A stretch of 63,108 nucleotides of DNA, the filler included, from Dugesia japonica (taxonomy: Eukaryota): NCBI GenBank assembly GCA_001938525.1. It is 6 parts of 6 records of this genome, joined end to end, with 100 filler letters (N's around TTAATTAATTAA, not from the genome) between each part and the next. Parts side by side here need not be neighbours in the genome. Positions count along the whole stretch, not along the records: positions 42,540 to 53,665 come from MQRL01646855.1; 5 more parts are not named here. The stretch is one strand, 5' to 3'. Position 1 is the first letter of the stretch. The number at the start of each line of letters is the position of its first letter. Positions 1-63,108 of this stretch are shown here, piece by piece. The notes under the pieces were generated by a model. That model was not told the origin of the DNA. It saw only the letters and a list, made by a program, of their open reading frames with translations, and did not search any database. Position numbers and translations under genes: made by a program.

Positions 1-38
<38 letters not shown>

Positions 39-44
39 TAATAA
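1..44. repeat. (AAT)n microsatellite
   Basis: Direct AAT run; similar runs at 10407-10470, 11757-11820, 27415-27577, 42381-42439 and 53601-53665, often at contig ends. Confidence 0.95.
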
Positions 45-45
45 A

Positions 46-520
46 AATTGTAAAAACAAATTAAAATTTTTTGTATTTTGAAGCGGAATTTATTGAAATC
101 AAATTTGTTAAAAATTTAAATTTGAATTATAAAAATAATTTATAAAATAAATTTTTAAAATTTAGTTTTGTACAACTAGCTAATGTGAAATTTATAATTT
201 ATGTTGAATATAAAATTTTAATTTATAATGTGTATAATAATTTATAATAATAAGTAATTTTGTTATAATTTGTAAAATTATCAAATTTCTTATTGTATAT
301 AAAATTTATTTTTTTACTGTATTTTTAAAATTTTACATTTTTAAAATTTGAAATAAACTTTTTTTACAAAATGCTGATATTTGATATTTTCTGTTTTGAA
401 TATAAATTTTTAAATTTTTTTGAATAGTTGTTTTTGTGAATAAATCTTTTATGAAAACGAGTTTTGACATTAATTATCCGATAAGTACTTCAAACTCATC
501 TAATATGGTGGCCGCGGTAA
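46..520 (+). repeat. Probable 5' LTR and primer-binding site of gypsy element 1
   Basis: AT-rich block ending ...AAACTCAT followed by TGGTGGCCGCGG (506-517), overlapping the gag start; the related 3' LTR at 55629 begins TGTGAG, its inverted complement. Confidence 0.4.
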
Positions 521-2570
521 ACACCGAATCGATCACAGAGAGATTGTTGCCAAAATTTTATGCATAGAAGTTTATTAAATAGTGTGAAATATACTTTGAG
601 GCGAAGAACATCTTCATAACATGTAAGCTAGATGAAGAATTGATGGAGGCATATGTGAAAACATTGAAGAAAGCTGACGGATATCAAAGAAGATTGCGAT
701 TAGCTTTTGAGAGCAAGGGAGACGTAATAAAAGATTTACAGAATCTTGTAAGCTATCACCATGGCGGGTAAGACCTTGAGATGTTCTTTAAAGAAGTTGA
801 AGATTTGGTCAATAATTAAATATTTGGTCAATATTAATGTTGTAAAGAGTTACGCGGGTGTAACACGTGAAGAAGGTACTGTAGAAAGAAGACGAAACAT
901 CAAGAGAGTTACGAAAAACACAGAACCACAATATTTGACATGCCAGAGTTATGGGCACACAAAAGAGAGTGTCAAAACAATTCACAATTGAAATACTGGA
1001 CTTGCCACAAGAAAGGACATTTAAATAGAAATTGTGCAGACAAAAAGCCACTAAAATGTTTTGGGTGTGGTAATATTGGTCATATCAGAAGGATGTGCAC
1101 AGAAATTGTATGTGGTAGATGTAAAATACCAGGTCACAGAGTGGAAGAATGTTATTCGAACATTAAGAAATCAAGACCAGAAGAGAGAAAATACGATTTT
1201 AAAAGCGGACGACAAACAAAAAATTGGAGTCGGATCAAACAAATTCATGCAATTTGAGAAGAAAATGATGATGAGAGTGAAAAAATATTTTCTGGGAACA
1301 AAGTAGAAGATTTAAATCCGAGGAGAGAATACCCATATGGTAGGGCTCTATCAGTATGGGAATTGATCGGAGCCATTTATTAAACAAGATACTGTTTGAT
1401 TATCCTCAGGAAGCCAGGAAACGGATGAGTAAAGTGAGACGAAAGGTTTACAGATTCCTGAAAATGCAAAGCTTCAATGAAGCCAAAGTTAACAAAGCAG
1501 AAGTATTAGGAACAATTGAAGAGAAACAGAACGTAGAAATTTCGTATGATAAGATGTAAAGCATTTTATTGATGATCAAAGGAAAACAGTTTTATTGTTT
1601 GTTAGACACGGATGCACGAATAAATATAATGAGCATGAAAGGATTTAGTAGACTCGGAAAAACGATATTAGAGAAAAGCGAGGAACGATTGTATTGTGCG
1701 AATAACAGCTCATTGAAGACAATTGGAAATATATGTATTAAAGTTGTAGTTTCAGAGGTGTGCAAGGAAGTAACATTTATAATAGTAGAAAAACCAGATC
1801 TAATTGGTGAAGTGAAATTTCAGAATATTTTTGGGTATCATCATCAAAAATTTGCAAGGTAGATGTCAATAATCAAAGAGACAAATGTATTTGCAACATC
1901 GAGGCAAAGTTTGGAAGACAAATACAGACGAGCAAACGATTAAGATATGCAATGGAGATTCTAGAAATTAACAAAGATCATAGATTGACTGCGATTATTC
2001 AGAATAATGAGGATATATTTATGGCGGATAAATGAGACATGGGAATAAGCATAGGATAATTACTAAAGAAGGTCCAATCAACATAAAACCCTATCGTCAA
2101 CCAATGAATTTAGAAAAGAAAAAGTCATCAAGAATCTGTATGATAACGGTATCATCCGAAAATGTAATTCTAAATGGAATACGCCATTAATCTGCGTATA
2201 GAAAAAAGAAAAAAGGATATACGATTAAGCTTAGACTTTCAACAGTTCACTGTAATAACAGAAAGACAAGTTTTTCTTATGCCAAATGTGGACGAAAATT
2301 TTGGTCAATAGACTTAAGAAATACATACTATCAAGTGGAACTCAGTGAAGATTCTCAAGAAAAGACGGCTTTTCGACCAAACAAAGGCAATACTGCTTTA
2401 ATAGAATGTCTTTTGGAATTGAGTCATTACCAGGTACATTCTAGGAAATGATGAACAAAGTGATGCAGAAAATAAAAGAAGTGGTGGTTTATCTAGATTA
2501 TATTCTCATATTTACCGAAACAAAGGAACATCACTATGAAATAGTCTATAAAGTATTGACAGTAATTAAG
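505..2570 (+). mobile_element. Degenerate Ty3/gypsy gag-pol (gag zinc knuckles, protease, RT), 3'-truncated
   Basis: CCHC knuckles CHKKGHLNRNC, CFGCGNIGHIRRMC, CGRCKIPGHRVEEC; aspartic protease LLDT(D)A; RT KWNTPLICV and VVVYLD(Y)ILIF; many stops and frameshifts. Confidence 0.9.
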
Positions 2571-2659
2571 AATTCACAATTACATCTACCATCAGAATTT
2601 CCTAGAAACAAAATGGCTATTTTTCACGATGAATTCATTCTCGAATCATTTTCATAATG

Positions 2660-4050
2660 CCCTCAATCATATTTAAAAAATACTGAGACACAATTTTATC
2701 CATCCTATTTTCTCCTTTGCCTTTGCTCTTTGTATATACGCACAAGCTAATCTTAACCATCCGCAAAAACAGAAACGTGATTAATTCCCTCACCCAAGAT
2801 CCCATGTACGACCCTACATGTCAACCTGTCATTTATGTTTTGAGGCAGCTCCTTGTCTATACACCATTGGTAGTTATTATCCCTGCTAAAACCCAAAACT
2901 TTGATATTATCACCAACTCCCGATCTCTTATTAGATTTTATGTCAATCCATACCTTTCAAAGATCTCAACAACTTCCTTATACACAATCTGTTTCTATGA
3001 TAACAATGTTGTCGATATAATTGTGGAACTTTTAATTTCCTAATAACTCTTTTTATCTTAGACATAACCTTCATCGCAATGTTCAACCCGAAGCCAAGCC
3101 TAGTCATAACATATAGCCTATCGCCAGACTGTATAACTTGATAAGTCTACAGATCGTTGCCGATTCTGATTTGTAAGTAAGACTTGTTGAAACCATAACA
3201 ACAGGAAGTGACCAACTTGGGAAACTAACAATTTGATCATTAAAGAACCTGCAATCAAGTATAGATCGCACCTTTGTTTTATTCCTTTGACGTTTTGCAC
3301 AATCATGATGGAACTCGTGTTTCTGACGTCTGAATCCTACTTAACAAGTATTCCATTTTTTAACTGAAAGTTGAATAACTGCAAGTCATCAGAAGCCACC
3401 GGATAATTTTGACAATATTTTCGACCAATAGGATTTCCCACAGCGAACTTCCATCTAACAGTCCATGCATCATTACAAAACCATGCTGTTATCAATTAGT
3501 AAGTTCTGATCGTTCTCTGGTATCATCGTATAGGCTTTCAGTATATGCCTTGTATGGTTACATCCCAAGCAACGGCTGATTTTGTCCTGTTTCGTTCAGC
3601 TGATAACCGATACAAGATTATCACTGTGTTCTTATTTTTTTCCTGACTATGTTTTGGAGATCGGTTTGTTAGAAATTTTCATTTTATCTTAAGATCCACT
3701 CATCTTTCAAATCTCCTGGCAGTGAGTCTAGCAGCAACATTGAGACGATGGCATCCATAGGGTTATGATCGCCAATAACAATTTTTAAGTTTTTTTAATT
3801 TCTTCAATCGCAAAGTTTACATTCTTTAAAATTTTTCTGAAGGCTTCCTTAATGCACTCCACATCACTTTTATTATAATTGGGAAGATTCTTCCATGTGT
3901 CATATGGTGATCCTATTGAGAACTTTGGCAACCAACTTGCTTCATTATTTTCTTCTTCAACTATACGAACCGTCAGTTCAAAACGTTCGATCCCTCTTTC
4001 CACATCTTCCTATTCTTAAAAATTCTAATTTTTTCAAAGATTTCATTGCG
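2660..4050 (-). mobile_element. Heavily decayed gypsy-like remnant (gag N-terminus plus RT N-terminus)
   Basis: ORF 3785-4003 resembles a gag N-terminus (ERFEL...WL...YDTWKNL); near 3150-3230 the minus strand reads PSWSLPVVMV...VD, like the RT SPW-SPVVxV...CVDYR motif. Confidence 0.55.
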
Positions 4051-4592
4051 CTGCTTTTTGTGTAAACCTAATAAATAAAAATCAAATAAGTCACAAAATG
4101 TATTCAATAAATTTCGAACAGATCTGTTCATCGATAATCAGAATATTTAAAAATAATTCCACATTTTTATATATTAATAATAACATGATAAGAAACCAAA
4201 CAAAATTTTGACTTATATTTTAATGAAATCTCAAATGCGAGAAATGGTCAAGTCCATATTTATTCTCGCAATAATTATAATTAAAAATTCTGAATGTTTA
4301 ATTCGAAATTCAACAAATCAATTTGATTTTCATTGATGTATTTTTATGAATCATTAATAACAGTCTATCAAAAATCTGTTAAAAAACTTTTCTTAAAAAT
4401 AACTAGTGTTAAAATTTTGTAAAATGAATTATCCAAAAAAATTTAAAATGTCACACTTAAATTTATAATATTGCGGTACAATTTATTGTACTTAACAACA
4501 ATAATAATTCATTATCATAAATTTGTGATGTAACTATGCTAAAATATGTGAATTTGAAACAATACGAAATTTTGTAATTTAAAATAATTAAA

Positions 4593-5030
4593 ATGAATTA
4601 TTCACTCAACACATTTGAAAATTTTAAACCTTATCCCAGCTTAAAAATTCAACAAAATTTGCAAAATGATCTAAAAGGTATATTTTAATTATAATTCAAA
4701 TAAGAAATTCATTAAAAATTCAAAGAATGTTGTAAAGGAAATACTTATACCATTTATAATGAAAAAGATGAAATTATTTTCCTAGCATATGAAAGTAAAA
4801 TTTTATTTTAAAATAAAATTAATCGACAGCGACAACTTTCCAGAATCACATGTCAATGTTTGTTGTGCTAGATGGTGGTGTGGACCTAATAGAGGATTTT
4901 GGTTTTATGTGTTGGACGAAATGAACAATTTAATTTTTCAATTTAATAGAGTTTCATGCAGGTAATAATTGCCTAACTTGTATAAAATGTGTTAAAATAT
5001 GTAAAAGTATAATGACATTATGTTATACAG
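4593..5030 (+). pseudogene. Phospholipid scramblase-like gene fragment, spliced, truncated or frameshifted
   Basis: Exons 4593-4677, 4726-4794, 4844-~4961 joined by 48- and 49-nt GT-AG introns give MNYSLNTFENFKPYPSLKIQQNLQNDLK-ECCKGNTYTIYNEKDEIIFLAYE-KSHVNVCCARWWCGPNRGFWFYVLDEMNNLIFQFNR, matching the PLSCR pattern NKYEIKN..GQ.VYFAAE.TDCCTRNCCGPSRPF.L.I.D. Confidence 0.6.
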
Positions 5031-6549
5031 TGATCCTGCTCAATCTGAAATTTCTTTTAAATTCATTAAAATGTCATTTGTATTCGTTTAATTTTTCATT
5101 AATTTTAATTAATGGTAAAGAAAAGATTTTGTTTGATAATTACCAAATTATTTTAAACATCAACTTAAATTTAAAAATTTGGTGTAACTAATATATTTAA
5201 GATTGCATATTTTATTACACAAAATATAAGGAATAACACTAAAGATAAGGAATCTGGGTAGAAATATGATCAGTAAATCTTATACGTTTTTATATCAGTA
5301 ATTTGTCATCTGACTTTGTAAGTTACAAGAGTTATAAGTCGGCAAATCAGGAATTTCAGAAATTTTTCTCACAATGAAATAAATAGCGACGTATGATATA
5401 TAACCTGGTTATTTACTCGATTTATAAAAAAGAAATATTAAAAGTAGATAGATATTGAGTATGAGGAAACTTTCACTCTTGCTCAGTTGCGAGTTCTCAG
5501 CACTGAAATTGGATCTATTACATAACCAATACAAATATAACAATCTTGTCGTTTAACCTATTTCATAATTGTTTTCCATGGAATTTGATATTATAAGACA
5601 AATAATAATTCATTACATAAAAAATATTATTTTTTATTATTATTATTATAGTAGGTAGATAGTGGCGCCACGGCACATTTTTTAGCACAATTTTGAGTAG
5701 TTTTTTTCTAAGATTTTTAGGATCAAAAATATTTTGATCAGATCGAATTTTTTCGATCTGGTCAGTTTTTTTTATCCTGGTGGTGTGTGTGTGTGTGGAT
5801 GTTTTAATTTTAAAATTTGTGTGTTTGGGTTGTTAAGTAGGTCAAGTTGAGTTTGTGTGTGTATGAAAGAAGGGTTTTGGACTCCAGGGGGAGCTAGAGA
5901 TCTTGGAAACAATTTTTTTAAAGGTTTTAAGATTTGGTTGTCGTCGGACAAAAATTTGATTTATACATTGTCTAAAGGACTTATGGGGTAGGATGGATGG
6001 ATTTTGCTAGTAGGGTAGTGACGTACGTCACAGTCGTATGAGTTATCGTGGTGTGTTTTTTGGGAGGTTGTAGGTTTGTATGGGGTTATTGGAATTTGTT
6101 GGTTNNNNNNNNNNNNNNNNNNNNNNNNNNNNNNNNNNNNNNNNNNNNNTGAATGTTGATTTTAAGGGCTTGAATTTGATTGGTTGTAAGTAGTATAAGT
6201 GTTTTATAAAAATGTTTCGGGATGGGGGAAAAGGTATAGTTGGAAAGAGAATTAATTATCGGATTTTTTAAGATTTATTTGAAATTTTTCTGGCCGGCAG
6301 GTGTGACGTAATAAATGTTTGAAATCTTTATTTTGTGTAAAAATGCTGTATTTTGCTTAGAATGATGAATTATTAGAAAGTAATGGTATTTTTGAGTATT
6401 TTTTTTGAGTATTTTTGAGTGGAAAGTGTTGTTTTTAAAATATTTTGAACAGGGAAGACGGAAACTTCAAAGAGGGGAGTCTTTATGATATTTACAGGAT
6501 AAAATATTGAAATAAGAACTTTTCTTTACAAGATGATAAAAGACATATA

Positions 6550-7110
6550 TAGGTAATTTTCTATAAAAAATATGCTACTAGGGACAATTTTCCATAAAGT
6601 AAAACATAGTACTGGCGATATTATTCAATAAAAAACCTATTACTGGTGACAATTTTCTCTAAAAACATTTTAGTCATGCAATTTGTCTATAAAAAAGCTA
6701 TTAGCGTTGCAATTTTAATAAAAAATCTCATTGGCTATGCAATTTTTAATAAAACATATTAGTCATGCAATTTTTCTATAAAAACATATTAGTTGAGAAC
6801 ATTCCTGAGAAAAAAATGATAAAAACAGTATTTTTTTCATAAAAATCCTAAATTCATGGAACCTTTCCATATATAACTACTAAGTCTATATAAAAAACTT
6901 AGAAGAAAATATTTTTATGAGTGTATAAGGTTTATGAGTATATATGGTTTATAAGTATATTATTTGCATAGTTACCTTGTATTATTTACATAGCAACCAT
7001 GTATTATATGGTTTATGAGTATATTATTTACATAATTACTTTGTATTATTACATAGTAACCTGTATTATAGGGTTTGTGAGTACATTATTTACATATTAA
7101 CCGCGTAATA
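6550..7110. repeat. Subterminal degenerate tandem repeats (two unit types)
   Basis: ~38-nt units with CAATTTTCTATAAAAA (6555-6800) and units with GGTTTATGAGTATATTATTTACATA (6910-7110, again 7715-7785). Confidence 0.75.
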
Positions 7111-7357
7111 AAAAGTCACCATGCGAAATCATGCTCGCGCCATGTTCATGAATATTTTAGATAACAAATCATATTATTTGAAACAAATTACACCCAATCA
7201 TATAAATTAAAATTAATAATAACCATTCATTTACTTTGAAACATCTATCGACCAATAGAAACTAACAAATAACGAGTCTTTATGTATCACAGCAAGTATA
7301 TAAACAGTAGGTTTCATAAAATAAGTCACTTTTACAATTCAAAATTACTATTATAAA

Positions 7358-7603
7358 ATAAATCAATTCGAAAAAGAAATTAAGAAAATTACATATGCAA
7401 TTACCAGAGGATCCGCTGACTTTCAATTCATAAGCAGGATCGACAATGGTCTATTGAGAAAACATGAGTATGTCGAACTCATTGTCCGATCAATATTTAT
7501 GGTCAAAATTAAGGAAGAATTGAAGAACCAAAAGAGAAATAAATTTATTGCTGTAACTTTATTGAAATCCATTGTGATATTTTATTTGTTTGGTCGGAAT
7601 TAA
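7358..7603 (+). pseudogene. Small tail-anchored membrane protein, homolog of 46078-46353; start codon is ATA
   Basis: 81 open codons INQFEKEIKK...KHEYVELIVRSIF...AVTLLKSIVIFYLFGRN; about 39/82 identities to the 46078 ORF by hand alignment; CCAAT (7252) and TATATAAA (7297) upstream. Confidence 0.75.
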
Positions 7604-8178
7604 TATAATTATTATTATTTTGTTGTTTAATAAGTAGATTTGAAAAATAATTTTGTTTTTTTCTTGTATTATTTATATAAAAAACTTATAAGTAAATAGT
7701 TTTTTAACTACAATTGGTTTATGAGTGTATTATTTACATAATAGCCGTGTATTATAGGGTTTATTTACATAATAACCATGTAATGTGAGGTAGTAATGTA
7801 AATGCATGCTCGTGTCATACCAAATATATGTTCATGACATGTTCACAAAATTAAATAAATAATATGAAATAATAACAATTTTATTTAAATAGAGATCATT
7901 TGTTTTTTAGTATTATTTAAATGAAAAAATTAACAAGACTTTTTGATAATAAAACATATATTTTGCATAATACAAATACATGCAAACAAATATGTCATAT
8001 GTAATGTCGCATCTTTTATTGTAAACCGCTATCTAGTGTTCTCCACATAGATTTTTTGTATGANTATTGACGATTAAGGCATTGTTTACTGAAATAAGAA
8101 GATTTAAGTAACATTGATGTACTCCGTTCAATCTGAATAGAATTAATAAATTAAACATTAACTTTTCCTTTATTACAA

Positions 8179-9406
8179 TTATTTCAAGAATACCCAGCAT
8201 TGTGTACACCAATACTGTTCCGTTTTCTTTAATCTGAATTTCTTTTCAAGTACTTCATAAATGAGAACATATGCCGATGTTGTTAAAGCTTTGGAAAACT
8301 TCATATCCAATCTCAAATTTCCTTGTTGAGGTAATTGACTCTGATTTATATCAAAATCTGGAGCAAGAACAAATGTTAAGAAAAGATATTTATTCTTAAA
8401 ATCTTGAAGTGTTATTCCGCAATTCATATTTTTATCAAAATATCCCATATTTCTTACTATTGTTGCAAAATTATCGTTTGTAAAATCTTGAGTATATATT
8501 TCTCGATAATCAGTGTTTTTCATCCAAGAAACAGAAACAGCATCTAAATTTTGAAAAGTTGAACTCGAGATTTTAAAACTACTATTATATTGTTCACCCC
8601 ATTGAAAAGTAACCAGAATAAAGCTAGGTAATCGACGATCACATAAGATTTGTTCATTAAAAACGATGAACTATCTTTACTAATTACAAATGTAACAAAT
8701 TCTTTGATTCTTATTGGATAAACAGAATTTTGCTTTTTAGCCCAATTTGGTGAGCAGCTAGTACTGAGGGTTCAACTCGTACTCGTCTAACTATTAATTT
8801 AGCACATAATAATGCATATTTAGGTTGATTAGCGGCAGATTCCAAACAAATATTAGCATTTGCTCGTTTCAATCGTATATGAACATTGACACCTGGAATA
8901 AGTTATTTCGGTTGATCCTTGAAATCGAGTTGTAATGAGCTACATAGAGATAATTGTTTTTATTTTTTTAATAGACTTTTTTCTATCTGCTTCTGATCCA
9001 TATCTCATGATGTAAGACAGATATTCTTACTATCACCATTATAATTTATTATAGTTTCAATCAATGCTTTGTGAAGATAAGATCCATTTCCACCTTCAAT
9101 TTTGAAATTATTAAACAAAAGAATTGCATTTTTAAAAATTGTATGCAACATTTAGTTACTAGGAACCGAATCATCCGTATCAGTCAAATCTTTATCATCC
9201 TTATCAACTACCTTTACTTAAATATACAATAAAGTATCATTCAAATCCAAATAATCTGTTTGAGATCCATTTATAAAAAACTCTACATCGCTTTGTGATT
9301 CAGAAATTGAATTCATAAGAAAGACATCTTCGAAACTACCATTTTCAATTACAGCTTGAGGAGATGGTCGATCAAAAATACATAATTCAATTTTACCGCA
9401 AATCAT
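8179..9406 (-). pseudogene. Polinton major capsid protein (double jelly-roll, hexon-like), disrupted
   Basis: N-terminus CGKIELCIFDRPSPQAVIENG...VEFFING...YLDLNDTLL, then LHTIF...LN; C-terminus GNLRLDMKFSKAL; typical of Polinton MCP; stops and frameshifts present. Confidence 0.85.
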
Positions 9407-9900
9407 TTTTCAATTATTGTTCCATGTCCTTTTATTCGTTTGTTTATACGTGATGAGTTAGATTTTTTGAGTTTTTTATTAGTTGGTTCTGTTTTGTATT
9501 GATTTGTTAGCATATTAGTTATTTCAGATGATATTTTATTAGTTATACTTTGTGGTAATATAACTGCTACTTTTGATATCATACTGGTAACTCTACTAGG
9601 TAAGGAATAATCTACATTTCTAAGTTCAGCTAATGCATTTGATTTCAATATGGTTAGTATTTTTTCAGAATTAGCTAGTACATCCTGAGCTGTTTTCATA
9701 CCAAAAGAACCAAGCATTTTTTTTAAATTTTAAATTTAGGAATGCAAACAGATATATGTGAAGAACGAGGATTGTTAAACGAAGAAAGACAACCATTCCT
9801 CCCATTTGCAGTTATCAAACAATATATCGCGGCTGAATTTTGCACACCTGACTGTATTGTATGTGCAAAGTTTAACCTGTATGTTGCAATGGAGAATAAT
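9403..9900 (-). pseudogene. Polinton basic core-like protein gene upstream of MCP
   Basis: G..TAQDVL motif, Lys-rich C-terminus, QMGG remnant upstream; stop codon overlaps MCP start codon. Confidence 0.55.
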
Positions 9901-10306
9901 GTGATCGAGATAAATGACTTTAATAATTAGTATTGTTTTGTATAGTGTTTAAAAAAATTAATTTATTATTATTACTTTGTTTTTGTTTATTTAGTTATGT
10001 TTATTTAGTTATTTATTTAATTTTTTATTTAGTTTTTAAAAAAAAAGTTAACAAGATTTATTACGTAAATATTTATTTCTGTAAAAATTAGCATCAAGTA
10101 AATATTAAGTAAACAAATTTAGATCGTCTTTGCAATATTTTTAACTTTCCAAATGACTTCTATTGAATTAATGGAATTCTTGAAGCCTTTAATCTCCACT
10201 TGAATTATATATTGACTATCGTCTTCATAATAGTTCTCGTCTCTTTCTTTAAAACCTATATAAATAACCTCATTGACTTCAATTTGTCTGCTTAATCTTG
10301 CAAACA

Positions 10307-10406
10307 NNNNNNNNNNNNNNNNNNNNNNNNNNNNNNNNNNNNNNNNNNNNTTAATTAATTAANNNNNNNNNNNNNNNNNNNNNNNNNNNNNNNNNNNNNN
10401 NNNNNN
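10307..10406. other. Artificial contig-joining spacer N44-TTAATTAATTAA-N44
   Basis: Identical 100-nt structure five times; the 12-mer has stops in all six frames. Confidence 0.97.
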
Positions 10407-10455
<49 letters not shown>

Positions 10456-10470
10456 CATTATTATTATTAT

Positions 10471-10998
10471 CAGTGGCGTAGCTAGGATATGTGCTACCCG
10501 GGGTGGTCCTTAAAATTGCCGCCCCCATACATTTTTAAGACAAAATATGACCTTCCTTATAATTAATTTAATATACAATTTATAAAATACATATATTGGT
10601 ATAAAAACGAAAAAGCCTTGTAATTTAAGTAATAATAAGAATATAAAATATACACAAATATATAAATTATAAAATATTAAAAATAAATGAACTAAACATA
10701 TACTTTATAAAAGAGACATGCAAACGTTGTTGGTATACATTGGTATAAAAGTAAAAAAGCCCAGTAATATAATATAACCCTCATTTTCAATCATCAACTG
10801 ATAATTTTTAATTGTTTTTTAACGTTAAAATCCTTCAACTATATTCTTCAATCTACATGGTTACTTTTCTTGCTTTTTGTCTAGTGAAGTCATTTATGAC
10901 ATGACCGAAGTCTTTCTCCTTTGTTAATTGATGTTCTATTGATAATATAGCGGGATTTTTCAAACGTAAACTGTGTATAAAAGATCTTAAGTAACTCT
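10471..10998 (-). mobile_element. hAT (Tip100/ZMYM-like) transposon end with C-terminal dimerization domain
   Basis: Terminus CAGTGGCGTAGCTAGG...GCCGCCCCC at 10471; minus strand 10860-10998 reads SYLRSFIHSLRLKNPAILSIEHQLTKEKDFGHVINDFTRQKARKV. Confidence 0.8.
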
Positions 10999-11029
10999 AA
11001 CTGCTGTTAACAATACTCGGTTTAGATCA

Positions 11030-11400
11030 TATTGACTCTGTCTTCACCCGACCACATTTGTGGCATTTGATTGTCTAAATCTATTTTAACGACAGCTTTT
11101 AAGCTTGACCAAGCATGTTCGATAGCATTAAACATTGGTCGACATCTTAGCAATCGATGACCAGCAAATTCACTTTTCCAGAAAATCTTCTTCGATTGAA
11201 GCAGGATCAGTTACTAATATAATCTTTGATTGATACATATTTTGAGAATTCAAATGTGTACAACTACTTCTATTTTTAGAATGAATCTTTCTTTTTGATA
11301 TAAAGAAATTGAGGTTGGTCTCATCCATGAATATAATGGAAATATTTTCTGCTTGGCATTCCAAAAGTTGTTAAAATCTAACAGTTGTGGAATGCGCCAG
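11030..11400 (-). mobile_element. Tc1/IS630-like DDE transposase remnant
   Basis: IIFMDETN (first catalytic D) and GHRLLR..PMFNAIEHAWSSLKAVVK (NPIE..W..LK motif); middle deleted. Confidence 0.75.
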
Positions 11401-12119
11401 ATATATCGCTGATATACAAAGATTCATACCTGATGAGTTAAATATGACACATGTTCGATTTTAATGATAGTTCTTTCGCTATGAGATGTGTTTTAACTTA
11501 TTCTCATTCTGTTCATTTAATAAAAATGATTAGTTTTATAAATTTTATTTTACTTATATAAATGTATGGATGTCCATTTTCCACTTCAAATTAATCAATA
11601 CCAATTTGAAAATGCTTTTTCCCAATTCGAAATTGTTTATTCCCAATATTTATATTATGAAACATGGTTTGTAGTTGTAAAATAAATGATGTCTCAAAAT
11701 ATTAGTAGTGATTTACAAAATACATTACCAATTGAAGATATACCTAACATTTATGATTATTATTATTATTATTATTATTATTAATATTATTATTATTATT
11801 AATATTATTACTATTATTATTTTACAGTTAACATTATTATTATAAATAATGTGTTTTAATTTCAATAATAATTGTTTATTAAAATTCTGAATTTATTAAA
11901 GTTTTATTTACTAAAATTTATCTGAATTTCTTTAAATTTAATTTAAATACTACTATAAGTATATAATAATAATATAATTTAAATGTATTATAAAATAATG
12001 ATTAAATATCTATAAATTAAAGTTTTCTGTAATATTTAATTAAAAAACAATTTTTGAAATATGTGAAAGTAATTATTACAATTATCCAATTAAAATGATT
12101 TTGTCATGACAACAAAAAA

Positions 12120-12195
12120 TTGAACCAATAAAAAAATGAAATTTTTGTTTGGTTATTAGCGCTTTTTCAGGCAATTTTCTCATTATAAAAAAGTT
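12120..12195 (+). promoter_or_regulatory. Putative core promoter of NK2 gene
   Basis: CCAAT at 12125 and TATAAAA at 12184, 38 nt upstream of the ATG; AT-rich background lowers certainty. Confidence 0.35.
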
Positions 12196-12221
12196 TTGAT
12201 AAAAATAATTTTTCAAATATT

Positions 12222-13855
12222 ATGAATTCTGCATTTTCAGTGGAAGCAATTCTTAATAAAAAGGACGACAAAGACGATTGTAAGTATAAAAATCTTATTA
12301 TTTTATTTTCAATAGAATAATCAGGATTTAATGCTTATTTTATTTTATTTATTATTTGTTTTTTTATTTTATGAAATCAATAATCAAGCAAAGTAATACT
12401 TAAAAACGACAAAATATTTTTTAAATTTCTGATAATCTTTGGTCAATATTTGAGTGACCGAAAAATATTTGAAAATTCCTTTCATCAAAAATTTAATTAT
12501 TTTATTCATTAATTGAGTATATTTNNNNNNNNNNNNNNNNNNNNNNNNNNNNNNNNNNNNNNNNNNNNNNNNNNNNNNNNNNNNNNNNNNNNNNNNNNNN
12601 NNNNNNNNNNNNNNNNNNNNNNNNNNNNNNNNNNNNNNNNNNNNNNNNNNNNNNNNNNNNNNNNNNNNNNNNNNNNNNNNNNNNNNNNNNNNNNNNNNNN
12701 NNNNNNNNNNNNNNNNNNNNNNNNNNNNNNNNNNNNNNNNNNNNNNNNNNNNNNNNNNNNNNNNNNNNNNNNNNNNNNNNNNNNNNNNNNNNNNNNNNNN
12801 NNNNNNNNNNNNNNNNNNNNNNNNNNNNNNNNNNNNNNNNNNNNNNNNNNNNNNNNNNNNNNNNNNNNNNNNNNNNNNNNNATAATAATAATAAGTAGTC
12901 AATTTAATTATATATTAATTTTTAGTAAATTACTTTTTTAAAAATTTTTAAAAATTATCTTTTTTGTCCATAATTTCTAAATGAGTATCATGAAGCTTTT
13001 TGTTTATATTTTATTAATTAAATTAGAAAAATTAATAAAAACTGACTTTGCATGCATGTATAAACAAATATCAAACTAAAAATTTTGAGCAGAAACATTA
13101 TTTTTCTTTCATTTTCTCAAAATATTTTTTGATAAATCATTTTGCTAAAATTTTGACGTTAATGAAGATTTATTTTTTACAAATAAAATATTTTCATTGA
13201 AAAAAAAAACAAGACATTTAATTATCATACTTTAGGTACATCAAACGGCACCAATTCCAACATTGAATCACTTTTATCAAATAGTTTTTTAAAAAATCCA
13301 GATATCCAAAAGCCCAGTGATGACATAAAAGGTTCTCTTGATAAATTTAGAAAGCGATTAAACTACAACTCTGAAATTTCCAATTCAAAAAAGAAACAAA
13401 GAAATCTTTTTTCCAAATCCCAAACGTCAATACTTAGACAATATTTTAATAAAAAAAATTACATTTCAGCTTCAGAACGTGAAGCATTATCGATTTCAAC
13501 AAATTTGAGTCCAGAACAAATAAAAATATGGTTTCAAAACAATCGATATAAAATGAAAAATAGTTATAATTATCGATCTCAAAAACAAATTCATAATTAT
13601 GATTTTAGTTCTTCTACTGCCAATCTAATAATCGATAATTACAATAATCTTTATCGTAATGTAAAATCATTGAATTCAATTGATTATTTCTGTAATAACT
13701 GGTTTCAGTGGAACAAACCGATTGACATGTTTGGACTGGAAAAAGCTACTTTTTATAAAAATATTAAAGAATCTGGATCCAATTCTTTTTCTTTAAATAA
13801 TTTTGATAAACAATTCAATAAAAATTTACTCAACCATGATTGGATTGGAAACTGA
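12222..13855 (+). CDS. NK2-class homeobox transcription factor (exons 12222-12279 and 13236-13855; 225 aa)
   Basis: Exon 1 MNSAFSVEAILN (TN/eh1 motif) with GTAAGT donor; TTTAG acceptor keeps frame (phase 1); homeodomain 13388-13567 KKKQRNLFSKSQ...LSPEQIKIWFQNNRYKMK with Tyr54 typical of NK2/NK3/NK4; an N gap in the intron could hide an exon. Confidence 0.88.
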
Positions 13856-14026
13856 GGATTATTATTATATAAATTGTACAAATATATTCAGACAATTTTC
13901 AGATTATTTGAAATATATAGCTTCTTCAGAACTTTTATTTTGTGTTTAAATTCAATAATACTTTTTTATTCCTCAACAGACTGAAAGATTTTTGTAACAC
14001 ATCCAGTTGACAAGTGTCCATTGAAC

Positions 14027-14065
14027 CAACGACGGATCCTAGAATTTTTCATGGGGGGGGCGATA
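14027..14065 (+). mobile_element. hAT-like transposon terminus
   Basis: CAACGACGGATCCTAGAATTTTTCATGGGGGGGGC resembles CAGTGGCGGATCCAG...GGGGGGC type termini. Confidence 0.4.
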
Positions 14066-14214
14066 TGAAAATAATTACGTCATTTGTTATGTAATCAACC
14101 GGGAATTAAATTTTTAGTTTAAATAAAGTGAAATTAATGATTTAAATAAATTATTTTTTTAATTAATTTTCACGGAAATCCAATATGTTTCACTGTTTAA
14201 TTTTTTAAAAAATT

Positions 14215-14520
14215 AAATTAAATATTTTCAAAATGAAGAAATTTACCCAAGGCTTAGGCTAAAAATGTTTTTTTAAATTTTTAATATGGTTAAAAATTAC
14301 AAAAATTTAATTTTCTGCGACCCAATTTTTCGATTTTATTTTCTTCAGGAATTGTGATTAAATTAATTGAATAAATTAATCACAACTCTTGAAGAAGATA
14401 AACTCGAATATTTGGAGAAGTAAGTTAAATTATAGAAATCTCTAACCTCAATAAAAAATTTTAAAATCATTTTTTGATCTAAGCCTTAGTTTATTTTCTT
14501 AATTTTGAAAATATTTAATT
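14215..14520. repeat. Imperfect foldback/MITE-like inverted repeat
   Basis: TTCTTCAGGAATTGTGATTAA / TTAATCACAACTCTTGAAGAA inner arms and AAGGCTTAG / CTAAGCCTT outer arms around ~14370. Confidence 0.65.
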
Positions 14521-15459
14521 TTATCATTCAGAGATCAATGGTTAAAAATTTTAAAAAAATAATTAATTACCAAAAAAGTAACTTTCACAATAATCAAAAT
14601 ATTTTAACAAATAATTCAAATTTTCATGGGAATTCAGGTGAACAGTCTAAGTTTTTCAAAATTAATTTTTATGCTCAGATTTCAAATACTTATATACCAA
14701 TCTTTTAAGAATTTGGCGGGAGTCATTTTTGGTTTTTTCAATATTTTACATAGATTTTTTTAAAAATAAAAAGTATTTCAGTACCAGCTAAATTAAATTA
14801 CCAGACTTGTTAAAAAATGCTCTCCTAATAAAAAAAGATTATCAACATCTGCTGTAGAGTAACGCTTGCAAAACGTTTTTATTTGGCGAACTGATATGCG
14901 ATTATGTAATAGTCTTTATTGAATGTCTTTAATTAATTGGAATTTTACGATTTTTAACCATGATATTCTTGAGCAGTGGAAACTTTTCTATTGAATAGAT
15001 ACTCTGATAATAAAATTTGAGAAGAAAAAATTTTTCGAATAAATAAAATTTTTTATCAGAAATGAACCCGATGAAATTCTCAGCAGACTGATATAAAAAT
15101 GTAAATGCCATGAAAACAAAAATTATTTTTGAAAAATTTTAAAAATTGGTTAACTTAAACAAAAATAGGCTTTTCCGCCGAATTTCCGTGTAAAAATTCA
15201 AATTTTCAAGTGATTTCGCAACAAAATTAGAGGGAAGTGACTATGTAATAGGACTAATGTTACGCTTATTGTGTATGCATTAATTGTGTAATAGATCAAA
15301 CTTCATTCTCAGTTGGTCTAGTCACTAGACTCTATTGTGTACATAACCGCCTACTAAAATTTAACTAATAAACAAAATTTTTAGATAATTATAAAACTAA
15401 TTTTGATCAAACATAACCGAATAAAATGAAAACAAAAATAATGACTATTTAATGCGATA

Positions 15460-15934
15460 AGTGAACCAATTTATTTACAAGCTTATCGAATTGTGGTTCA
15501 ATTGTAGTTTGTGCTACGTGCAAAGTGGACCTGTTCTTTTATTTCATATTGTTTATAATTGCAAAACCCATTTCACAGAGATGAGTTGGAGGAAACAGTA
15601 ATTGAATTTTTAAAATTATTTCTGTAAATTCAGAATATTACGTTTTAAAACAAATCNAAAAGGAAACCAGGTGTTGAGCTCATTTAAGTTTCCAAAGATA
15701 TAAACAAGCCAGATAACTTAGCTTTCCAATCTACACTTTCAAATAGTTCTAACCGAGCAGATTATTTTTCAAACCAAAACTTGGCGAGCTGTATTTGCAA
15801 TTCAAAAAATCTTAACAATACTTTATCTCTCAGCAACCAATGTATAACGGTGTTTTAAAACAGCTGTTTGTGCCCAGCCTATATGTTATCGCACAGTGCA
15901 GCAAACAGTCTTGAATTCAAAGTATTTGACTATA
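15460..15934 (-). mobile_element. hAT Charlie/Buster (ZBED5/SCAND3-like) transposase remnant
   Basis: Minus strand reads FFELQ, WKAKLS..IF..LNELN and LLFPPTHLCEMGF...KNRSTL...IEPQFDKL. Confidence 0.7.
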
Positions 15935-16936
15935 NNNNNNNNNNNNNNNNNNNNNNNNNNNNNNNNNNNAAGGAAATTACACCAAAACAAATACAGTTTA
16001 ACGAGTATAACCAAATTTTCTAGTTAACTTACGAAAAAAATATTAAAACATTTTATTCATACAATAAAAATCAGGCGAAAATCATATTTTGAGCACATGA
16101 TAATTTAATATAATTGAAAACATTTCGTAACAATACTAAAACGAGAAAGCTTAATTAATTAACTTAACTAAATTTTTATTTTTAGTTTTAGACTAATGTT
16201 TCACGAACAGTAATGAATTGCTCGCAGTGCCGATCCATAGACTACACTTTGGATAATACTGCTATAGAGATGTTATCTATAATGTTACAGGGCCACAATG
16301 TTAAAAATTATTTGAAAATTTAACAGATATAAGACCAAACTAAGGATACTTTACATTGTAATGCAATTTAAATTCTTAATTTTATTTGTTTATTTTCATT
16401 ACCATAATTACTGTACCATAGATTTAACACTAAGTTTAAGGCAAACGTTTTCGATAGAATGTGCAGCTTTTTATAGTTTTTTAATTCTTTGATAGTTTGA
16501 TGGCCACTTTTTATGCCTGGCTACCTATTTTTGGCCAATGGGCCACAGGTTGCTAACCATTATTCTACACTGTTTATTTATCAAAAATTTTAGATTACGC
16601 TTATTAGGGTAATTTTTTGATTTGAATATCATACTTCGATAATTTTGACCCTTTAATTTCATTTGGTTTTCCAACAGCATATTCCAACCAAATCAGACTT
16701 CGTCAATTAATATTAAATATCAGCTAAAAAAATTTAAAATCGCATCGACGATATTGGAAAGAAACTCAAAATAATTTCGAGGCGAGATTTAACAATCAAA
16801 ACATTATTTAGATTCTTGAACTAGGTAAACTATAATCCGGAATAAACTCATTTAGTTCATTAAAAGTTGTGGACTTTTTTACCATGATCCATTGGATGTT
16901 GTCTACAGATTGTAATGTAACCGATCATCCACGGAT

Positions 16937-17600
16937 TTAATTCTTTGTATTTTCTCTTAGATTTCTTCTTTTAGAATCCCAATATTTCTTATCTGTTCCA
17001 GTATAACTTGGAAAATTTTTCCATATTTTCTGAGAGCTCTTTATCGCTGTAAATTCACGGTTATATGGAATTTTATCTACTTTAGTACTCTTAAATCTTA
17101 ATGATTGTAATAATTTCCTATATACCATATACCAAGACCCAAACCTTCCAATAATAAATGTGTGAAGCGAGTATTGCCATATTGGACCTAGTGGTTCTTT
17201 TGTTTCTCTCACAATTTTATTATATTTTTCTTTATTATTTTGGTTTGCACCTTTATCTAATCAACTATTTTACATCAACGACAATATATTTCTTCTTAAA
17301 TGGACTTATTATTTGAATATCTGGGTACAGAATATCATCATAAAAACTATGTCTTCTCTTAATATCTTAATTTTTCTACATTAAATTCCCATATAATGTA
17401 CTAAAGTCTTGTTATATCTTGCGATAGCTAATTTCATAATCATAGAACAGCAGCATATTGCTTGTGATGCTTTTTTTTCTCCTTCATAGGTACGACATTT
17501 ATAATCCTTTCTGAAACATTTCACTCTCGCAGGTTAATTATTTGCTTTAAACCGAAACAGCTTGTTTTACTGCATCATTTTAAATTATTGTCAATATTAC
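16937..17600 (-). mobile_element. Non-LTR retrotransposon 3' remnant with restriction-like endonuclease (R2/NeSL-type)
   Basis: FRFKA, decayed CCHC/RHN region, PDIQIISPFKKKYIVVDVK, K..KY, FIIGRFGSW and AIKSSQKIW motifs in the expected order. Confidence 0.75.
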
Positions 17601-18310
17601 TATACAATTTAAATATTATATAATCATCAAACAAAACGGAAGAAAAAGGTTGCATTTCAGACACTTGATGTTATGTTATTTATGAAAAAATGACTAGCTG
17701 ACAAAAAGGAAGATTTGTTCTATTAACGGAGATCATGCCATTGCAGATAGCACAGTTTATTAGTGATTTACGCAATTCAAAATTTCAAAAACCGGAAATT
17801 ATGATTTGAAAGACCAAATGCGTTCTAGCAGCTTACTGAGTGTTAGTTGGGTTTTGAAAACTCATCGAATCAGAATTGTTAGCATCAGAATTCAAGTTCA
17901 TTACAACGATTTATTAATATAAAAAAGTATAACAACACTAATTGAGTTTTTAAACAAATTAAATTCTTGTTTTAAATTGGTGATCGTTTCTTAAGATTTT
18001 TTAAAAATAAATTTTCAGTTTATTTGTTAAAACTTAATTTCAGAATTGAAAACAATTACTTATTAGTCATTTGATTTTTTATTAAGATTTTAAAAATAAA
18101 TTTTCTGTTTACTTATTAAAATTTAATTTCAAAATTTAAAACAATTACTTTTTCGTCATTTAATTTTTCATTTCAATTTAAAACTTTTTCAAAAAAGACT
18201 AAGAAAAACGATCACCAACCACACAAAAATTTCAACTCGCTTAAAACATATTCACGCAGATGATGATGCAATTGAATATCGATTCAATTTGATTTCCATT
18301 CAACAATACT

Positions 18311-18880
18311 AGTAGATAGACAGTGGCGCACTGGCTTACTCGCACATTCCCCATTCGATGAGAAAAGAGGATTAATTTAATCTTTGCTTATAGTTGAGAC
18401 TTTTTATGACGTCATATTAGGAAATATTACGTAAGTGAATTAGGATTTCCCTGTGTATTTAGTTGGAAGAAAGTTTTTTCGTAAAGTTTGGTAATCGTTA
18501 CGTAAGTGAGTTAGAAATTTTTTATATAGTGAGTTAGTTTTTCATAAAATGCTTTTGTGTAATCGATCAAATGTTTCTTCGGGAAGGTTATATAATAGTT
18601 ATTTATTATTATATGGTTTTATAAAAAGATTAATCGTTGCTGAATTTGTGAATTCTAATATATATATATATATAGAAAAATAGACATTTCATCGTGAAAA
18701 TACATAATTAATTTCAGAATATACACTAGTCATCAAAGAAAATAATGCCTTTACTATAGAAAATTACATTTTTAACATAGAAAATAAAGGTTTCAACATG
18801 AAAAATAATGGTTTTAACATGTAAAATACAAATGTCGTTTTTGAAAATATGGGTTTTAACATGGAAAATATATTATATAA
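18311..18880 (+). mobile_element. Polinton-type terminus with subterminal repeats
   Basis: AGTAGATAGACAGTGGCGCAC; ATGACGTCAT and two TTACGTAA sites; ~21-nt GAAAATAATGGTTTTAACATG repeats at 18675-18870. Confidence 0.6.
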
Positions 18881-19499
18881 GACCATTAAACTAGATACAT
18901 TCAATAAACCAATTGTTGTAGATATGCTTCATTTCATTGGGATGTATTCATATTTTATCACTTAGAACAGCACATACTCATTCATAAGAAAGTTAAAAAA
19001 ATATACATATTCATTTATTATTATCATCTAAACCTTTTCTAATGTTTTCTATCTATTGTCTGACTCTGAATAGTTTCTTAGTCTACTTATTGACTTACTT
19101 GCAAAACTACTATCTTCAACACAAGAATTGCTTATCCCATAAACAAGTTTTTTCGAGGGTTCATCTTAAGCAGCTGATGAATGCATTCAGATGACAAAAG
19201 ATATTGCTGCGTTTGGAGCTATCGTTTACATTTGATATGTTAATGATACGAGATGCATAAGAATTATGGGAGAAAANNNNNNNNNNNNNNNNNNNNNNNN
19301 NNNNNNNNNNNNNNNNNNNNNNNNNNNNNNNNNNNNNNNNNNNNNNNNNNNNNNNNNNNNNNNNNNNNNNNACTTTTCGAAGATCAAATAAATCCTTACT
19401 GAAAAATATCGTAATTTCAAGTTAAGAGCCAGAAAAATAATAAACGAAGTTTTGCGAGTAAAAAACTCTCGATTAAATTGGAACAATATTTGTAATTAA

Positions 19500-22410
19500 T
19501 GGTGTAAAAAGCAAAATATTGAGAGACTCTTTTGAACCAAACTTACTAATATGCAAAAACAAGAATTAGCCAACATATTGGAAAAATTAATACCGATATA
19601 TTATGTTAATGTGATGAAAAACAGGTTTGTAGATACAGTGAAGAAGGATAATTTTCAGTCAAACTTTTCAAAAACTCATCCACCAATGAATACTCAAAAA
19701 GATCCGAATACAAGAAGTCGGCCAATTGTTTTCGAAGAGGATCAGTATCGAGCAAATAAAATTCAGACCCAAAGACGGGCCCAAAACAATAGATTTCCTC
19801 GTTACTCGATGAAGGTTATAGCAAATAAGCTTTATTACAAAGCCAAAGGAAAGAATCCTCCGAGAGAAGACGTTTTAGCACCGGGAGCATTTTTCTGCTG
19901 TGGAAATACAAGACATAGAAGAATGAATTGTCTATTAAAATACAAATGTTTAATATGTGGAAAAGAAGGTCATAACATTCGAGATTGTACATTAATTCGA
20001 ATAAGAAATTCTACATTTCGGAAAATTTTGCGTATTGCAGAAGAAGATAATATTTTATCTTACAGTGTCGAACAAATTGAGTATATACACGATGTTCCTT
20101 CATATGATGATGATATAAAAATGATCTGTAACCCACTGCATCCATCTCCTCAGTGAAGTTGCAATAATAGTCCAAGATAAAAAATTGATGTTCGATGAAA
20201 AAATGTTTTCGAAGAGAGGTGGAAGAGAATTGAGTTTTATGCGTTGCAATTGATATGACATTAAGATGTTGTGGGATTCATGAGCAGTAATATAAGTCAT
20301 TACTGCGGATGTTTGGAAAAGAATCGGATCGTATGATTTATCGTCGTTACACATTGTTTTAGCAGGAGTGTTTTCTGAAAAAGGAGAAAAATGTATCAGG
20401 AAAACTAAACTGATATTACAATAGAATGGGAAGTTAAGAGAGAAAGAAGTAGTAGTTGTTAGAAAGATTTGTCCCAAATTTATCGGGTGTATTGATATCA
20501 TGAAGCTATTTGAAATGAAAATTACTGAAGTTTATTTTATTAACTCAAACAAAAAAATGTAGATAATACAGAAAGAGTGAAAATGACTTTAATACTTCAA
20601 ATAATGACAGTCAAGAAGTAAGAGAAATCATAGGAATTTACAAAGATATATTTATGGTATCAAAATTTGATTTTGGATATACGAAACTGATAAAACATCA
20701 CATTGAAACGACCGGACCTCCAATAATGCAAAACACGAGAAGACACTTGAAAATAAAATAGATGAATTGTTAGAAAATCTTTTAAAAAATCAAATTTTAT
20801 AAGAAGTTCCAGAAGACCATGGTATTTCTAATTGGTAATTATACCAAAGAAAGATGGAACGATAAGAATGTGTCTTGATTTTAAAAAATTAAATTCAATT
20901 ACAAAAAGGTATTCGTTTCCAGTTTCAGATATTCAACTATTATTAGATACGCTTCAAGGATCAGTTTTATTGTCTTCTTTAGATTTATGGCAAAAATATT
21001 ATCCAATTGAACTAAGCGAAGAATAAAAACTGAAGATGGCTTTCAGTACGAAGGTGGGTTAATTTTGTTTTCAATCGAATGCCCTTCGGATTAGGTACTG
21101 TAACAGCAACATTTCAAAGCTTGATGCATAAAACATTTGAAAGNNNNNNNNNNNNNNNNNNNNNNNNNNNNNNNNNNNNNNNNNNNNNNNNNNNNNNNNT
21201 ATGGTAAAAATAAAGAGGAGCACGACAAACGAGTTTGTAAAGTTTTTCAGCTACTAAAAGATAAATCCAATTAAATGTGGGTTCAATTTCAAGAAGCTGA
21301 CATTTTTAGGACATACAATTAGCGCTAAGGGTGTGAATACAAATTATGAAACCATCAAAACAATTGAGAAGTCGTAACGCCAAAATGCGCAACCCAAATA
21401 CGAGCTTTCTAAGGATTAACAAATTATTAAAGGTGTTTTTTAAAAGATTATGCTTTACTTGCAGCATCATTGTATGCAGCGACGACAGGACAAGAAAAGA
21501 ACGAAAAAAGAAGATAAAATTGTGTAGTGCTCCAATTTTGACTTTCCAAAATAATAGGGGCGAAATAATATTGGCTACTGATGCTAGTTTGGAGCAATTG
21601 GAGGGGATTTTAGTCAAATAATGGATTGAAAAATGTCATAGCATATGGTTCTCGAACTTTTACCAATCACGAAAAAGGATATTGTGTTACTCGCAATGAA
21701 TTGTTAGCTCTGTGTGAGTTTATGATGTATGTTAAACATTATTTGTATGGCAAGAAATTTAGAGCAAGAACGGATCATAAAGCATTGACTTTTATGACGA
21801 AGACTAGTAAGCCTACTAGTTCTCCGTTTCAGACATAGATAACAAATCTAGCAGAATTTAATTTTGATCTAGAATTCAGAAAAGGAGAAGCTCGTAGAAA
21901 TGCTGAGGAACTTTCAAGGATAAGAAAGAGCCATATTAAAGAAGTACAGAGAAACGATCCAATAACGAGAGAAATCGTTGAATATATTGAAAGCAGGATG
22001 ATAATAATAAGCTGAGCACAATGGTAACCAAAATTAAATATTTTTCCAAACTAGAAAAGTTTAAGTTGGATAATGAAATACTGATTATCAATGAAGGAGA
22101 CAAGAAAGAAATCCAAAACACGAAGAAATAAAATAACTGGCAAATGAAAATTTACAGAAAGCAGTTAAAAAATTAAGCAAATACGAATGTGTAAAGCGAA
22201 CGTCCAGACATTTTGAAGAAGGAGAAAAATATAAGTGAAAGTAGAACCACACAAGTTAAAGCAAGGAAGTTTCAGATATGAGGGTCCTTACAAAATTAGT
22301 AAATTTTTAAGCCCACATCAGGTGCATGTCGATTCTGCAAGACAGCTTAAACCCAGAAGACTTGAATGGCTAAAAAAATTAAAAATTAAAATTAGAAAGA
22401 GAGAGAGCAC
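19500..22410 (+). mobile_element. Degenerate Ty3/gypsy element 2 (gag, protease, RT, RNase H; integrase core deleted)
   Basis: FCCGNTRHRRMNC and CLICGKEGHNIRDC knuckles; LWDS*A; KKDGTIRMCLDFKKLN; RMPFGL; LATDAS; RTDHKAL; RYEGPYKI; purine tract AGAAAGAGAGAGAG at ~22394. Confidence 0.9.
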
Positions 22411-23299
22411 TTATATATCATTTATAAAATGATATAAAGTTTAATGATATTATTTGTATAAATAATTCTTTACTAATAAATAGTTTTATAAATAAAAAAT
22501 TATGAAAACTTTATGTCTTTTAACTATTATCAAATTTGAAATTTTAATTAATTATTAAGAATTAAAAACTTAAAGATCTTTCAGAATAATTTGTTTTGTC
22601 AACTTTTATTCTTGATCAGTGAAACATTCTGCATCGAATAGTACATGAATCCTTAAATTTCGATGAAAACTATAAAAAATAATTTTTTATTTGTGTCGAT
22701 TAAGCATCCTCGGAATGTTTGACCATGTTTCTTAGGATTTTCTCGGTAAAAATTAAGTTTGGATATTTTAAGTGATGATATTCTTGATCAGCAAAAATTT
22801 TCTATGTTCAAGTATGATTTGAGAAGAAACATTTGCAAAGAATTTCAAAAAATCACGTGTTTATTAAATTTTCCTCAGCTCCTAACATAAATTAGGGATT
22901 TTTAACTAGATTAGTCATGGTCAACGTAATATCGCCTTTTGCATTGTTACGAATTATCTATAAGAACAGGCTTTACATCGCTGGTGTTAATTGTCAAATA
23001 TATGGCACTAATGATTGATTCGTCAGCCGTTTATTTTTATTTCTGAATTCCTCATTAACTTAGTGAATACTCTAAAAAGTCAATTCCTGACGAAGACAAG
23101 GTCGAAGTATCGAATTGTTATCCAATATCAATAAAAAAACCAAAATTTGATCAAAGCTTTTATATTAAAGGAATTCTATAAAACGATCAATGGTTATATT
23201 CAACAATTATTTTTGCAATAATTGTAATTGTAATACCTTTATTCAAATCATCTAATTCTAAATTATAATTAGTGAGAAATTTGCTTATGATCCACAGTC

Positions 23300-24553
23300 C
23301 TGCATACATATCTCTTCTGTTTTAACCCTTACCCAATCTCCAATCCTTAATGTAGTGTTCTTATTTTTGCTCTATTTTCTTTTGGAATAGGTTTTCTCTT
23401 TTCTGTAATTTTTTCCTTTTGTTTTTAAAAGGTATTCTGAAAATCCATATTGTCAATTTCTTCATTTTCATTCAAAATATCTGGTTTCAAATCCATCTTT
23501 TTGCCAAATAGAATTTCTAAAGATGAAACCTCAAGTTTTTCGTTATTATATTATTATTTATTTCATACTTAGTTAAACAAAATTATTGCTTTAACCCACG
23601 ATTGGTGATGTGACCTACAAGATGCATATAATTTATTTTTGGCTGCTTTAAATACACGTTTTATCAGCACATCACTTTGATGATAATATGGAGCTGAGAA
23701 TGATTGCTTTATTTGAAATTCTTTACACAATTCTTTCATTATTTCCAATTTAAATTGTGTTCCGTTATAAGAATAAATTATCCTCGGAATCTCGGAATCT
23801 ATGCATCTTTCAAATATTAGTTCGGTAATTTTCTTTTTCAGTAATATCCTTCAATGGTGTTAACGATATATATCTAGGATATATATCGATGATTCCTAAA
23901 ATATATGAATACCCCTTGGAATTTGGTAGTGATCCAGCTACATATCATTTCAAATGGTTCTGTCAAAGTAAAAGAATTTTTGATATTGCATCCCATTTTA
24001 TTTCCCTGCTTTCTCTCAGCACATGGCATACAATTTGTTACAAATTTCTCCGTATCTGTTTTCATGTTTATCCATTCATGATATCTTTTGATACTAGTCA
24101 GAAATTGTTTAGCCTAATCAACCGTTAAAATATTTTAACATGTCATTGATTTTCTTTTTATTATACTTTTATAGGTTTCTTTTAATTCATTGATTTATCA
24201 GTAACCTTCATCATCTGAATCGTACTTGTTGGAATTTGACACTTTGACATTTAATCTAGTTTTTGAGTCGATATGTTTTATTTCACATTGTTTGCATTGT
24301 AATTCTCTGGAAAGGAATTCTAAACTCTCTGCGTTTGCATGCAATTGTTTATTTCGATGCTGAATTTCAAAATCATACATACTTAGTTCATCAATCAAGG
24401 AGCAGTATTGTGATATATTTGGTCTTTTTTAATTCAACGTCCATTTTAAACTCTCATGGTCTGTGCGAATCATAAATTTCTTCCCTAATATATAATGCTT
24501 GTATTTCTTGACAAAGTAATATACCACCATGGGTTCTTTCTTGGTGATATAAT
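23300..24553 (-). mobile_element. Gypsy RNase H-integrase remnant with PPT, interrupted by a Polinton terminus
   Basis: IRTDHESL, YDFEIQHR..HANA, CMPCAERK, EPFE, SYNGTQF, SAPYYHQS; AAAACAGAAGAGATA-TGTATG PPT/LTR junction near 23308. Confidence 0.85.
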
Positions 24554-24672
24554 AGTAGATGGATAGTGGCACTCAACCTCTGCACACATGCAGTACCCCC
24601 CCCCCGTGTGTAAAAATTCATTACATAAGTTTTCCAATGTAAATACCCGAAGGCACACATTAGTGTGTATTA
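24554..24672 (+). mobile_element. Polinton-type terminus
   Basis: AGTAGATGGATAGTGGCAC; the next ~110 nt align with 32223-32355. Confidence 0.65.
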
Positions 24673-24772
24673 NNNNNNNNNNNNNNNNNNNNNNNNNNNN
24701 NNNNNNNNNNNNNNNNTTAATTAATTAANNNNNNNNNNNNNNNNNNNNNNNNNNNNNNNNNNNNNNNNNNNN
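24673..24772. other. Artificial contig-joining spacer
   Basis: N44-TTAATTAATTAA-N44. Confidence 0.97.
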
Positions 24773-27210
24773 TACATCATGTGATATATCCTTTGATGTA
24801 GTGTATTCAATTTTCGCTTTGCCATATACCGGAAAGTTGAAATATAAAGTTGAAAAATAAGGGTGCATATTCTAGTCTACAATTCAAGATGGAGAATCTC
24901 GAAATGAGATCAGTGCACATTCCGAAAAATGTAAAATATCAGGTTGCAGAAGATGTCAGAAAATTCGTAAACTGCAACTTACAGTTTGGAATACATGCAA
25001 AATTTGAGAAAAATGATGGTGATGAGGAAGAAATTAAGGAATGGTTCTGGTCCTACAAAGCAGTAGGGTATTCGGATAATTTTTTGACAAAGGTAACAGC
25101 AAAAGCAAATAAAGAAATCGAAACCTTGTCTGAGCTTAGTATTGGATGGAAAATTAGAAGAATTTTAAAGCTCAGGTTTATTTTAGTCAAATTCTCAACG
25201 GTAATTTACTTATACGGTCGATTATTTATTCGGAGTTCAGAATCGTTGCAAAGAAGCAAGGCCATAGTGAATGTAAAGAATTATAATAATAAATGTTTCT
25301 ATGTAGCATACTTGCATTGCTCAAGTATGATATAATCAAAAAAGATCGAAATCGAACACAGAAATATGAGAGCTTTTTAAATGAATTGGTGTACAATGAG
25401 CAGAAGATGCCGATGAAGCTCATCAATATCCCGGAATTTGAAAGGGAAAACGAATTATCAATAACGGTTTTCAAGTATAAAGTAGTACTTAATAGAGAAG
25501 AAAACACTAAAATTGTGTACAAAAATCCACATGGACGCCCCGTGAATTTGTTGATGCTGGAAAACGGTCAAGATTATCATTACACGGGAGTGGTAAATTT
25601 GGATATATTAATAAATTTAGACGTCAAATCAATAAAATGTCGAATACAAAGAAAATAGGGCCAAAAGTGCCTGCATGAATTCAAGACACAGACTACTTTC
25701 AATCAACATGTAGATCTATGCAGCCAAATAACTGAAAACACTTCACTATACACAATGCCGGCAGAAAAGGAGTTGAACTTCAAAGATTTCGGAAAAATTA
25801 TGACTCCAAGATTTGAATTATACGCTGATATTGAAACTATCTGGTTCCAGAAGATGATGGTCGAGTCAGGCATTTACCGATAGCTGTAAGGCTTTTATTA
25901 ATTTAATTGCTGGAAGAAGCCAGAAAATGCGAATATTAATCATTTTATGAAGAAAATTGTAAGGTGGAAGTTTTGGATTGTATTGATAAATTAGCAAAGA
26001 ATGTAGTTGCACCTTGATATAAGAAAAACATGTGTGCAGATATGAAAATAACAACAGTAGAATAGATTTTATTTCTAAACACATTGCTATTTATGTGGAG
26101 ACAAAGTCAAGAAACTGGTTTGAGATCACGATAATTTCTGAGGAAAATATATTGGCACTGCATGCAATCAGTGCAATTTGTCCAGAAAGATCAGAATGAA
26201 ATTGCCTGTTATGTTTGATAAATTTAAAGGTTATGATTCACATCATATTATCAAATGTGCTCTCAATCAATTTTAGTATTGGGAGCTGAAACCAATTGCA
26301 AAACCCACAGAAAGATTCCTAGCAATGTTTGCAAATGTAGGTAATGGAGTCATAATTCAATTTATTGATTCATTCCAGTTCCTGAGCAGTTCACTATCAT
26401 TTACATAAACGAAATATCAGCGAGAAGAGCAGCTTCCAAGACAAAATTCAAAAAGGATTTTTAAAAGTTGCTGAATAAGGTTTTGTATGGCAAGACGTTG
26501 GAGAATTTAAAAAAGTGGATGAATCTCCAACTTTGCAATAATGAAAAGAAATTTGTTACGTATACGAGCAAAGTAACATTCAAACAGACGATGGATATTG
26601 CAGATGGATTAAAAGCTGTTTTGCTGGAGAAGGATTGCATATGTCTAAATAGTCCAAGTTACATTGGACATGTGGTTCTGAATTTTAGCAAGTTACGCAT
26701 GTACAAGTTACAGTACGAAAAGTTGGAAAATTATAGAAATCAATTTGACTACAAAATTGGTATTATTGCAGGTGACACAGATAGCTTTTTCTTGTCATGT
26801 ACTAGAGTAGATAAAAATAGATTGCTGAGAGAAATGGTCTCCTGGATACAAGCAATTATCCAAAGGATCACCCATTATACTCTAGTGAAGTGACCAATAA
26901 GATCGGGCTTTTTAAAGATGAGGGTCAAAGAAAAAATTATCTGCAATGTGTATTTCTGAGACCCAAATGCAAAAGCATGAAGAAAGAAGATGGCAGCACA
27001 ACAAAGAAGGCTAAAGGAGTTGGTTTGAAACAAACTAACATTCTTCATGATAATTTTATGGATGCATATATCGGAGCGGGAGAAGTGAAGAAGGTAAATC
27101 AGAGCACATTAAGGTCAATTAATCATCAGAAACTAAGAAATGCGCGTTATCATGTATGAACGATAAGCGCTTTTCGGAGGATAAAATAAGAGTATGGCCT
27201 ATGGCCATTA
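24773..27210 (+). pseudogene. Polinton protein-primed family B DNA polymerase, disrupted with internal deletion
   Basis: IVNVKN.NNKCFL.SILA; endonuclease VII-like DHDN..GKYIGTACNQCNL; exonuclease KGYDSHHI and FIDSFQFLSSSL; KLLNKVLYGK, GDTDSFF, IGLFKDE, FLRPK, KAKGV. Confidence 0.92.
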
Positions 27211-27413
27211 AAAAATTATTAATTAAATTAAATAAAACAATAATAATCGTTATGTTTTTTTATTCATGTCAACAAATTTGAGAGCGACTTGCAGAAAAAA
27301 GATGTATGACTATTTGACGATAAATTGTGATTTGATTATGATTTAAATACAATATTTTCGATCACTTGTTTTTTTTTATTTATGGAATTTATATTTATTT
27401 GATGATGATGATG

Positions 27414-27469
<56 letters not shown>

Positions 27470-27519
27470 NNNNNNNNNNNNNNNNNNNNNNNNNNNNNNN
27501 NNNNNNNNNNNNNNNNNNN

Positions 27520-27577
<58 letters not shown>

Positions 27578-27592
27578 CATAATATTAAAAAT

Positions 27593-30120
27593 AGTAGGTG
27601 GAAGTGAGTGCACTAGACCAGGATGTTTACATTATTGTAGGTGTGAACTTCCACGCCCTAATGTAAACTATGAAATTGACACCTTGGGTGTGAACTTTCA
27701 CACATTAATGTAAACATAGAAATTGATACTCGAGGTGTGAATTTTCACGCCTTTAAAATAAACAATATTAGGTGTGAAATTTCACACTTCAGTTGACCTT
27801 AAATTAATATTTTTTGTTTTAATTAACATGTATATAATCATGTATATAAAATTCAATTGGATATGTGTATAATACCCATCGGTTTAATATGTGTATTAGA
27901 CTCACTTTTTGGTTTATTGCATGTATTATATGACGTTATATGATTTATTGTATGTATTTATTTGTATGTATCAGGTTTATTCTATGTATTTAAGAGACTT
28001 TATTGATTATTTGTCTGTTTTATATAACATTATTGGGTGTAATTTATGACATTAGTCGATGTATTATGCATATTATATAATATTATTTCGTGTATTGTGT
28101 GTATTATATTAATATGAATATATAGAGTATATAGTGTGTGTGTATTATAACACTATATTGCAATACTTGGGTGTATTATTGGACTTTATATGGTTGATAA
28201 TGTAGGTATTATATGAATTTATTGGGTTTATCATGTGTATTATATAACTATATTAAGTTTCTTGTATGTATTATAATACATACAAGAAACTTAATATAGT
28301 TATATAATACACATGATAAATCCAATAAATTCTCTATAAGGTTTAATTGCTATAGGTTTATAATAGATAAAATAGATAATTATAATGTTGTATATGATAA
28401 GAGTAGTAATATAGTAACGAGGAATATAGAATTTTTCTTATATAAATAGTTGAAAAATATTTTTAATTGGATTTTTTATAGAATCTGGATGAACAGCCAA
28501 ACCTTTTACTCGGTTTTAGCCGATTCGGTCAAAGTTTTCTTTGGATTTGGTTGATTTGGTCAAATCTTTCTTCGAAGTGGTCAAATTTGGCTTATTTCGT
28601 GTGATTGTTTAGTGAATTTAGTCATAGACTTCCTCTGGTTTGCTTGATTCCGTTGAAATTTTACTCGCTGATGTCCAATCTGGTATATATCTGGATAGTT
28701 TAGGTAATTTTTGAGTGATAATTTGCTCTGTGAGGTCAATTTTGTCTATTTTCTTGATGGTTATTTTTTAATTTGATCAAAGATTTCGTCGGGTTTGCTT
28801 GAATTAGTTGACATTTTACTCGGCAAAGTTAAATCAGGTTTAGTTTTAGTAGTTTTAGGTGATAATTTACTTAATGATGTCGAATCAGGTAGATTTTGAC
28901 TGGTTTTAGGTGATTTTAGGTGATAATTTACTTAGTGAGAACAAATCTGGTTAATTTCGGTTTGGAATCTTCTCTGTTTTCTCGGTTTGGGTAATCTTTG
29001 GGTAAACTCGGTTGAACACTTCCCCGATATGGACAGTTTTGGGCAATCTCAGTCAATTATTTATTTACAAGCGTGAATTAAGGTGATAACTTCCGTGGTC
29101 TGGTCAGTTTGGATTAAATATTTTAAGAAAATTCATGGCAAAAGTCAAATTTGTTTAAATTTCTAAGTTTTCAAAAATGTTTTATGAGATGTATTATGGA
29201 AATTCGGAGGAACAGTCGATGTTGTTTAAATAATATGAAAACTTTAAATTTTTAGATCAATACATGTGATAAGTGAATCCTGTTGAACATCCTAAATTTT
29301 GAAAATATTTTTTATCGAGATTTTTCCATCTATCAATTCAGAATGACCTCGATATCATTTATAGCTAGAAAATAATTTTTCGAAAAGTTTTATGTTCTCA
29401 AATTTAATTATAAACCATTCTATTCGATTAAAATGTTAAAATGATCATGACTGATCTATTTAAAAATTGCCAAATTCTGCCTGGGGCTGAAGTAAATTAG
29501 ATAAACCCGGTAAATTTTGACAATTTTTAAGGTTTTTCTTTTCTAATCGTAACAAAACATATATTATTTGATAGAGACTTTTCAGTGATCAAGAAAAACA
29601 TCACTTAAAATCACAAAACTTAATTTGGCAGAAAAAATTTAAAAGTACATGGTCGAAAATCCCGAGGATGCTTAATGATTTTTTTACTATTCGATAAAGA
29701 CGTTTTTACTGATTAAGAATATTGACGGTTTAAATTTGCAAATCAAGTTACTTTAAAAAACTTTACATTTTTTATTTCTTAATAATTAATTAAAATTTGA
29801 AAAATTATAAAAAAATTATAATAATAAAAAAGAAACCTGTCTCAAAATTTATAATTAAACCATCTTTTTGATAGAGAATATTTTGCTGATCAAGAATAAT
29901 ATCAACTAAAATCATTAAACTTTCTACATGATGAAATAAATCAAAAAACAAGTACTTAATTTGGGTGTCTCACCCCAGAAACATAAAAATAGGCTAATAA
30001 TTTACTCGGTGAGGTCGAACCAAGTCTAGTTTTAAGTTGTTTTAAGTAATCTTAGATTAGTTTTTACTTAGTGAGGTTGAATCAGGTATATTTTGACTGG
30101 TGTTAGCTAATAATTTACTT
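27593..30120 (+). mobile_element. Polinton-type terminus plus long non-coding repeat-rich subterminal region
   Basis: AGTAGGTGGAAGTGAGTGCAC; four GGTGTGAA(C/T/A)TT(T/C)CAC units (27640-27790); TGTATTAT repeats; GGTCAA/CTCGG degenerate satellite (28500-29160); 29073-29370 aligns inverted with 39820-40110. Confidence 0.6.
28215..28332. repeat. 118-nt near-perfect palindrome with no loop
   Basis: 28227-28273 is the exact reverse complement of 28274-28320; one mismatch, then 11 more paired bases. Confidence 0.95.
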
Positions 30121-32222
30121 TTCATCGGAATTTTCTTACACTTTTTGAGTTTCTCATTTCTCACTGGTCCCTATGCATAAATTCTCTGCTAGCTGTACAC
30201 CGGATTTTAGAAATGAATGCTCTGTACACTGTGCACTGGTATTCAGTTATCAATGGTTTTCCCACTGTTTACATGACATCACTATTTACTGAACATTTCT
30301 ATTACTTACTGGTTTTCTTCCGCTATTTGCAGGTTTTAACGTTTCACTAGTACTGTTTTATTAATATTTAATTATTTAACCTGTTCTATATTTTTACTTG
30401 AACTTTTGAAATTAAATTAGATTTTGTGTGTATTTTTTAATTCATGTTCAATTATTATCGTATAAATTTGATTAAACTTCAATTTATAATATGAATTTTT
30501 TTATCAAGCATTGATTCATTGAAATAATTTCTAAACATTTATTGAAAATAATTCATATAATTGATTGAATAAATTAAGTATGATGAATTGCATAATCTTC
30601 AAATAATTATCAGTAAAAGTATAAACAACTTCAATTTTTTTGAAAAAACAATAATTTTAGACAAAGTTTTAAATAAATAGTTAAAATTATACTTTTATGG
30701 TTAAATTAAAATTAAAATGCTTATTAATTATTGAGGAATTTTGAAATATTTTGAAAATAAATTAAATTTTATGTATAATTTTATGTTTAAATCAAAATTA
30801 TAATGAGAAATATATTAAGTATTGAAAGTTTTGAAATACTTTGAAAATAAATTAGATTTCATATATATTTTTATGGTTAAATTTAGAATTTCTATGGTTA
30901 AATTAAAGTTATCATAAGAATGGTTATTATGCATTGAAATATTTGTAAATATTCATTAAAAATAACCCATATGATTGATTGCATAAATAATTTTCAAATA
31001 ATTATAAGAAAAGTATCAAAAACATTAATTTTAATTTTAAAATACAATAATTTCAGGCAATCTTTTAAAATAAGTGAAATTTAAGCTTTAAAAATTATAG
31101 AGTAAACTACCTTTTCAATTTATGGTTTCACATTCATTAAATACTAAAATAAATAAGGATAATTCTAAAGTTAAATAAGAATAATTTTTATCTTCTGTTA
31201 GGATATAAAAATTTTCATTCTTGTTTTATAATTTCTTAATGTATTAACTTTATAAGTTGAATTTAAAAGTTTGTAAATATTGATTCTAAATTTGAATTGA
31301 TTGAAAGTTTAATTAATTAAGTAATTTGAACAGTTAATAATAGTTTCATGAATAATTGGTTAGAATTTTATTGATTGAATAAATTTTTATGTTTCAATTT
31401 GATGATTAATTGGTCAATAAATCCATTAGAAATATATTTCAAAGGCATTTACAATATTAAGATGAAAATACGTGAATAATTAGCTTGTTATTAGTTGCAA
31501 ATTATAAATTCTGGGTCAATTATAAAGCGGACTATTTGAAACAAGTAATAAATAAATCAAACCATTGAGTGCTCGATGGATAAATGACTTGAAAGTGTAT
31601 TTGGTTAGGTTTAAGCTGATGAATGCAATATCAAAGTATATAAAATCGAATTAGTTAAATTAATTTTTTAAAGTCTATCTGCTCCCCTGAAATATTAAAA
31701 TTTGAATTATTTGTTTCTACTAAGTATTTATATGAATAAATAAGTTGTTTTTACATCTTTACAGTATTAAAAACATTTCCATGTATTTCATTCCTTGAAA
31801 AAAGTTAGAATGACAGTGGTATTCATATTATCATATTAGATTTGTATTAATGAATAGAATATTGTATATTGACATTAACAGTTGTTGATAGTGTTTTATA
31901 TACTTATACCTGAAAGAATCCATTATTATTTATTAAGACTTAATGATAGCGAGAATTGTGTATGTTTAGAGCTGTTAATAGTGAGTATTATGTATGGTAA
32001 AACTTGATGATAGCAAGACTTGTGTACTTTGACTTAAACCATATGATAGAAAATTTTATTCAAAGTATGATTTATAGGTGAATAAAGCACATTAAAAGGA
32101 CTACTTTTAAAAGAGTTTCTATATGAGGGTGAAAAAATACGTGAAACATTGACTAAATTATTTGGTTTAATTGAGTGACAATTGGTGGATTGTATGAGTA
32201 CCATAGTAATAATATAATAAAC

Positions 32223-33566
32223 ACTGGATAAATAGTGGTGAACATAGCCAGCACACATTCAGTGACCCCCCTCACGTGACGCAATCAAATTAATACATAA
32301 ATGAGGCTGTATTTTTCCAATGTAAATGGGCGGTAGCACACATTTGTGTGCATTACATAATGTAATTAATTTCGTCGCGACAATATTACAAACGTGTGTT
32401 AGTATTTTTCATGTGTANTTAGTTGAGAAAATTTTTGCACACAAATTATTTCATAAGATTAATTTCATCGGTTAAATTGTACGTAATAGGATTAACTGTG
32501 TCAAAATTTTCATGTGTATTTAGTTAGGAAAATATTTTAAGCTTTTTAAGCAGCAATATTCTTTCAGGCTTTTTAGGTGGGAAAAATTTTTTTTGTGGGA
32601 ATTTCTTTAGGAATCCGGGAAAATTGTTCATGTGGTTTAAATAAAATGCAAATTTTCTAAATTTTTTAAATCAACTTTTTTGGAATCCGAGCATCAAAAA
32701 TTTAAAAAATAATTTTTTTAATTTTTACAACATACAGTTATTTTTAGATATAACGACTCAGAATTTTACGGCGATCATTTTTGGTTTTCTCAGTATTTTT
32801 GCACAAGTTTTTTTCGAAAAAATATTTTCTTCTCAAAATAGGTCAATAAATTGTCTATCCGATAGAGAAGTTGTCGCTGATTCTAAATATGTTAACCTAA
32901 AATCGTCAAAGTTAATATTTTGTGAAAGAATTGAGGTTTTGTGGTGAAAAAATCTCAATTCAAAATTTCGTGCTCAGAGAACTACTATCGACGCAAATTT
33001 GGTCCATTATTTTCTTGGAATTGGTAAAATTGGTTGAAAAGTTCCTAAGGTTTGGTTAACTTGGTTAATTTTTTGGGTGATTTGGTTGAGATTTTCCTCG
33101 GGATTTGCCAGTTTAGGTAATTTTTTGGTGTTTAGATCAATTATTCTTTCAGGAAAAGCAAATTTGGAGTAGATTTGGGTAACTTGGTCTAATATTTTCT
33201 TTAGATTGGTCATTTTTGGTAATTTATAGATGAATTCGATCAATTATTTTCTCGGGTTTGGTCAATTTGGTCAAATATTTTCTCAGAAATGGTTAACATG
33301 GTTAATATTTGGAAGATTTAGTCTATTATTTACTCGGTTTGGGTAATTTTGGTAAATTATTTACTTGGCTTAGGAATATAAGTCAATTATATTCGTGTAT
33401 TGGGAAATATTGGTCAATTATTTGCTCACAGGGGTTATTTTTAGGTGAATTAGATCAATTATTTACTTGTTAATGGTCAGTTTGGGTAATTTTAGTGCAA
33501 ATCGGTAAATTATTTCCTCGGGAATGGTTAAGTTTGTTAATTTCTGGGTGATTTTGTCAATTATTT
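32223..33566 (+). mobile_element. Degenerate Polinton-type terminus plus subterminal satellite
   Basis: ACTGGATAAATAGTGGTGAAC; shares blocks with 24554-24672 and (inverted) 40700-40740; GGTCAATTATTT..CTCGG satellite at 33000-33566. Confidence 0.55.
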
Positions 33567-33666
33567 NNNNNNNNNNNNNNNNNNNNNNNNNNNNNNNNNN
33601 NNNNNNNNNNTTAATTAATTAANNNNNNNNNNNNNNNNNNNNNNNNNNNNNNNNNNNNNNNNNNNN
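33567..33666. other. Artificial contig-joining spacer
   Basis: N44-TTAATTAATTAA-N44. Confidence 0.97.
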
Positions 33667-33725
33667 GGGGGGGGGGGTTACCCCCCTCGAGGGGCCCCGG
33701 TTTGGTGCGCTCATATCTACCTACT
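33667..33725 (-). mobile_element. Polinton-type terminus (right end)
   Basis: Reverse complement reads AGTAGGTAGATATGAGCGCACC followed by G/C tracts. Confidence 0.65.
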
Positions 33726-33779
33726 TCCTATCAGTTTATAAACTCCTCACTTAAATCAGCGGTAAAGTCCTTAAAAGAG

Positions 33780-34260
33780 ACACTTTTTACGTTTAAACAT
33801 AGAAGAAATAAAACGTCAAAGAGAATATTCTCGTACAATCATGCAACCAGTTTGCAAGTTCTGGTTGAAACAACTAAAACGCCACCTAAATTAGATGAAA
33901 TTAATGAGCAAGAGTAGAAGAAAGTACTGGAAATGTGGAGAATAACCAACTGCAAGCCCCTTCTGGACTATATGATAGTTTATTTAAAGCTGAACATGTA
34001 TTTATTGACAGATTTTTCGCACAGTTCAGATTAAAATGAATATCACATATTAGATTGGAGCTATTGAATTTCTTTGGTATTCCTGATATGAGTCGGGCAT
34101 CAGCCTTGATGTCAATAAATGAACCAATAGAACTGTTGATGGACACGGATATGTACAATAGTTTTGAAGGTGGAATAAAGGGTGACATTTATTAAAAAAA
34201 AAGAATGTTACTACTAGTGAAAGTACAGATTTGTTATATATTTGTATGAATGCATTCTTT
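33780..34260 (+). pseudogene. Polinton pPolB central fragment
   Basis: DYMIVYLK...FAQFR...FFGIPDMSRASALM...IELLMDTDMYNSFEGGIKG matches the conserved DY..LYL..DV.LL.D.FE.FR...PG.SW...LELL.D.DMY.F.E.GIRGG block. Confidence 0.8.
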
Positions 34261-35659
34261 ATCAAAAACTACCATTTAAAGACTTTGAGATGGTTCATAT
34301 TGGTTTTGAATCAGTGTTGCCGGGACCCTTTCAAGAATTTACCTAATGTCCCTTATTAGGTTTTCGATGTGAAGCTGTTGACTTCTAACGCTTATTTGAA
34401 GTACATACTTACACATAATTTTATTCGGGTTCAATATTTCCCTATTATTTTAATTCAGTAAAAGAAAACAATTTTAATATCTATTAGTAAATACATTTAT
34501 TTTATGCCCATTTAAATGTGGTTCAACGCCTCAGAGTCCAACCACTGGGCGGGCTCGCCATTCATAAAATCGAAGGTGGCTTTGTCGTCGTCACGGTTCC
34601 AGCGCACCTATGTCTCCTGCTAGAGGAGATTGTACAGGTCGGCAATGTAAAAAATCAATTTTGTTGGTGAGTATCTATTTCGTGCGTTCCGCCAATTCTC
34701 CTTGCTTTTTTACGATCAAATCTAATTTTTTGATTTACCGGTTTTGCTGAGTTAAGTGGCACAGTAAACCTCGTTCATTCTCTCTCTTAATGTGACGCTC
34801 AAGTAGGAGCTTTTGGATTAATCAGAGGATATTCGGGAGGCAAATCCCAGGCACTACAAAAGAACAACTAATTAGGAGTTAAACAATTATGATCAATTTT
34901 AAAATAGACAAAAGATTATTATAAATAAATTTGTGAGATGAACACAAGCCAGTTTACTCAAATAAAACGATTTTATTCACAACAACAAGGAGCTAATAGA
35001 TATTGTCACGGACGCGATAACTGCGTACATTTATCGATCAGAAGAGGCTCTAACGGCATATGGTTCCGTAACTCCAATATATCGGTGACCAGTTTATTTT
35101 AACGGTCATGCAGGAACCGGATAAAATCGGCGAAGGACTCCAACTGTTGCTTCCATACGCGTTCCTGAGCATGTGAAGCTTTAGTTTCAAGCCGGTAAGT
35201 CTGACATTTAGATCTATAACGCTTGACCTTAGCGTTAGCATTGGCCATGTCGGCTTCCCATTTTCGCAATGCCAGATGGCTCAATTCCCAAGACATCTCG
35301 ATGTCCTTGCTACTCTAACGCACTTTCTTAGTGGGGGCGACTGAGCAGTTGAGTGATCAATGCACTAAAAATTAATTATAATTCAATTCGATTAAATAGT
35401 CTGTTAACAAGATATTAAAAACTAGATGAGGTTTACCGAATGCGGCATATGATTTATATACATGACAGACTCTAAAGAAAACTCAATTAATAAGATTAAC
35501 TTAGAAAAAAAACTATTTGGATACTCAATTCATGATAAACGCATATTAATAGCAAGAAAACATCAATTGATGATAATTTACTACAATTCATTTTCACTAT
35601 TAGAAGCCGGATCGGTGTTTTGCATGCTCATTTCTGCAAATGGTAAAGTTTTTACCCAA

Positions 35660-38600
35660 TTTTGTATATTCGATTGGCTCATCGTAAATATTTTATCTTT
35701 TGCCGTTTTGAATGCCCGTTTTATTAGTCAATTTCCCTCATGGTAATATGGAAACGAATATGATTGACTTATCTGCAGCTCCTTGCATAATCTGTTCATT
35801 GATGATGACTTAAATTGTGTTCCATTATCTGAATGAATGATTTTAGAAATTCCAAAATATGCTATCTTTCTAGTATAGATTTTGTGATCCCCTCTGCGGT
35901 AATATTTTTCATCGGGATTAATGATACATACCAAGAGTATACGTTTATTATGCCTACAATGTAGGAATAGTCGGCTACTGTTGTTAATGATCCTGTGATA
36001 TCTACACATATTGTTTCAAATGGCTCTGTGGTGGTGAATGCTAATTTGATCTTATACCCTAGTTTATGTCCTTCTTTTCTTTCTGCACATTGAATACAAT
36101 TGTTAATGAATGTATCTATGTCGATTTTAATGTTATTTTACTAGTGGAATCTTTGTACATTATGCAGAGTCTGTCTTCCACTTAGCTGTTCCAATCTATT
36201 GTGAAAATAACTTAATTTATTTACTCTATTCGTATCATAGGTTTCTCGTTCTTTCTCAATCTCTTTGACTTCGCGATAATTTATTTTCTCGTTTTCAACT
36301 ATTGATTTTACCTTTATATTCCGTTTCTTTTTCGAGTCTTAATGTTTTATTTTGCATTGTTCGCATTGTTTCTCTCTAGATATAGCTTCCGCATTCACAT
36401 GAAATTTTCCAGGTCTATGTTGAATTTCAAAATTGTAAGCCTCTAATTCTGCTAGCCATGAGCAATATTGGGAAGTATTTGGATTTTTCCAATTATAGCA
36501 CGATGACTAGCATCAGTACCCAATATAAAAGTGTCTGTTTGATTCGGGAAAACTAGAACTGGTGAATTTGTCAAAGCGTCTTTTAGCTTTGAAATTGACA
36601 TTGTGTGTTCCTCTTTCTATTTTAGATTTACGATCTTTTTCCTATTCCCAATAATATTGGCTTCTTTAAGAATTTCTTCTAAAGGTCTAACTATGACGGC
36701 ATAGTTCTCATCCAATTTTCTGTAAAAGTTGCAGAATCCTAGGAAACATTGCAGATCTTCATTTGTTTGTGGTGACTGTCAATTTTTAAATGCTATAATT
36801 TTATCTGGATCTGTTGCGATTCCTCTTTCAGATTTAATATGATCCCAATATTTAACTAAATTTCGTAGAAAAGTGCACTTTGTAAGTGATAATTTGACTC
36901 CTGCTTATCTTATTTTCTCTAATACTGTTCTTAGCATCTCGTTATGTTCTTTAAAATCTTTCCCAAAGATAAGAATGTCATCTAAGTATATTACACATTT
37001 TTCAAAATTTTCTTCTCATAAAATGAGATGCATTAATCTCTGAAACGTTGCGAGTACTCTACACAATCCAAAAGACAATCTGTTAAATTCTTATTGTCCT
37101 CTCCTAGTTGCAAATGCTGCTTTTTCTTTATCATGTTCATTTAACTCAATATTGTAGTAACCACTTGATTAATCTGCGATTTTGCCTTGAATTAGCTAAA
37201 TGCGCCTTTTCGTTACTGAATTAAGATTTCGATAAACAACGCATAGTCTTATATCTCCACTCTTCTTATGACAAATAACTATTGGTGATGACCATGGACT
37301 TGAGCTCTCTCGGACAATGCAATGGTTTTTTATTCATTTATCATTTCATCAACATGACTTTCTAAGTCGAGGGGAGCTCATCTCACTGGTTGTGCAATAG
37401 ATATAGCATCAATTAGATCAATTTCATGCTTCACCATTTTACAATGACCTACATCGTTTTTGTTTCTACTGAAAACATCCGCGAATTCCACAATAATATT
37501 TTCTATCTTCATTTTCTCAATACTATTTGTTGTATTCGTAGCTAATATTTTCAAAATACATTGGACATGATCTGTATTTATCTTTTTGTAACTTCTCTAT
37601 TGGTGGATCCGCAGTACTCATTTTCGTGTTTTTAAATATCGTAATCTCTCGATGTTTTATATTTATTATTCTTATTGGTATTCTGCCATCCTCAGTTACA
37701 TTTGAAATACTATTTGCTACTAAAATACTTCTATCTGCCAACATCTCTTTGTATGGACTAAATAAAACATTATCAATTCTAACTAAATTGTTTATTTCTT
37801 CTCTCGGACTCACTACCACAGTTCTATCTAAAAGTGTTCTAATATTACAAATTTGAGCCCCCTTGTAATGGTTCGCCTCAGCTTCTGGACTCACATAAGC
37901 TGAGCGTTCTAGTTTTCCATCTCTCTTACTTTAGAGATAAACTGGATTTGTTCTTCATCTACAAAAATGCAGTAATTAGCTGGCATCACCGCAATATTCA
38001 GACTTTTCATTTCTTTAATGCTTATAATTAATTGAGGAAATAATTTATCAACTACTATCTTTTTATATCCAGTTTTCTTGGAATTATTACATCTAAGAGG
38101 TTTTAAACAGTTTCTTGCAATGTGCCCTTCTTCTTTGCAATTATAGCATTTTATTCTATTCTTAAAATCTTTTGATGTTTTTTCATGGTAAAAATGATTT
38201 TTNATAACATGATTTTTTCCATCTGTCTTATTTTATATTCTAAATTGGAGATTCGTTTCTTTAAAATTTCTATTTCGTTAGATTTTTGAATGTCCATCTC
38301 ATTGGTAATCTTTCTCGCATAATAATTTTCTGATTTTTCTCCTTCTTTTTTAATAAGATTAAATGCTTCTTCTTGTGATTTTGGTTTCATTAATTCAGTT
38401 GCTTTGGCAGCATTTCGATTATTAATCTCTTTTAGAAATATATTAATAAAAATCCTTTCTCGTTCTATATCATCATTATCTTGCAATTGTTTCATGCCTG
38501 CAACTCGAACGGTCGTTAAATATTCGCGAAAAGACATATTTTCCTGTCTGCAACTAAGCACATTAATTATTGGACTTACCTTGGTCGTTTTTGTGCGATA

Positions 38601-38873
38601 TAATTTAATTAACTCTTCTTTAATCCAATCATAATTTGATATATTGTATCTAAAATTAGGAATTGATCTTATTTCTAAACTTGCATTTACTTCCAAACTG
38701 TTCATCAATTTTTCAGATTTTTCCGTTGGGTTAGCTATGTTTCGATCTGTAAAAGACTTCTCTATCTCCGATATATGATTATGGATATTGTTATTTATCT
38801 GGAATTGCTTGTGGAAATTCGTATTTCCTTGAAGGAATTTGAGAAATTCTTCCAAAACTACTCTTGACGCCAT
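35660..38873 (-). mobile_element. Degenerate Ty3/gypsy element (gag, zinc knuckles, RT, partial RNase H, integrase)
   Basis: 240-aa gag ORF 38151-38873; CYNCKEEGHIARNC; SSSPWSSPIV; CVIYLDDILIF; FILGTDAS; IIHSDNGTQF; PYYHEGN; the gag ATG overlaps a candidate PBS (AACA-TGGCGTCAAGAG). Confidence 0.92.
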
Positions 38874-39100
38874 GTTGTTTTGATAACTAAAAGAAACTAG
38901 ATATACAAAATATATTTTAAAATACTGCCGACTACGTAATTAGTTTGACTAAACAACATCTATTTCTACAATATGTTAAATAAGTATAAATGTTGAAAAA
39001 TGGCTAGAAATATAACAAATAATATAAAATAGATGAAAAGTGGCAAAAACTGACGAAAATAGACCAAATAAGCATAATAAATGACTATGTATAGAATACA
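38874..39100 (-). repeat. Probable 5' LTR of the minus-strand gypsy element
   Basis: Ends ...ACAACA directly before TGG; far boundary uncertain. Confidence 0.4.
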
Positions 39101-39379
39101 TGCAGTATAATTAGTGACTAGGTTTACTCTATTAAATATCTTCTATGTCCAAACAGATTTTTAAATGGTAAAACTTGTATTTTCTATGATAAGTCCATGA
39201 TTTTCCAATAATGAAACTCACATTTACAATAACGAAACAGTATAATTAGGTATAATTTATAGTCAAAAAATTGATTTACTGACTAATAATTTGGTATTTA
39301 AAAGAAAAAGAAACCTAAGTGCACGCATGTTTGAGATACTTTTTAATTTTTTCAATACTAATATCATTTGTCCTCTGGT

Positions 39380-40912
39380 ACAAGTTTTTTCAATATAATT
39401 TTTTATCTATAAGGTTTGATGATGTTATGTGATGTTTATCATGATCAGTGACAAATTCTCTATCGAATAGATACATCTTTGACCAATTTTGAGATACATT
39501 TTCAATTTTCGAAAAAAGTTAACAAATCCGGGAGAACAGCTGTTTATCTTCGTTAGAAAGCATTTTTGCCAAGACGATATTTTAGCTTTATACAGTCACT
39601 CTTTCTTCCTGAGTAAAATAATTCCAAATTTGAAACCATACGAGTTATGTACATAGAGAAAATTGAGCACCAAAACTCAAAATTTGAGATTTTTTATAAC
39701 AAAACCCCATTTATTTGATCCCTGATAAACATTTGCAATTTTAGGTTTATATATTTAGAATCAATAGAAATTTCTCTATTTAAAAAACATTTTATGAAAA
39801 GATGAGAAATAATTTATTCGAAAACTTTTAATTCAGCATAGATGGATGTAAAAGCCTCGACAAAACTTTTTTTCAAAAGTTTTTGAAATTTCAGATGTTC
39901 TTACGGATTCCCATAAAAATTTGATTTCAAAATTTTAAAAATGTGAAGATTTAAACAAAAATGACCTAGATTCACCAATTTACCACAAACATTTAAAATA
40001 TTTTTAAAAAAACTTCAAAATTTAAACAAATTTGACGTTTTCCATAAAATTCCGTAAAAATTCAACCCAAATTGATCAAACCGAGGAAATTATCTCTCAA
40101 ATTCACCTAAAACTAACCCTTGTGAGTAAATAATTGCCTAAGATTATCTAAAAATTACCCAAACTGGCCAGTCCAAACAAATAATCTACAAAATCCTCAA
40201 AAATTAACCAAATTAAACATTCCCTAGGAAATATTTCCTAAAATCCAAATTGACCATACCAAGTAAATATTTTACCAAAATTAACTAAACCGAGTAAATA
40301 AATGACCAAATTGTCAAAAATTGACCCATTTCCGAAGAAAACTTTGACCAAATTGCTGAAAAAGAAACCAAATTTAAACAGACCGATAAAAAAATTGACT
40401 GAATCACCCAAAAATTACCGAAACCGACCAATCTCGAAGAAATACTTGACCAAATTCATCTAAAACCGACCAAATTTACCCAGAATCGACCTCTCCAAGT
40501 AAATTTCCTACCAAATTCCCCCGAACTAACCAAAAGTCGATCTCATTCGACCTTACCGAGAAGATTTTCGACCAAATTCAACTAAACCTATCAAAAAATG
40601 TCCTTATTCGACCTCATCCAGAAAATTCAAGACAAAAACCACCTAAAACCAATCAAAATTGACCTCATTCGACCTCACCAAATAAATACCTGACTAAATA
40701 CTCGTGAAAAATATTACTGCTTAAAAAGCCTGAAAATATAATACCAATTTAAAATTACATTATCAATTTAATTGATGGATTAAATTTCCGATGATGTAAT
40801 TACATTATTATCAATTTAATTAAACTATCAAATTACACATAATCGCAGAAATAACATCACTAACCCTGGAGTGTATTAAGGGATTTGTGGCAGTGCGCTA
40901 CTAGCCCCTACT
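39380..40912 (-). mobile_element. Polinton-type terminus (right end) plus subterminal satellite
   Basis: Reverse complement starts AGTAGGGGCTAGTAGCGCACTG at 40912; TTGACC/CCGAG satellite at 40040-40700; inverted homology to 28500-29900. Confidence 0.65.
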
Positions 40913-40935
40913 GTTAGCCATTAAGAAAGTCAATA

Positions 40936-41500
40936 TATGAGCCAACGAAAGAGCATTTGTGCCATTTATTGCTGTTGTTAAGAAAACTACAGCCAAAAAC
41001 TACAACTAATTTTGGTTGCATGTGGTGGCTTTGATCTATCTCAAGACTCTTTCGAACCGTTGTTCAAAGGATTCAGAAATTGCGATTTGGATGTAAAAAG
41101 TAAAGAACGCCCACGTAAACCAAAGAATTTAAAGATACAGATTTCGAATCCTATATTTGCTGAAGGTAAAACGCAGACACAACAACTAGGTAAACAGTTG
41201 CATGTTTCTCAACATGCCATTCGAGATTGTTTACATCATATAGGAAAGATACAAGTCGAAGGAAAATATATTCGGCGTGAATTGAATGAAAGAATGGTGA
41301 AAAAATGGAAATCATATTTTAAAATTTAATGAAAAGACAGCAAAGAAAGTCATTTCTCCTTTGCATAGTTACAGTCGACGAAAGATTGATCAATTTTGAT
41401 AACTGCTAAGCGCAATATTCACGAAAAGAAAGTTTTGTTATGCATCTGGTAGGACGAGAAGAGTAGGTGTTCTACTATTTATCAAAACCTGGTGAAACAA
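40936..41500 (+). mobile_element. mariner (Mos1-like) transposase remnant
   Basis: KEHLCHLLL; FKGFRNCDLDVKSKERPRKPK; QTQ-QLGKQLHVSQHAIRDCLHHIGKIQVEGKYIRRELNE; RKSFLLCIVTVDE; KVLLCIW; KPGET. Confidence 0.9.
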
Positions 41501-42378
41501 AAGATTTATTTTTAAATCTGTTTCTCATAATTACTGATTTAAATTTTCGATTTTCAAAAAGAAGTTTGGAAACAGATTTTTCTTGATAACATTAATCAGA
41601 TTTTAGATTTTTATCCGATATGAGCTTTCAAAATCAAACCAGTCCACCATTTCAAAGAAAAACCTCATAAAACTTTAGATAATGGCTTTTTACGTTTGTA
41701 AAATCAATTAATGGAATTTTTCTATTACGCTTTTTTTAGTTATTTTGATCTTTATTTATTTTGTAAAGAGACTGATTTTTGAGAAAATTCATTAGCTTTC
41801 ATGTCTGATTTCATTTTGATAAAATCTTTACAAATCTGTTTTAATTTACAAATTTACATAACAAATTCAATCATATTTGATTCATTATCCGTTTTATTGA
41901 ACTTTGTATTATTATCTCTAAAATAATTATTGATTGAATTTTCATTAAAAATTGAAAATATAAATATAATTTGATGTGTATCAGTATTTCTTAAAATAAA
42001 TATATTCTTCAATTCTTTTAGAACATAATTAAATATTTACTTTTAATTATGTTTTCACATATTAACATTTTTAAGAATTTTATTGATTTCTAAATATATT
42101 GATAATGTTATATTGTTAATTGATTATACTTTAAATTATATTAATGATTTTATTTATATAACGTTCAATAAATTTTATTATCCAGTAGATAAAAATTAAA
42201 ATAATTTTTTAATTTAGTTAAAAATTATTCATGATAAATCTAATTTATGGAATTTGTTCTTAAATCAGTGTTTATATTTAATCTATCATTCAGTTGAGCG
42301 GATTAAATCGATTTTCAAAATCAGTTAAAAGTAAGATTATAATATTTTGAAATATATATGAAATTGGTAATAATTATT

Positions 42379-42439
<61 letters not shown>

Positions 42440-42539
42440 NNNNNNNNNNNNNNNNNNNNNNNNNNNNNNNNNNNNNNNNNNNNTTAATTAATTAANNNNN
42501 NNNNNNNNNNNNNNNNNNNNNNNNNNNNNNNNNNNNNNN
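42440..42539. other. Artificial contig-joining spacer
   Basis: N44-TTAATTAATTAA-N44. Confidence 0.97.
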
Positions 42540-43700
42540 ACAGAATTATTGTATATAGATATCAACAATCTATATGGATGGGCGCTAAGTCAAAAATTGC
42601 CCTATTTGATTTGGAGTGGGTTTATACAGGATTAGAAGATATTATAGATGAAAGTAAATCAGCAGACTTAGAGTCACTACCATATGGATGCAAATTGGAG
42701 GTGGACATGTTTATTCCGGCGAGATACAAGATAAATTGAACGATTTACCTGTAGCAGCAGAACATCAAAGAAATTATTACTGACTCATTACTCGAAAATG
42801 AATTATGTTATACACTGGAGGTTGCTGCAAATTTACATTAAATTAGGAGTACAGGTAATTAAAGGTTCATAGAGCAGTTAAATTCAAGCAAGCTGCGATT
42901 TTTGAAGAATACATTAAACAATATACAGTACTGAGATCAAAATGTACAACGGAATTAGATAAAACTATTACAAGTTATTAAATAATAGTCTGTACGGTAA
43001 GTCTGTAGAGAATTTGAAGAAACGAATAAACTTGCACTTGTGCAATTCAAACAAAAACGTTGATGACATATACGTCAAAAGCTAATTTTTTGAAAACTTT
43101 AAAAATAGATCAGGACCTAATAGCTGTTCTTCTTAATAAGGACATTGTTTGTTTGGATGGTCCGAGCTACATCGGACAGACTGTACTAGACCTCTCAAAA
43201 CTCCGTATGTATCAATTACAATACATTGATTTGGAAAAAAACAGGAGGGAAGAAAATTGTACAATAATGTTGTAGCTGGAGGTTGGAAAAACTAACCGGA
43301 CTGATGGTAAGAGATCAGCTATTGAATACGTCAAATTGTAGCACAAGCAATCCCATTTACTCGAAAAACTTAAACAGTATGATTGGAAAATTCAAGGACG
43401 AGAGTAAAGGGAAGAAATATAAAGAGTGGATATTTTTAAGGTCTAAATGTTATAGCCTACTCAGCGATAAAGAATCGTGTAAAGCTAAGAGCATATCATT
43501 GAAGAATAGCGGCATCACACATCAGTCATATATTGACTATTACAATAATAATTATGCTGTCATTGTAGATTAGTTTCAAATATCCACTCGTAATCATCAA
43601 CTCTACAGCATGAAAAGTAAAAAAAATAGCTCTATTCAATAGGGAGGATAAAAGAATGTGGATAGAGTAAAATATAAGTATGCCGTACGAACACTATAAA
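42540..43700 (+). pseudogene. Polinton pPolB C-terminal polymerase domain, disrupted
   Basis: LLYIDINNLYGWALSQKLP (motif A), YYKLLNNSLYGKSVENLKKR (motif B), PSYIGQTVLDLSKLRMY, IGKFKDE, FLRSKCYS; paralogous to 26468-27159. Confidence 0.92.
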
Positions 43701-45196
43701 TTAAGTAAATAACAAAAAAAATATGTAGTACTTTTTCTCGTGTTATCAAAGTGATTACAATGAAACAGAAGCTTGTGTCAAGATGGTAAGTATTTATTTT
43801 TATATTGTAAATATTTAACATTTTTCTTTAGTATTTAAATTGTTGCTTCTGATCCAGATAGTTTACTGCTGTTGCTACAAATCAAGTTGATCCGTATTGG
43901 AAAACATTTATTATTTATAAATATTAAGTACAATTTCATATTAAAGTTTATTTTGCTGCTCATTCCGCTTCTACNTTAAGAAAATTGTTCCGTATCGGTA
44001 ATGAATTACTTTATTGTAAATTTCTTTAAACAATTTTTTATTGTAGTATATTTTCAATCAACAAGAAAAGAAAAGAAATAAGAAATTATGAAGAGGAAGA
44101 AGATATTTAAAAAGAACAAGAAAAAAAATTGTGAGGAATACCAGCCCTCTTTAGGGCTACAATTGCTGATTATTGGATTTCATATTTAAAATCTTTGAGA
44201 CTAAACTCACGATATTGTTGATTTGGCTTTGTGAAATCCAAAAGGCATCTCAACAATTAAACAATAAATTCGCCGCAGTAAACTTGCTCGTGATAAAACA
44301 TGTTACATTCTAAATCTAAATAAATTTAAATATGAAATAAAAATTAAAATAAGTTATCTTTTTTATTAATAGTGCATTTATGTTTCTTTTCCAATGCAAC
44401 TGATAACGATTGTATTTTTATCATCAACCGTATATCTTTGATTACTTCCGGACTCTTACAATTTAGATCCATGTTGANNNNNNNNNNNNNNNNNNNNNNN
44501 NNNNNNNNNNNNNNNNNNNNNNNNNNNNNNNNNNNNNNNNNNNNNNNNNNNNNNNNNNNNNNNNNNNNNNAAAAAGTTATATTTTCTAATTTCTGGTTAA
44601 ATTCAAGTTTTTCATTACATTTTTCATTTTGAAATATTACTAAGAATTCCAAAAATTGAATTTCCATCAACGCGTGCAGACCAGCTTGTAATGTATTGTA
44701 ATGTATATCTATACAGTAAAACCTCTTTATGTGTTATTTCTTCCATAGCATTTATAAAAGGTTCCAAATTGTACAACTTCTTGAGAGTGATTGCTTTCTT
44801 CAATTTGCATTGGTTTAAGTATTTTTCAACACTTATTGTTAAATGTCTATTTTCCCTTGTAAAAATAAATGGAATACTTAAATTACATACCTTTTCTTTG
44901 TGTAATTCTTCATTATCCTTGTNNNNNNNNNNNNNNNNNNNNNNNNNNNNNNNNNNNNNNNNNNNNNNNNNNNNNNNNNCCATAATAATTTGAGAAAATA
45001 ATGATTGATTACTACAAATTAGACTTTACATATGTTAAAGCATGCATGTGTGTTCTTTGTTTACGCGATAGGCTGTTCTTTGTTTGTGGTACTGATTGAA
45101 TACGTTTATTATTGGTTTTATTTACATTTCTTATTTTATTGGTTAACAAAATAGTATAAAATTTAAAATAATTTAATAATTTCATTATTTTTCTAA

Positions 45197-45729
45197 ATGA
45201 ACAAATACCAGTTGATGTTGAAGATAACCAACAAGATGCTTCTCACGATGAAAATGGAACAGCAATTTTCTGAGGCTATAGGTAAATTCTTTATTTATTT
45301 AAATACCTTATAAAATTCAATTTAGATAATAGTCAAGCAGACGCGGAAACTGATATAGATATGGGAGAAGAAGAAGAAGGATTAAATACGAAAGTGATTG
45401 ATTTATTGGAAAATTCCGCAGAAGTTTTTGATCATGGTATTATTATTCTTATTATTTTATGATTTTTTATTATTATTTTAGAACAGTTTATTGATATCCT
45501 TGATATCCTTTATCCAACAATCAAAGATGACATCAAATGCTGTGCACCTGAAATAATTTGGATAAAAATAAAGAAAATAACTGGAGTGGATATCATAGAT
45601 GTCATGGACACCTTTTACAAATACCATGACGATGAATGCAGTCAATGCGAAGAAACAAAAACCATTTTAAAAAGAAACTTTCTTGATACTATTTATAGCG
45701 ATAGTAATAATATAAAACAAAGATTGTAA
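45197..45729 (+). CDS. Hypothetical three-exon protein (~147 aa), acidic middle, Cys/His-containing C-terminus
   Basis: Exons 45197-45281, 45326-45436, 45482-45729; 44- and 45-nt AT-rich GT..TTTAG introns, both phase 1, join into one stop-free frame; GTATAAAA at ~45154 and two inverted CCAAT boxes upstream. Confidence 0.7.
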
Positions 45730-46077
45730 TTTAATTGTAATTTCATTGTATTGAAGTTTAATATAATTTTTAACTAGACTTTTTGACTAAATTTTTATTA
45801 ATATCTGTGGTCGTTTAATAATTTGTAATAAAAACTTAAATTTAATGTGTTTTCATAAAAGTTGCAATTCAACTGCAGTATGTAAGCAACAAGAATGCAA
45901 CTATAACAAAAAAATGCAAACAAACAACTTNNNNNNNNNNNNNNNNNNNNNNNNNNNNNNNNNNGGTAACAACTAATAGAAACTAACAAAAAACGTGTAT
46001 GTATGTACCTTAGTAAGTATAAAAGCGGTAATTTTCTTTAAAAAAAACTTATTTTATAATTCCAAATTTTTCTCAAC

Positions 46078-46353
46078 ATGAATTATTTGGAAAAAGAACT
46101 TAAGAAATTGTCAGATTCAATTAACAGCGGATTCATTGATGAAATTCAAATCCTAACCGAGCTTGATAATTGTCCAATGAGTAAACATGACTATGTTGAA
46201 CTTATTGTCCAATCAGTATTCACGAAGAAAATTCAGGATAAATTGGAGACACGAAGAAGAATTAAATATGCTGCTATGACTCTATTGACATCAATTGTGT
46301 TGTTTTATGTGTTTAAAAGAAATTATTGTAATTATCTTATTAATAAATGTTAA
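46078..46353 (+). CDS. Small predicted tail-anchored membrane protein (91 aa)
   Basis: Intact ORF; hydrophobic YAAMTLLTSIVLFYVF flanked by RRRIK and KR; TATAAAA at 46018; AATAAA downstream; homolog at 7358-7603. Confidence 0.75.
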   Translation: MNYLEKELKKLSDSINSGFIDEIQILTELDNCPMSKHDYVELIVQSVFTKKIQDKLETRRRIKYAAMTLLTSIVLFYVFKRNYCNYLINKC

Positions 46354-46496
46354 TTTAACCAGTTTTTTTTGTTTTTCCTTATTTGTTTAAAAAAAATAAA
46401 TATAAAAAAAGAATTTTCAATAAAAAATATTTTAAAAAAATTGATGAGATAATGATCTAGAAAAAATTTTCTAACATGGGGAGTGATCTAGAAACC

Positions 46497-46672
46497 GATG
46501 AGTCATGATCTGGAAAATTGATGACTCATTGTCTTTGTTATAGTCATTGATGAGTCATCATTTTAAGTCATCGCCTTTGTTTTTGGCATCGATGAGTCAT
46601 TTTCTTTGCTCTAGTGATCGATGAGTCATACTTATGACTCATTGTCTGTGTTCTATTCATTATTGAGTCATA
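46497..46672. promoter_or_regulatory. Cluster of seven AP-1/TRE sites TGA(C/G)TCA
   Basis: Exact matches at 46499, 46522, 46551, 46593, 46622, 46635, 46664; function is inferred. Confidence 0.6.
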
Positions 46673-46797
46673 CTTTTGATTCAACGTCTTTCTTGTATAA
46701 GTTCTTTGTCTATGGGAGCGGATGTGATCCAGTGAGCTATTATCTACCTACGTATGGAAGGTAAACAAGAATGTTACTGAAACAATAAATGAAAACA

Positions 46798-47379
46798 ATT
46801 ATTAATAATTTATATATTTAAACTACAAAAAATTTTAAATTTCCCTCCAAAAAAATCTAACTCACTTTGTANTTCCGAGCGATAACTAGTAACATATAGT
46901 AACTCCCTATGAGTTATCAAAGAAAGACTTTCAAAAAAATTTCAAAAAAAAAATTTTCAAAAAATTTCATAAAAATAAAATTAATTTTGACGCAAAAAGA
47001 GCAGAAAAAAATACCTATTAAACTTTACATATAAAGATCACTAAAGCTCATATTATCTATTCANNNNNNNNNNNNNNNNNNNNNNNNNNNNNNNNNNNNN
47101 NNNNNNNNNNNNNATTATTAATAATTTATATATTTAAACTACAAAAAATTTTAAATTTCCCTCCAAAAAAATCTAACTCACTTTGTAATTCCGAGCGATA
47201 ACTAGTAACATATAGTAACTCCCTATGAGTTATCAAAGAAAGACTTTCAAAAAAATTTCAAAAAAAAAATTTTCAAAAAATTTCATAAAAATAAAATTAA
47301 TTTTGACGCAAAAAGAGCAGAAAAAAATACCTATTAAACTTTACATATAAAGATCACTAAAGCTCATATTATCTATTCA
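46798..47379. repeat. ~265-nt direct duplication around an N gap (likely assembly overlap)
   Basis: 46798-47063 is essentially identical to 47114-47379. Confidence 0.85.
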
Positions 47380-50109
47380 ACTACACATATGGTATATTAA
47401 TAAAAGATAAAATGAGAGCAAAATCACCAGCAAATGTATAAAATGTCAAAGTGTCACAATATTTTCTAAAATAAATAAATTTACCGATTTTTTTAAAACA
47501 CTTCCCATATAAATTAAAGTAGCGATTGAAGGATATATTTCTCTTGTTCCGGCAGCAGCTGTATCAAACAAAGATTTGGTATCCATTCTTGTAGTAATTA
47601 GTATAATGGATTTTTTTAAGTATCTTTTCGATGGATTAAACGTTAAATAAATGTTATATCCTGATAAATCAGNNNNNNNNNNNNNNNNNNNNNNNNNNNN
47701 NNNNNNNNNAGTCAAATGAAATAATTTTATTAATTAACAAAACAGTTATCATAACTATTGTTGAAGAAATATTAAATCATCAATAAACTTTTAATTGTTT
47801 TCAATTGTTTTAATTGAATTTTTAACAGAAAATATACGAGAAAACGTGAACGAAATTATTTAAATAAGTTGATCAAAAATTTTATTATGCATTTACAACA
47901 TTAAATAATACTTATGAAAAATAGTATGAAAGTGCGGCAAATAATTTTTCGTTTCTGAAATATTTTTAGGAATTTTTGAACTTTTATGCCATTTCATGAA
48001 AGATATCCTGAATTCATCACCATTATCAATAATAACATCTTGATTAAATTACTCTATTTGATTCAACATTTCCATTAGTTTAGTTGACATTATATCATCC
48101 ATTGCTTCACACATAATTTGAAAAATTTACAATGATTGCAAACACTTAATTTAAACAAATAGTATTTAAATTGTTAATAAAATCAATAAATTAATTAATT
48201 TTTTTAATCTTTTAATATAGTATCAACTATTGGTTAATAACGTATTGTCTTGATGCTAACTATTACAAACTTGCCTGATGAAAATAGATTGGCACATATG
48301 TGATCATACTGCTCAATAATTCGATCATTTCAGGTATTAATAAATAATTGGAATACTATGGAACTATATTTGACTAGTGATTTGTGGAAAAACTGAATTG
48401 TTAATTTTTGATCGTCCATCGCTTCAAAACAGGAAAGCATTTAAAGAAAAGTCTGGTGTATTGCCTAACAATTACATGTTTCATGATATGTTCAAAAATG
48501 GTATTCTGGTATTTCAATAATATCAAAATTAGAGTTGCAAATGAAACGTATATTTCAAAGGTAAGAACTGACTCTATTTTAAATTATAATAGAAATTTTA
48601 AGAATATTTATCTTAATGCACTTGTATAAAGAACTAAATAATTTCGAAAAATGTTTATTAAATCATCACAACTATTGTATATGGTTCTTTGCAACTCGAT
48701 TTCATAAATCAATCATAATATCTTGTTTTTGGTGTTAATTTCCACATTTAATTGAAGAAATTATATCCAAAAATTACGGAAGAATCATTAAATTATGAAC
48801 CAAAATATGTATTATTGGATGCAAAATCGATGGTTAGAAGAGTTCAAGTATATCCATTAGTACTAACAAGTCATCAAATTTGATTAAGCAAATAATGTGT
48901 TATTTAACCAATAAGATCAAAGGAAATTGTATCATATGTAATTAATGATAACAGTCATCGTTTTATAAGAAATAAATTTAAGCGTATGTAAAAGTAAATT
49001 TAAATTTAAGAAGTAAAGTTAAATTCAAACTTTGGAAGCGATATATATAGCAATAAATAGTTAGAAATATGGGATATTTAAACAAGAATACGAATTTTGG
49101 AAGAACTCTTAGAAATATTTAGAATAAATATCCCGTTTTTACATTCGTTCTTGGATTTTTATTCAACAAATTTTCAGGACTGCACAAGATTTTGAGAATC
49201 CGAAAGAGTAGAGAGATAGTAGCGCATCAAAATATCTATCCCCTGGCAAGTGTTTTGAAAAAGTAATTTTTGAGCGTTTTGATTGGTCAATAAAAATCCA
49301 TGGAAAATTTTAAATGTTCTGAAAATTTGAGCAATTAGATTTTTCGATAAAAATACATGGAATATTTTTCGATTTTGCTTTGTCGATATTTTGGTCGAGG
49401 AGTTTGAAAATTTGAATTTAATTTTTCGGCGAATTTTTATTGTATGACTTCAAATTTTGTATGGATGAACTTGTAATTAAATTCTGTATAAGAAAATAAT
49501 TTTACCTTTTTCAAAACATGTTTGGTTCTCGCTACAAGGGTAGTAGCGGCATGAGAACACTTTGACTTATTTTATAAATTTCTCGGTCAATACCCATCGT
49601 ATCGCTCTGAAAATGATTTAATCTGATTAAGAATAAGATTTTAAACATATTTTGTTAAAGTTTTGTTGTAAAAATGCTTTGTTCAAAAGTTAGAAAATTA
49701 CCATGTCCCACCTTAGATAAAAAAATTATTTACATAGAAAATACTTATGATAAAAAAAACTGAATATATTTCGTATTGGGTTAGCAGTATAAAAATGCTT
49801 CCTTCAGGAAATAATGTACAACTATATAGTTAATTATAAATCAGAATTATAATTAAATTAATAATAATTTTTAAAGTATTGTTAAACGATTCAACTAAAA
49901 ATTAAAAAGTTCTATAGAAATATAATTTCACTTTACTTAAAAATAAAGATTATTGATATAACAAGATTTATTTCAATAAAAATTTAATCTTTATTGAACA
50001 AATTTGAGCTGGTTGATATTGTATTGGTTTGTATTGATACACTAAAATTAAATGCATTGAGGTAATGAAATAATAATTAATAAAATACTACTACTACAAA
50101 ATTTTTATC

Positions 50110-50700
50110 ATGAATCGTTAATTTTTCATAAAAAAATATCAGTCAAGTCAACTTCTTTCTCTACTTTAACTGGTTCATCGATATACTACCATACAATAAA
50201 AACCGTATGAAACCTTTGGTATTGACGATATATGGCAAATGGATTTGGTGAAAATGATATTGTATTCGAGAATTAATAAAGAATACAATGATATTTTGAC
50301 ATGTGTCGATGTATTTAATAGATTTGCAAGAGTTGTAGCTATAAAATCAAAATCTGCTAATAAGATGGAAGCTGCAATAAAAACAATCTTCAAATAGGGG
50401 CATCCTGATAATTTGCAAACTGATTTGGGAAAAGAATTCTATAATTAAAAGTCAAAATTATTATTAATCATCTCAAGATTAGTCATTATTCTGTATTTTC
50501 ACAATACAAAGCAGCATATATTGACAAATTTAATCGAATCTTGAGAGATGCATTGTACATATTGGTAATAAAACTTGGATACACGTTTTATTCAAAGTAA
50601 TCGATAGTTATAATCACACAAGTCACATAGGGTTAAATGAAGCAAGACCTGCATCATCTAATAATTCAATGAAATTATGGATTTTGAGACATCAACCAAA
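50110..50700 (+). pseudogene. Polinton rve (c-)integrase, disrupted
   Basis: GIDDIWQMDLV, ILTCVDVFNRFA, PDNLQTDLGKEFYN, KAAYIDKFNR. Confidence 0.9.
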
Positions 50701-50799
50701 TGTTGGTGATCATTTTAGAATCTCAAAGATATAAGCTTCACTATTCATCAAGAATTTCGATTGTAATTGGAGTGATGAAGTGTTTCAAATATCAAAAAA

Positions 50800-51880
50800 T
50801 CAATACAAAGCAGAATCTGAGTAATAGTTGTCCATGTATTCATCCTGATAATAAAGCAAGTAGATTCATTGTTGCACTTGAAAATCCTATTTACTTGAAT
50901 GAACAATGGGAAGGAGCCTTGATGAATTTTACCTTTATATATTCTGCTTTTCAATTATATAACAAATCATACATCATACATACAGTTGATGATTATGAAA
51001 GGAATGTAGAAATCATAATCAATAACAAAGAAAAGTCATTGATGGTTCATGGTGTTGGTTTTGAAGTGATTGATGAAAAATCATTGTTAATAATATTAAA
51101 ACATCATGATTATGTTGTAATATATGACAATTTAGAAGATGCTAGAAAATATGGATTTAATACTTTAAGGAATAATATAGAATCTGATTCTACCATACTA
51201 AATCAAGACTTTAAAAACGATGATTCGATTAATATTGTGAAAATGAAATTAATGTTTTTAATAGAAACTAATAATTTTATAATTACAATTATTGTGAGAA
51301 TAATTGTTGGACTTAACCATTGATCGGATTTGAGATTTCATTAAAATAAATTCATATATTTACAAAACGAATATTACATATCAAATTTGGATCAATTTGA
51401 TAATTTTATCACAAAAATGTGCAAGTCTGTAATCAAAACACTTACTATAAAAATGATGAACCATTCCGATTTTCATTGTTGGAAAGTGTTAAAAGTGTTA
51501 CGCTTGACAATGTCTTGACCAAATCATTCCGATTAGATAAACAAACATATGCTTGTGATTATAGAAATATAGTCCACACTGAATTCATTGGTGTTAAATA
51601 TCCAAAATTAATCACTAATCCTCCCCAAATGTTCATATATAGTAATATTGTTGAACTTATAATAGTTGGTGATGTTAATGTTCCTTCATTGAAATCTGCA
51701 TGGTTGGAGAATTATGAAGATGATCAAGTTGCTCAGATTATAATCAAGAATCCAATGTATTTCTCAGTTGCCACTTCATGAATAAACAATATAGAAATCA
51801 ATATCCGAAGCGATAGTGGAGAATTAATCAAGTTTGCTAAAGACTCAAAAACTCATTTACTCTACATTTTCGAAAATAAA
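50800..51880 (+). pseudogene. Polinton minor capsid (penton-like) protein, disrupted
   Basis: SNSCP.IHPDNKASRFIVALENPIYLNEQWEGAL at the N-terminus; MFIYSNIVE..IVGDVNVP.L...NPMY...INNIEINIRSDSGELIKF...LHFRK at the C-terminus. Confidence 0.85.
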
Positions 51881-51899
51881 ATATTTTACAGAATCAACT

Positions 51900-52400
51900 G
51901 CTTATCAGATTCAATAACTGAAACTATTGGCTTCTTATTTTTGATATTGATTAAATTAAATCCAAAATTTTTAGCATCTGATAACGATTTAAATCCCATT
52001 TCTACTTGACATCTGTTTTAATATTACTTTCATTTTATCGGAAAATATATACCAGTTATATTTATTGGTAGGGACGGTATTATTAAGTTGAAGACTACCA
52101 TCTAAAATACTTAATTAAAATTTATCTTCAATTTCCATCACCTTTCTTATTTTATATTCAATTTTTGAACCTTTACGTATAGTAAAAATTGAAATAAAAT
52201 TCTGTCATGGTAACTTCAAAACGGATATCCTTTAAATTGATGGCATTCTCATAGTCAATTAATTACTTGCTTGCATTATTATCAGATCGAGTTCTTGGAC
52301 AACTATTGCTTAGCAAAACCATATATAAACTTATTATTGGATTTAAGACACTTGAATCTACGTATGCTTTGAATATCCATGCCATTCAACTAGATATTGT
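51900..52400 (-). pseudogene. Second penton-like remnant
   Basis: Minus strand MVLLSNSCPRTRSDNNAS directly after the integrase, paralleling 50820. Confidence 0.5.
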
Positions 52401-52469
52401 TTATATTGGCCTTGACCTTTGGTTTTGAGAACTGATTTGATTTGAGATATACTTGGTTTTTCCGCCAAC

Positions 52470-53321
52470 ACTTGTAATTCCTGCTCAAAATATTTGCTTT
52501 GAATAATATTACCATCTTCAGCACGTATTACATATATAACTGGGGCCGGTCTCGTGTTGATTTCCGAGATTTGAAAGACTTCATAACTCCAATTATTATC
52601 AAAGCTTTTGATGAATGGCGTAGTACTAATTCGGGAAATCCGTACATGTCCAATTTTATATTTTGGTTTTGGTTTTTTATTGATGAAATACTGAGTATAA
52701 TCATCTTTATCTGTAACATCAACTGGTTTTTGTCGTCTTTCAATATCTCTATGCTCAGAATGGTTGTATGCATAAATCGTTTTTGGTAAAATATGTATCT
52801 ATTTTTTGNTATCTTGTTTGGTAAAACATTTCTTAAATCGCCTTGTACTGAAAACTTACTGAATGGTGTAGTATACCATATTGTTTCAATAATGATTTGA
52901 CCTGTGTATTATAAAACTCTTTACCAAAATCTGTTTAAATAGCTTTTGGGTGAACATCTTTAAACATTGTCATCAAAGCCAACAAAATATCTTTACCAGA
53001 TTTTCGTGTGTCTGGAACTGCACGTGCATATCGACTAAATACATCAACACATGTCAAAATAAATCTTTAATCATTATTTATGCTTGCATATGGAATCATT
53101 TCCATCAAATCCATTTACCATAGTCTATTAACCCCAGTAACAATATATTTGCATGTTGGAAACCCTTTTCGTATTGGTTTATACAAACTATATGCCAGTT
53201 TATTGCTTAAACATTTCTTTATCTCTTTTACGGAAACATTTGCAGCATTTGCAAGCTTTGAAATAACGGTGTATTTAACCGGGTTCTTTGGATTAGACCA
53301 TAGTTGTTCCATCAATTTCAT
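52470..53321 (-). pseudogene. Second Polinton integrase, disrupted
   Basis: AYSLYKPIRKGF, LW*MDL, FILTCVDVFSRYA, PKAI*TDFGKEFYN, NWS.EVF.I region. Confidence 0.88.
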
Positions 53322-53419
53322 CGTGCAAATACAACAAGGAATATTTAGTTAAATGTCTGGAATATTAGAAGGTGCAACACCCATTTATATTGAAATTTCA
53401 AAAAGAATTGATATTTAAT

Positions 53420-53552
53420 ACAGAATCAACAATTATCGATTTTATTGCAGGTGACACAGATAGATTTTTCTTGTCATGTACTGGAGTGGACGAAGACAGG
53501 CTCTTGAGAGAAATCGAATATGATGATCTGCTGAATACAAGCTAATATCCAA
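53420..53552 (+). pseudogene. Short pPolB fragment
   Basis: IAGDTDRFFLSCTGVD..RLLRE, near-identical to 26765-26835. Confidence 0.8.
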
Positions 53553-53600
53553 ATATTGAATTTGTATTTTATTGTTAAAATAATAGAAATAATAAAGTTG

Positions 53601-53665
<65 letters not shown>

Positions 53666-53765
53666 NNNNNNNNNNNNNNNNNNNNNNNNNNNNNNNNNNN
53701 NNNNNNNNNTTAATTAATTAANNNNNNNNNNNNNNNNNNNNNNNNNNNNNNNNNNNNNNNNNNNN
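53666..53765. other. Artificial contig-joining spacer
   Basis: N44-TTAATTAATTAA-N44. Confidence 0.97.
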
Positions 53766-55950
53766 AAACTGAGGAGATCATATTAAAAATATTTTACAAG
53801 ATCAATTTTTAATGGGAGCGCAATCAAGCATTAGAACCGAGCTTAGTTTAGTAGATTATCAAGATTTTGATGATCTCGTTAAAAAGGCCAGACGAATTGA
53901 AGTAAATTCTGAGGTAACAACAAAGGCTTCTACAGTAAATTACACTGAAATGGCAAAATTTCAGAGACCTGAACCAGAAAGTCCAAATTTTAGAAAAGGG
54001 TCAAATTTTAAACCAAAAACATTTAATCCACCCTCACCAAGGAATCGTAAGGAACGAAAGCATCAATATTGAGTTTTCCCAATATCAAAAAGATCTTTGT
54101 ACTAGATACAAATGTGAGTTTTGATGCCATCGGAGCAGTTTTATCGCAAATAAATGGAAGAGGTGTAGAACAAGTCATTTCATATGGGTCACATGCAATG
54201 TCAGCTCATGAAAAGAGATATTGTATAACAAGAAAAGAATTATTGGCCATTTACTATTTTTGTAACCATTTTAAANNNNNNNNNNNNNNNNNNNNNNNNN
54301 NNNNNNNNNNNNNNNNNNNNNNNNATAGCATTTATGAAAAAGACAAACAAGCCAATTACTCCACAATTTCAGACTTGGATGAATTTTCTTAGTAGCCTGG
54401 ATATGGTATTAGAATTTATACAAGGTTCGGAACACACGAATGTAGATATGCTGTGAAGAATAAATTGTGGTACATGTGTACAATGCTTAACAGATCATGA
54501 GAATCCAAAGGAAGGAAAAATAAAGACAAGAACAATTAATGGTATATCAGGTTCAGATATATATATAAATGGCAAAATAACATTGAAGAAATTGAACAGA
54601 TAAAGAATGATATAAAAATGGAACATGTAAAAAGTTTCGATTAATAGAAGATATAATAAAAACAAAAGACGGCAAAATATGGATCCCATCAGAAAAGAAA
54701 ATTCAAATGGTAAAAGAAATCCATAAATTATTGGTGCACACAGGCACGGAAAAAGTCATAAATTATTTGAAAAATGAATTTGATATGGAAGAGTTTAGAG
54801 AAACTGTGTCAAAAGTAATTAAAGAATGTAGAGCGTGCCAAATAAACAAAGTAACAACAATTAGAACAAAGGAGGAAAAAATAAAACTAAAGGCTAATGC
54901 ACCATTTGAGAGTATTGATATTGATATATGTGGGCCTTTCCAAGAAGCTGTAGGAAGAAAAAGATATATATGTTCCATAATAGATAAATTTAGCAGATAC
55001 ATTTGCTTAACAGCCCTAGTTAAACAAGATGAGGAATCAATAAAGAAAACGATTATGGATAAATGGATACTAAGATTTGGTGTTCCAAAGGAAATACATG
55101 TAAATTGTGAGAAGATCTTCGAATCGAAAGCCTTCAAAAAAATGACAGATTCAATGAATATAACGATTTGATTCTCAAGTCAATATCATCATAATACAAA
55201 CGGAATAGTAGAACATCAATTCAGAACGATCAGAGATTACATCAATACAAAATTAAAAGATAAAAGAATAAAAATTGGGCAGAGTTAATACCAGAAATCG
55301 AATATACTCTAAATGCAACAAGCTAGAAGACTTTGGGCATAAGTCCAGCAGAAGTGGTATTTGGTAGGAAGATACATAAAGAACTATGGTTCAATAATAG
55401 AGAAAAGAAGGAAGAATCTGAAGAATTGACACCAACAAAGAGACATTTTCAAGTTGGAGACGAGGTGCTAATCAAGGCGACAAACCGATCAAAAGACAAA
55501 GAAAGATACACAGGTCCTTACGAGGTGATAAAACCGATTTATGAAAGACGATACCTGCTGAAGAGTTCAGAAGGCAAGATGATTGAAAGAAATGTGGAAA
55601 AATTAAATAAAATTTTAAAGAGGCGATGTGAGTATCGATTCATGAATTTTGGATGTCTGAGATTTTTTAATTTTTATGTTTAATATCACGATTAGTTTTT
55701 TGAAATTTTTAAAATATAAAATTTTAAAAATTATAAGGTTGAAAAATAAATAAATATATTTTCAAAAAAAAGGTATTTTAAATTAAAGTTAAAATTTTAC
55801 ATTGTGTTAAATTATAAAATTTTCAAAAAATTATTTTCTAAAATGAGGTTTAAAAATAATTACTTTGGAATTTAGAAAACTAATATTTTTGAAAAATATT
55901 TTATTAAGATTTCTCAGATTCTTTTTTTGAAATTTGTGAATTGTTATTTC
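53766..55950 (+). mobile_element. Gypsy remnant (gag piece, RNase H, integrase, PPT, 3' LTR); protease and RT deleted
   Basis: FVLDTNVSFDAIGAVL, YCITRKELLA, H-H-C-C integrase zinc finger, DICGPF, RYTGPYEVI; PPT TAAAGAGGCGA then TGTGAG at 55629. Confidence 0.9.
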
Positions 55951-55959
55951 ATATTTTTA

Positions 55960-58090
55960 AGAAAAGACTTGTAATAATCAATAAACAATTGATGGAGACC
56001 TGCGAGACTTTAAATTGAACTAATAATTATAATCCAGAAATTTGTGACATCTTCAGAATTGATAAAAACAATGAAATTGAATATTTTAAAGATAGTAAAG
56101 TGGAATAAACCAGAAATGTTGAACAACTACAAAAGAAAATGATTAATGAATTTCAAACTGATATAAATGAAATTATTACCAAGTATTTCAATTATGGTAT
56201 AAAGATTAATGTTCGAATGAGTGTAAATTCTAATTATAATAAAGAAGTAAATGATGAATAAGTGGAAAGAATTTATAATCCCTGTTAGTTACTGATAAAC
56301 CTTCTGAATTTATAACACAAAATTTAAAATCTTCAAATCTTCAAAAAACTATGTTTTTAAAAGATGAATATTTAAACAAACATTTTAAATATTTTAAAAA
56401 ATTCTTGAAATCTTTTATAACATTTTCTTCAAACTTTAAATTACGATTTTCAGTTTTTAATCCTTAAATAATTTTAAAAATTTTTGAAATCTCTTATAAA
56501 GTTTTCTTCAAACTTTAGATTGCAATTTTCAATTTTTAATCCTTACAATTCATATTCAAAGAATAGACAATTTACTATTCAAAGTGAAATTAATAATGGT
56601 GTTAACGGTATTATAAATGAATTACAAAGATATATTGAAGATAAAGATCGAAATGAATCTGGATGGAATTTAAATTACATTGTTGATTATAAAATTGAAA
56701 TTTCTAAATATCAATCTTTACCTGGAGCAACTTATCGAAAATTACCATTTTCAAAACCAGGTGTAATTAATATTCAAAATAAAGATGAAAAATATTTTCT
56801 CTAATCAATTTTAGCTCATAAATATACACTTGATAATCCAACTAGAGTTTCAAATTATATTTCTTATTTAAATGAATTTTAAACAAACAGAATTAAATTT
56901 TCTGTAAATATTAAAAATGTTTAAAAATTTGAAAAATTGAATAATTAATAATAATAATAATAAATGTATTTGAAGTAAAAAACTGCAAAAATTGAACCTT
57001 TATATATTTCTCATTTTGAAACTAAACCTAAACCTGAGGAAAATAAATGTAATTGATTGATTTATAAAAATCATTATATTTTATGTAGAGATGTGCAAGT
57101 ATTTTTTTACAACAAACAGAAATAAAAATTTTTGTGTATCAGATGTATGAATTGTTATCAAAGTAAAAATTTATTAGTAAAACATCAAAAGGAATATATT
57201 AATCATGAAATATAAAATATCACATTTTCAAAACATTATTATTATTCTTTTCAAAATTATTATTACAAAAATAAAATGCCTTTTGTCGTGATTTTGAAAG
57301 TTGGACTAATATTAACACTAAAAAACAAAAACTTTCATCTCTTGGAATTTATAAAGTAAATAAATATCCACATTTAATGCAACATAAATAAAAAGAATTT
57401 TATGAAGAAAACCTTCATGAACAATTTTTCGACTTTTTAGAAGAGATTAATAATAAATTAAAGGATATAAAAGAAAATAAATTAATTAAAGAGTTTAATG
57501 GTGAACTTGCTCACCTTGACCTTTCACAAACTCAAAGTAAACAAAATAGATATTGTGATAAAATATAATCTCAAATGAAAATCCAGTAATTGATCACGAT
57601 CATTTCAATGGAGTATTTAGAGTTTATGCTCATTCAAAGTTTAGTTTACAAGAAAAATCTATAAAGTATTAGCTTATTCCATTTTATTTTCATAATGAAT
57701 CATGTTATGATAATCATTTATTTTTCAAAGAATTATTAGCAAAATATCCAAGTAAATTTAAAAAAAAATCCTCATACAGATGAAGTTTACATTTCATTTT
57801 TCATGTGTATGTGGAGAAAGACAAGTATTTAACCATAACAACAAAAAAATCCATACACTAAACAAGTAAATAAAGCACAATTTGATGATTTAATAAAAAT
57901 GATGAATTCAAATGAGAAAATTCCATCTTGTATGACTCAGCCTTTACCAACAGGTGAAATTTATGAATGTAATCTCAACGGGTCCCATAACTTAGAATAT
58001 ACTCAATCAACAAGTAAAATGAATTATATTTATGAAGTTAATTTAGAATATCCACCAGAATTACATGAAAAAACTAAATAATTTCCTTAA
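55960..58090 (+). pseudogene. pPolB of a second Polinton lineage, decayed
   Basis: SGWNL...ISKYQSLPGATYRKLP...VINIQNKDEK; VIDHDHFNGVFR.YAH; FYFHNESCYDNHLF; MTQPLPTG; IYEVNLEYPPELHE. Confidence 0.85.
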
Positions 58091-58859
58091 TTTTTTCTAC
58101 GTTTTAATTTAAATTTTAATTCATTTAAATTATCACCTTTGGCTTGCTCATCCATTTTATTTTAGAGATAATTTGGGTTTTAATAATAATTCAGAATATG
58201 TTTTTTTAGCAATTGAGTAATCACTCAAAATAATAATTTTATAAATATAAATATTTTTAGGTAAAATTAAAGTAACTCTATCTATAAAATATTTATCAGT
58301 TTGTAGAATTCCTTTTTTAATCTATAAAAAAAAGTAAATTTTTGTTTTTTTAATAAAGTTGTATTCAAATATTTTTGGAATATTATCAATCATTACATAT
58401 ATTTCAAAAAGTGAAATATCACAATATCCTAGAATTATAAAATAGGCTTTATCTCTTATTCTATTTAAACGAAAATAAAGTTCTAATGGTTTTTCAAGGT
58501 AATGATATTTATTGATTATTCTTCCTTTTCTTTTTATTTTAAATGGTGATATTAAACCATAATAACTTGGTAAGTCATTCTTTATAATAAAAGTGGTTAA
58601 TAAAAATATTAATATATCATTATACTTACCATAATTTTTTAAAATGAGAAATGGAAAATAATTATCGATTATTTCTTTAATTCTGTTTAATAAAGGTTGT
58701 TCATAAAGTTTTTGAGCTGATGCTTGTTTTTTTAATTTATCAATATAATCATTAATTTCTTTAACACGATCTATGTGAAGATCTTGTTTTATTTTAATAA
58801 ATTCTGTTTTTTAAAGAAAATAAAGGATCGTGCATCATTTGTTTATTAAATTCGATTTT

Positions 58860-59405
58860 GTAATTTAGTTTTTCCAATTCTGAATTAATTTTTATTAAAT
58901 TTTTCAGGAGAACAATTACTAGATAAATTATTAATCTCTTTCCCGAGTTTTGTAATTTTTTCTAAGATGTTGGTAATTTCATTTGTGAGCTTCAAGATCT
59001 CTTGTTTAACTTGTATCTTTTTCGAATCACTCTTCGTTTGCGTTAGCTCATTTTTCAAAGAAATAAAAGATTCATTTAATTAATTTATTTTATTAATTAA
59101 ATCACTCTTGGTTTTAATCCATGATTTATTATTTTCTAAAAGTNGTTGAATATANATATTTTGATCATTTACTTGTTTTTTTAAATCAATAACTTGTTTT
59201 TCTAATTTACTAAAATATTTTAAATTAATAGCATCTAATTCATTTTTAGGATCATTAATAATTTTCAAACAAGTAATTGAATCCCCAATTTTATTAACAA
59301 ATCTCGCTTCGTTCTCTACAGATTCTAATTTTAATTTAGCAGAAACATGTTTTAATATTTTTGCATTATTTGACTATTTAAAGTTTCTCCACAACAATTC
59401 ATTTC
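58860..59405 (-). pseudogene. Fiber-like/coiled-coil protein
   Basis: FVNKIGDSIT.LKIINDPKNELDAINLKY followed by heptad-rich sequence. Confidence 0.4.
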
Positions 59406-59406
59406 T

Positions 59407-59820
59407 TTATTTAAGTAATTTATTAATAATTTCTTCAAAGGTTTTAAAACTTATTGAATATAAAAAATGTAAACATAATATTCCACAAATACTAGTTCCA
59501 AAAGGTTGAACTTGAATTTTATTATAAAAATTTACATGTTTTTTGATTTCTTTAAAAGGTTTAAATCCATAAGAATCAAAATAATAACCACGATAAAAAG
59601 CAACCCCAAGACTTCCTTTTTGATTTGTATTTTGATAATAATTAATATACTTTTTGTTTTTCGTCACATGCATGTCACCAAAATTATTTTTATCTTTATT
59701 TCAAACCTTAGCGACTTCATCTTTCACTAAAACCTCAATTTCTAAATTTAAAAAATTCGCAATAAAATATAAATCAAAATGGTTTTAGTATTCATTCAAA
59801 ATGTTTTTAAAAATCTCATA
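59407..59820 (-). pseudogene. Adenain/Ulp1-like cysteine protease
   Basis: KGS(H)..VAF..YYFDSYGFKP...YNKIQVQPFGTSICGILCLHFL with D, Q and C catalytic motifs; His region altered. Confidence 0.85.
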
Positions 59821-59829
59821 TTGTATAGT

Positions 59830-60484
59830 TTAAACAAGAGATTTTCTTATATGAACTAATAAAGAAATATTTTGCCCATTAAAATCTATTGGATTATTAT
59901 TTTCATCTATGATATTAAATTTTAAAGAATCAATACATTTAGAGTTTAATCTTGAACAAATTGGAGGATAAAGTCTTTCTATAATTTTATAACCAAAACC
60001 TACAGTATTTGAAGTAAAAGAATATAATAAATTCATTGGAGAGTTGTTGATATAATCACCTTTAACTAGATTTCAAGTTTTATTTATCATATTATTGTTT
60101 AAAATATCAATCTTATTTTCAGAATAATATTTTCATGATAAATATTCTTTTGGTAAAAAACCTAAAATTGTATGAAAAAAAGATTTAACATCAAATTTTA
60201 TTGTATGTTTTTGTTTTTGAAAGATCTGGTGTAACTTCTATTCCATGATCTTTTAATTTATTAGACATTTCTTTAATTTCATAAGCACCTGGCTCTATAA
60301 TTTTTTGTTCATATTGATTTTCTTTTAATTTAAAAGTATTATTTTTATTAGTAACATTAAAAATTATATTATAACCACTAAAACATAATAAACCCATTTC
60401 GTAGTCAGAATCTAATTCTATTGAAAATCTTAAATCAACTTCTAAATTAAATTCTTTACCAACAACTAAAAATTGATGAGACAT
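59830..60484 (-). pseudogene. Minor capsid (penton-like) protein, second lineage
   Basis: IELDSDYEMGLL.FSGYN.IFNVTNKNN, PGAYEI, LLYSF..GFGYKIIE, IIDENNNPIDFNGQNISLLVHIRK. Confidence 0.75.
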
Positions 60485-60511
60485 TTTATTTAACTAAAAT
60501 ATTTTTTTTAT

Positions 60512-61314
60512 ATACATTATATTTTTCTTTGGTAATTAATTCTGGGTTTAAAAACTCTTTACAAACAGATTTAATTTCTTTGTGTAAATTATTATGACTT
60601 GTTTTCACTGCTGAAATTAATAATGTCAATATTTCAAATAAAGTTAGTGGATCCCTTTCGGTTTCATGATCTTTAAAAGCTTTAATAAAGTCAAAACCTT
60701 CACCTTTAGTAATATCTTCTTGAATTTCTTTTTCAACAGGAGTTTCCTTTTTAAGCTTTGGTATTTTTGAAGTTTCACGACTTTCAGGAGTTTTTTTCCC
60801 CAGTTAAAAATTTATAATAATTAGAAGTAGTAGGAATTTTAATATTTAATTTATTTAAATAAATATCTTTTGCTTCTTCATCATTACTTCCATTTCCTAA
60901 AACTAAATTCATTACTTCTTCAAAATATGGTATTAGTTTTTCTTTTGTTAAAAAGTATTTCTTTCCATCACTTTCTTCAAATAAATATATTTCTTTGTGT
61001 GGGTAAATTATTTTTTGAAATTTTTTATTATTAATAACTTCTATTTTAATAATTGTTTGTATAATTGTTTTAGATAAATCATCAACATTTAAATTAAGTT
61101 CAGGAAAGAATGGTATTCTATTTTCAAAAGGGTTTATAGGTTTTATACTTAATTTTTCAATAGCTTTAATAGTAGGTTGTTGCTCAAAGGTTAAAGTATC
61201 TTATAAAGTTTGTGATTCAATTACATTAACAGTTATTAAATTATTAAAATCATTTTGAGCTTTAATTAATTCTTTCAAAAGTTTTATTCTTGCCAACATT
61301 TCCTTATTATCCAT
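60512..61314 (-). pseudogene. Polinton hypothetical protein between core-like gene and penton
   Basis: Fragmented reading frames from MDNKEMLARIKLLKELIKAQ to LLISAVKTSHNNLHKEI; positional assignment only. Confidence 0.35.
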
Positions 61315-61319
61315 TTTAT

Positions 61320-61860
61320 TTAGGATTATCATGAGAATTAACATAAGGTTTTAAATACAAACCATCACTACTAGTTTTTATTTGTACTCCATTTTTAAAG
61401 TTTTTAGTAAGCATCTTCAACTCTGAGTTTGGTAAACTATTTTTTAAATATTTATGAATTGCACTTCTTTGTTAAGGTTTTAAGTAAAGTCCTGATCCAA
61501 AACTAGTTTTATCTGAACCTTCTTTTTCTAATTTTTCTATTTGAATTATTTTTTCTGTAATTCAACTAATTCAGTTTTATTTGATTTTTAATTGCAATTC
61601 TAGGATTACTTATAGTTGAAGCTATTCCAGTCGCAATTCCAGCTGTTGATGCTTAAATCGGCAATTATAGCTGGTATTGCAGCAAGGAAAGCAAATCAAC
61701 CTTGATGTTCTTTACCTACTTTCTTTTTTATTTCTTCTTTAACTTTATTACCAATCCAATATTTTTTACTTTTAATTTTTACAGATTTACTTTTATTTGA
61801 ATTTATCAAATCAATTAATTCTTGTTCTGATACTGAAGACATATTATTCACTTGTTTTTG
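61320..61860 (-). pseudogene. Basic core-like (pVII/pX-type) protein with GxGLYLKP repeats
   Basis: HQG*FAFLAAIPAIIA, FGSGLYLKP and SDGLYLKPY motifs. Confidence 0.55.
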
Positions 61861-62059
61861 GAAAAAATAATAAAAATATTCTTATTTATGTTTAGTATCC
61901 AAATTTAAGTCCTCTTTCTCCTCTTTCACCTCTTTACACCTCTCCTCCTCTTTTCATCTCCCAAATTTAAAGAGGTTGGAGGATTTTTAAAGAGGAGAAA
62001 TAAATTACACCTACACCTCTTTCAAATCCTCTTTCTCTTCAAATAAGTCTTCTATTAAT

Positions 62060-62700
62060 ACATCAGCTTCTTTATCTAAATAGTAATAATTGTATTTAGT
62101 TTTCCAATATAAATTTACATTATAATCATATTCCATTTTACTATAAAATATATTACTAAANAAATCATAATAAACATTATCTTTATCAGTTTTATTTAAT
62201 TTAAAAAATATAAAACAATTAGAATTATTTCTAATAGTTTTTATCTAAATGAAAATAAATTTGTGAAATATAAATGACATTACAATTTACATGTCTTCCT
62301 CTGGTAAAATAACTTTTCTGAATTTCTTGATCTTTGGCATTTACAACATCATCAAAAACTATTAAATTCTTTTTGTGTTTAGATAATTTATCACAAGGAA
62401 TAATTTCATTTGGTTTATTACTTAGAACTATGTTGATTGATCTTGGTTTATTTATTAAATAATTTGTTTTCTATAAACCATTCGATGACTTGTAATGGTG
62501 TTATTAAAGAATCAGGAACTATATTTTGATGTTCGAAAATAAAAATAATATCTTGTTTTGTTAATTCATTTTCAAAACCATGATAAACCAATTGTAATTC
62601 AAATTGATTTATAGTTGTAGAATAAATTATCAAAGTGTGATAATCTAAAAACTCTGGAGTTAATAACCTTTTCATTAACAAAACATTTTTACTTGATTCA
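62060..62700 (-). pseudogene. A32/FtsK-like DNA packaging ATPase
   Basis: Walker B NLIVFDDVV, SYFTRGRHVNCNVIY, IRNNSNCFIFFK; Walker A region damaged. Confidence 0.88.
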
Positions 62701-62719
62701 GAAGATATATATTTTTATA

Positions 62720-63108
62720 TATTTTTAACTAGTTTAAATGAAATTCAACATTGTTGATGATATTCCAGGATCATTAATTATTTCTACATGTGAAGATCCT
62801 AAAGTTAATCTCATGAATTTAAATAATTTTGGAAACCAATTATTTTTCAAAGTTATTTTATCTTTATGACCACCAAATCCTAATGTCACTTTAAAAAACA
62901 AAAAATTGAATTACAAATATCTAATGGATTTGTATATTGTAAAGATTGAAAAACTATATCTTCAGAAGACATTAAATTATTAATTGATCAACATGAAGGT
63001 GAAATTCTTAAAACATCATTTTTAAGAAGAAAAAGATGAAAATTAATATTATTATCAATGTTTAATTTTGTAACCATTCTCTTTAATAATAAGATAAAAA
63101 TAACCAAA
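62720..63108 (-). pseudogene. Possible major capsid N-terminal fragment, second lineage
   Basis: TLKNNWFPKLFKFMRLTLGSSHVEIINDPGISSTM resembles the NN....LF...L..G..IE motif of Polinton/PLV capsids; sits next to the ATPase. Confidence 0.45.

Follow-up and report, generated by a model that had tools for sequence, protein, structure and literature searches.

A likely decayed, probably spliced accessory gene near the right end of a Polinton remnant in Dugesia japonica

The locus and the surrounding element

The window considered here (the whole stretch of 63,108 nt of Dugesia japonica DNA that was analysed) belongs to an animal assembly that is rich in A and T and interrupted by gaps, and it contains many fragments of Polintons and of broken LTR retrotransposons. 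Within one of these pieces a first-pass annotation had placed a small gene of three exons between the polymerase gene and the right terminus. The features of this region, with positions counted along the window, are:

42540–43700, + strand: family B DNA polymerase of Polinton type (pPolB), C-terminal part, with many broken frames; assigned from its Pol motifs and a paralogue match
45111–45160, + strand: CCAAT-like and TATA-like motifs, weak, near chance frequency
45197–45281, + strand: exon 1, with likely frame breaks close to its start and around 45250; its acidic frame is the likely coding frame (codon bias, copy length differences)
45282–45325, + strand: putative intron 1, 44 nt, GT-AG, phase 1, 14% GC
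45326–45436, + strand: exon 2, acidic, 35% D/E
45437–45481, + strand: putative intron 2, 45 nt, GT-AG, phase 1, 9% GC, with an in-frame stop
45482–45729, + strand: exon 3, whose first ~50 codons encode the conserved, predicted helical domain of the family
45827–45832, + strand: AATAAA, a possible poly(A) signal called from sequence only, in an AT-rich context
46078–46353, + strand: neighbouring 91-aa ORF, with a paralogue at 7325–7600 beside a second Polinton remnant
46499–46670, no strand assigned: subterminal array of seven TGA(C/G)TCA (AP-1-like) sites; 7 of the window's 10 matches fall within these 172 nt
46741–46752, − strand: likely right terminus of the element, AGTAG-type with one mismatch; the 12-mer is exact at 5650 (+) and at 33714–33725 (−)

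The polymerase remnant carries Pol motifs. It is 41–68% identical to a paralogue at 26465–27156, which itself matches Pfam DNA_pol_B weakly (E 0.023), and indels set RNA reads of related copies apart from it at five listed places. (Transcripts of related pPolB copies, predominantly from one strand, reach a depth of up to ~60 in three oligo-dT runs.) The terminus 12-mer starts an element at 5650 and ends one at 33725; the partner of the motif at 46741–46752 lies outside the contig, and the element's left part is missing beyond the gap that precedes 42540. The gene lies on the same strand as pPolB, ~1.5 kb after it and ~1 kb inside the terminus motif, with three small N gaps in between. Its position between pPolB and a terminus motif is confirmed, and across these gaps it likely belongs to the accessory zone that follows pPolB and extends to the right end. 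In one DNA run 756 contigs, most of them less than 95% identical, fall on 801 bases of the gene region, a count which is not a copy number and which points to a repeated family rather than a single-copy host gene.

Other remnants flank the gene on both sides. Directly after pPolB there is a second putative spliced accessory gene (43760–44330, + strand), with an ATG at 43760 and GT-AG candidates at 43786–43831 (46 nt, 13% GC) and 43998–44046 (49 nt, 16% GC); it contains stops and looks decayed. A minus-strand ORF remnant at 44347–44920 (98 aa at 44627–44920) has no Pfam or PHROG match, and RNA reads of its related copies carry indels. On the other side, the 91-aa ORF at 46078–46353 is likewise without a Pfam or PHROG match; this ORF and its paralogue each lie beside a Polinton end, in opposite orientations relative to that end, and the overlapping segments (45972–46342 and 7251–7617) have 73% nucleotide identity. 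Within 46499–46752, where the AP-1-like sites lie, repeat numbers in RNA reads of related copies differ from that of the window. Past the terminus, a 266-nt duplicate (46798–47063 and 47114–47379), probably an assembly artefact, flanks an N gap, and 47400–53600 contains further Polinton gene remnants, among them two integrase pieces on opposite strands and pieces that are presumably capsid-like (67–80% identical to 8364–9425). The rve matches at 50200 and 52938 (E 1.5e-4 and 0.047), being beyond the right terminus, probably belong to these neighbouring remnants.

The gene model and its putative introns

When joined, the three exons total 444 nt and encode an open frame of 147 aa without an internal stop. 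The coordinates of the original three-exon model are right, the GT-AG ends of its 44- and 45-nt introns are present, and the translated protein contains the acidic tract and the letters of the CC...H-x3-C-x2-C cluster that had been reported for it. The modelled frame scores as coding over exons 2 and 3, and within exon 2 it scores +21.8 versus −26 and −35 for the other frames. The TATA and CCAAT motifs that had been remarked upstream are also there (TATAAA at 45155, ATTGG at 45111 and 45138), but their frequency is near chance (0.27 and 0.21 per 140 nt, respectively); a similar motif (GTATAAAA) also lies upstream of the neighbouring ORF at 46078. (The TATA-like site starts with GT and opens an AT-rich stretch, 45154–45194 on the + strand, that is roughly intron-sized and could be an extra 5' intron in related copies.)

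Several kinds of evidence bear on the introns. The GC content of the exons is 0.37, 0.34 and 0.29, versus 0.14 and 0.09 for introns 1 and 2; intron 1 has stops in all three frames, and its length is not a multiple of three. A short-intron filter gives three matches in the 63 kb, two of which are introns 1 and 2 of this gene, and two matches are reached in 14 of 5000 shuffles of the gene region, a figure that is optimistic because the filter was devised after the introns were seen. Among close copies, all five of the listed intron indel rows are non-triplet (two in intron 1, three in intron 2); the sole row in exon 2 is a triplet, and exon 3 has none. A distant homologue of the protein, P0012, has a 14-residue insert exactly at the place of intron 2, flanked by G and by L-E as in the window. 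Within this insert 12 of the 14 residues come from AT-rich codons, versus 41 of 142 elsewhere (Fisher p 5e-5), which suggests that the insert, as judged from the protein, may be an intron of 42 nt that corresponds to intron 2 in both place and phase. In addition, the ORFs of 11 of the 13 homologues described below start 3–24 columns after the start of exon 3, which is what an intron-blind caller would report for the last exon.

In four raw RNA runs and in a second mapping of reads and contigs to the gene, no spliced joint is listed over either 45282–45325 or 45437–45481; a junction is listed given three reads or one contig, depth over the gene is low (47 reads in run X23), and nearly all reads come from other copies. 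The 479-nt contig 22 of run X17, a run guessed to be RNA, derives from a copy that is 89% identical and spans intron 2 unspliced. The same intron 2 variant is present in three reads of the oligo-dT run X23, on the sense-type strand. Contigs of X17 cross intron 1 unspliced as well, and the raw reads there lie on the opposite strand. This material may represent read-through of dead copies, DNA, or retention.

These observations might also be read to mean that the gene is unspliced at intron 2 or throughout, with the AT-rich stretch encoding a short in-frame hydrophobic linker whose stop reflects decay. The lengths of the stretch in the window (45) and in P0012 (42, again judged from the protein) are both multiples of three, P0012 reads through it without a stop, the sole RNA over intron 2 is unspliced, and two of the intron 2 indel rows lie in one contig and cancel. 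However, the stretch has exact GT-AG ends and 9% GC; the interior residues of the insert have AT-rich codons in common, not sequence; a non-triplet indel is present in 12 contigs; most of the homologue ORFs begin after the stretch; 14 residues that include N and K would make a poor membrane helix; and intron 1 has stops in all frames and a length that is no multiple of three. We regard a linker as unlikely, and the introns are probably real in working copies. As far as sequence can tell, the spliced accessory gene inside a Polinton that had been proposed is well supported by composition, by copy indel patterns and by the distant homologue.

The protein family and its predicted fold

A phmmer search against 1.84 billion representatives gave seven matches, six of them true (E 4e-7 to 9e-4). 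(P0001 was dropped as a family member, being a tandem-repeat artefact.) A profile search returned 10 of 520 candidates, five of them new, and cluster look-ups added two more, for 13 unnamed homologues in all, whose link to Polintons is putative. The homologues are 33–46% identical to the window over the aligned part of exon 3, and a core of ~50 residues is conserved among these 13 distant sequences. Twelve of the 13 are without the N-terminal half, and 11 have been called in the database as last-exon-sized pieces only. The N-terminus of P0012 is acidic, with a similarity to that of the window which is weak (reached by 119 of 2000 shuffles). No named family in Pfam, PHROG, PDB or Atlas corresponds to the protein, nor was the family found in a literature search. 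The gene family is real, and it is unnamed.

It had also been suggested that the gene was captured from the host and is carried by the element as cargo. Work on nematode Mavericks (10.1101/2022.07.12.499685) describes intron-bearing cargo genes, the wasp proteases and krma kinases, in a variable region beside the TIR, with intronless core genes. The gene in the window is similar in being a probably intron-bearing gene within the variable region next to a terminus, and its putative introns are host-sized; it differs from that cargo, as described there, in having 147 codons, in having no enzyme motif, and in its position downstream of pPolB. Against capture, there is no named, Pfam-annotated or long cellular homologue and no fold match, the homologues are all unnamed records on contigs under 2.4 kb, and no paralogue of the gene is found elsewhere in the 63-kb window. 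Such an origin is, like the linker, an unlikely one.

The AlphaFold2 model of residues 1–57 of exon 3 contains three helices (pLDDT 78, pTM 0.52). Fold searches with this domain gave no significant match; 8 of the 50 weak rows are what we take to be histone-fold complexes, and histone-fold dimers (TAF8/TAF10, NC2, CHRAC and Dpb3/4) may be among the closer known systems. When modelled as a homodimer, the domain passes the mark set for an interaction, with 0.36 versus 0.02 for the best of three controls. Of solved pairs from microbes 21 of 30 reach this mark, as do 7 of 16 pairs from animals, whereas none of 23 microbial single chains does. The three dimer runs gave 0.28, 0.74 and 0.36, so that one of them (0.28) is below the mark; they share at least 63% of their contacts, with pLDDT of at least 71. 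The conserved residues 34–38 are located on the twofold axis of the model. Thus, the modelling supports self-binding of the exon 3 domain.

The dimer model brings Cys20 and Cys21 of each chain close to Cys53 and Cys56 of its partner, and a metal site across the interface, limited to the sub-family of the window gene, is possible. The Cys/His cluster is not a trait of the family: its five positions are retained in 0 (C20), 10 (C21), 3 (H49), 5 (C53) and 0 (C56) of the 13 homologues, such that the second Cys of the CC pair is the sole well-kept position of the five. The window protein has one CxxC, which is present in 1 of the 13 homologues. No LxCxE motif is found in the four window segments or in the 13 homologues (12 of which are without the N-terminal half). 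As a family property, the zinc-binding, E1A-like reading does not stand.

Decay of this copy and the likely role of the family

The first-pass annotation described the gene as intact, with the caveat that an alternative acidic frame in exon 1 left the N-terminus uncertain. The caveat was well placed, since exon 1 was probably coding in this acidic frame. There, G occupies codon position 1 in 12 of 23 codons of the acidic frame versus 1 of 23 of the ATG frame, and the coding scores are +13.9 and −3.5, respectively. None of 110 true-frame training windows is as biased against its own frame as is exon 1 in the ATG frame (a leave-in test, in that these windows belonged to the codon-bias training set). 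That the ATG frame is nevertheless open is unremarkable, because 6162 of 20000 codon shuffles (31%) likewise leave an off-frame without stops. The lengths of other copies differ from that of the window at two places in exon 1, near the exon start and near 45250, the latter in 7 of 9 RNA reads of related copies. In the DNA run X1 the variant near 45250 holds only 807 of 6535 summed depth (four contigs, with five further contigs ending there), so other copies may share the state of the window. The first ~18 codons of this copy would be read in a frame in which they did not evolve, and consequently the 147 codons are likely open by accident, through two frame breaks that offset each other, which seems the simplest reading of exon 1. 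Furthermore, 30 of 32 classified exon differences are non-synonymous, which is no better than neutral (82% expected without selection), and pPolB and the minus-strand neighbour are broken too. The description as intact is unsupported; the gene copy is likely decayed and frame-disrupted, like its neighbours.

An intact, working, acidic and zinc-binding E1A-like early protein of 147 aa, as originally envisaged, is therefore improbable. The frame is open, the cysteines that approach each other across the dimer model make a metal site conceivable in the sub-family, and a loose end in run X1 retains the CxxC. However, exon 1 is off-frame, the cluster is poorly kept among the homologues, and LxCxE is absent. 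To judge from the description of adintoviruses (PMC8502044), the gene does resemble those for the 'Oncoid' proteins and adenovirus E1A in encoding a small, acidic accessory protein with some cysteines; it differs in that it is without LxCxE, a CR1 match (in the window segments), paired CxxC or conserved cysteines, and in that it lies downstream of pPolB when Oncoid genes typically lie upstream. All three of the Oncoid/E1A features tested (LxCxE, paired conserved CxxC, and a position upstream of PolB) fail in the window gene. That the breaks are instead assembly errors in a whole genomic copy is very improbable: the exact locus is unseen in the raw data because the best DNA run contains only 0.24 of the words, and the assembly has many gaps and the duplicated stretch at 46798/47114, but the many stops and frame changes of pPolB and the many substitutions in the exons fit an old copy better than consensus error.

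Taken together, these results argue, on balance, that the locus holds a small accessory gene, likely spliced and in this copy decayed, from a multi-copy animal Polinton. Its product belongs to an unnamed family, and the prediction is that it lacks enzymatic activity and forms a helical homodimer that bears an acidic tail. In working copies, host RNA polymerase II would transcribe the gene from the integrated element, and the host spliceosome would remove its host-sized introns of 42–45 nt. The conserved exon 3 domain is predicted to pair with itself, so as to display two acidic, probably disordered N-terminal arms. Because the protein is without an enzyme motif, its likeliest role would be that of an adaptor which binds other proteins and so adjusts the transcription or chromatin of the host in favour of the element; we offer this role tentatively. 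A more elaborate version supposes that the spliceosomal intron of this unnamed Polinton family is ancient and conserved, that the family is widespread, and that its proteins form an intertwined dimer like that of a histone fold, with acidic arms, and serve as a decoy for complexes of host transcription or chromatin. Retention of intron 2 (with a stop here) would then keep the protein off up to activation of the element, so that host splicing would act as a latency switch. This version is highly speculative and seems quite improbable.

Comparable arrangements are found in other elements. In the study of vertebrate Mavericks (PMC8097293), accessory regions with variable ORFs flank the core modules, the genes are intronless and the termini start with AG; the window element is similar with respect to the variable ORFs flanking the core and the AG start of its likely right terminus. 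In dinoflagellates, one report (PMC11957031) describes introners, which are mobile introns mostly gained after integration, in maverick-polinton-like proviruses. The presence of spliceosomal introns in Polinton-like elements would thus be common to both; in contrast to the mobile introners, intron 2 of the window gene appears old, being apparently common to a homologue at ~53% identity. If the present reading is right, accessory genes of animal Polintons can carry old, conserved spliceosomal introns that are missed by ORF-based annotation, and the accessory genes of these virus-like elements, a poorly known set, gain an unnamed small protein family with a dimer prediction. Intron-bearing Maverick cargo has already been described in nematodes, and the copy in the window is likely dead.

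A few features elsewhere in the window concern the host. The scramblase-like gene had served as a yardstick for intron size. Its host exon (4843–4959, + strand), ~700 nt before the Polinton end at 5650, is real, with a Pfam match at E 7e-4 that falls below the curated cut-off, and it is directly preceded by a GT-AG candidate of 49 nt (4795–4843). A homeodomain ORF at 13187–13852 (+ strand; Pfam E 1.9e-17), which we take to be NK-like, points to an animal host. Finally, 28215–28332 is a 118-nt near-perfect palindrome that is 98% self-complementary.

Follow-up and report, generated by a model that had tools for sequence, protein, structure and literature searches.

Two open frames in the genome of Dugesia japonica that resemble each other at the protein level raise the question of whether they are copies of a real gene of Polinton-like elements, whether that gene is kept by selection and what its product might do in a host cell. 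Both lie in the stretch of DNA analysed here (the window), which consists of six AT-rich contigs with 100-nt spacers between them, 63,108 nt in all, and contains LTR-retrotransposon and Polinton-like remnants as well as one homeobox frame. We call the two frames copy E and copy A and the elements around them element E and element A. Polintons (Mavericks) are characterised by genes for PolB, integrase, capsid and packaging ATPase, by inverted repeats at their termini with AG-type ends and by a target-site duplication of 6 bp. Neither element is complete, the window is without any complete Polinton-like element, and the matches to an integrase (rve, 50200) and an ATPase (Pox_A32, 62234) belong to other insertions. 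Together, our data indicate that the window probably holds one unbroken copy (E) and one dead copy (A) of a real, unnamed and probably tail-anchored accessory family.

Two copies and the elements around them

The original prediction described a 91-aa frame that aligns at about 48% identity, with one gap, to a frame on another contig, placed both near an element terminus, and took them for an accessory gene of two different Polinton viruses. The length, the alignment and the separate contigs were borne out, and the reading as an accessory gene of two different Polinton-like elements is supported. Copy E has a start codon and the expected length, the spacers at 10307-10406 and 42440-42539 put the two frames on separate contigs, and copy E aligns to 7358-7600 with 39 identities in 82 positions (48%; 74% positives) and one gap. 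The stop-to-stop frame of copy A (7325-7603, 92 codons) has no ATG, and we regard this copy as a pseudogene. The window contains two exact occurrences of a 12-nt terminus-like motif, at 5650 and 33714, and a third at 46741 that has one mismatch; one was found for each of elements A and E, the opposite ends of which fall off their contigs. In both elements the small gene sits between the core genes and the element end, copy E between the polymerase remnant and the terminus and copy A between the terminus and a capsid-like gene (Table 1). The orientation towards the terminus is opposite: copy E points to the end of its element, about 390 nt off, across an array holding 7 of the 10 AP-1-type sites in the whole window, and copy A is directed inward, away from the terminus motif.

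Table 1. Features of elements A and E, in window coordinates.
Feature	Position	Strand	Remarks
Terminus-like motif, element A	5650..5661	+	1.7 kb before copy A
Direct repeat, left member, element A	6887..7200	+	imperfect; end approximate
Copy A 5' flank	7251..7357	+	same 16-nt motif (7254-7269) as copy E; TATA-like box 7297-7304
Copy A	7358..7603	+	homologous frame of 81 codons that lacks an ATG and is one codon shorter than copy E at the gap
Direct repeat, right member, element A	7674..7900	+	end approximate
Broken, presumed major-capsid-like gene, element A	8182..9409	-	convergent with copy A
Remnant taken to be a broken family-B polymerase (PolB), element E	42542..43573	+	2.5 kb upstream of copy E
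Copy E 5' flank	45972..46077	+	common with copy A, 76% identity
Copy E	46078..46353	+	91-aa ORF with ATG
Seven AP-1-type sites (TGASTCA)	46499..46670	.	array between copy E and element end
Terminus-like motif, element E	46741..46752	-	11 of 12 nt equal to the motif at 5650

The core genes of both elements are broken. We read the motifs of the element E remnant as those of a family-B polymerase; it is 51% identical to a remnant on contig C, which itself matches DNA_pol_B weakly (E 0.023). The capsid-like gene of element A, which we take to be the major capsid gene, shares 57% amino acid identity with the remnant at 48377-49167 and has no library match. Immediately upstream of it lies an open 104-aa ORF (9403-9717, minus strand), again with no library match, which resembles, in position and amphipathic start, the Cupiennin-like gene found in Beta-type modules of adintoviruses. 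The interval from PolB to copy E holds two further unidentified coding remnants with good DNA-contig coverage, at 44344-45025 (minus strand) and 45463-45729 (plus strand), the latter with a CxxC pair.

At the nucleotide level, self-blastn aligned 7251-7617 to 45972-46342 at 73%, which delimits a shared cassette of about 370 bp. The two ORFs agree at 73% of their nucleotides, and the flanks at 76% (5') and 72% (3'). The upstream flank of copy E, with its 16-nt motif (45975-45990, identical in copy A) and TATA-like box (46018-46025), presumably acts as a promoter. The terminal regions of the two elements gave no mutual alignment in the same self-blastn comparison. Since elements A and E are unlike in ends and layout, with only this promoter-plus-ORF cassette in common, the cassette has probably passed between Polinton families, and after that transfer it probably decayed. 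Recombination within the terminal accessory region is a fairly likely route for such an exchange. The dS of the cassette was 0.31 vs 0.68 for a capsid pair, with a PolB pair saturated, the capsid and PolB pairs being drawn from insertions other than elements A and E. The family profile found no third copy in the window. A cassette and upstream stretch common to elements with different ends amounts to small-scale Polinton mosaicism, and excerpts of published accounts describe mosaicism as frequent in the Polinton virus group (10.64898/2026.10.13.758929), cargo as borne by insect polintons (10.1101/2025.02.07.637071) and accessory regions as flanking the core modules of vertebrate Mavericks (PMC8097293). 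The small gene is likewise a non-core gene in the interval from core modules to element end, as are the accessory ORFs in the excerpted Maverick/Polinton account (PMC8097293); the description of accessory genes in those excerpts does not use the word 'transmembrane', whereas the gene here has a predicted tail anchor.

Outside relatives, divergence and transcription

A phmmer search of 1.84 billion representatives returned nine matches at E <= 0.001, eight of which were small proteins (82-112 aa, 36-53% identity, E <= 5.7e-4); the ninth, a 1027-aa repeat protein (P0011, E 9e-4), was discarded. A profile search contributed five more homologues and a cluster look-up two, giving 15 outside homologues, about 30-53% identical, that have start methionines and match copy E in length and architecture. 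When residues 1-60 were used alone, 10 of the 13 homologues tested were still recovered at E < 0.001, so the match is not driven by the hydrophobic tail. All of them have a 60-residue helical domain and a basic patch, and 13 of the 15 also a C-terminal hydrophobic tail; the invariant or near-invariant columns fall outside helix 1, in the central helix and the loop. One sequence, P0003, which shares 75% identity with copy A, has a tandem duplication of helix 1, covering roughly the first 22 residues. Evidence for a gene family comes from these 15 outside homologues and not from the A/E pair; judged from the sequences, the gene is real and its family unnamed.

The original prediction had not recognised the family, and our library searches agree with it. 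In Pfam the A/E pair had no useful match and ten members reached a best E of 0.035, every family being matched by a single member; PHROGs gave no useful match for 17 members (best E 0.015), a profile search of the PDB gave none at E <= 10, and the ESM Atlas gave unnamed clusters only (best 0.79 and 0.85), absence from these four lists leaving room for a described family. Literature searches on tail-anchored proteins in Polintons and on adintoviruses in planarians gave no description of the small protein. ENA, JGI and Logan assemblies are the source of the outside homologues, which belong, where looked up, to clusters of one or two members. Two candidates from the IMG/VR scans were rejected as chance matches, L001 lying out of frame within an 855-aa phage ORF and L002 within an unrelated 286-aa ORF. 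Scans with the capsid and PolB fragments found nothing.

We compared the two copies with each other. Over 81 codons, the NG86 method gave dN 0.336, dS 0.312 and omega 1.08 (bootstrap CI 0.53-2.4), and a codon likelihood model gave omega 1.34-1.36 (CI about 0.7-3, p = 0.43-0.45 against 1). The original prediction had called the pair conserved and had named a dN/dS near 1 as speaking against it, and a value near 1 is what we obtained. Control pairs from the window gave lower values, namely 0.26-0.33 (ML) and 0.42 (NG86) for capsid, 0.01 (ML; NG86 saturated) for PolB and 0.02-0.03 (ML) and 0.54 (NG86) for integrase, with a downward bias in that the control blocks had been selected by tblastn. Copies A and E show no purifying selection of the kind acting on core genes. 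The 39 identities seen compare with 40.5 +/- 2.9 expected when the same substitutions are placed at random, and the flanks are as alike as the ORF, so that the pair shows no conservation by selection.

Two further observations speak for some coding constraint. Conservative replacements exceed expectation (P about 0.02-0.03). The frame stayed open in just 2.7% and 4.2% of 20,000 neutral simulations each, a figure that is inflated because the pair was chosen for having open frames. Unbroken stretches of the adjoining capsid and PolB remnants run to 40-163 codons, which makes an open frame of this size ordinary. The A/E pair is compatible with neutral decay, with relaxed constraint and with diversifying selection, and the explanation preferred below takes its divergence as neutral. 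That there is no gene at all, and that the frames are open by chance in a non-coding repeat of which these are two decayed copies, would suit both the neutral protein identity and the similarity of the flanks; the outside homologues, with their start methionines and fitting length and architecture, largely refute it and leave it scarcely credible.

A cassette can also be a passenger, or a captured gene with relatives in other elements, phages or microbes, that is of no use to these Polintons. The dN/dS near 1 and the imperfect direct repeats that enclose copy A would fit such an origin, as would the outside homologues, all of them from metagenome or run assemblies without context and one automatically named 'pilus assembly protein TadC'. 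Against it, scans of IMG/VR and a pattern search through 185,579 prokaryote genomes, both sensitive to close relatives only, found no relative, and none of the 10 sequences looked up in 8 small-protein clusters had an NCBI or UniRef source. We consider a passenger origin quite improbable and retain the reading as a Polinton accessory gene, a link known from the copies in this genome alone.

Many sister copies are seen in DNA contigs. Those of run X1 gave 4,294 pieces across the interval 42600-46790, most of them at 85-95% identity, and the summed X1 depth over the ORF was similar to that over PolB, depth here not being equal to copy number. Three X1 pieces over the ORF, among the matches listed, carry gaps, from which it follows that some sister copies are broken. 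RNA covered the ORF in one of three runs (X14, 5.95 vs 0.72 in bin 46100-46239; X13 and X17 gave 0.37 and 0.23 in that bin), with the same strand bias as over PolB and at lower depth. The depth of X13 and X17 at 46240-46519 was left uncounted, as it came from low-complexity reads that fitted only in part. With 6-25% of each RNA run read, reads of at least 99% identity over the whole stretch numbered 0 of 245, 0 of 750 and 1 of 241 in the three runs, so the RNA cannot be ascribed to copy E; sister copies are weakly transcribed.

A predicted tail anchor and its possible roles

A C-terminal hydrophobic helix flanked by basic residues had been put forward as a tail-anchor signature. Both copies indeed have a basic patch and a hydrophobic stretch at the C-terminus; in copy A a lysine interrupts the stretch. 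In copy E the stretch spans residues 64-79 (about 46267-46314), only 16 residues, with a basic patch around residues 58-63 ahead of it and a 12-residue tail after it. The pattern extends through the family: 15 of 17 sequences have a charge-free stretch of 16-22 residues near the C-terminus, the same proportion has 4-6 K/R in the 10 residues ahead of the tail, and the tails are short and, in all but one of the 17, carry a net charge of +1 to +3. Hydrophobicity is strong in the best 15-residue window (2.1-2.6), whereas no other such window exceeds 1.3, and none of the 17 has a second hydrophobic segment. A tail-anchor rule, its thresholds fixed after the family had been seen, picked out 13 of the 15 outside homologues and 2 of 140 window frames, namely copies A and E. 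These features suggest that the product is probably tail-anchored, in which case the tail would quite likely insert post-translationally, with the helical part of 60 residues on the cytosolic side.

Where the protein might insert is less clear. In excerpts of a study of mammalian cells, from which the tail-charge rule derives, mitochondrial proteins had a mean tail charge of 1.12, shared ones a mean of 2.5 and ER proteins a mean of 0.21 (PMC5450235). Tails of +1 to +3 are nearer to the mitochondrial and shared means and the hydrophobic core favours the ER, which splits the evidence on location. A mitochondrial or shared mitochondrial/peroxisomal location, as opposed to the ER or nuclear envelope, is a tentative choice to which we give a little less than an even chance. 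Set against the cellular tail-anchored proteins of that same excerpted study (PMC5450235), the family has the same single C-terminal hydrophobic segment and short, mildly positive tail, yet shows no sequence or fold relation to them, and its targeting is predicted.

Structure prediction gave no informative fold match. The model from 17 sequences (pLDDT 69, pTM 0.29, no packed fold) places one helix at 3-16 and a long one from 36 into the tail, with a loop of poor prediction quality between them; in copy E the helices are predicted at 3-16 and 36-90. It had no Foldseek match in the PDB; a model from two sequences (pLDDT 51) had no BFVD match at E <= 0.001, and VIA-align returned generic long helices only (best Z 6.6).

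The main rival for the function is an egress or membrane-remodelling protein: a tail-anchored helix that would oligomerise in the inner nuclear membrane or the ER and promote the exit of particles from the nucleus or the cell, in the manner of viroporins or small viral egress proteins. The strongly basic patch before the tail, the hydrophobic core and the single long helix predicted to continue into the tail all suit such a protein, and herpesvirus tail-anchored egress proteins are known, as excerpted in PMC5072318. However, in element E the gene lies outside the capsid module and is apparently swappable, it has no fold match, and core morphogenesis genes are under purifying selection whereas the small gene is not; excerpts on Mavericks likewise report strong purifying selection on core genes (PMC8097293), unlike the A/E pair. 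An egress function therefore appears unlikely to us.

The original prediction had also raised apoptosis, and one version of that idea is a BH3-only mimic whose helix 1 occupies the grooves of Bcl-2-family proteins at mitochondria and tunes apoptosis. BH3-only proteins combine an amphipathic helix with a tail anchor, and the small family shares this layout and their small size. A relaxed BH3-like pattern occurs in helix 1 of copy E and three homologues (4 of 17) and the strict pattern in none of the 17, which makes a mimic very unlikely; the motif is not conserved, and the best-conserved columns lie elsewhere, in the loop and central helix. The apoptosis idea thus gains no support from the motif. 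At 82-96 aa the proteins are short for a Bcl-2 fold, and for a Bcl-2 bundle there was no Pfam, PDB or fold match, the model pTM being only 0.29. In favour of the idea, Bcl2 and IAP homologues occur in adintoviruses, which according to excerpts of PMC8502044 also encode PLA2X, GasderminX, Cupiennin and unnamed Adintoc genes. These are animal Polinton-type viruses with predicted membrane-acting or anti-apoptotic extras, a likeness to the gene here; PLA2X, GasderminX and Cupiennin differ from it in belonging to a virion module with recognisable folds, while the small gene encodes a predicted C-terminal anchor and matches no recognised fold, and the comparison with the Adintoc groups goes by their labels and description only (PMC8502044).

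The explanation that we prefer, and hold somewhat more probable than its negation, is a small Polinton-like accessory gene whose product has a predicted tail anchor in an internal membrane, mitochondria being somewhat likelier than the ER, and likely binds a host protein, with the cassette passed between families and the copies neutrally diverged. The conserved hydrophobic helix faces might serve as the binding surface for a partner or for a second copy and so shift defence signalling or cell death in the host to the benefit of the element, a step that is possible and, on balance, rather unlikely. The omega point estimates above 1 would permit a bolder version, which we consider distinctly unlikely: an undescribed family of tail-anchored host-cell modulators, its promoter-plus-gene cassette moving between Polinton lineages under diversifying selection like a host-conflict gene, and a marker of unrecognised animal DNA viruses in metagenomes. 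If true, Polintons would thereby gain their first known effector family directed to mitochondria. Little is known of how Polintons handle animal host cells, and terminal accessory genes are likely tools for it; a compact, unnamed family with 15 outside relatives is an easy experimental target, with function as a proposal and both copies here fossil-like.

Other features of the window

Several further features of the window were recorded. An open 222-codon frame at 13187-13855 (plus strand) encodes a divergent homeodomain (Pfam E 1.9e-17), presumably NK2-like, and is probably a host gene. On contig E, which is a pile of several insertions, a near-perfect 266-nt direct duplicate (46798-47063 vs 47114-47379) with an N run between its members is probably an assembly artefact, and integrase remnants at 50200-50800 (plus strand) and 52358-53348 (minus strand) lie in opposite orientation with a possible minor-capsid remnant between them. 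Another decayed Polinton-like element, at 56478-62714, retains pieces resembling PolB alongside a packaging ATPase (Pox_A32, E 3.3e-5), with no copy of the small gene in its visible part. Finally, self-blastn found a self-inverted element of 313 nt (14212-14524, 77%) and a near-perfect palindrome of 118 nt (28215-28332, 98%).
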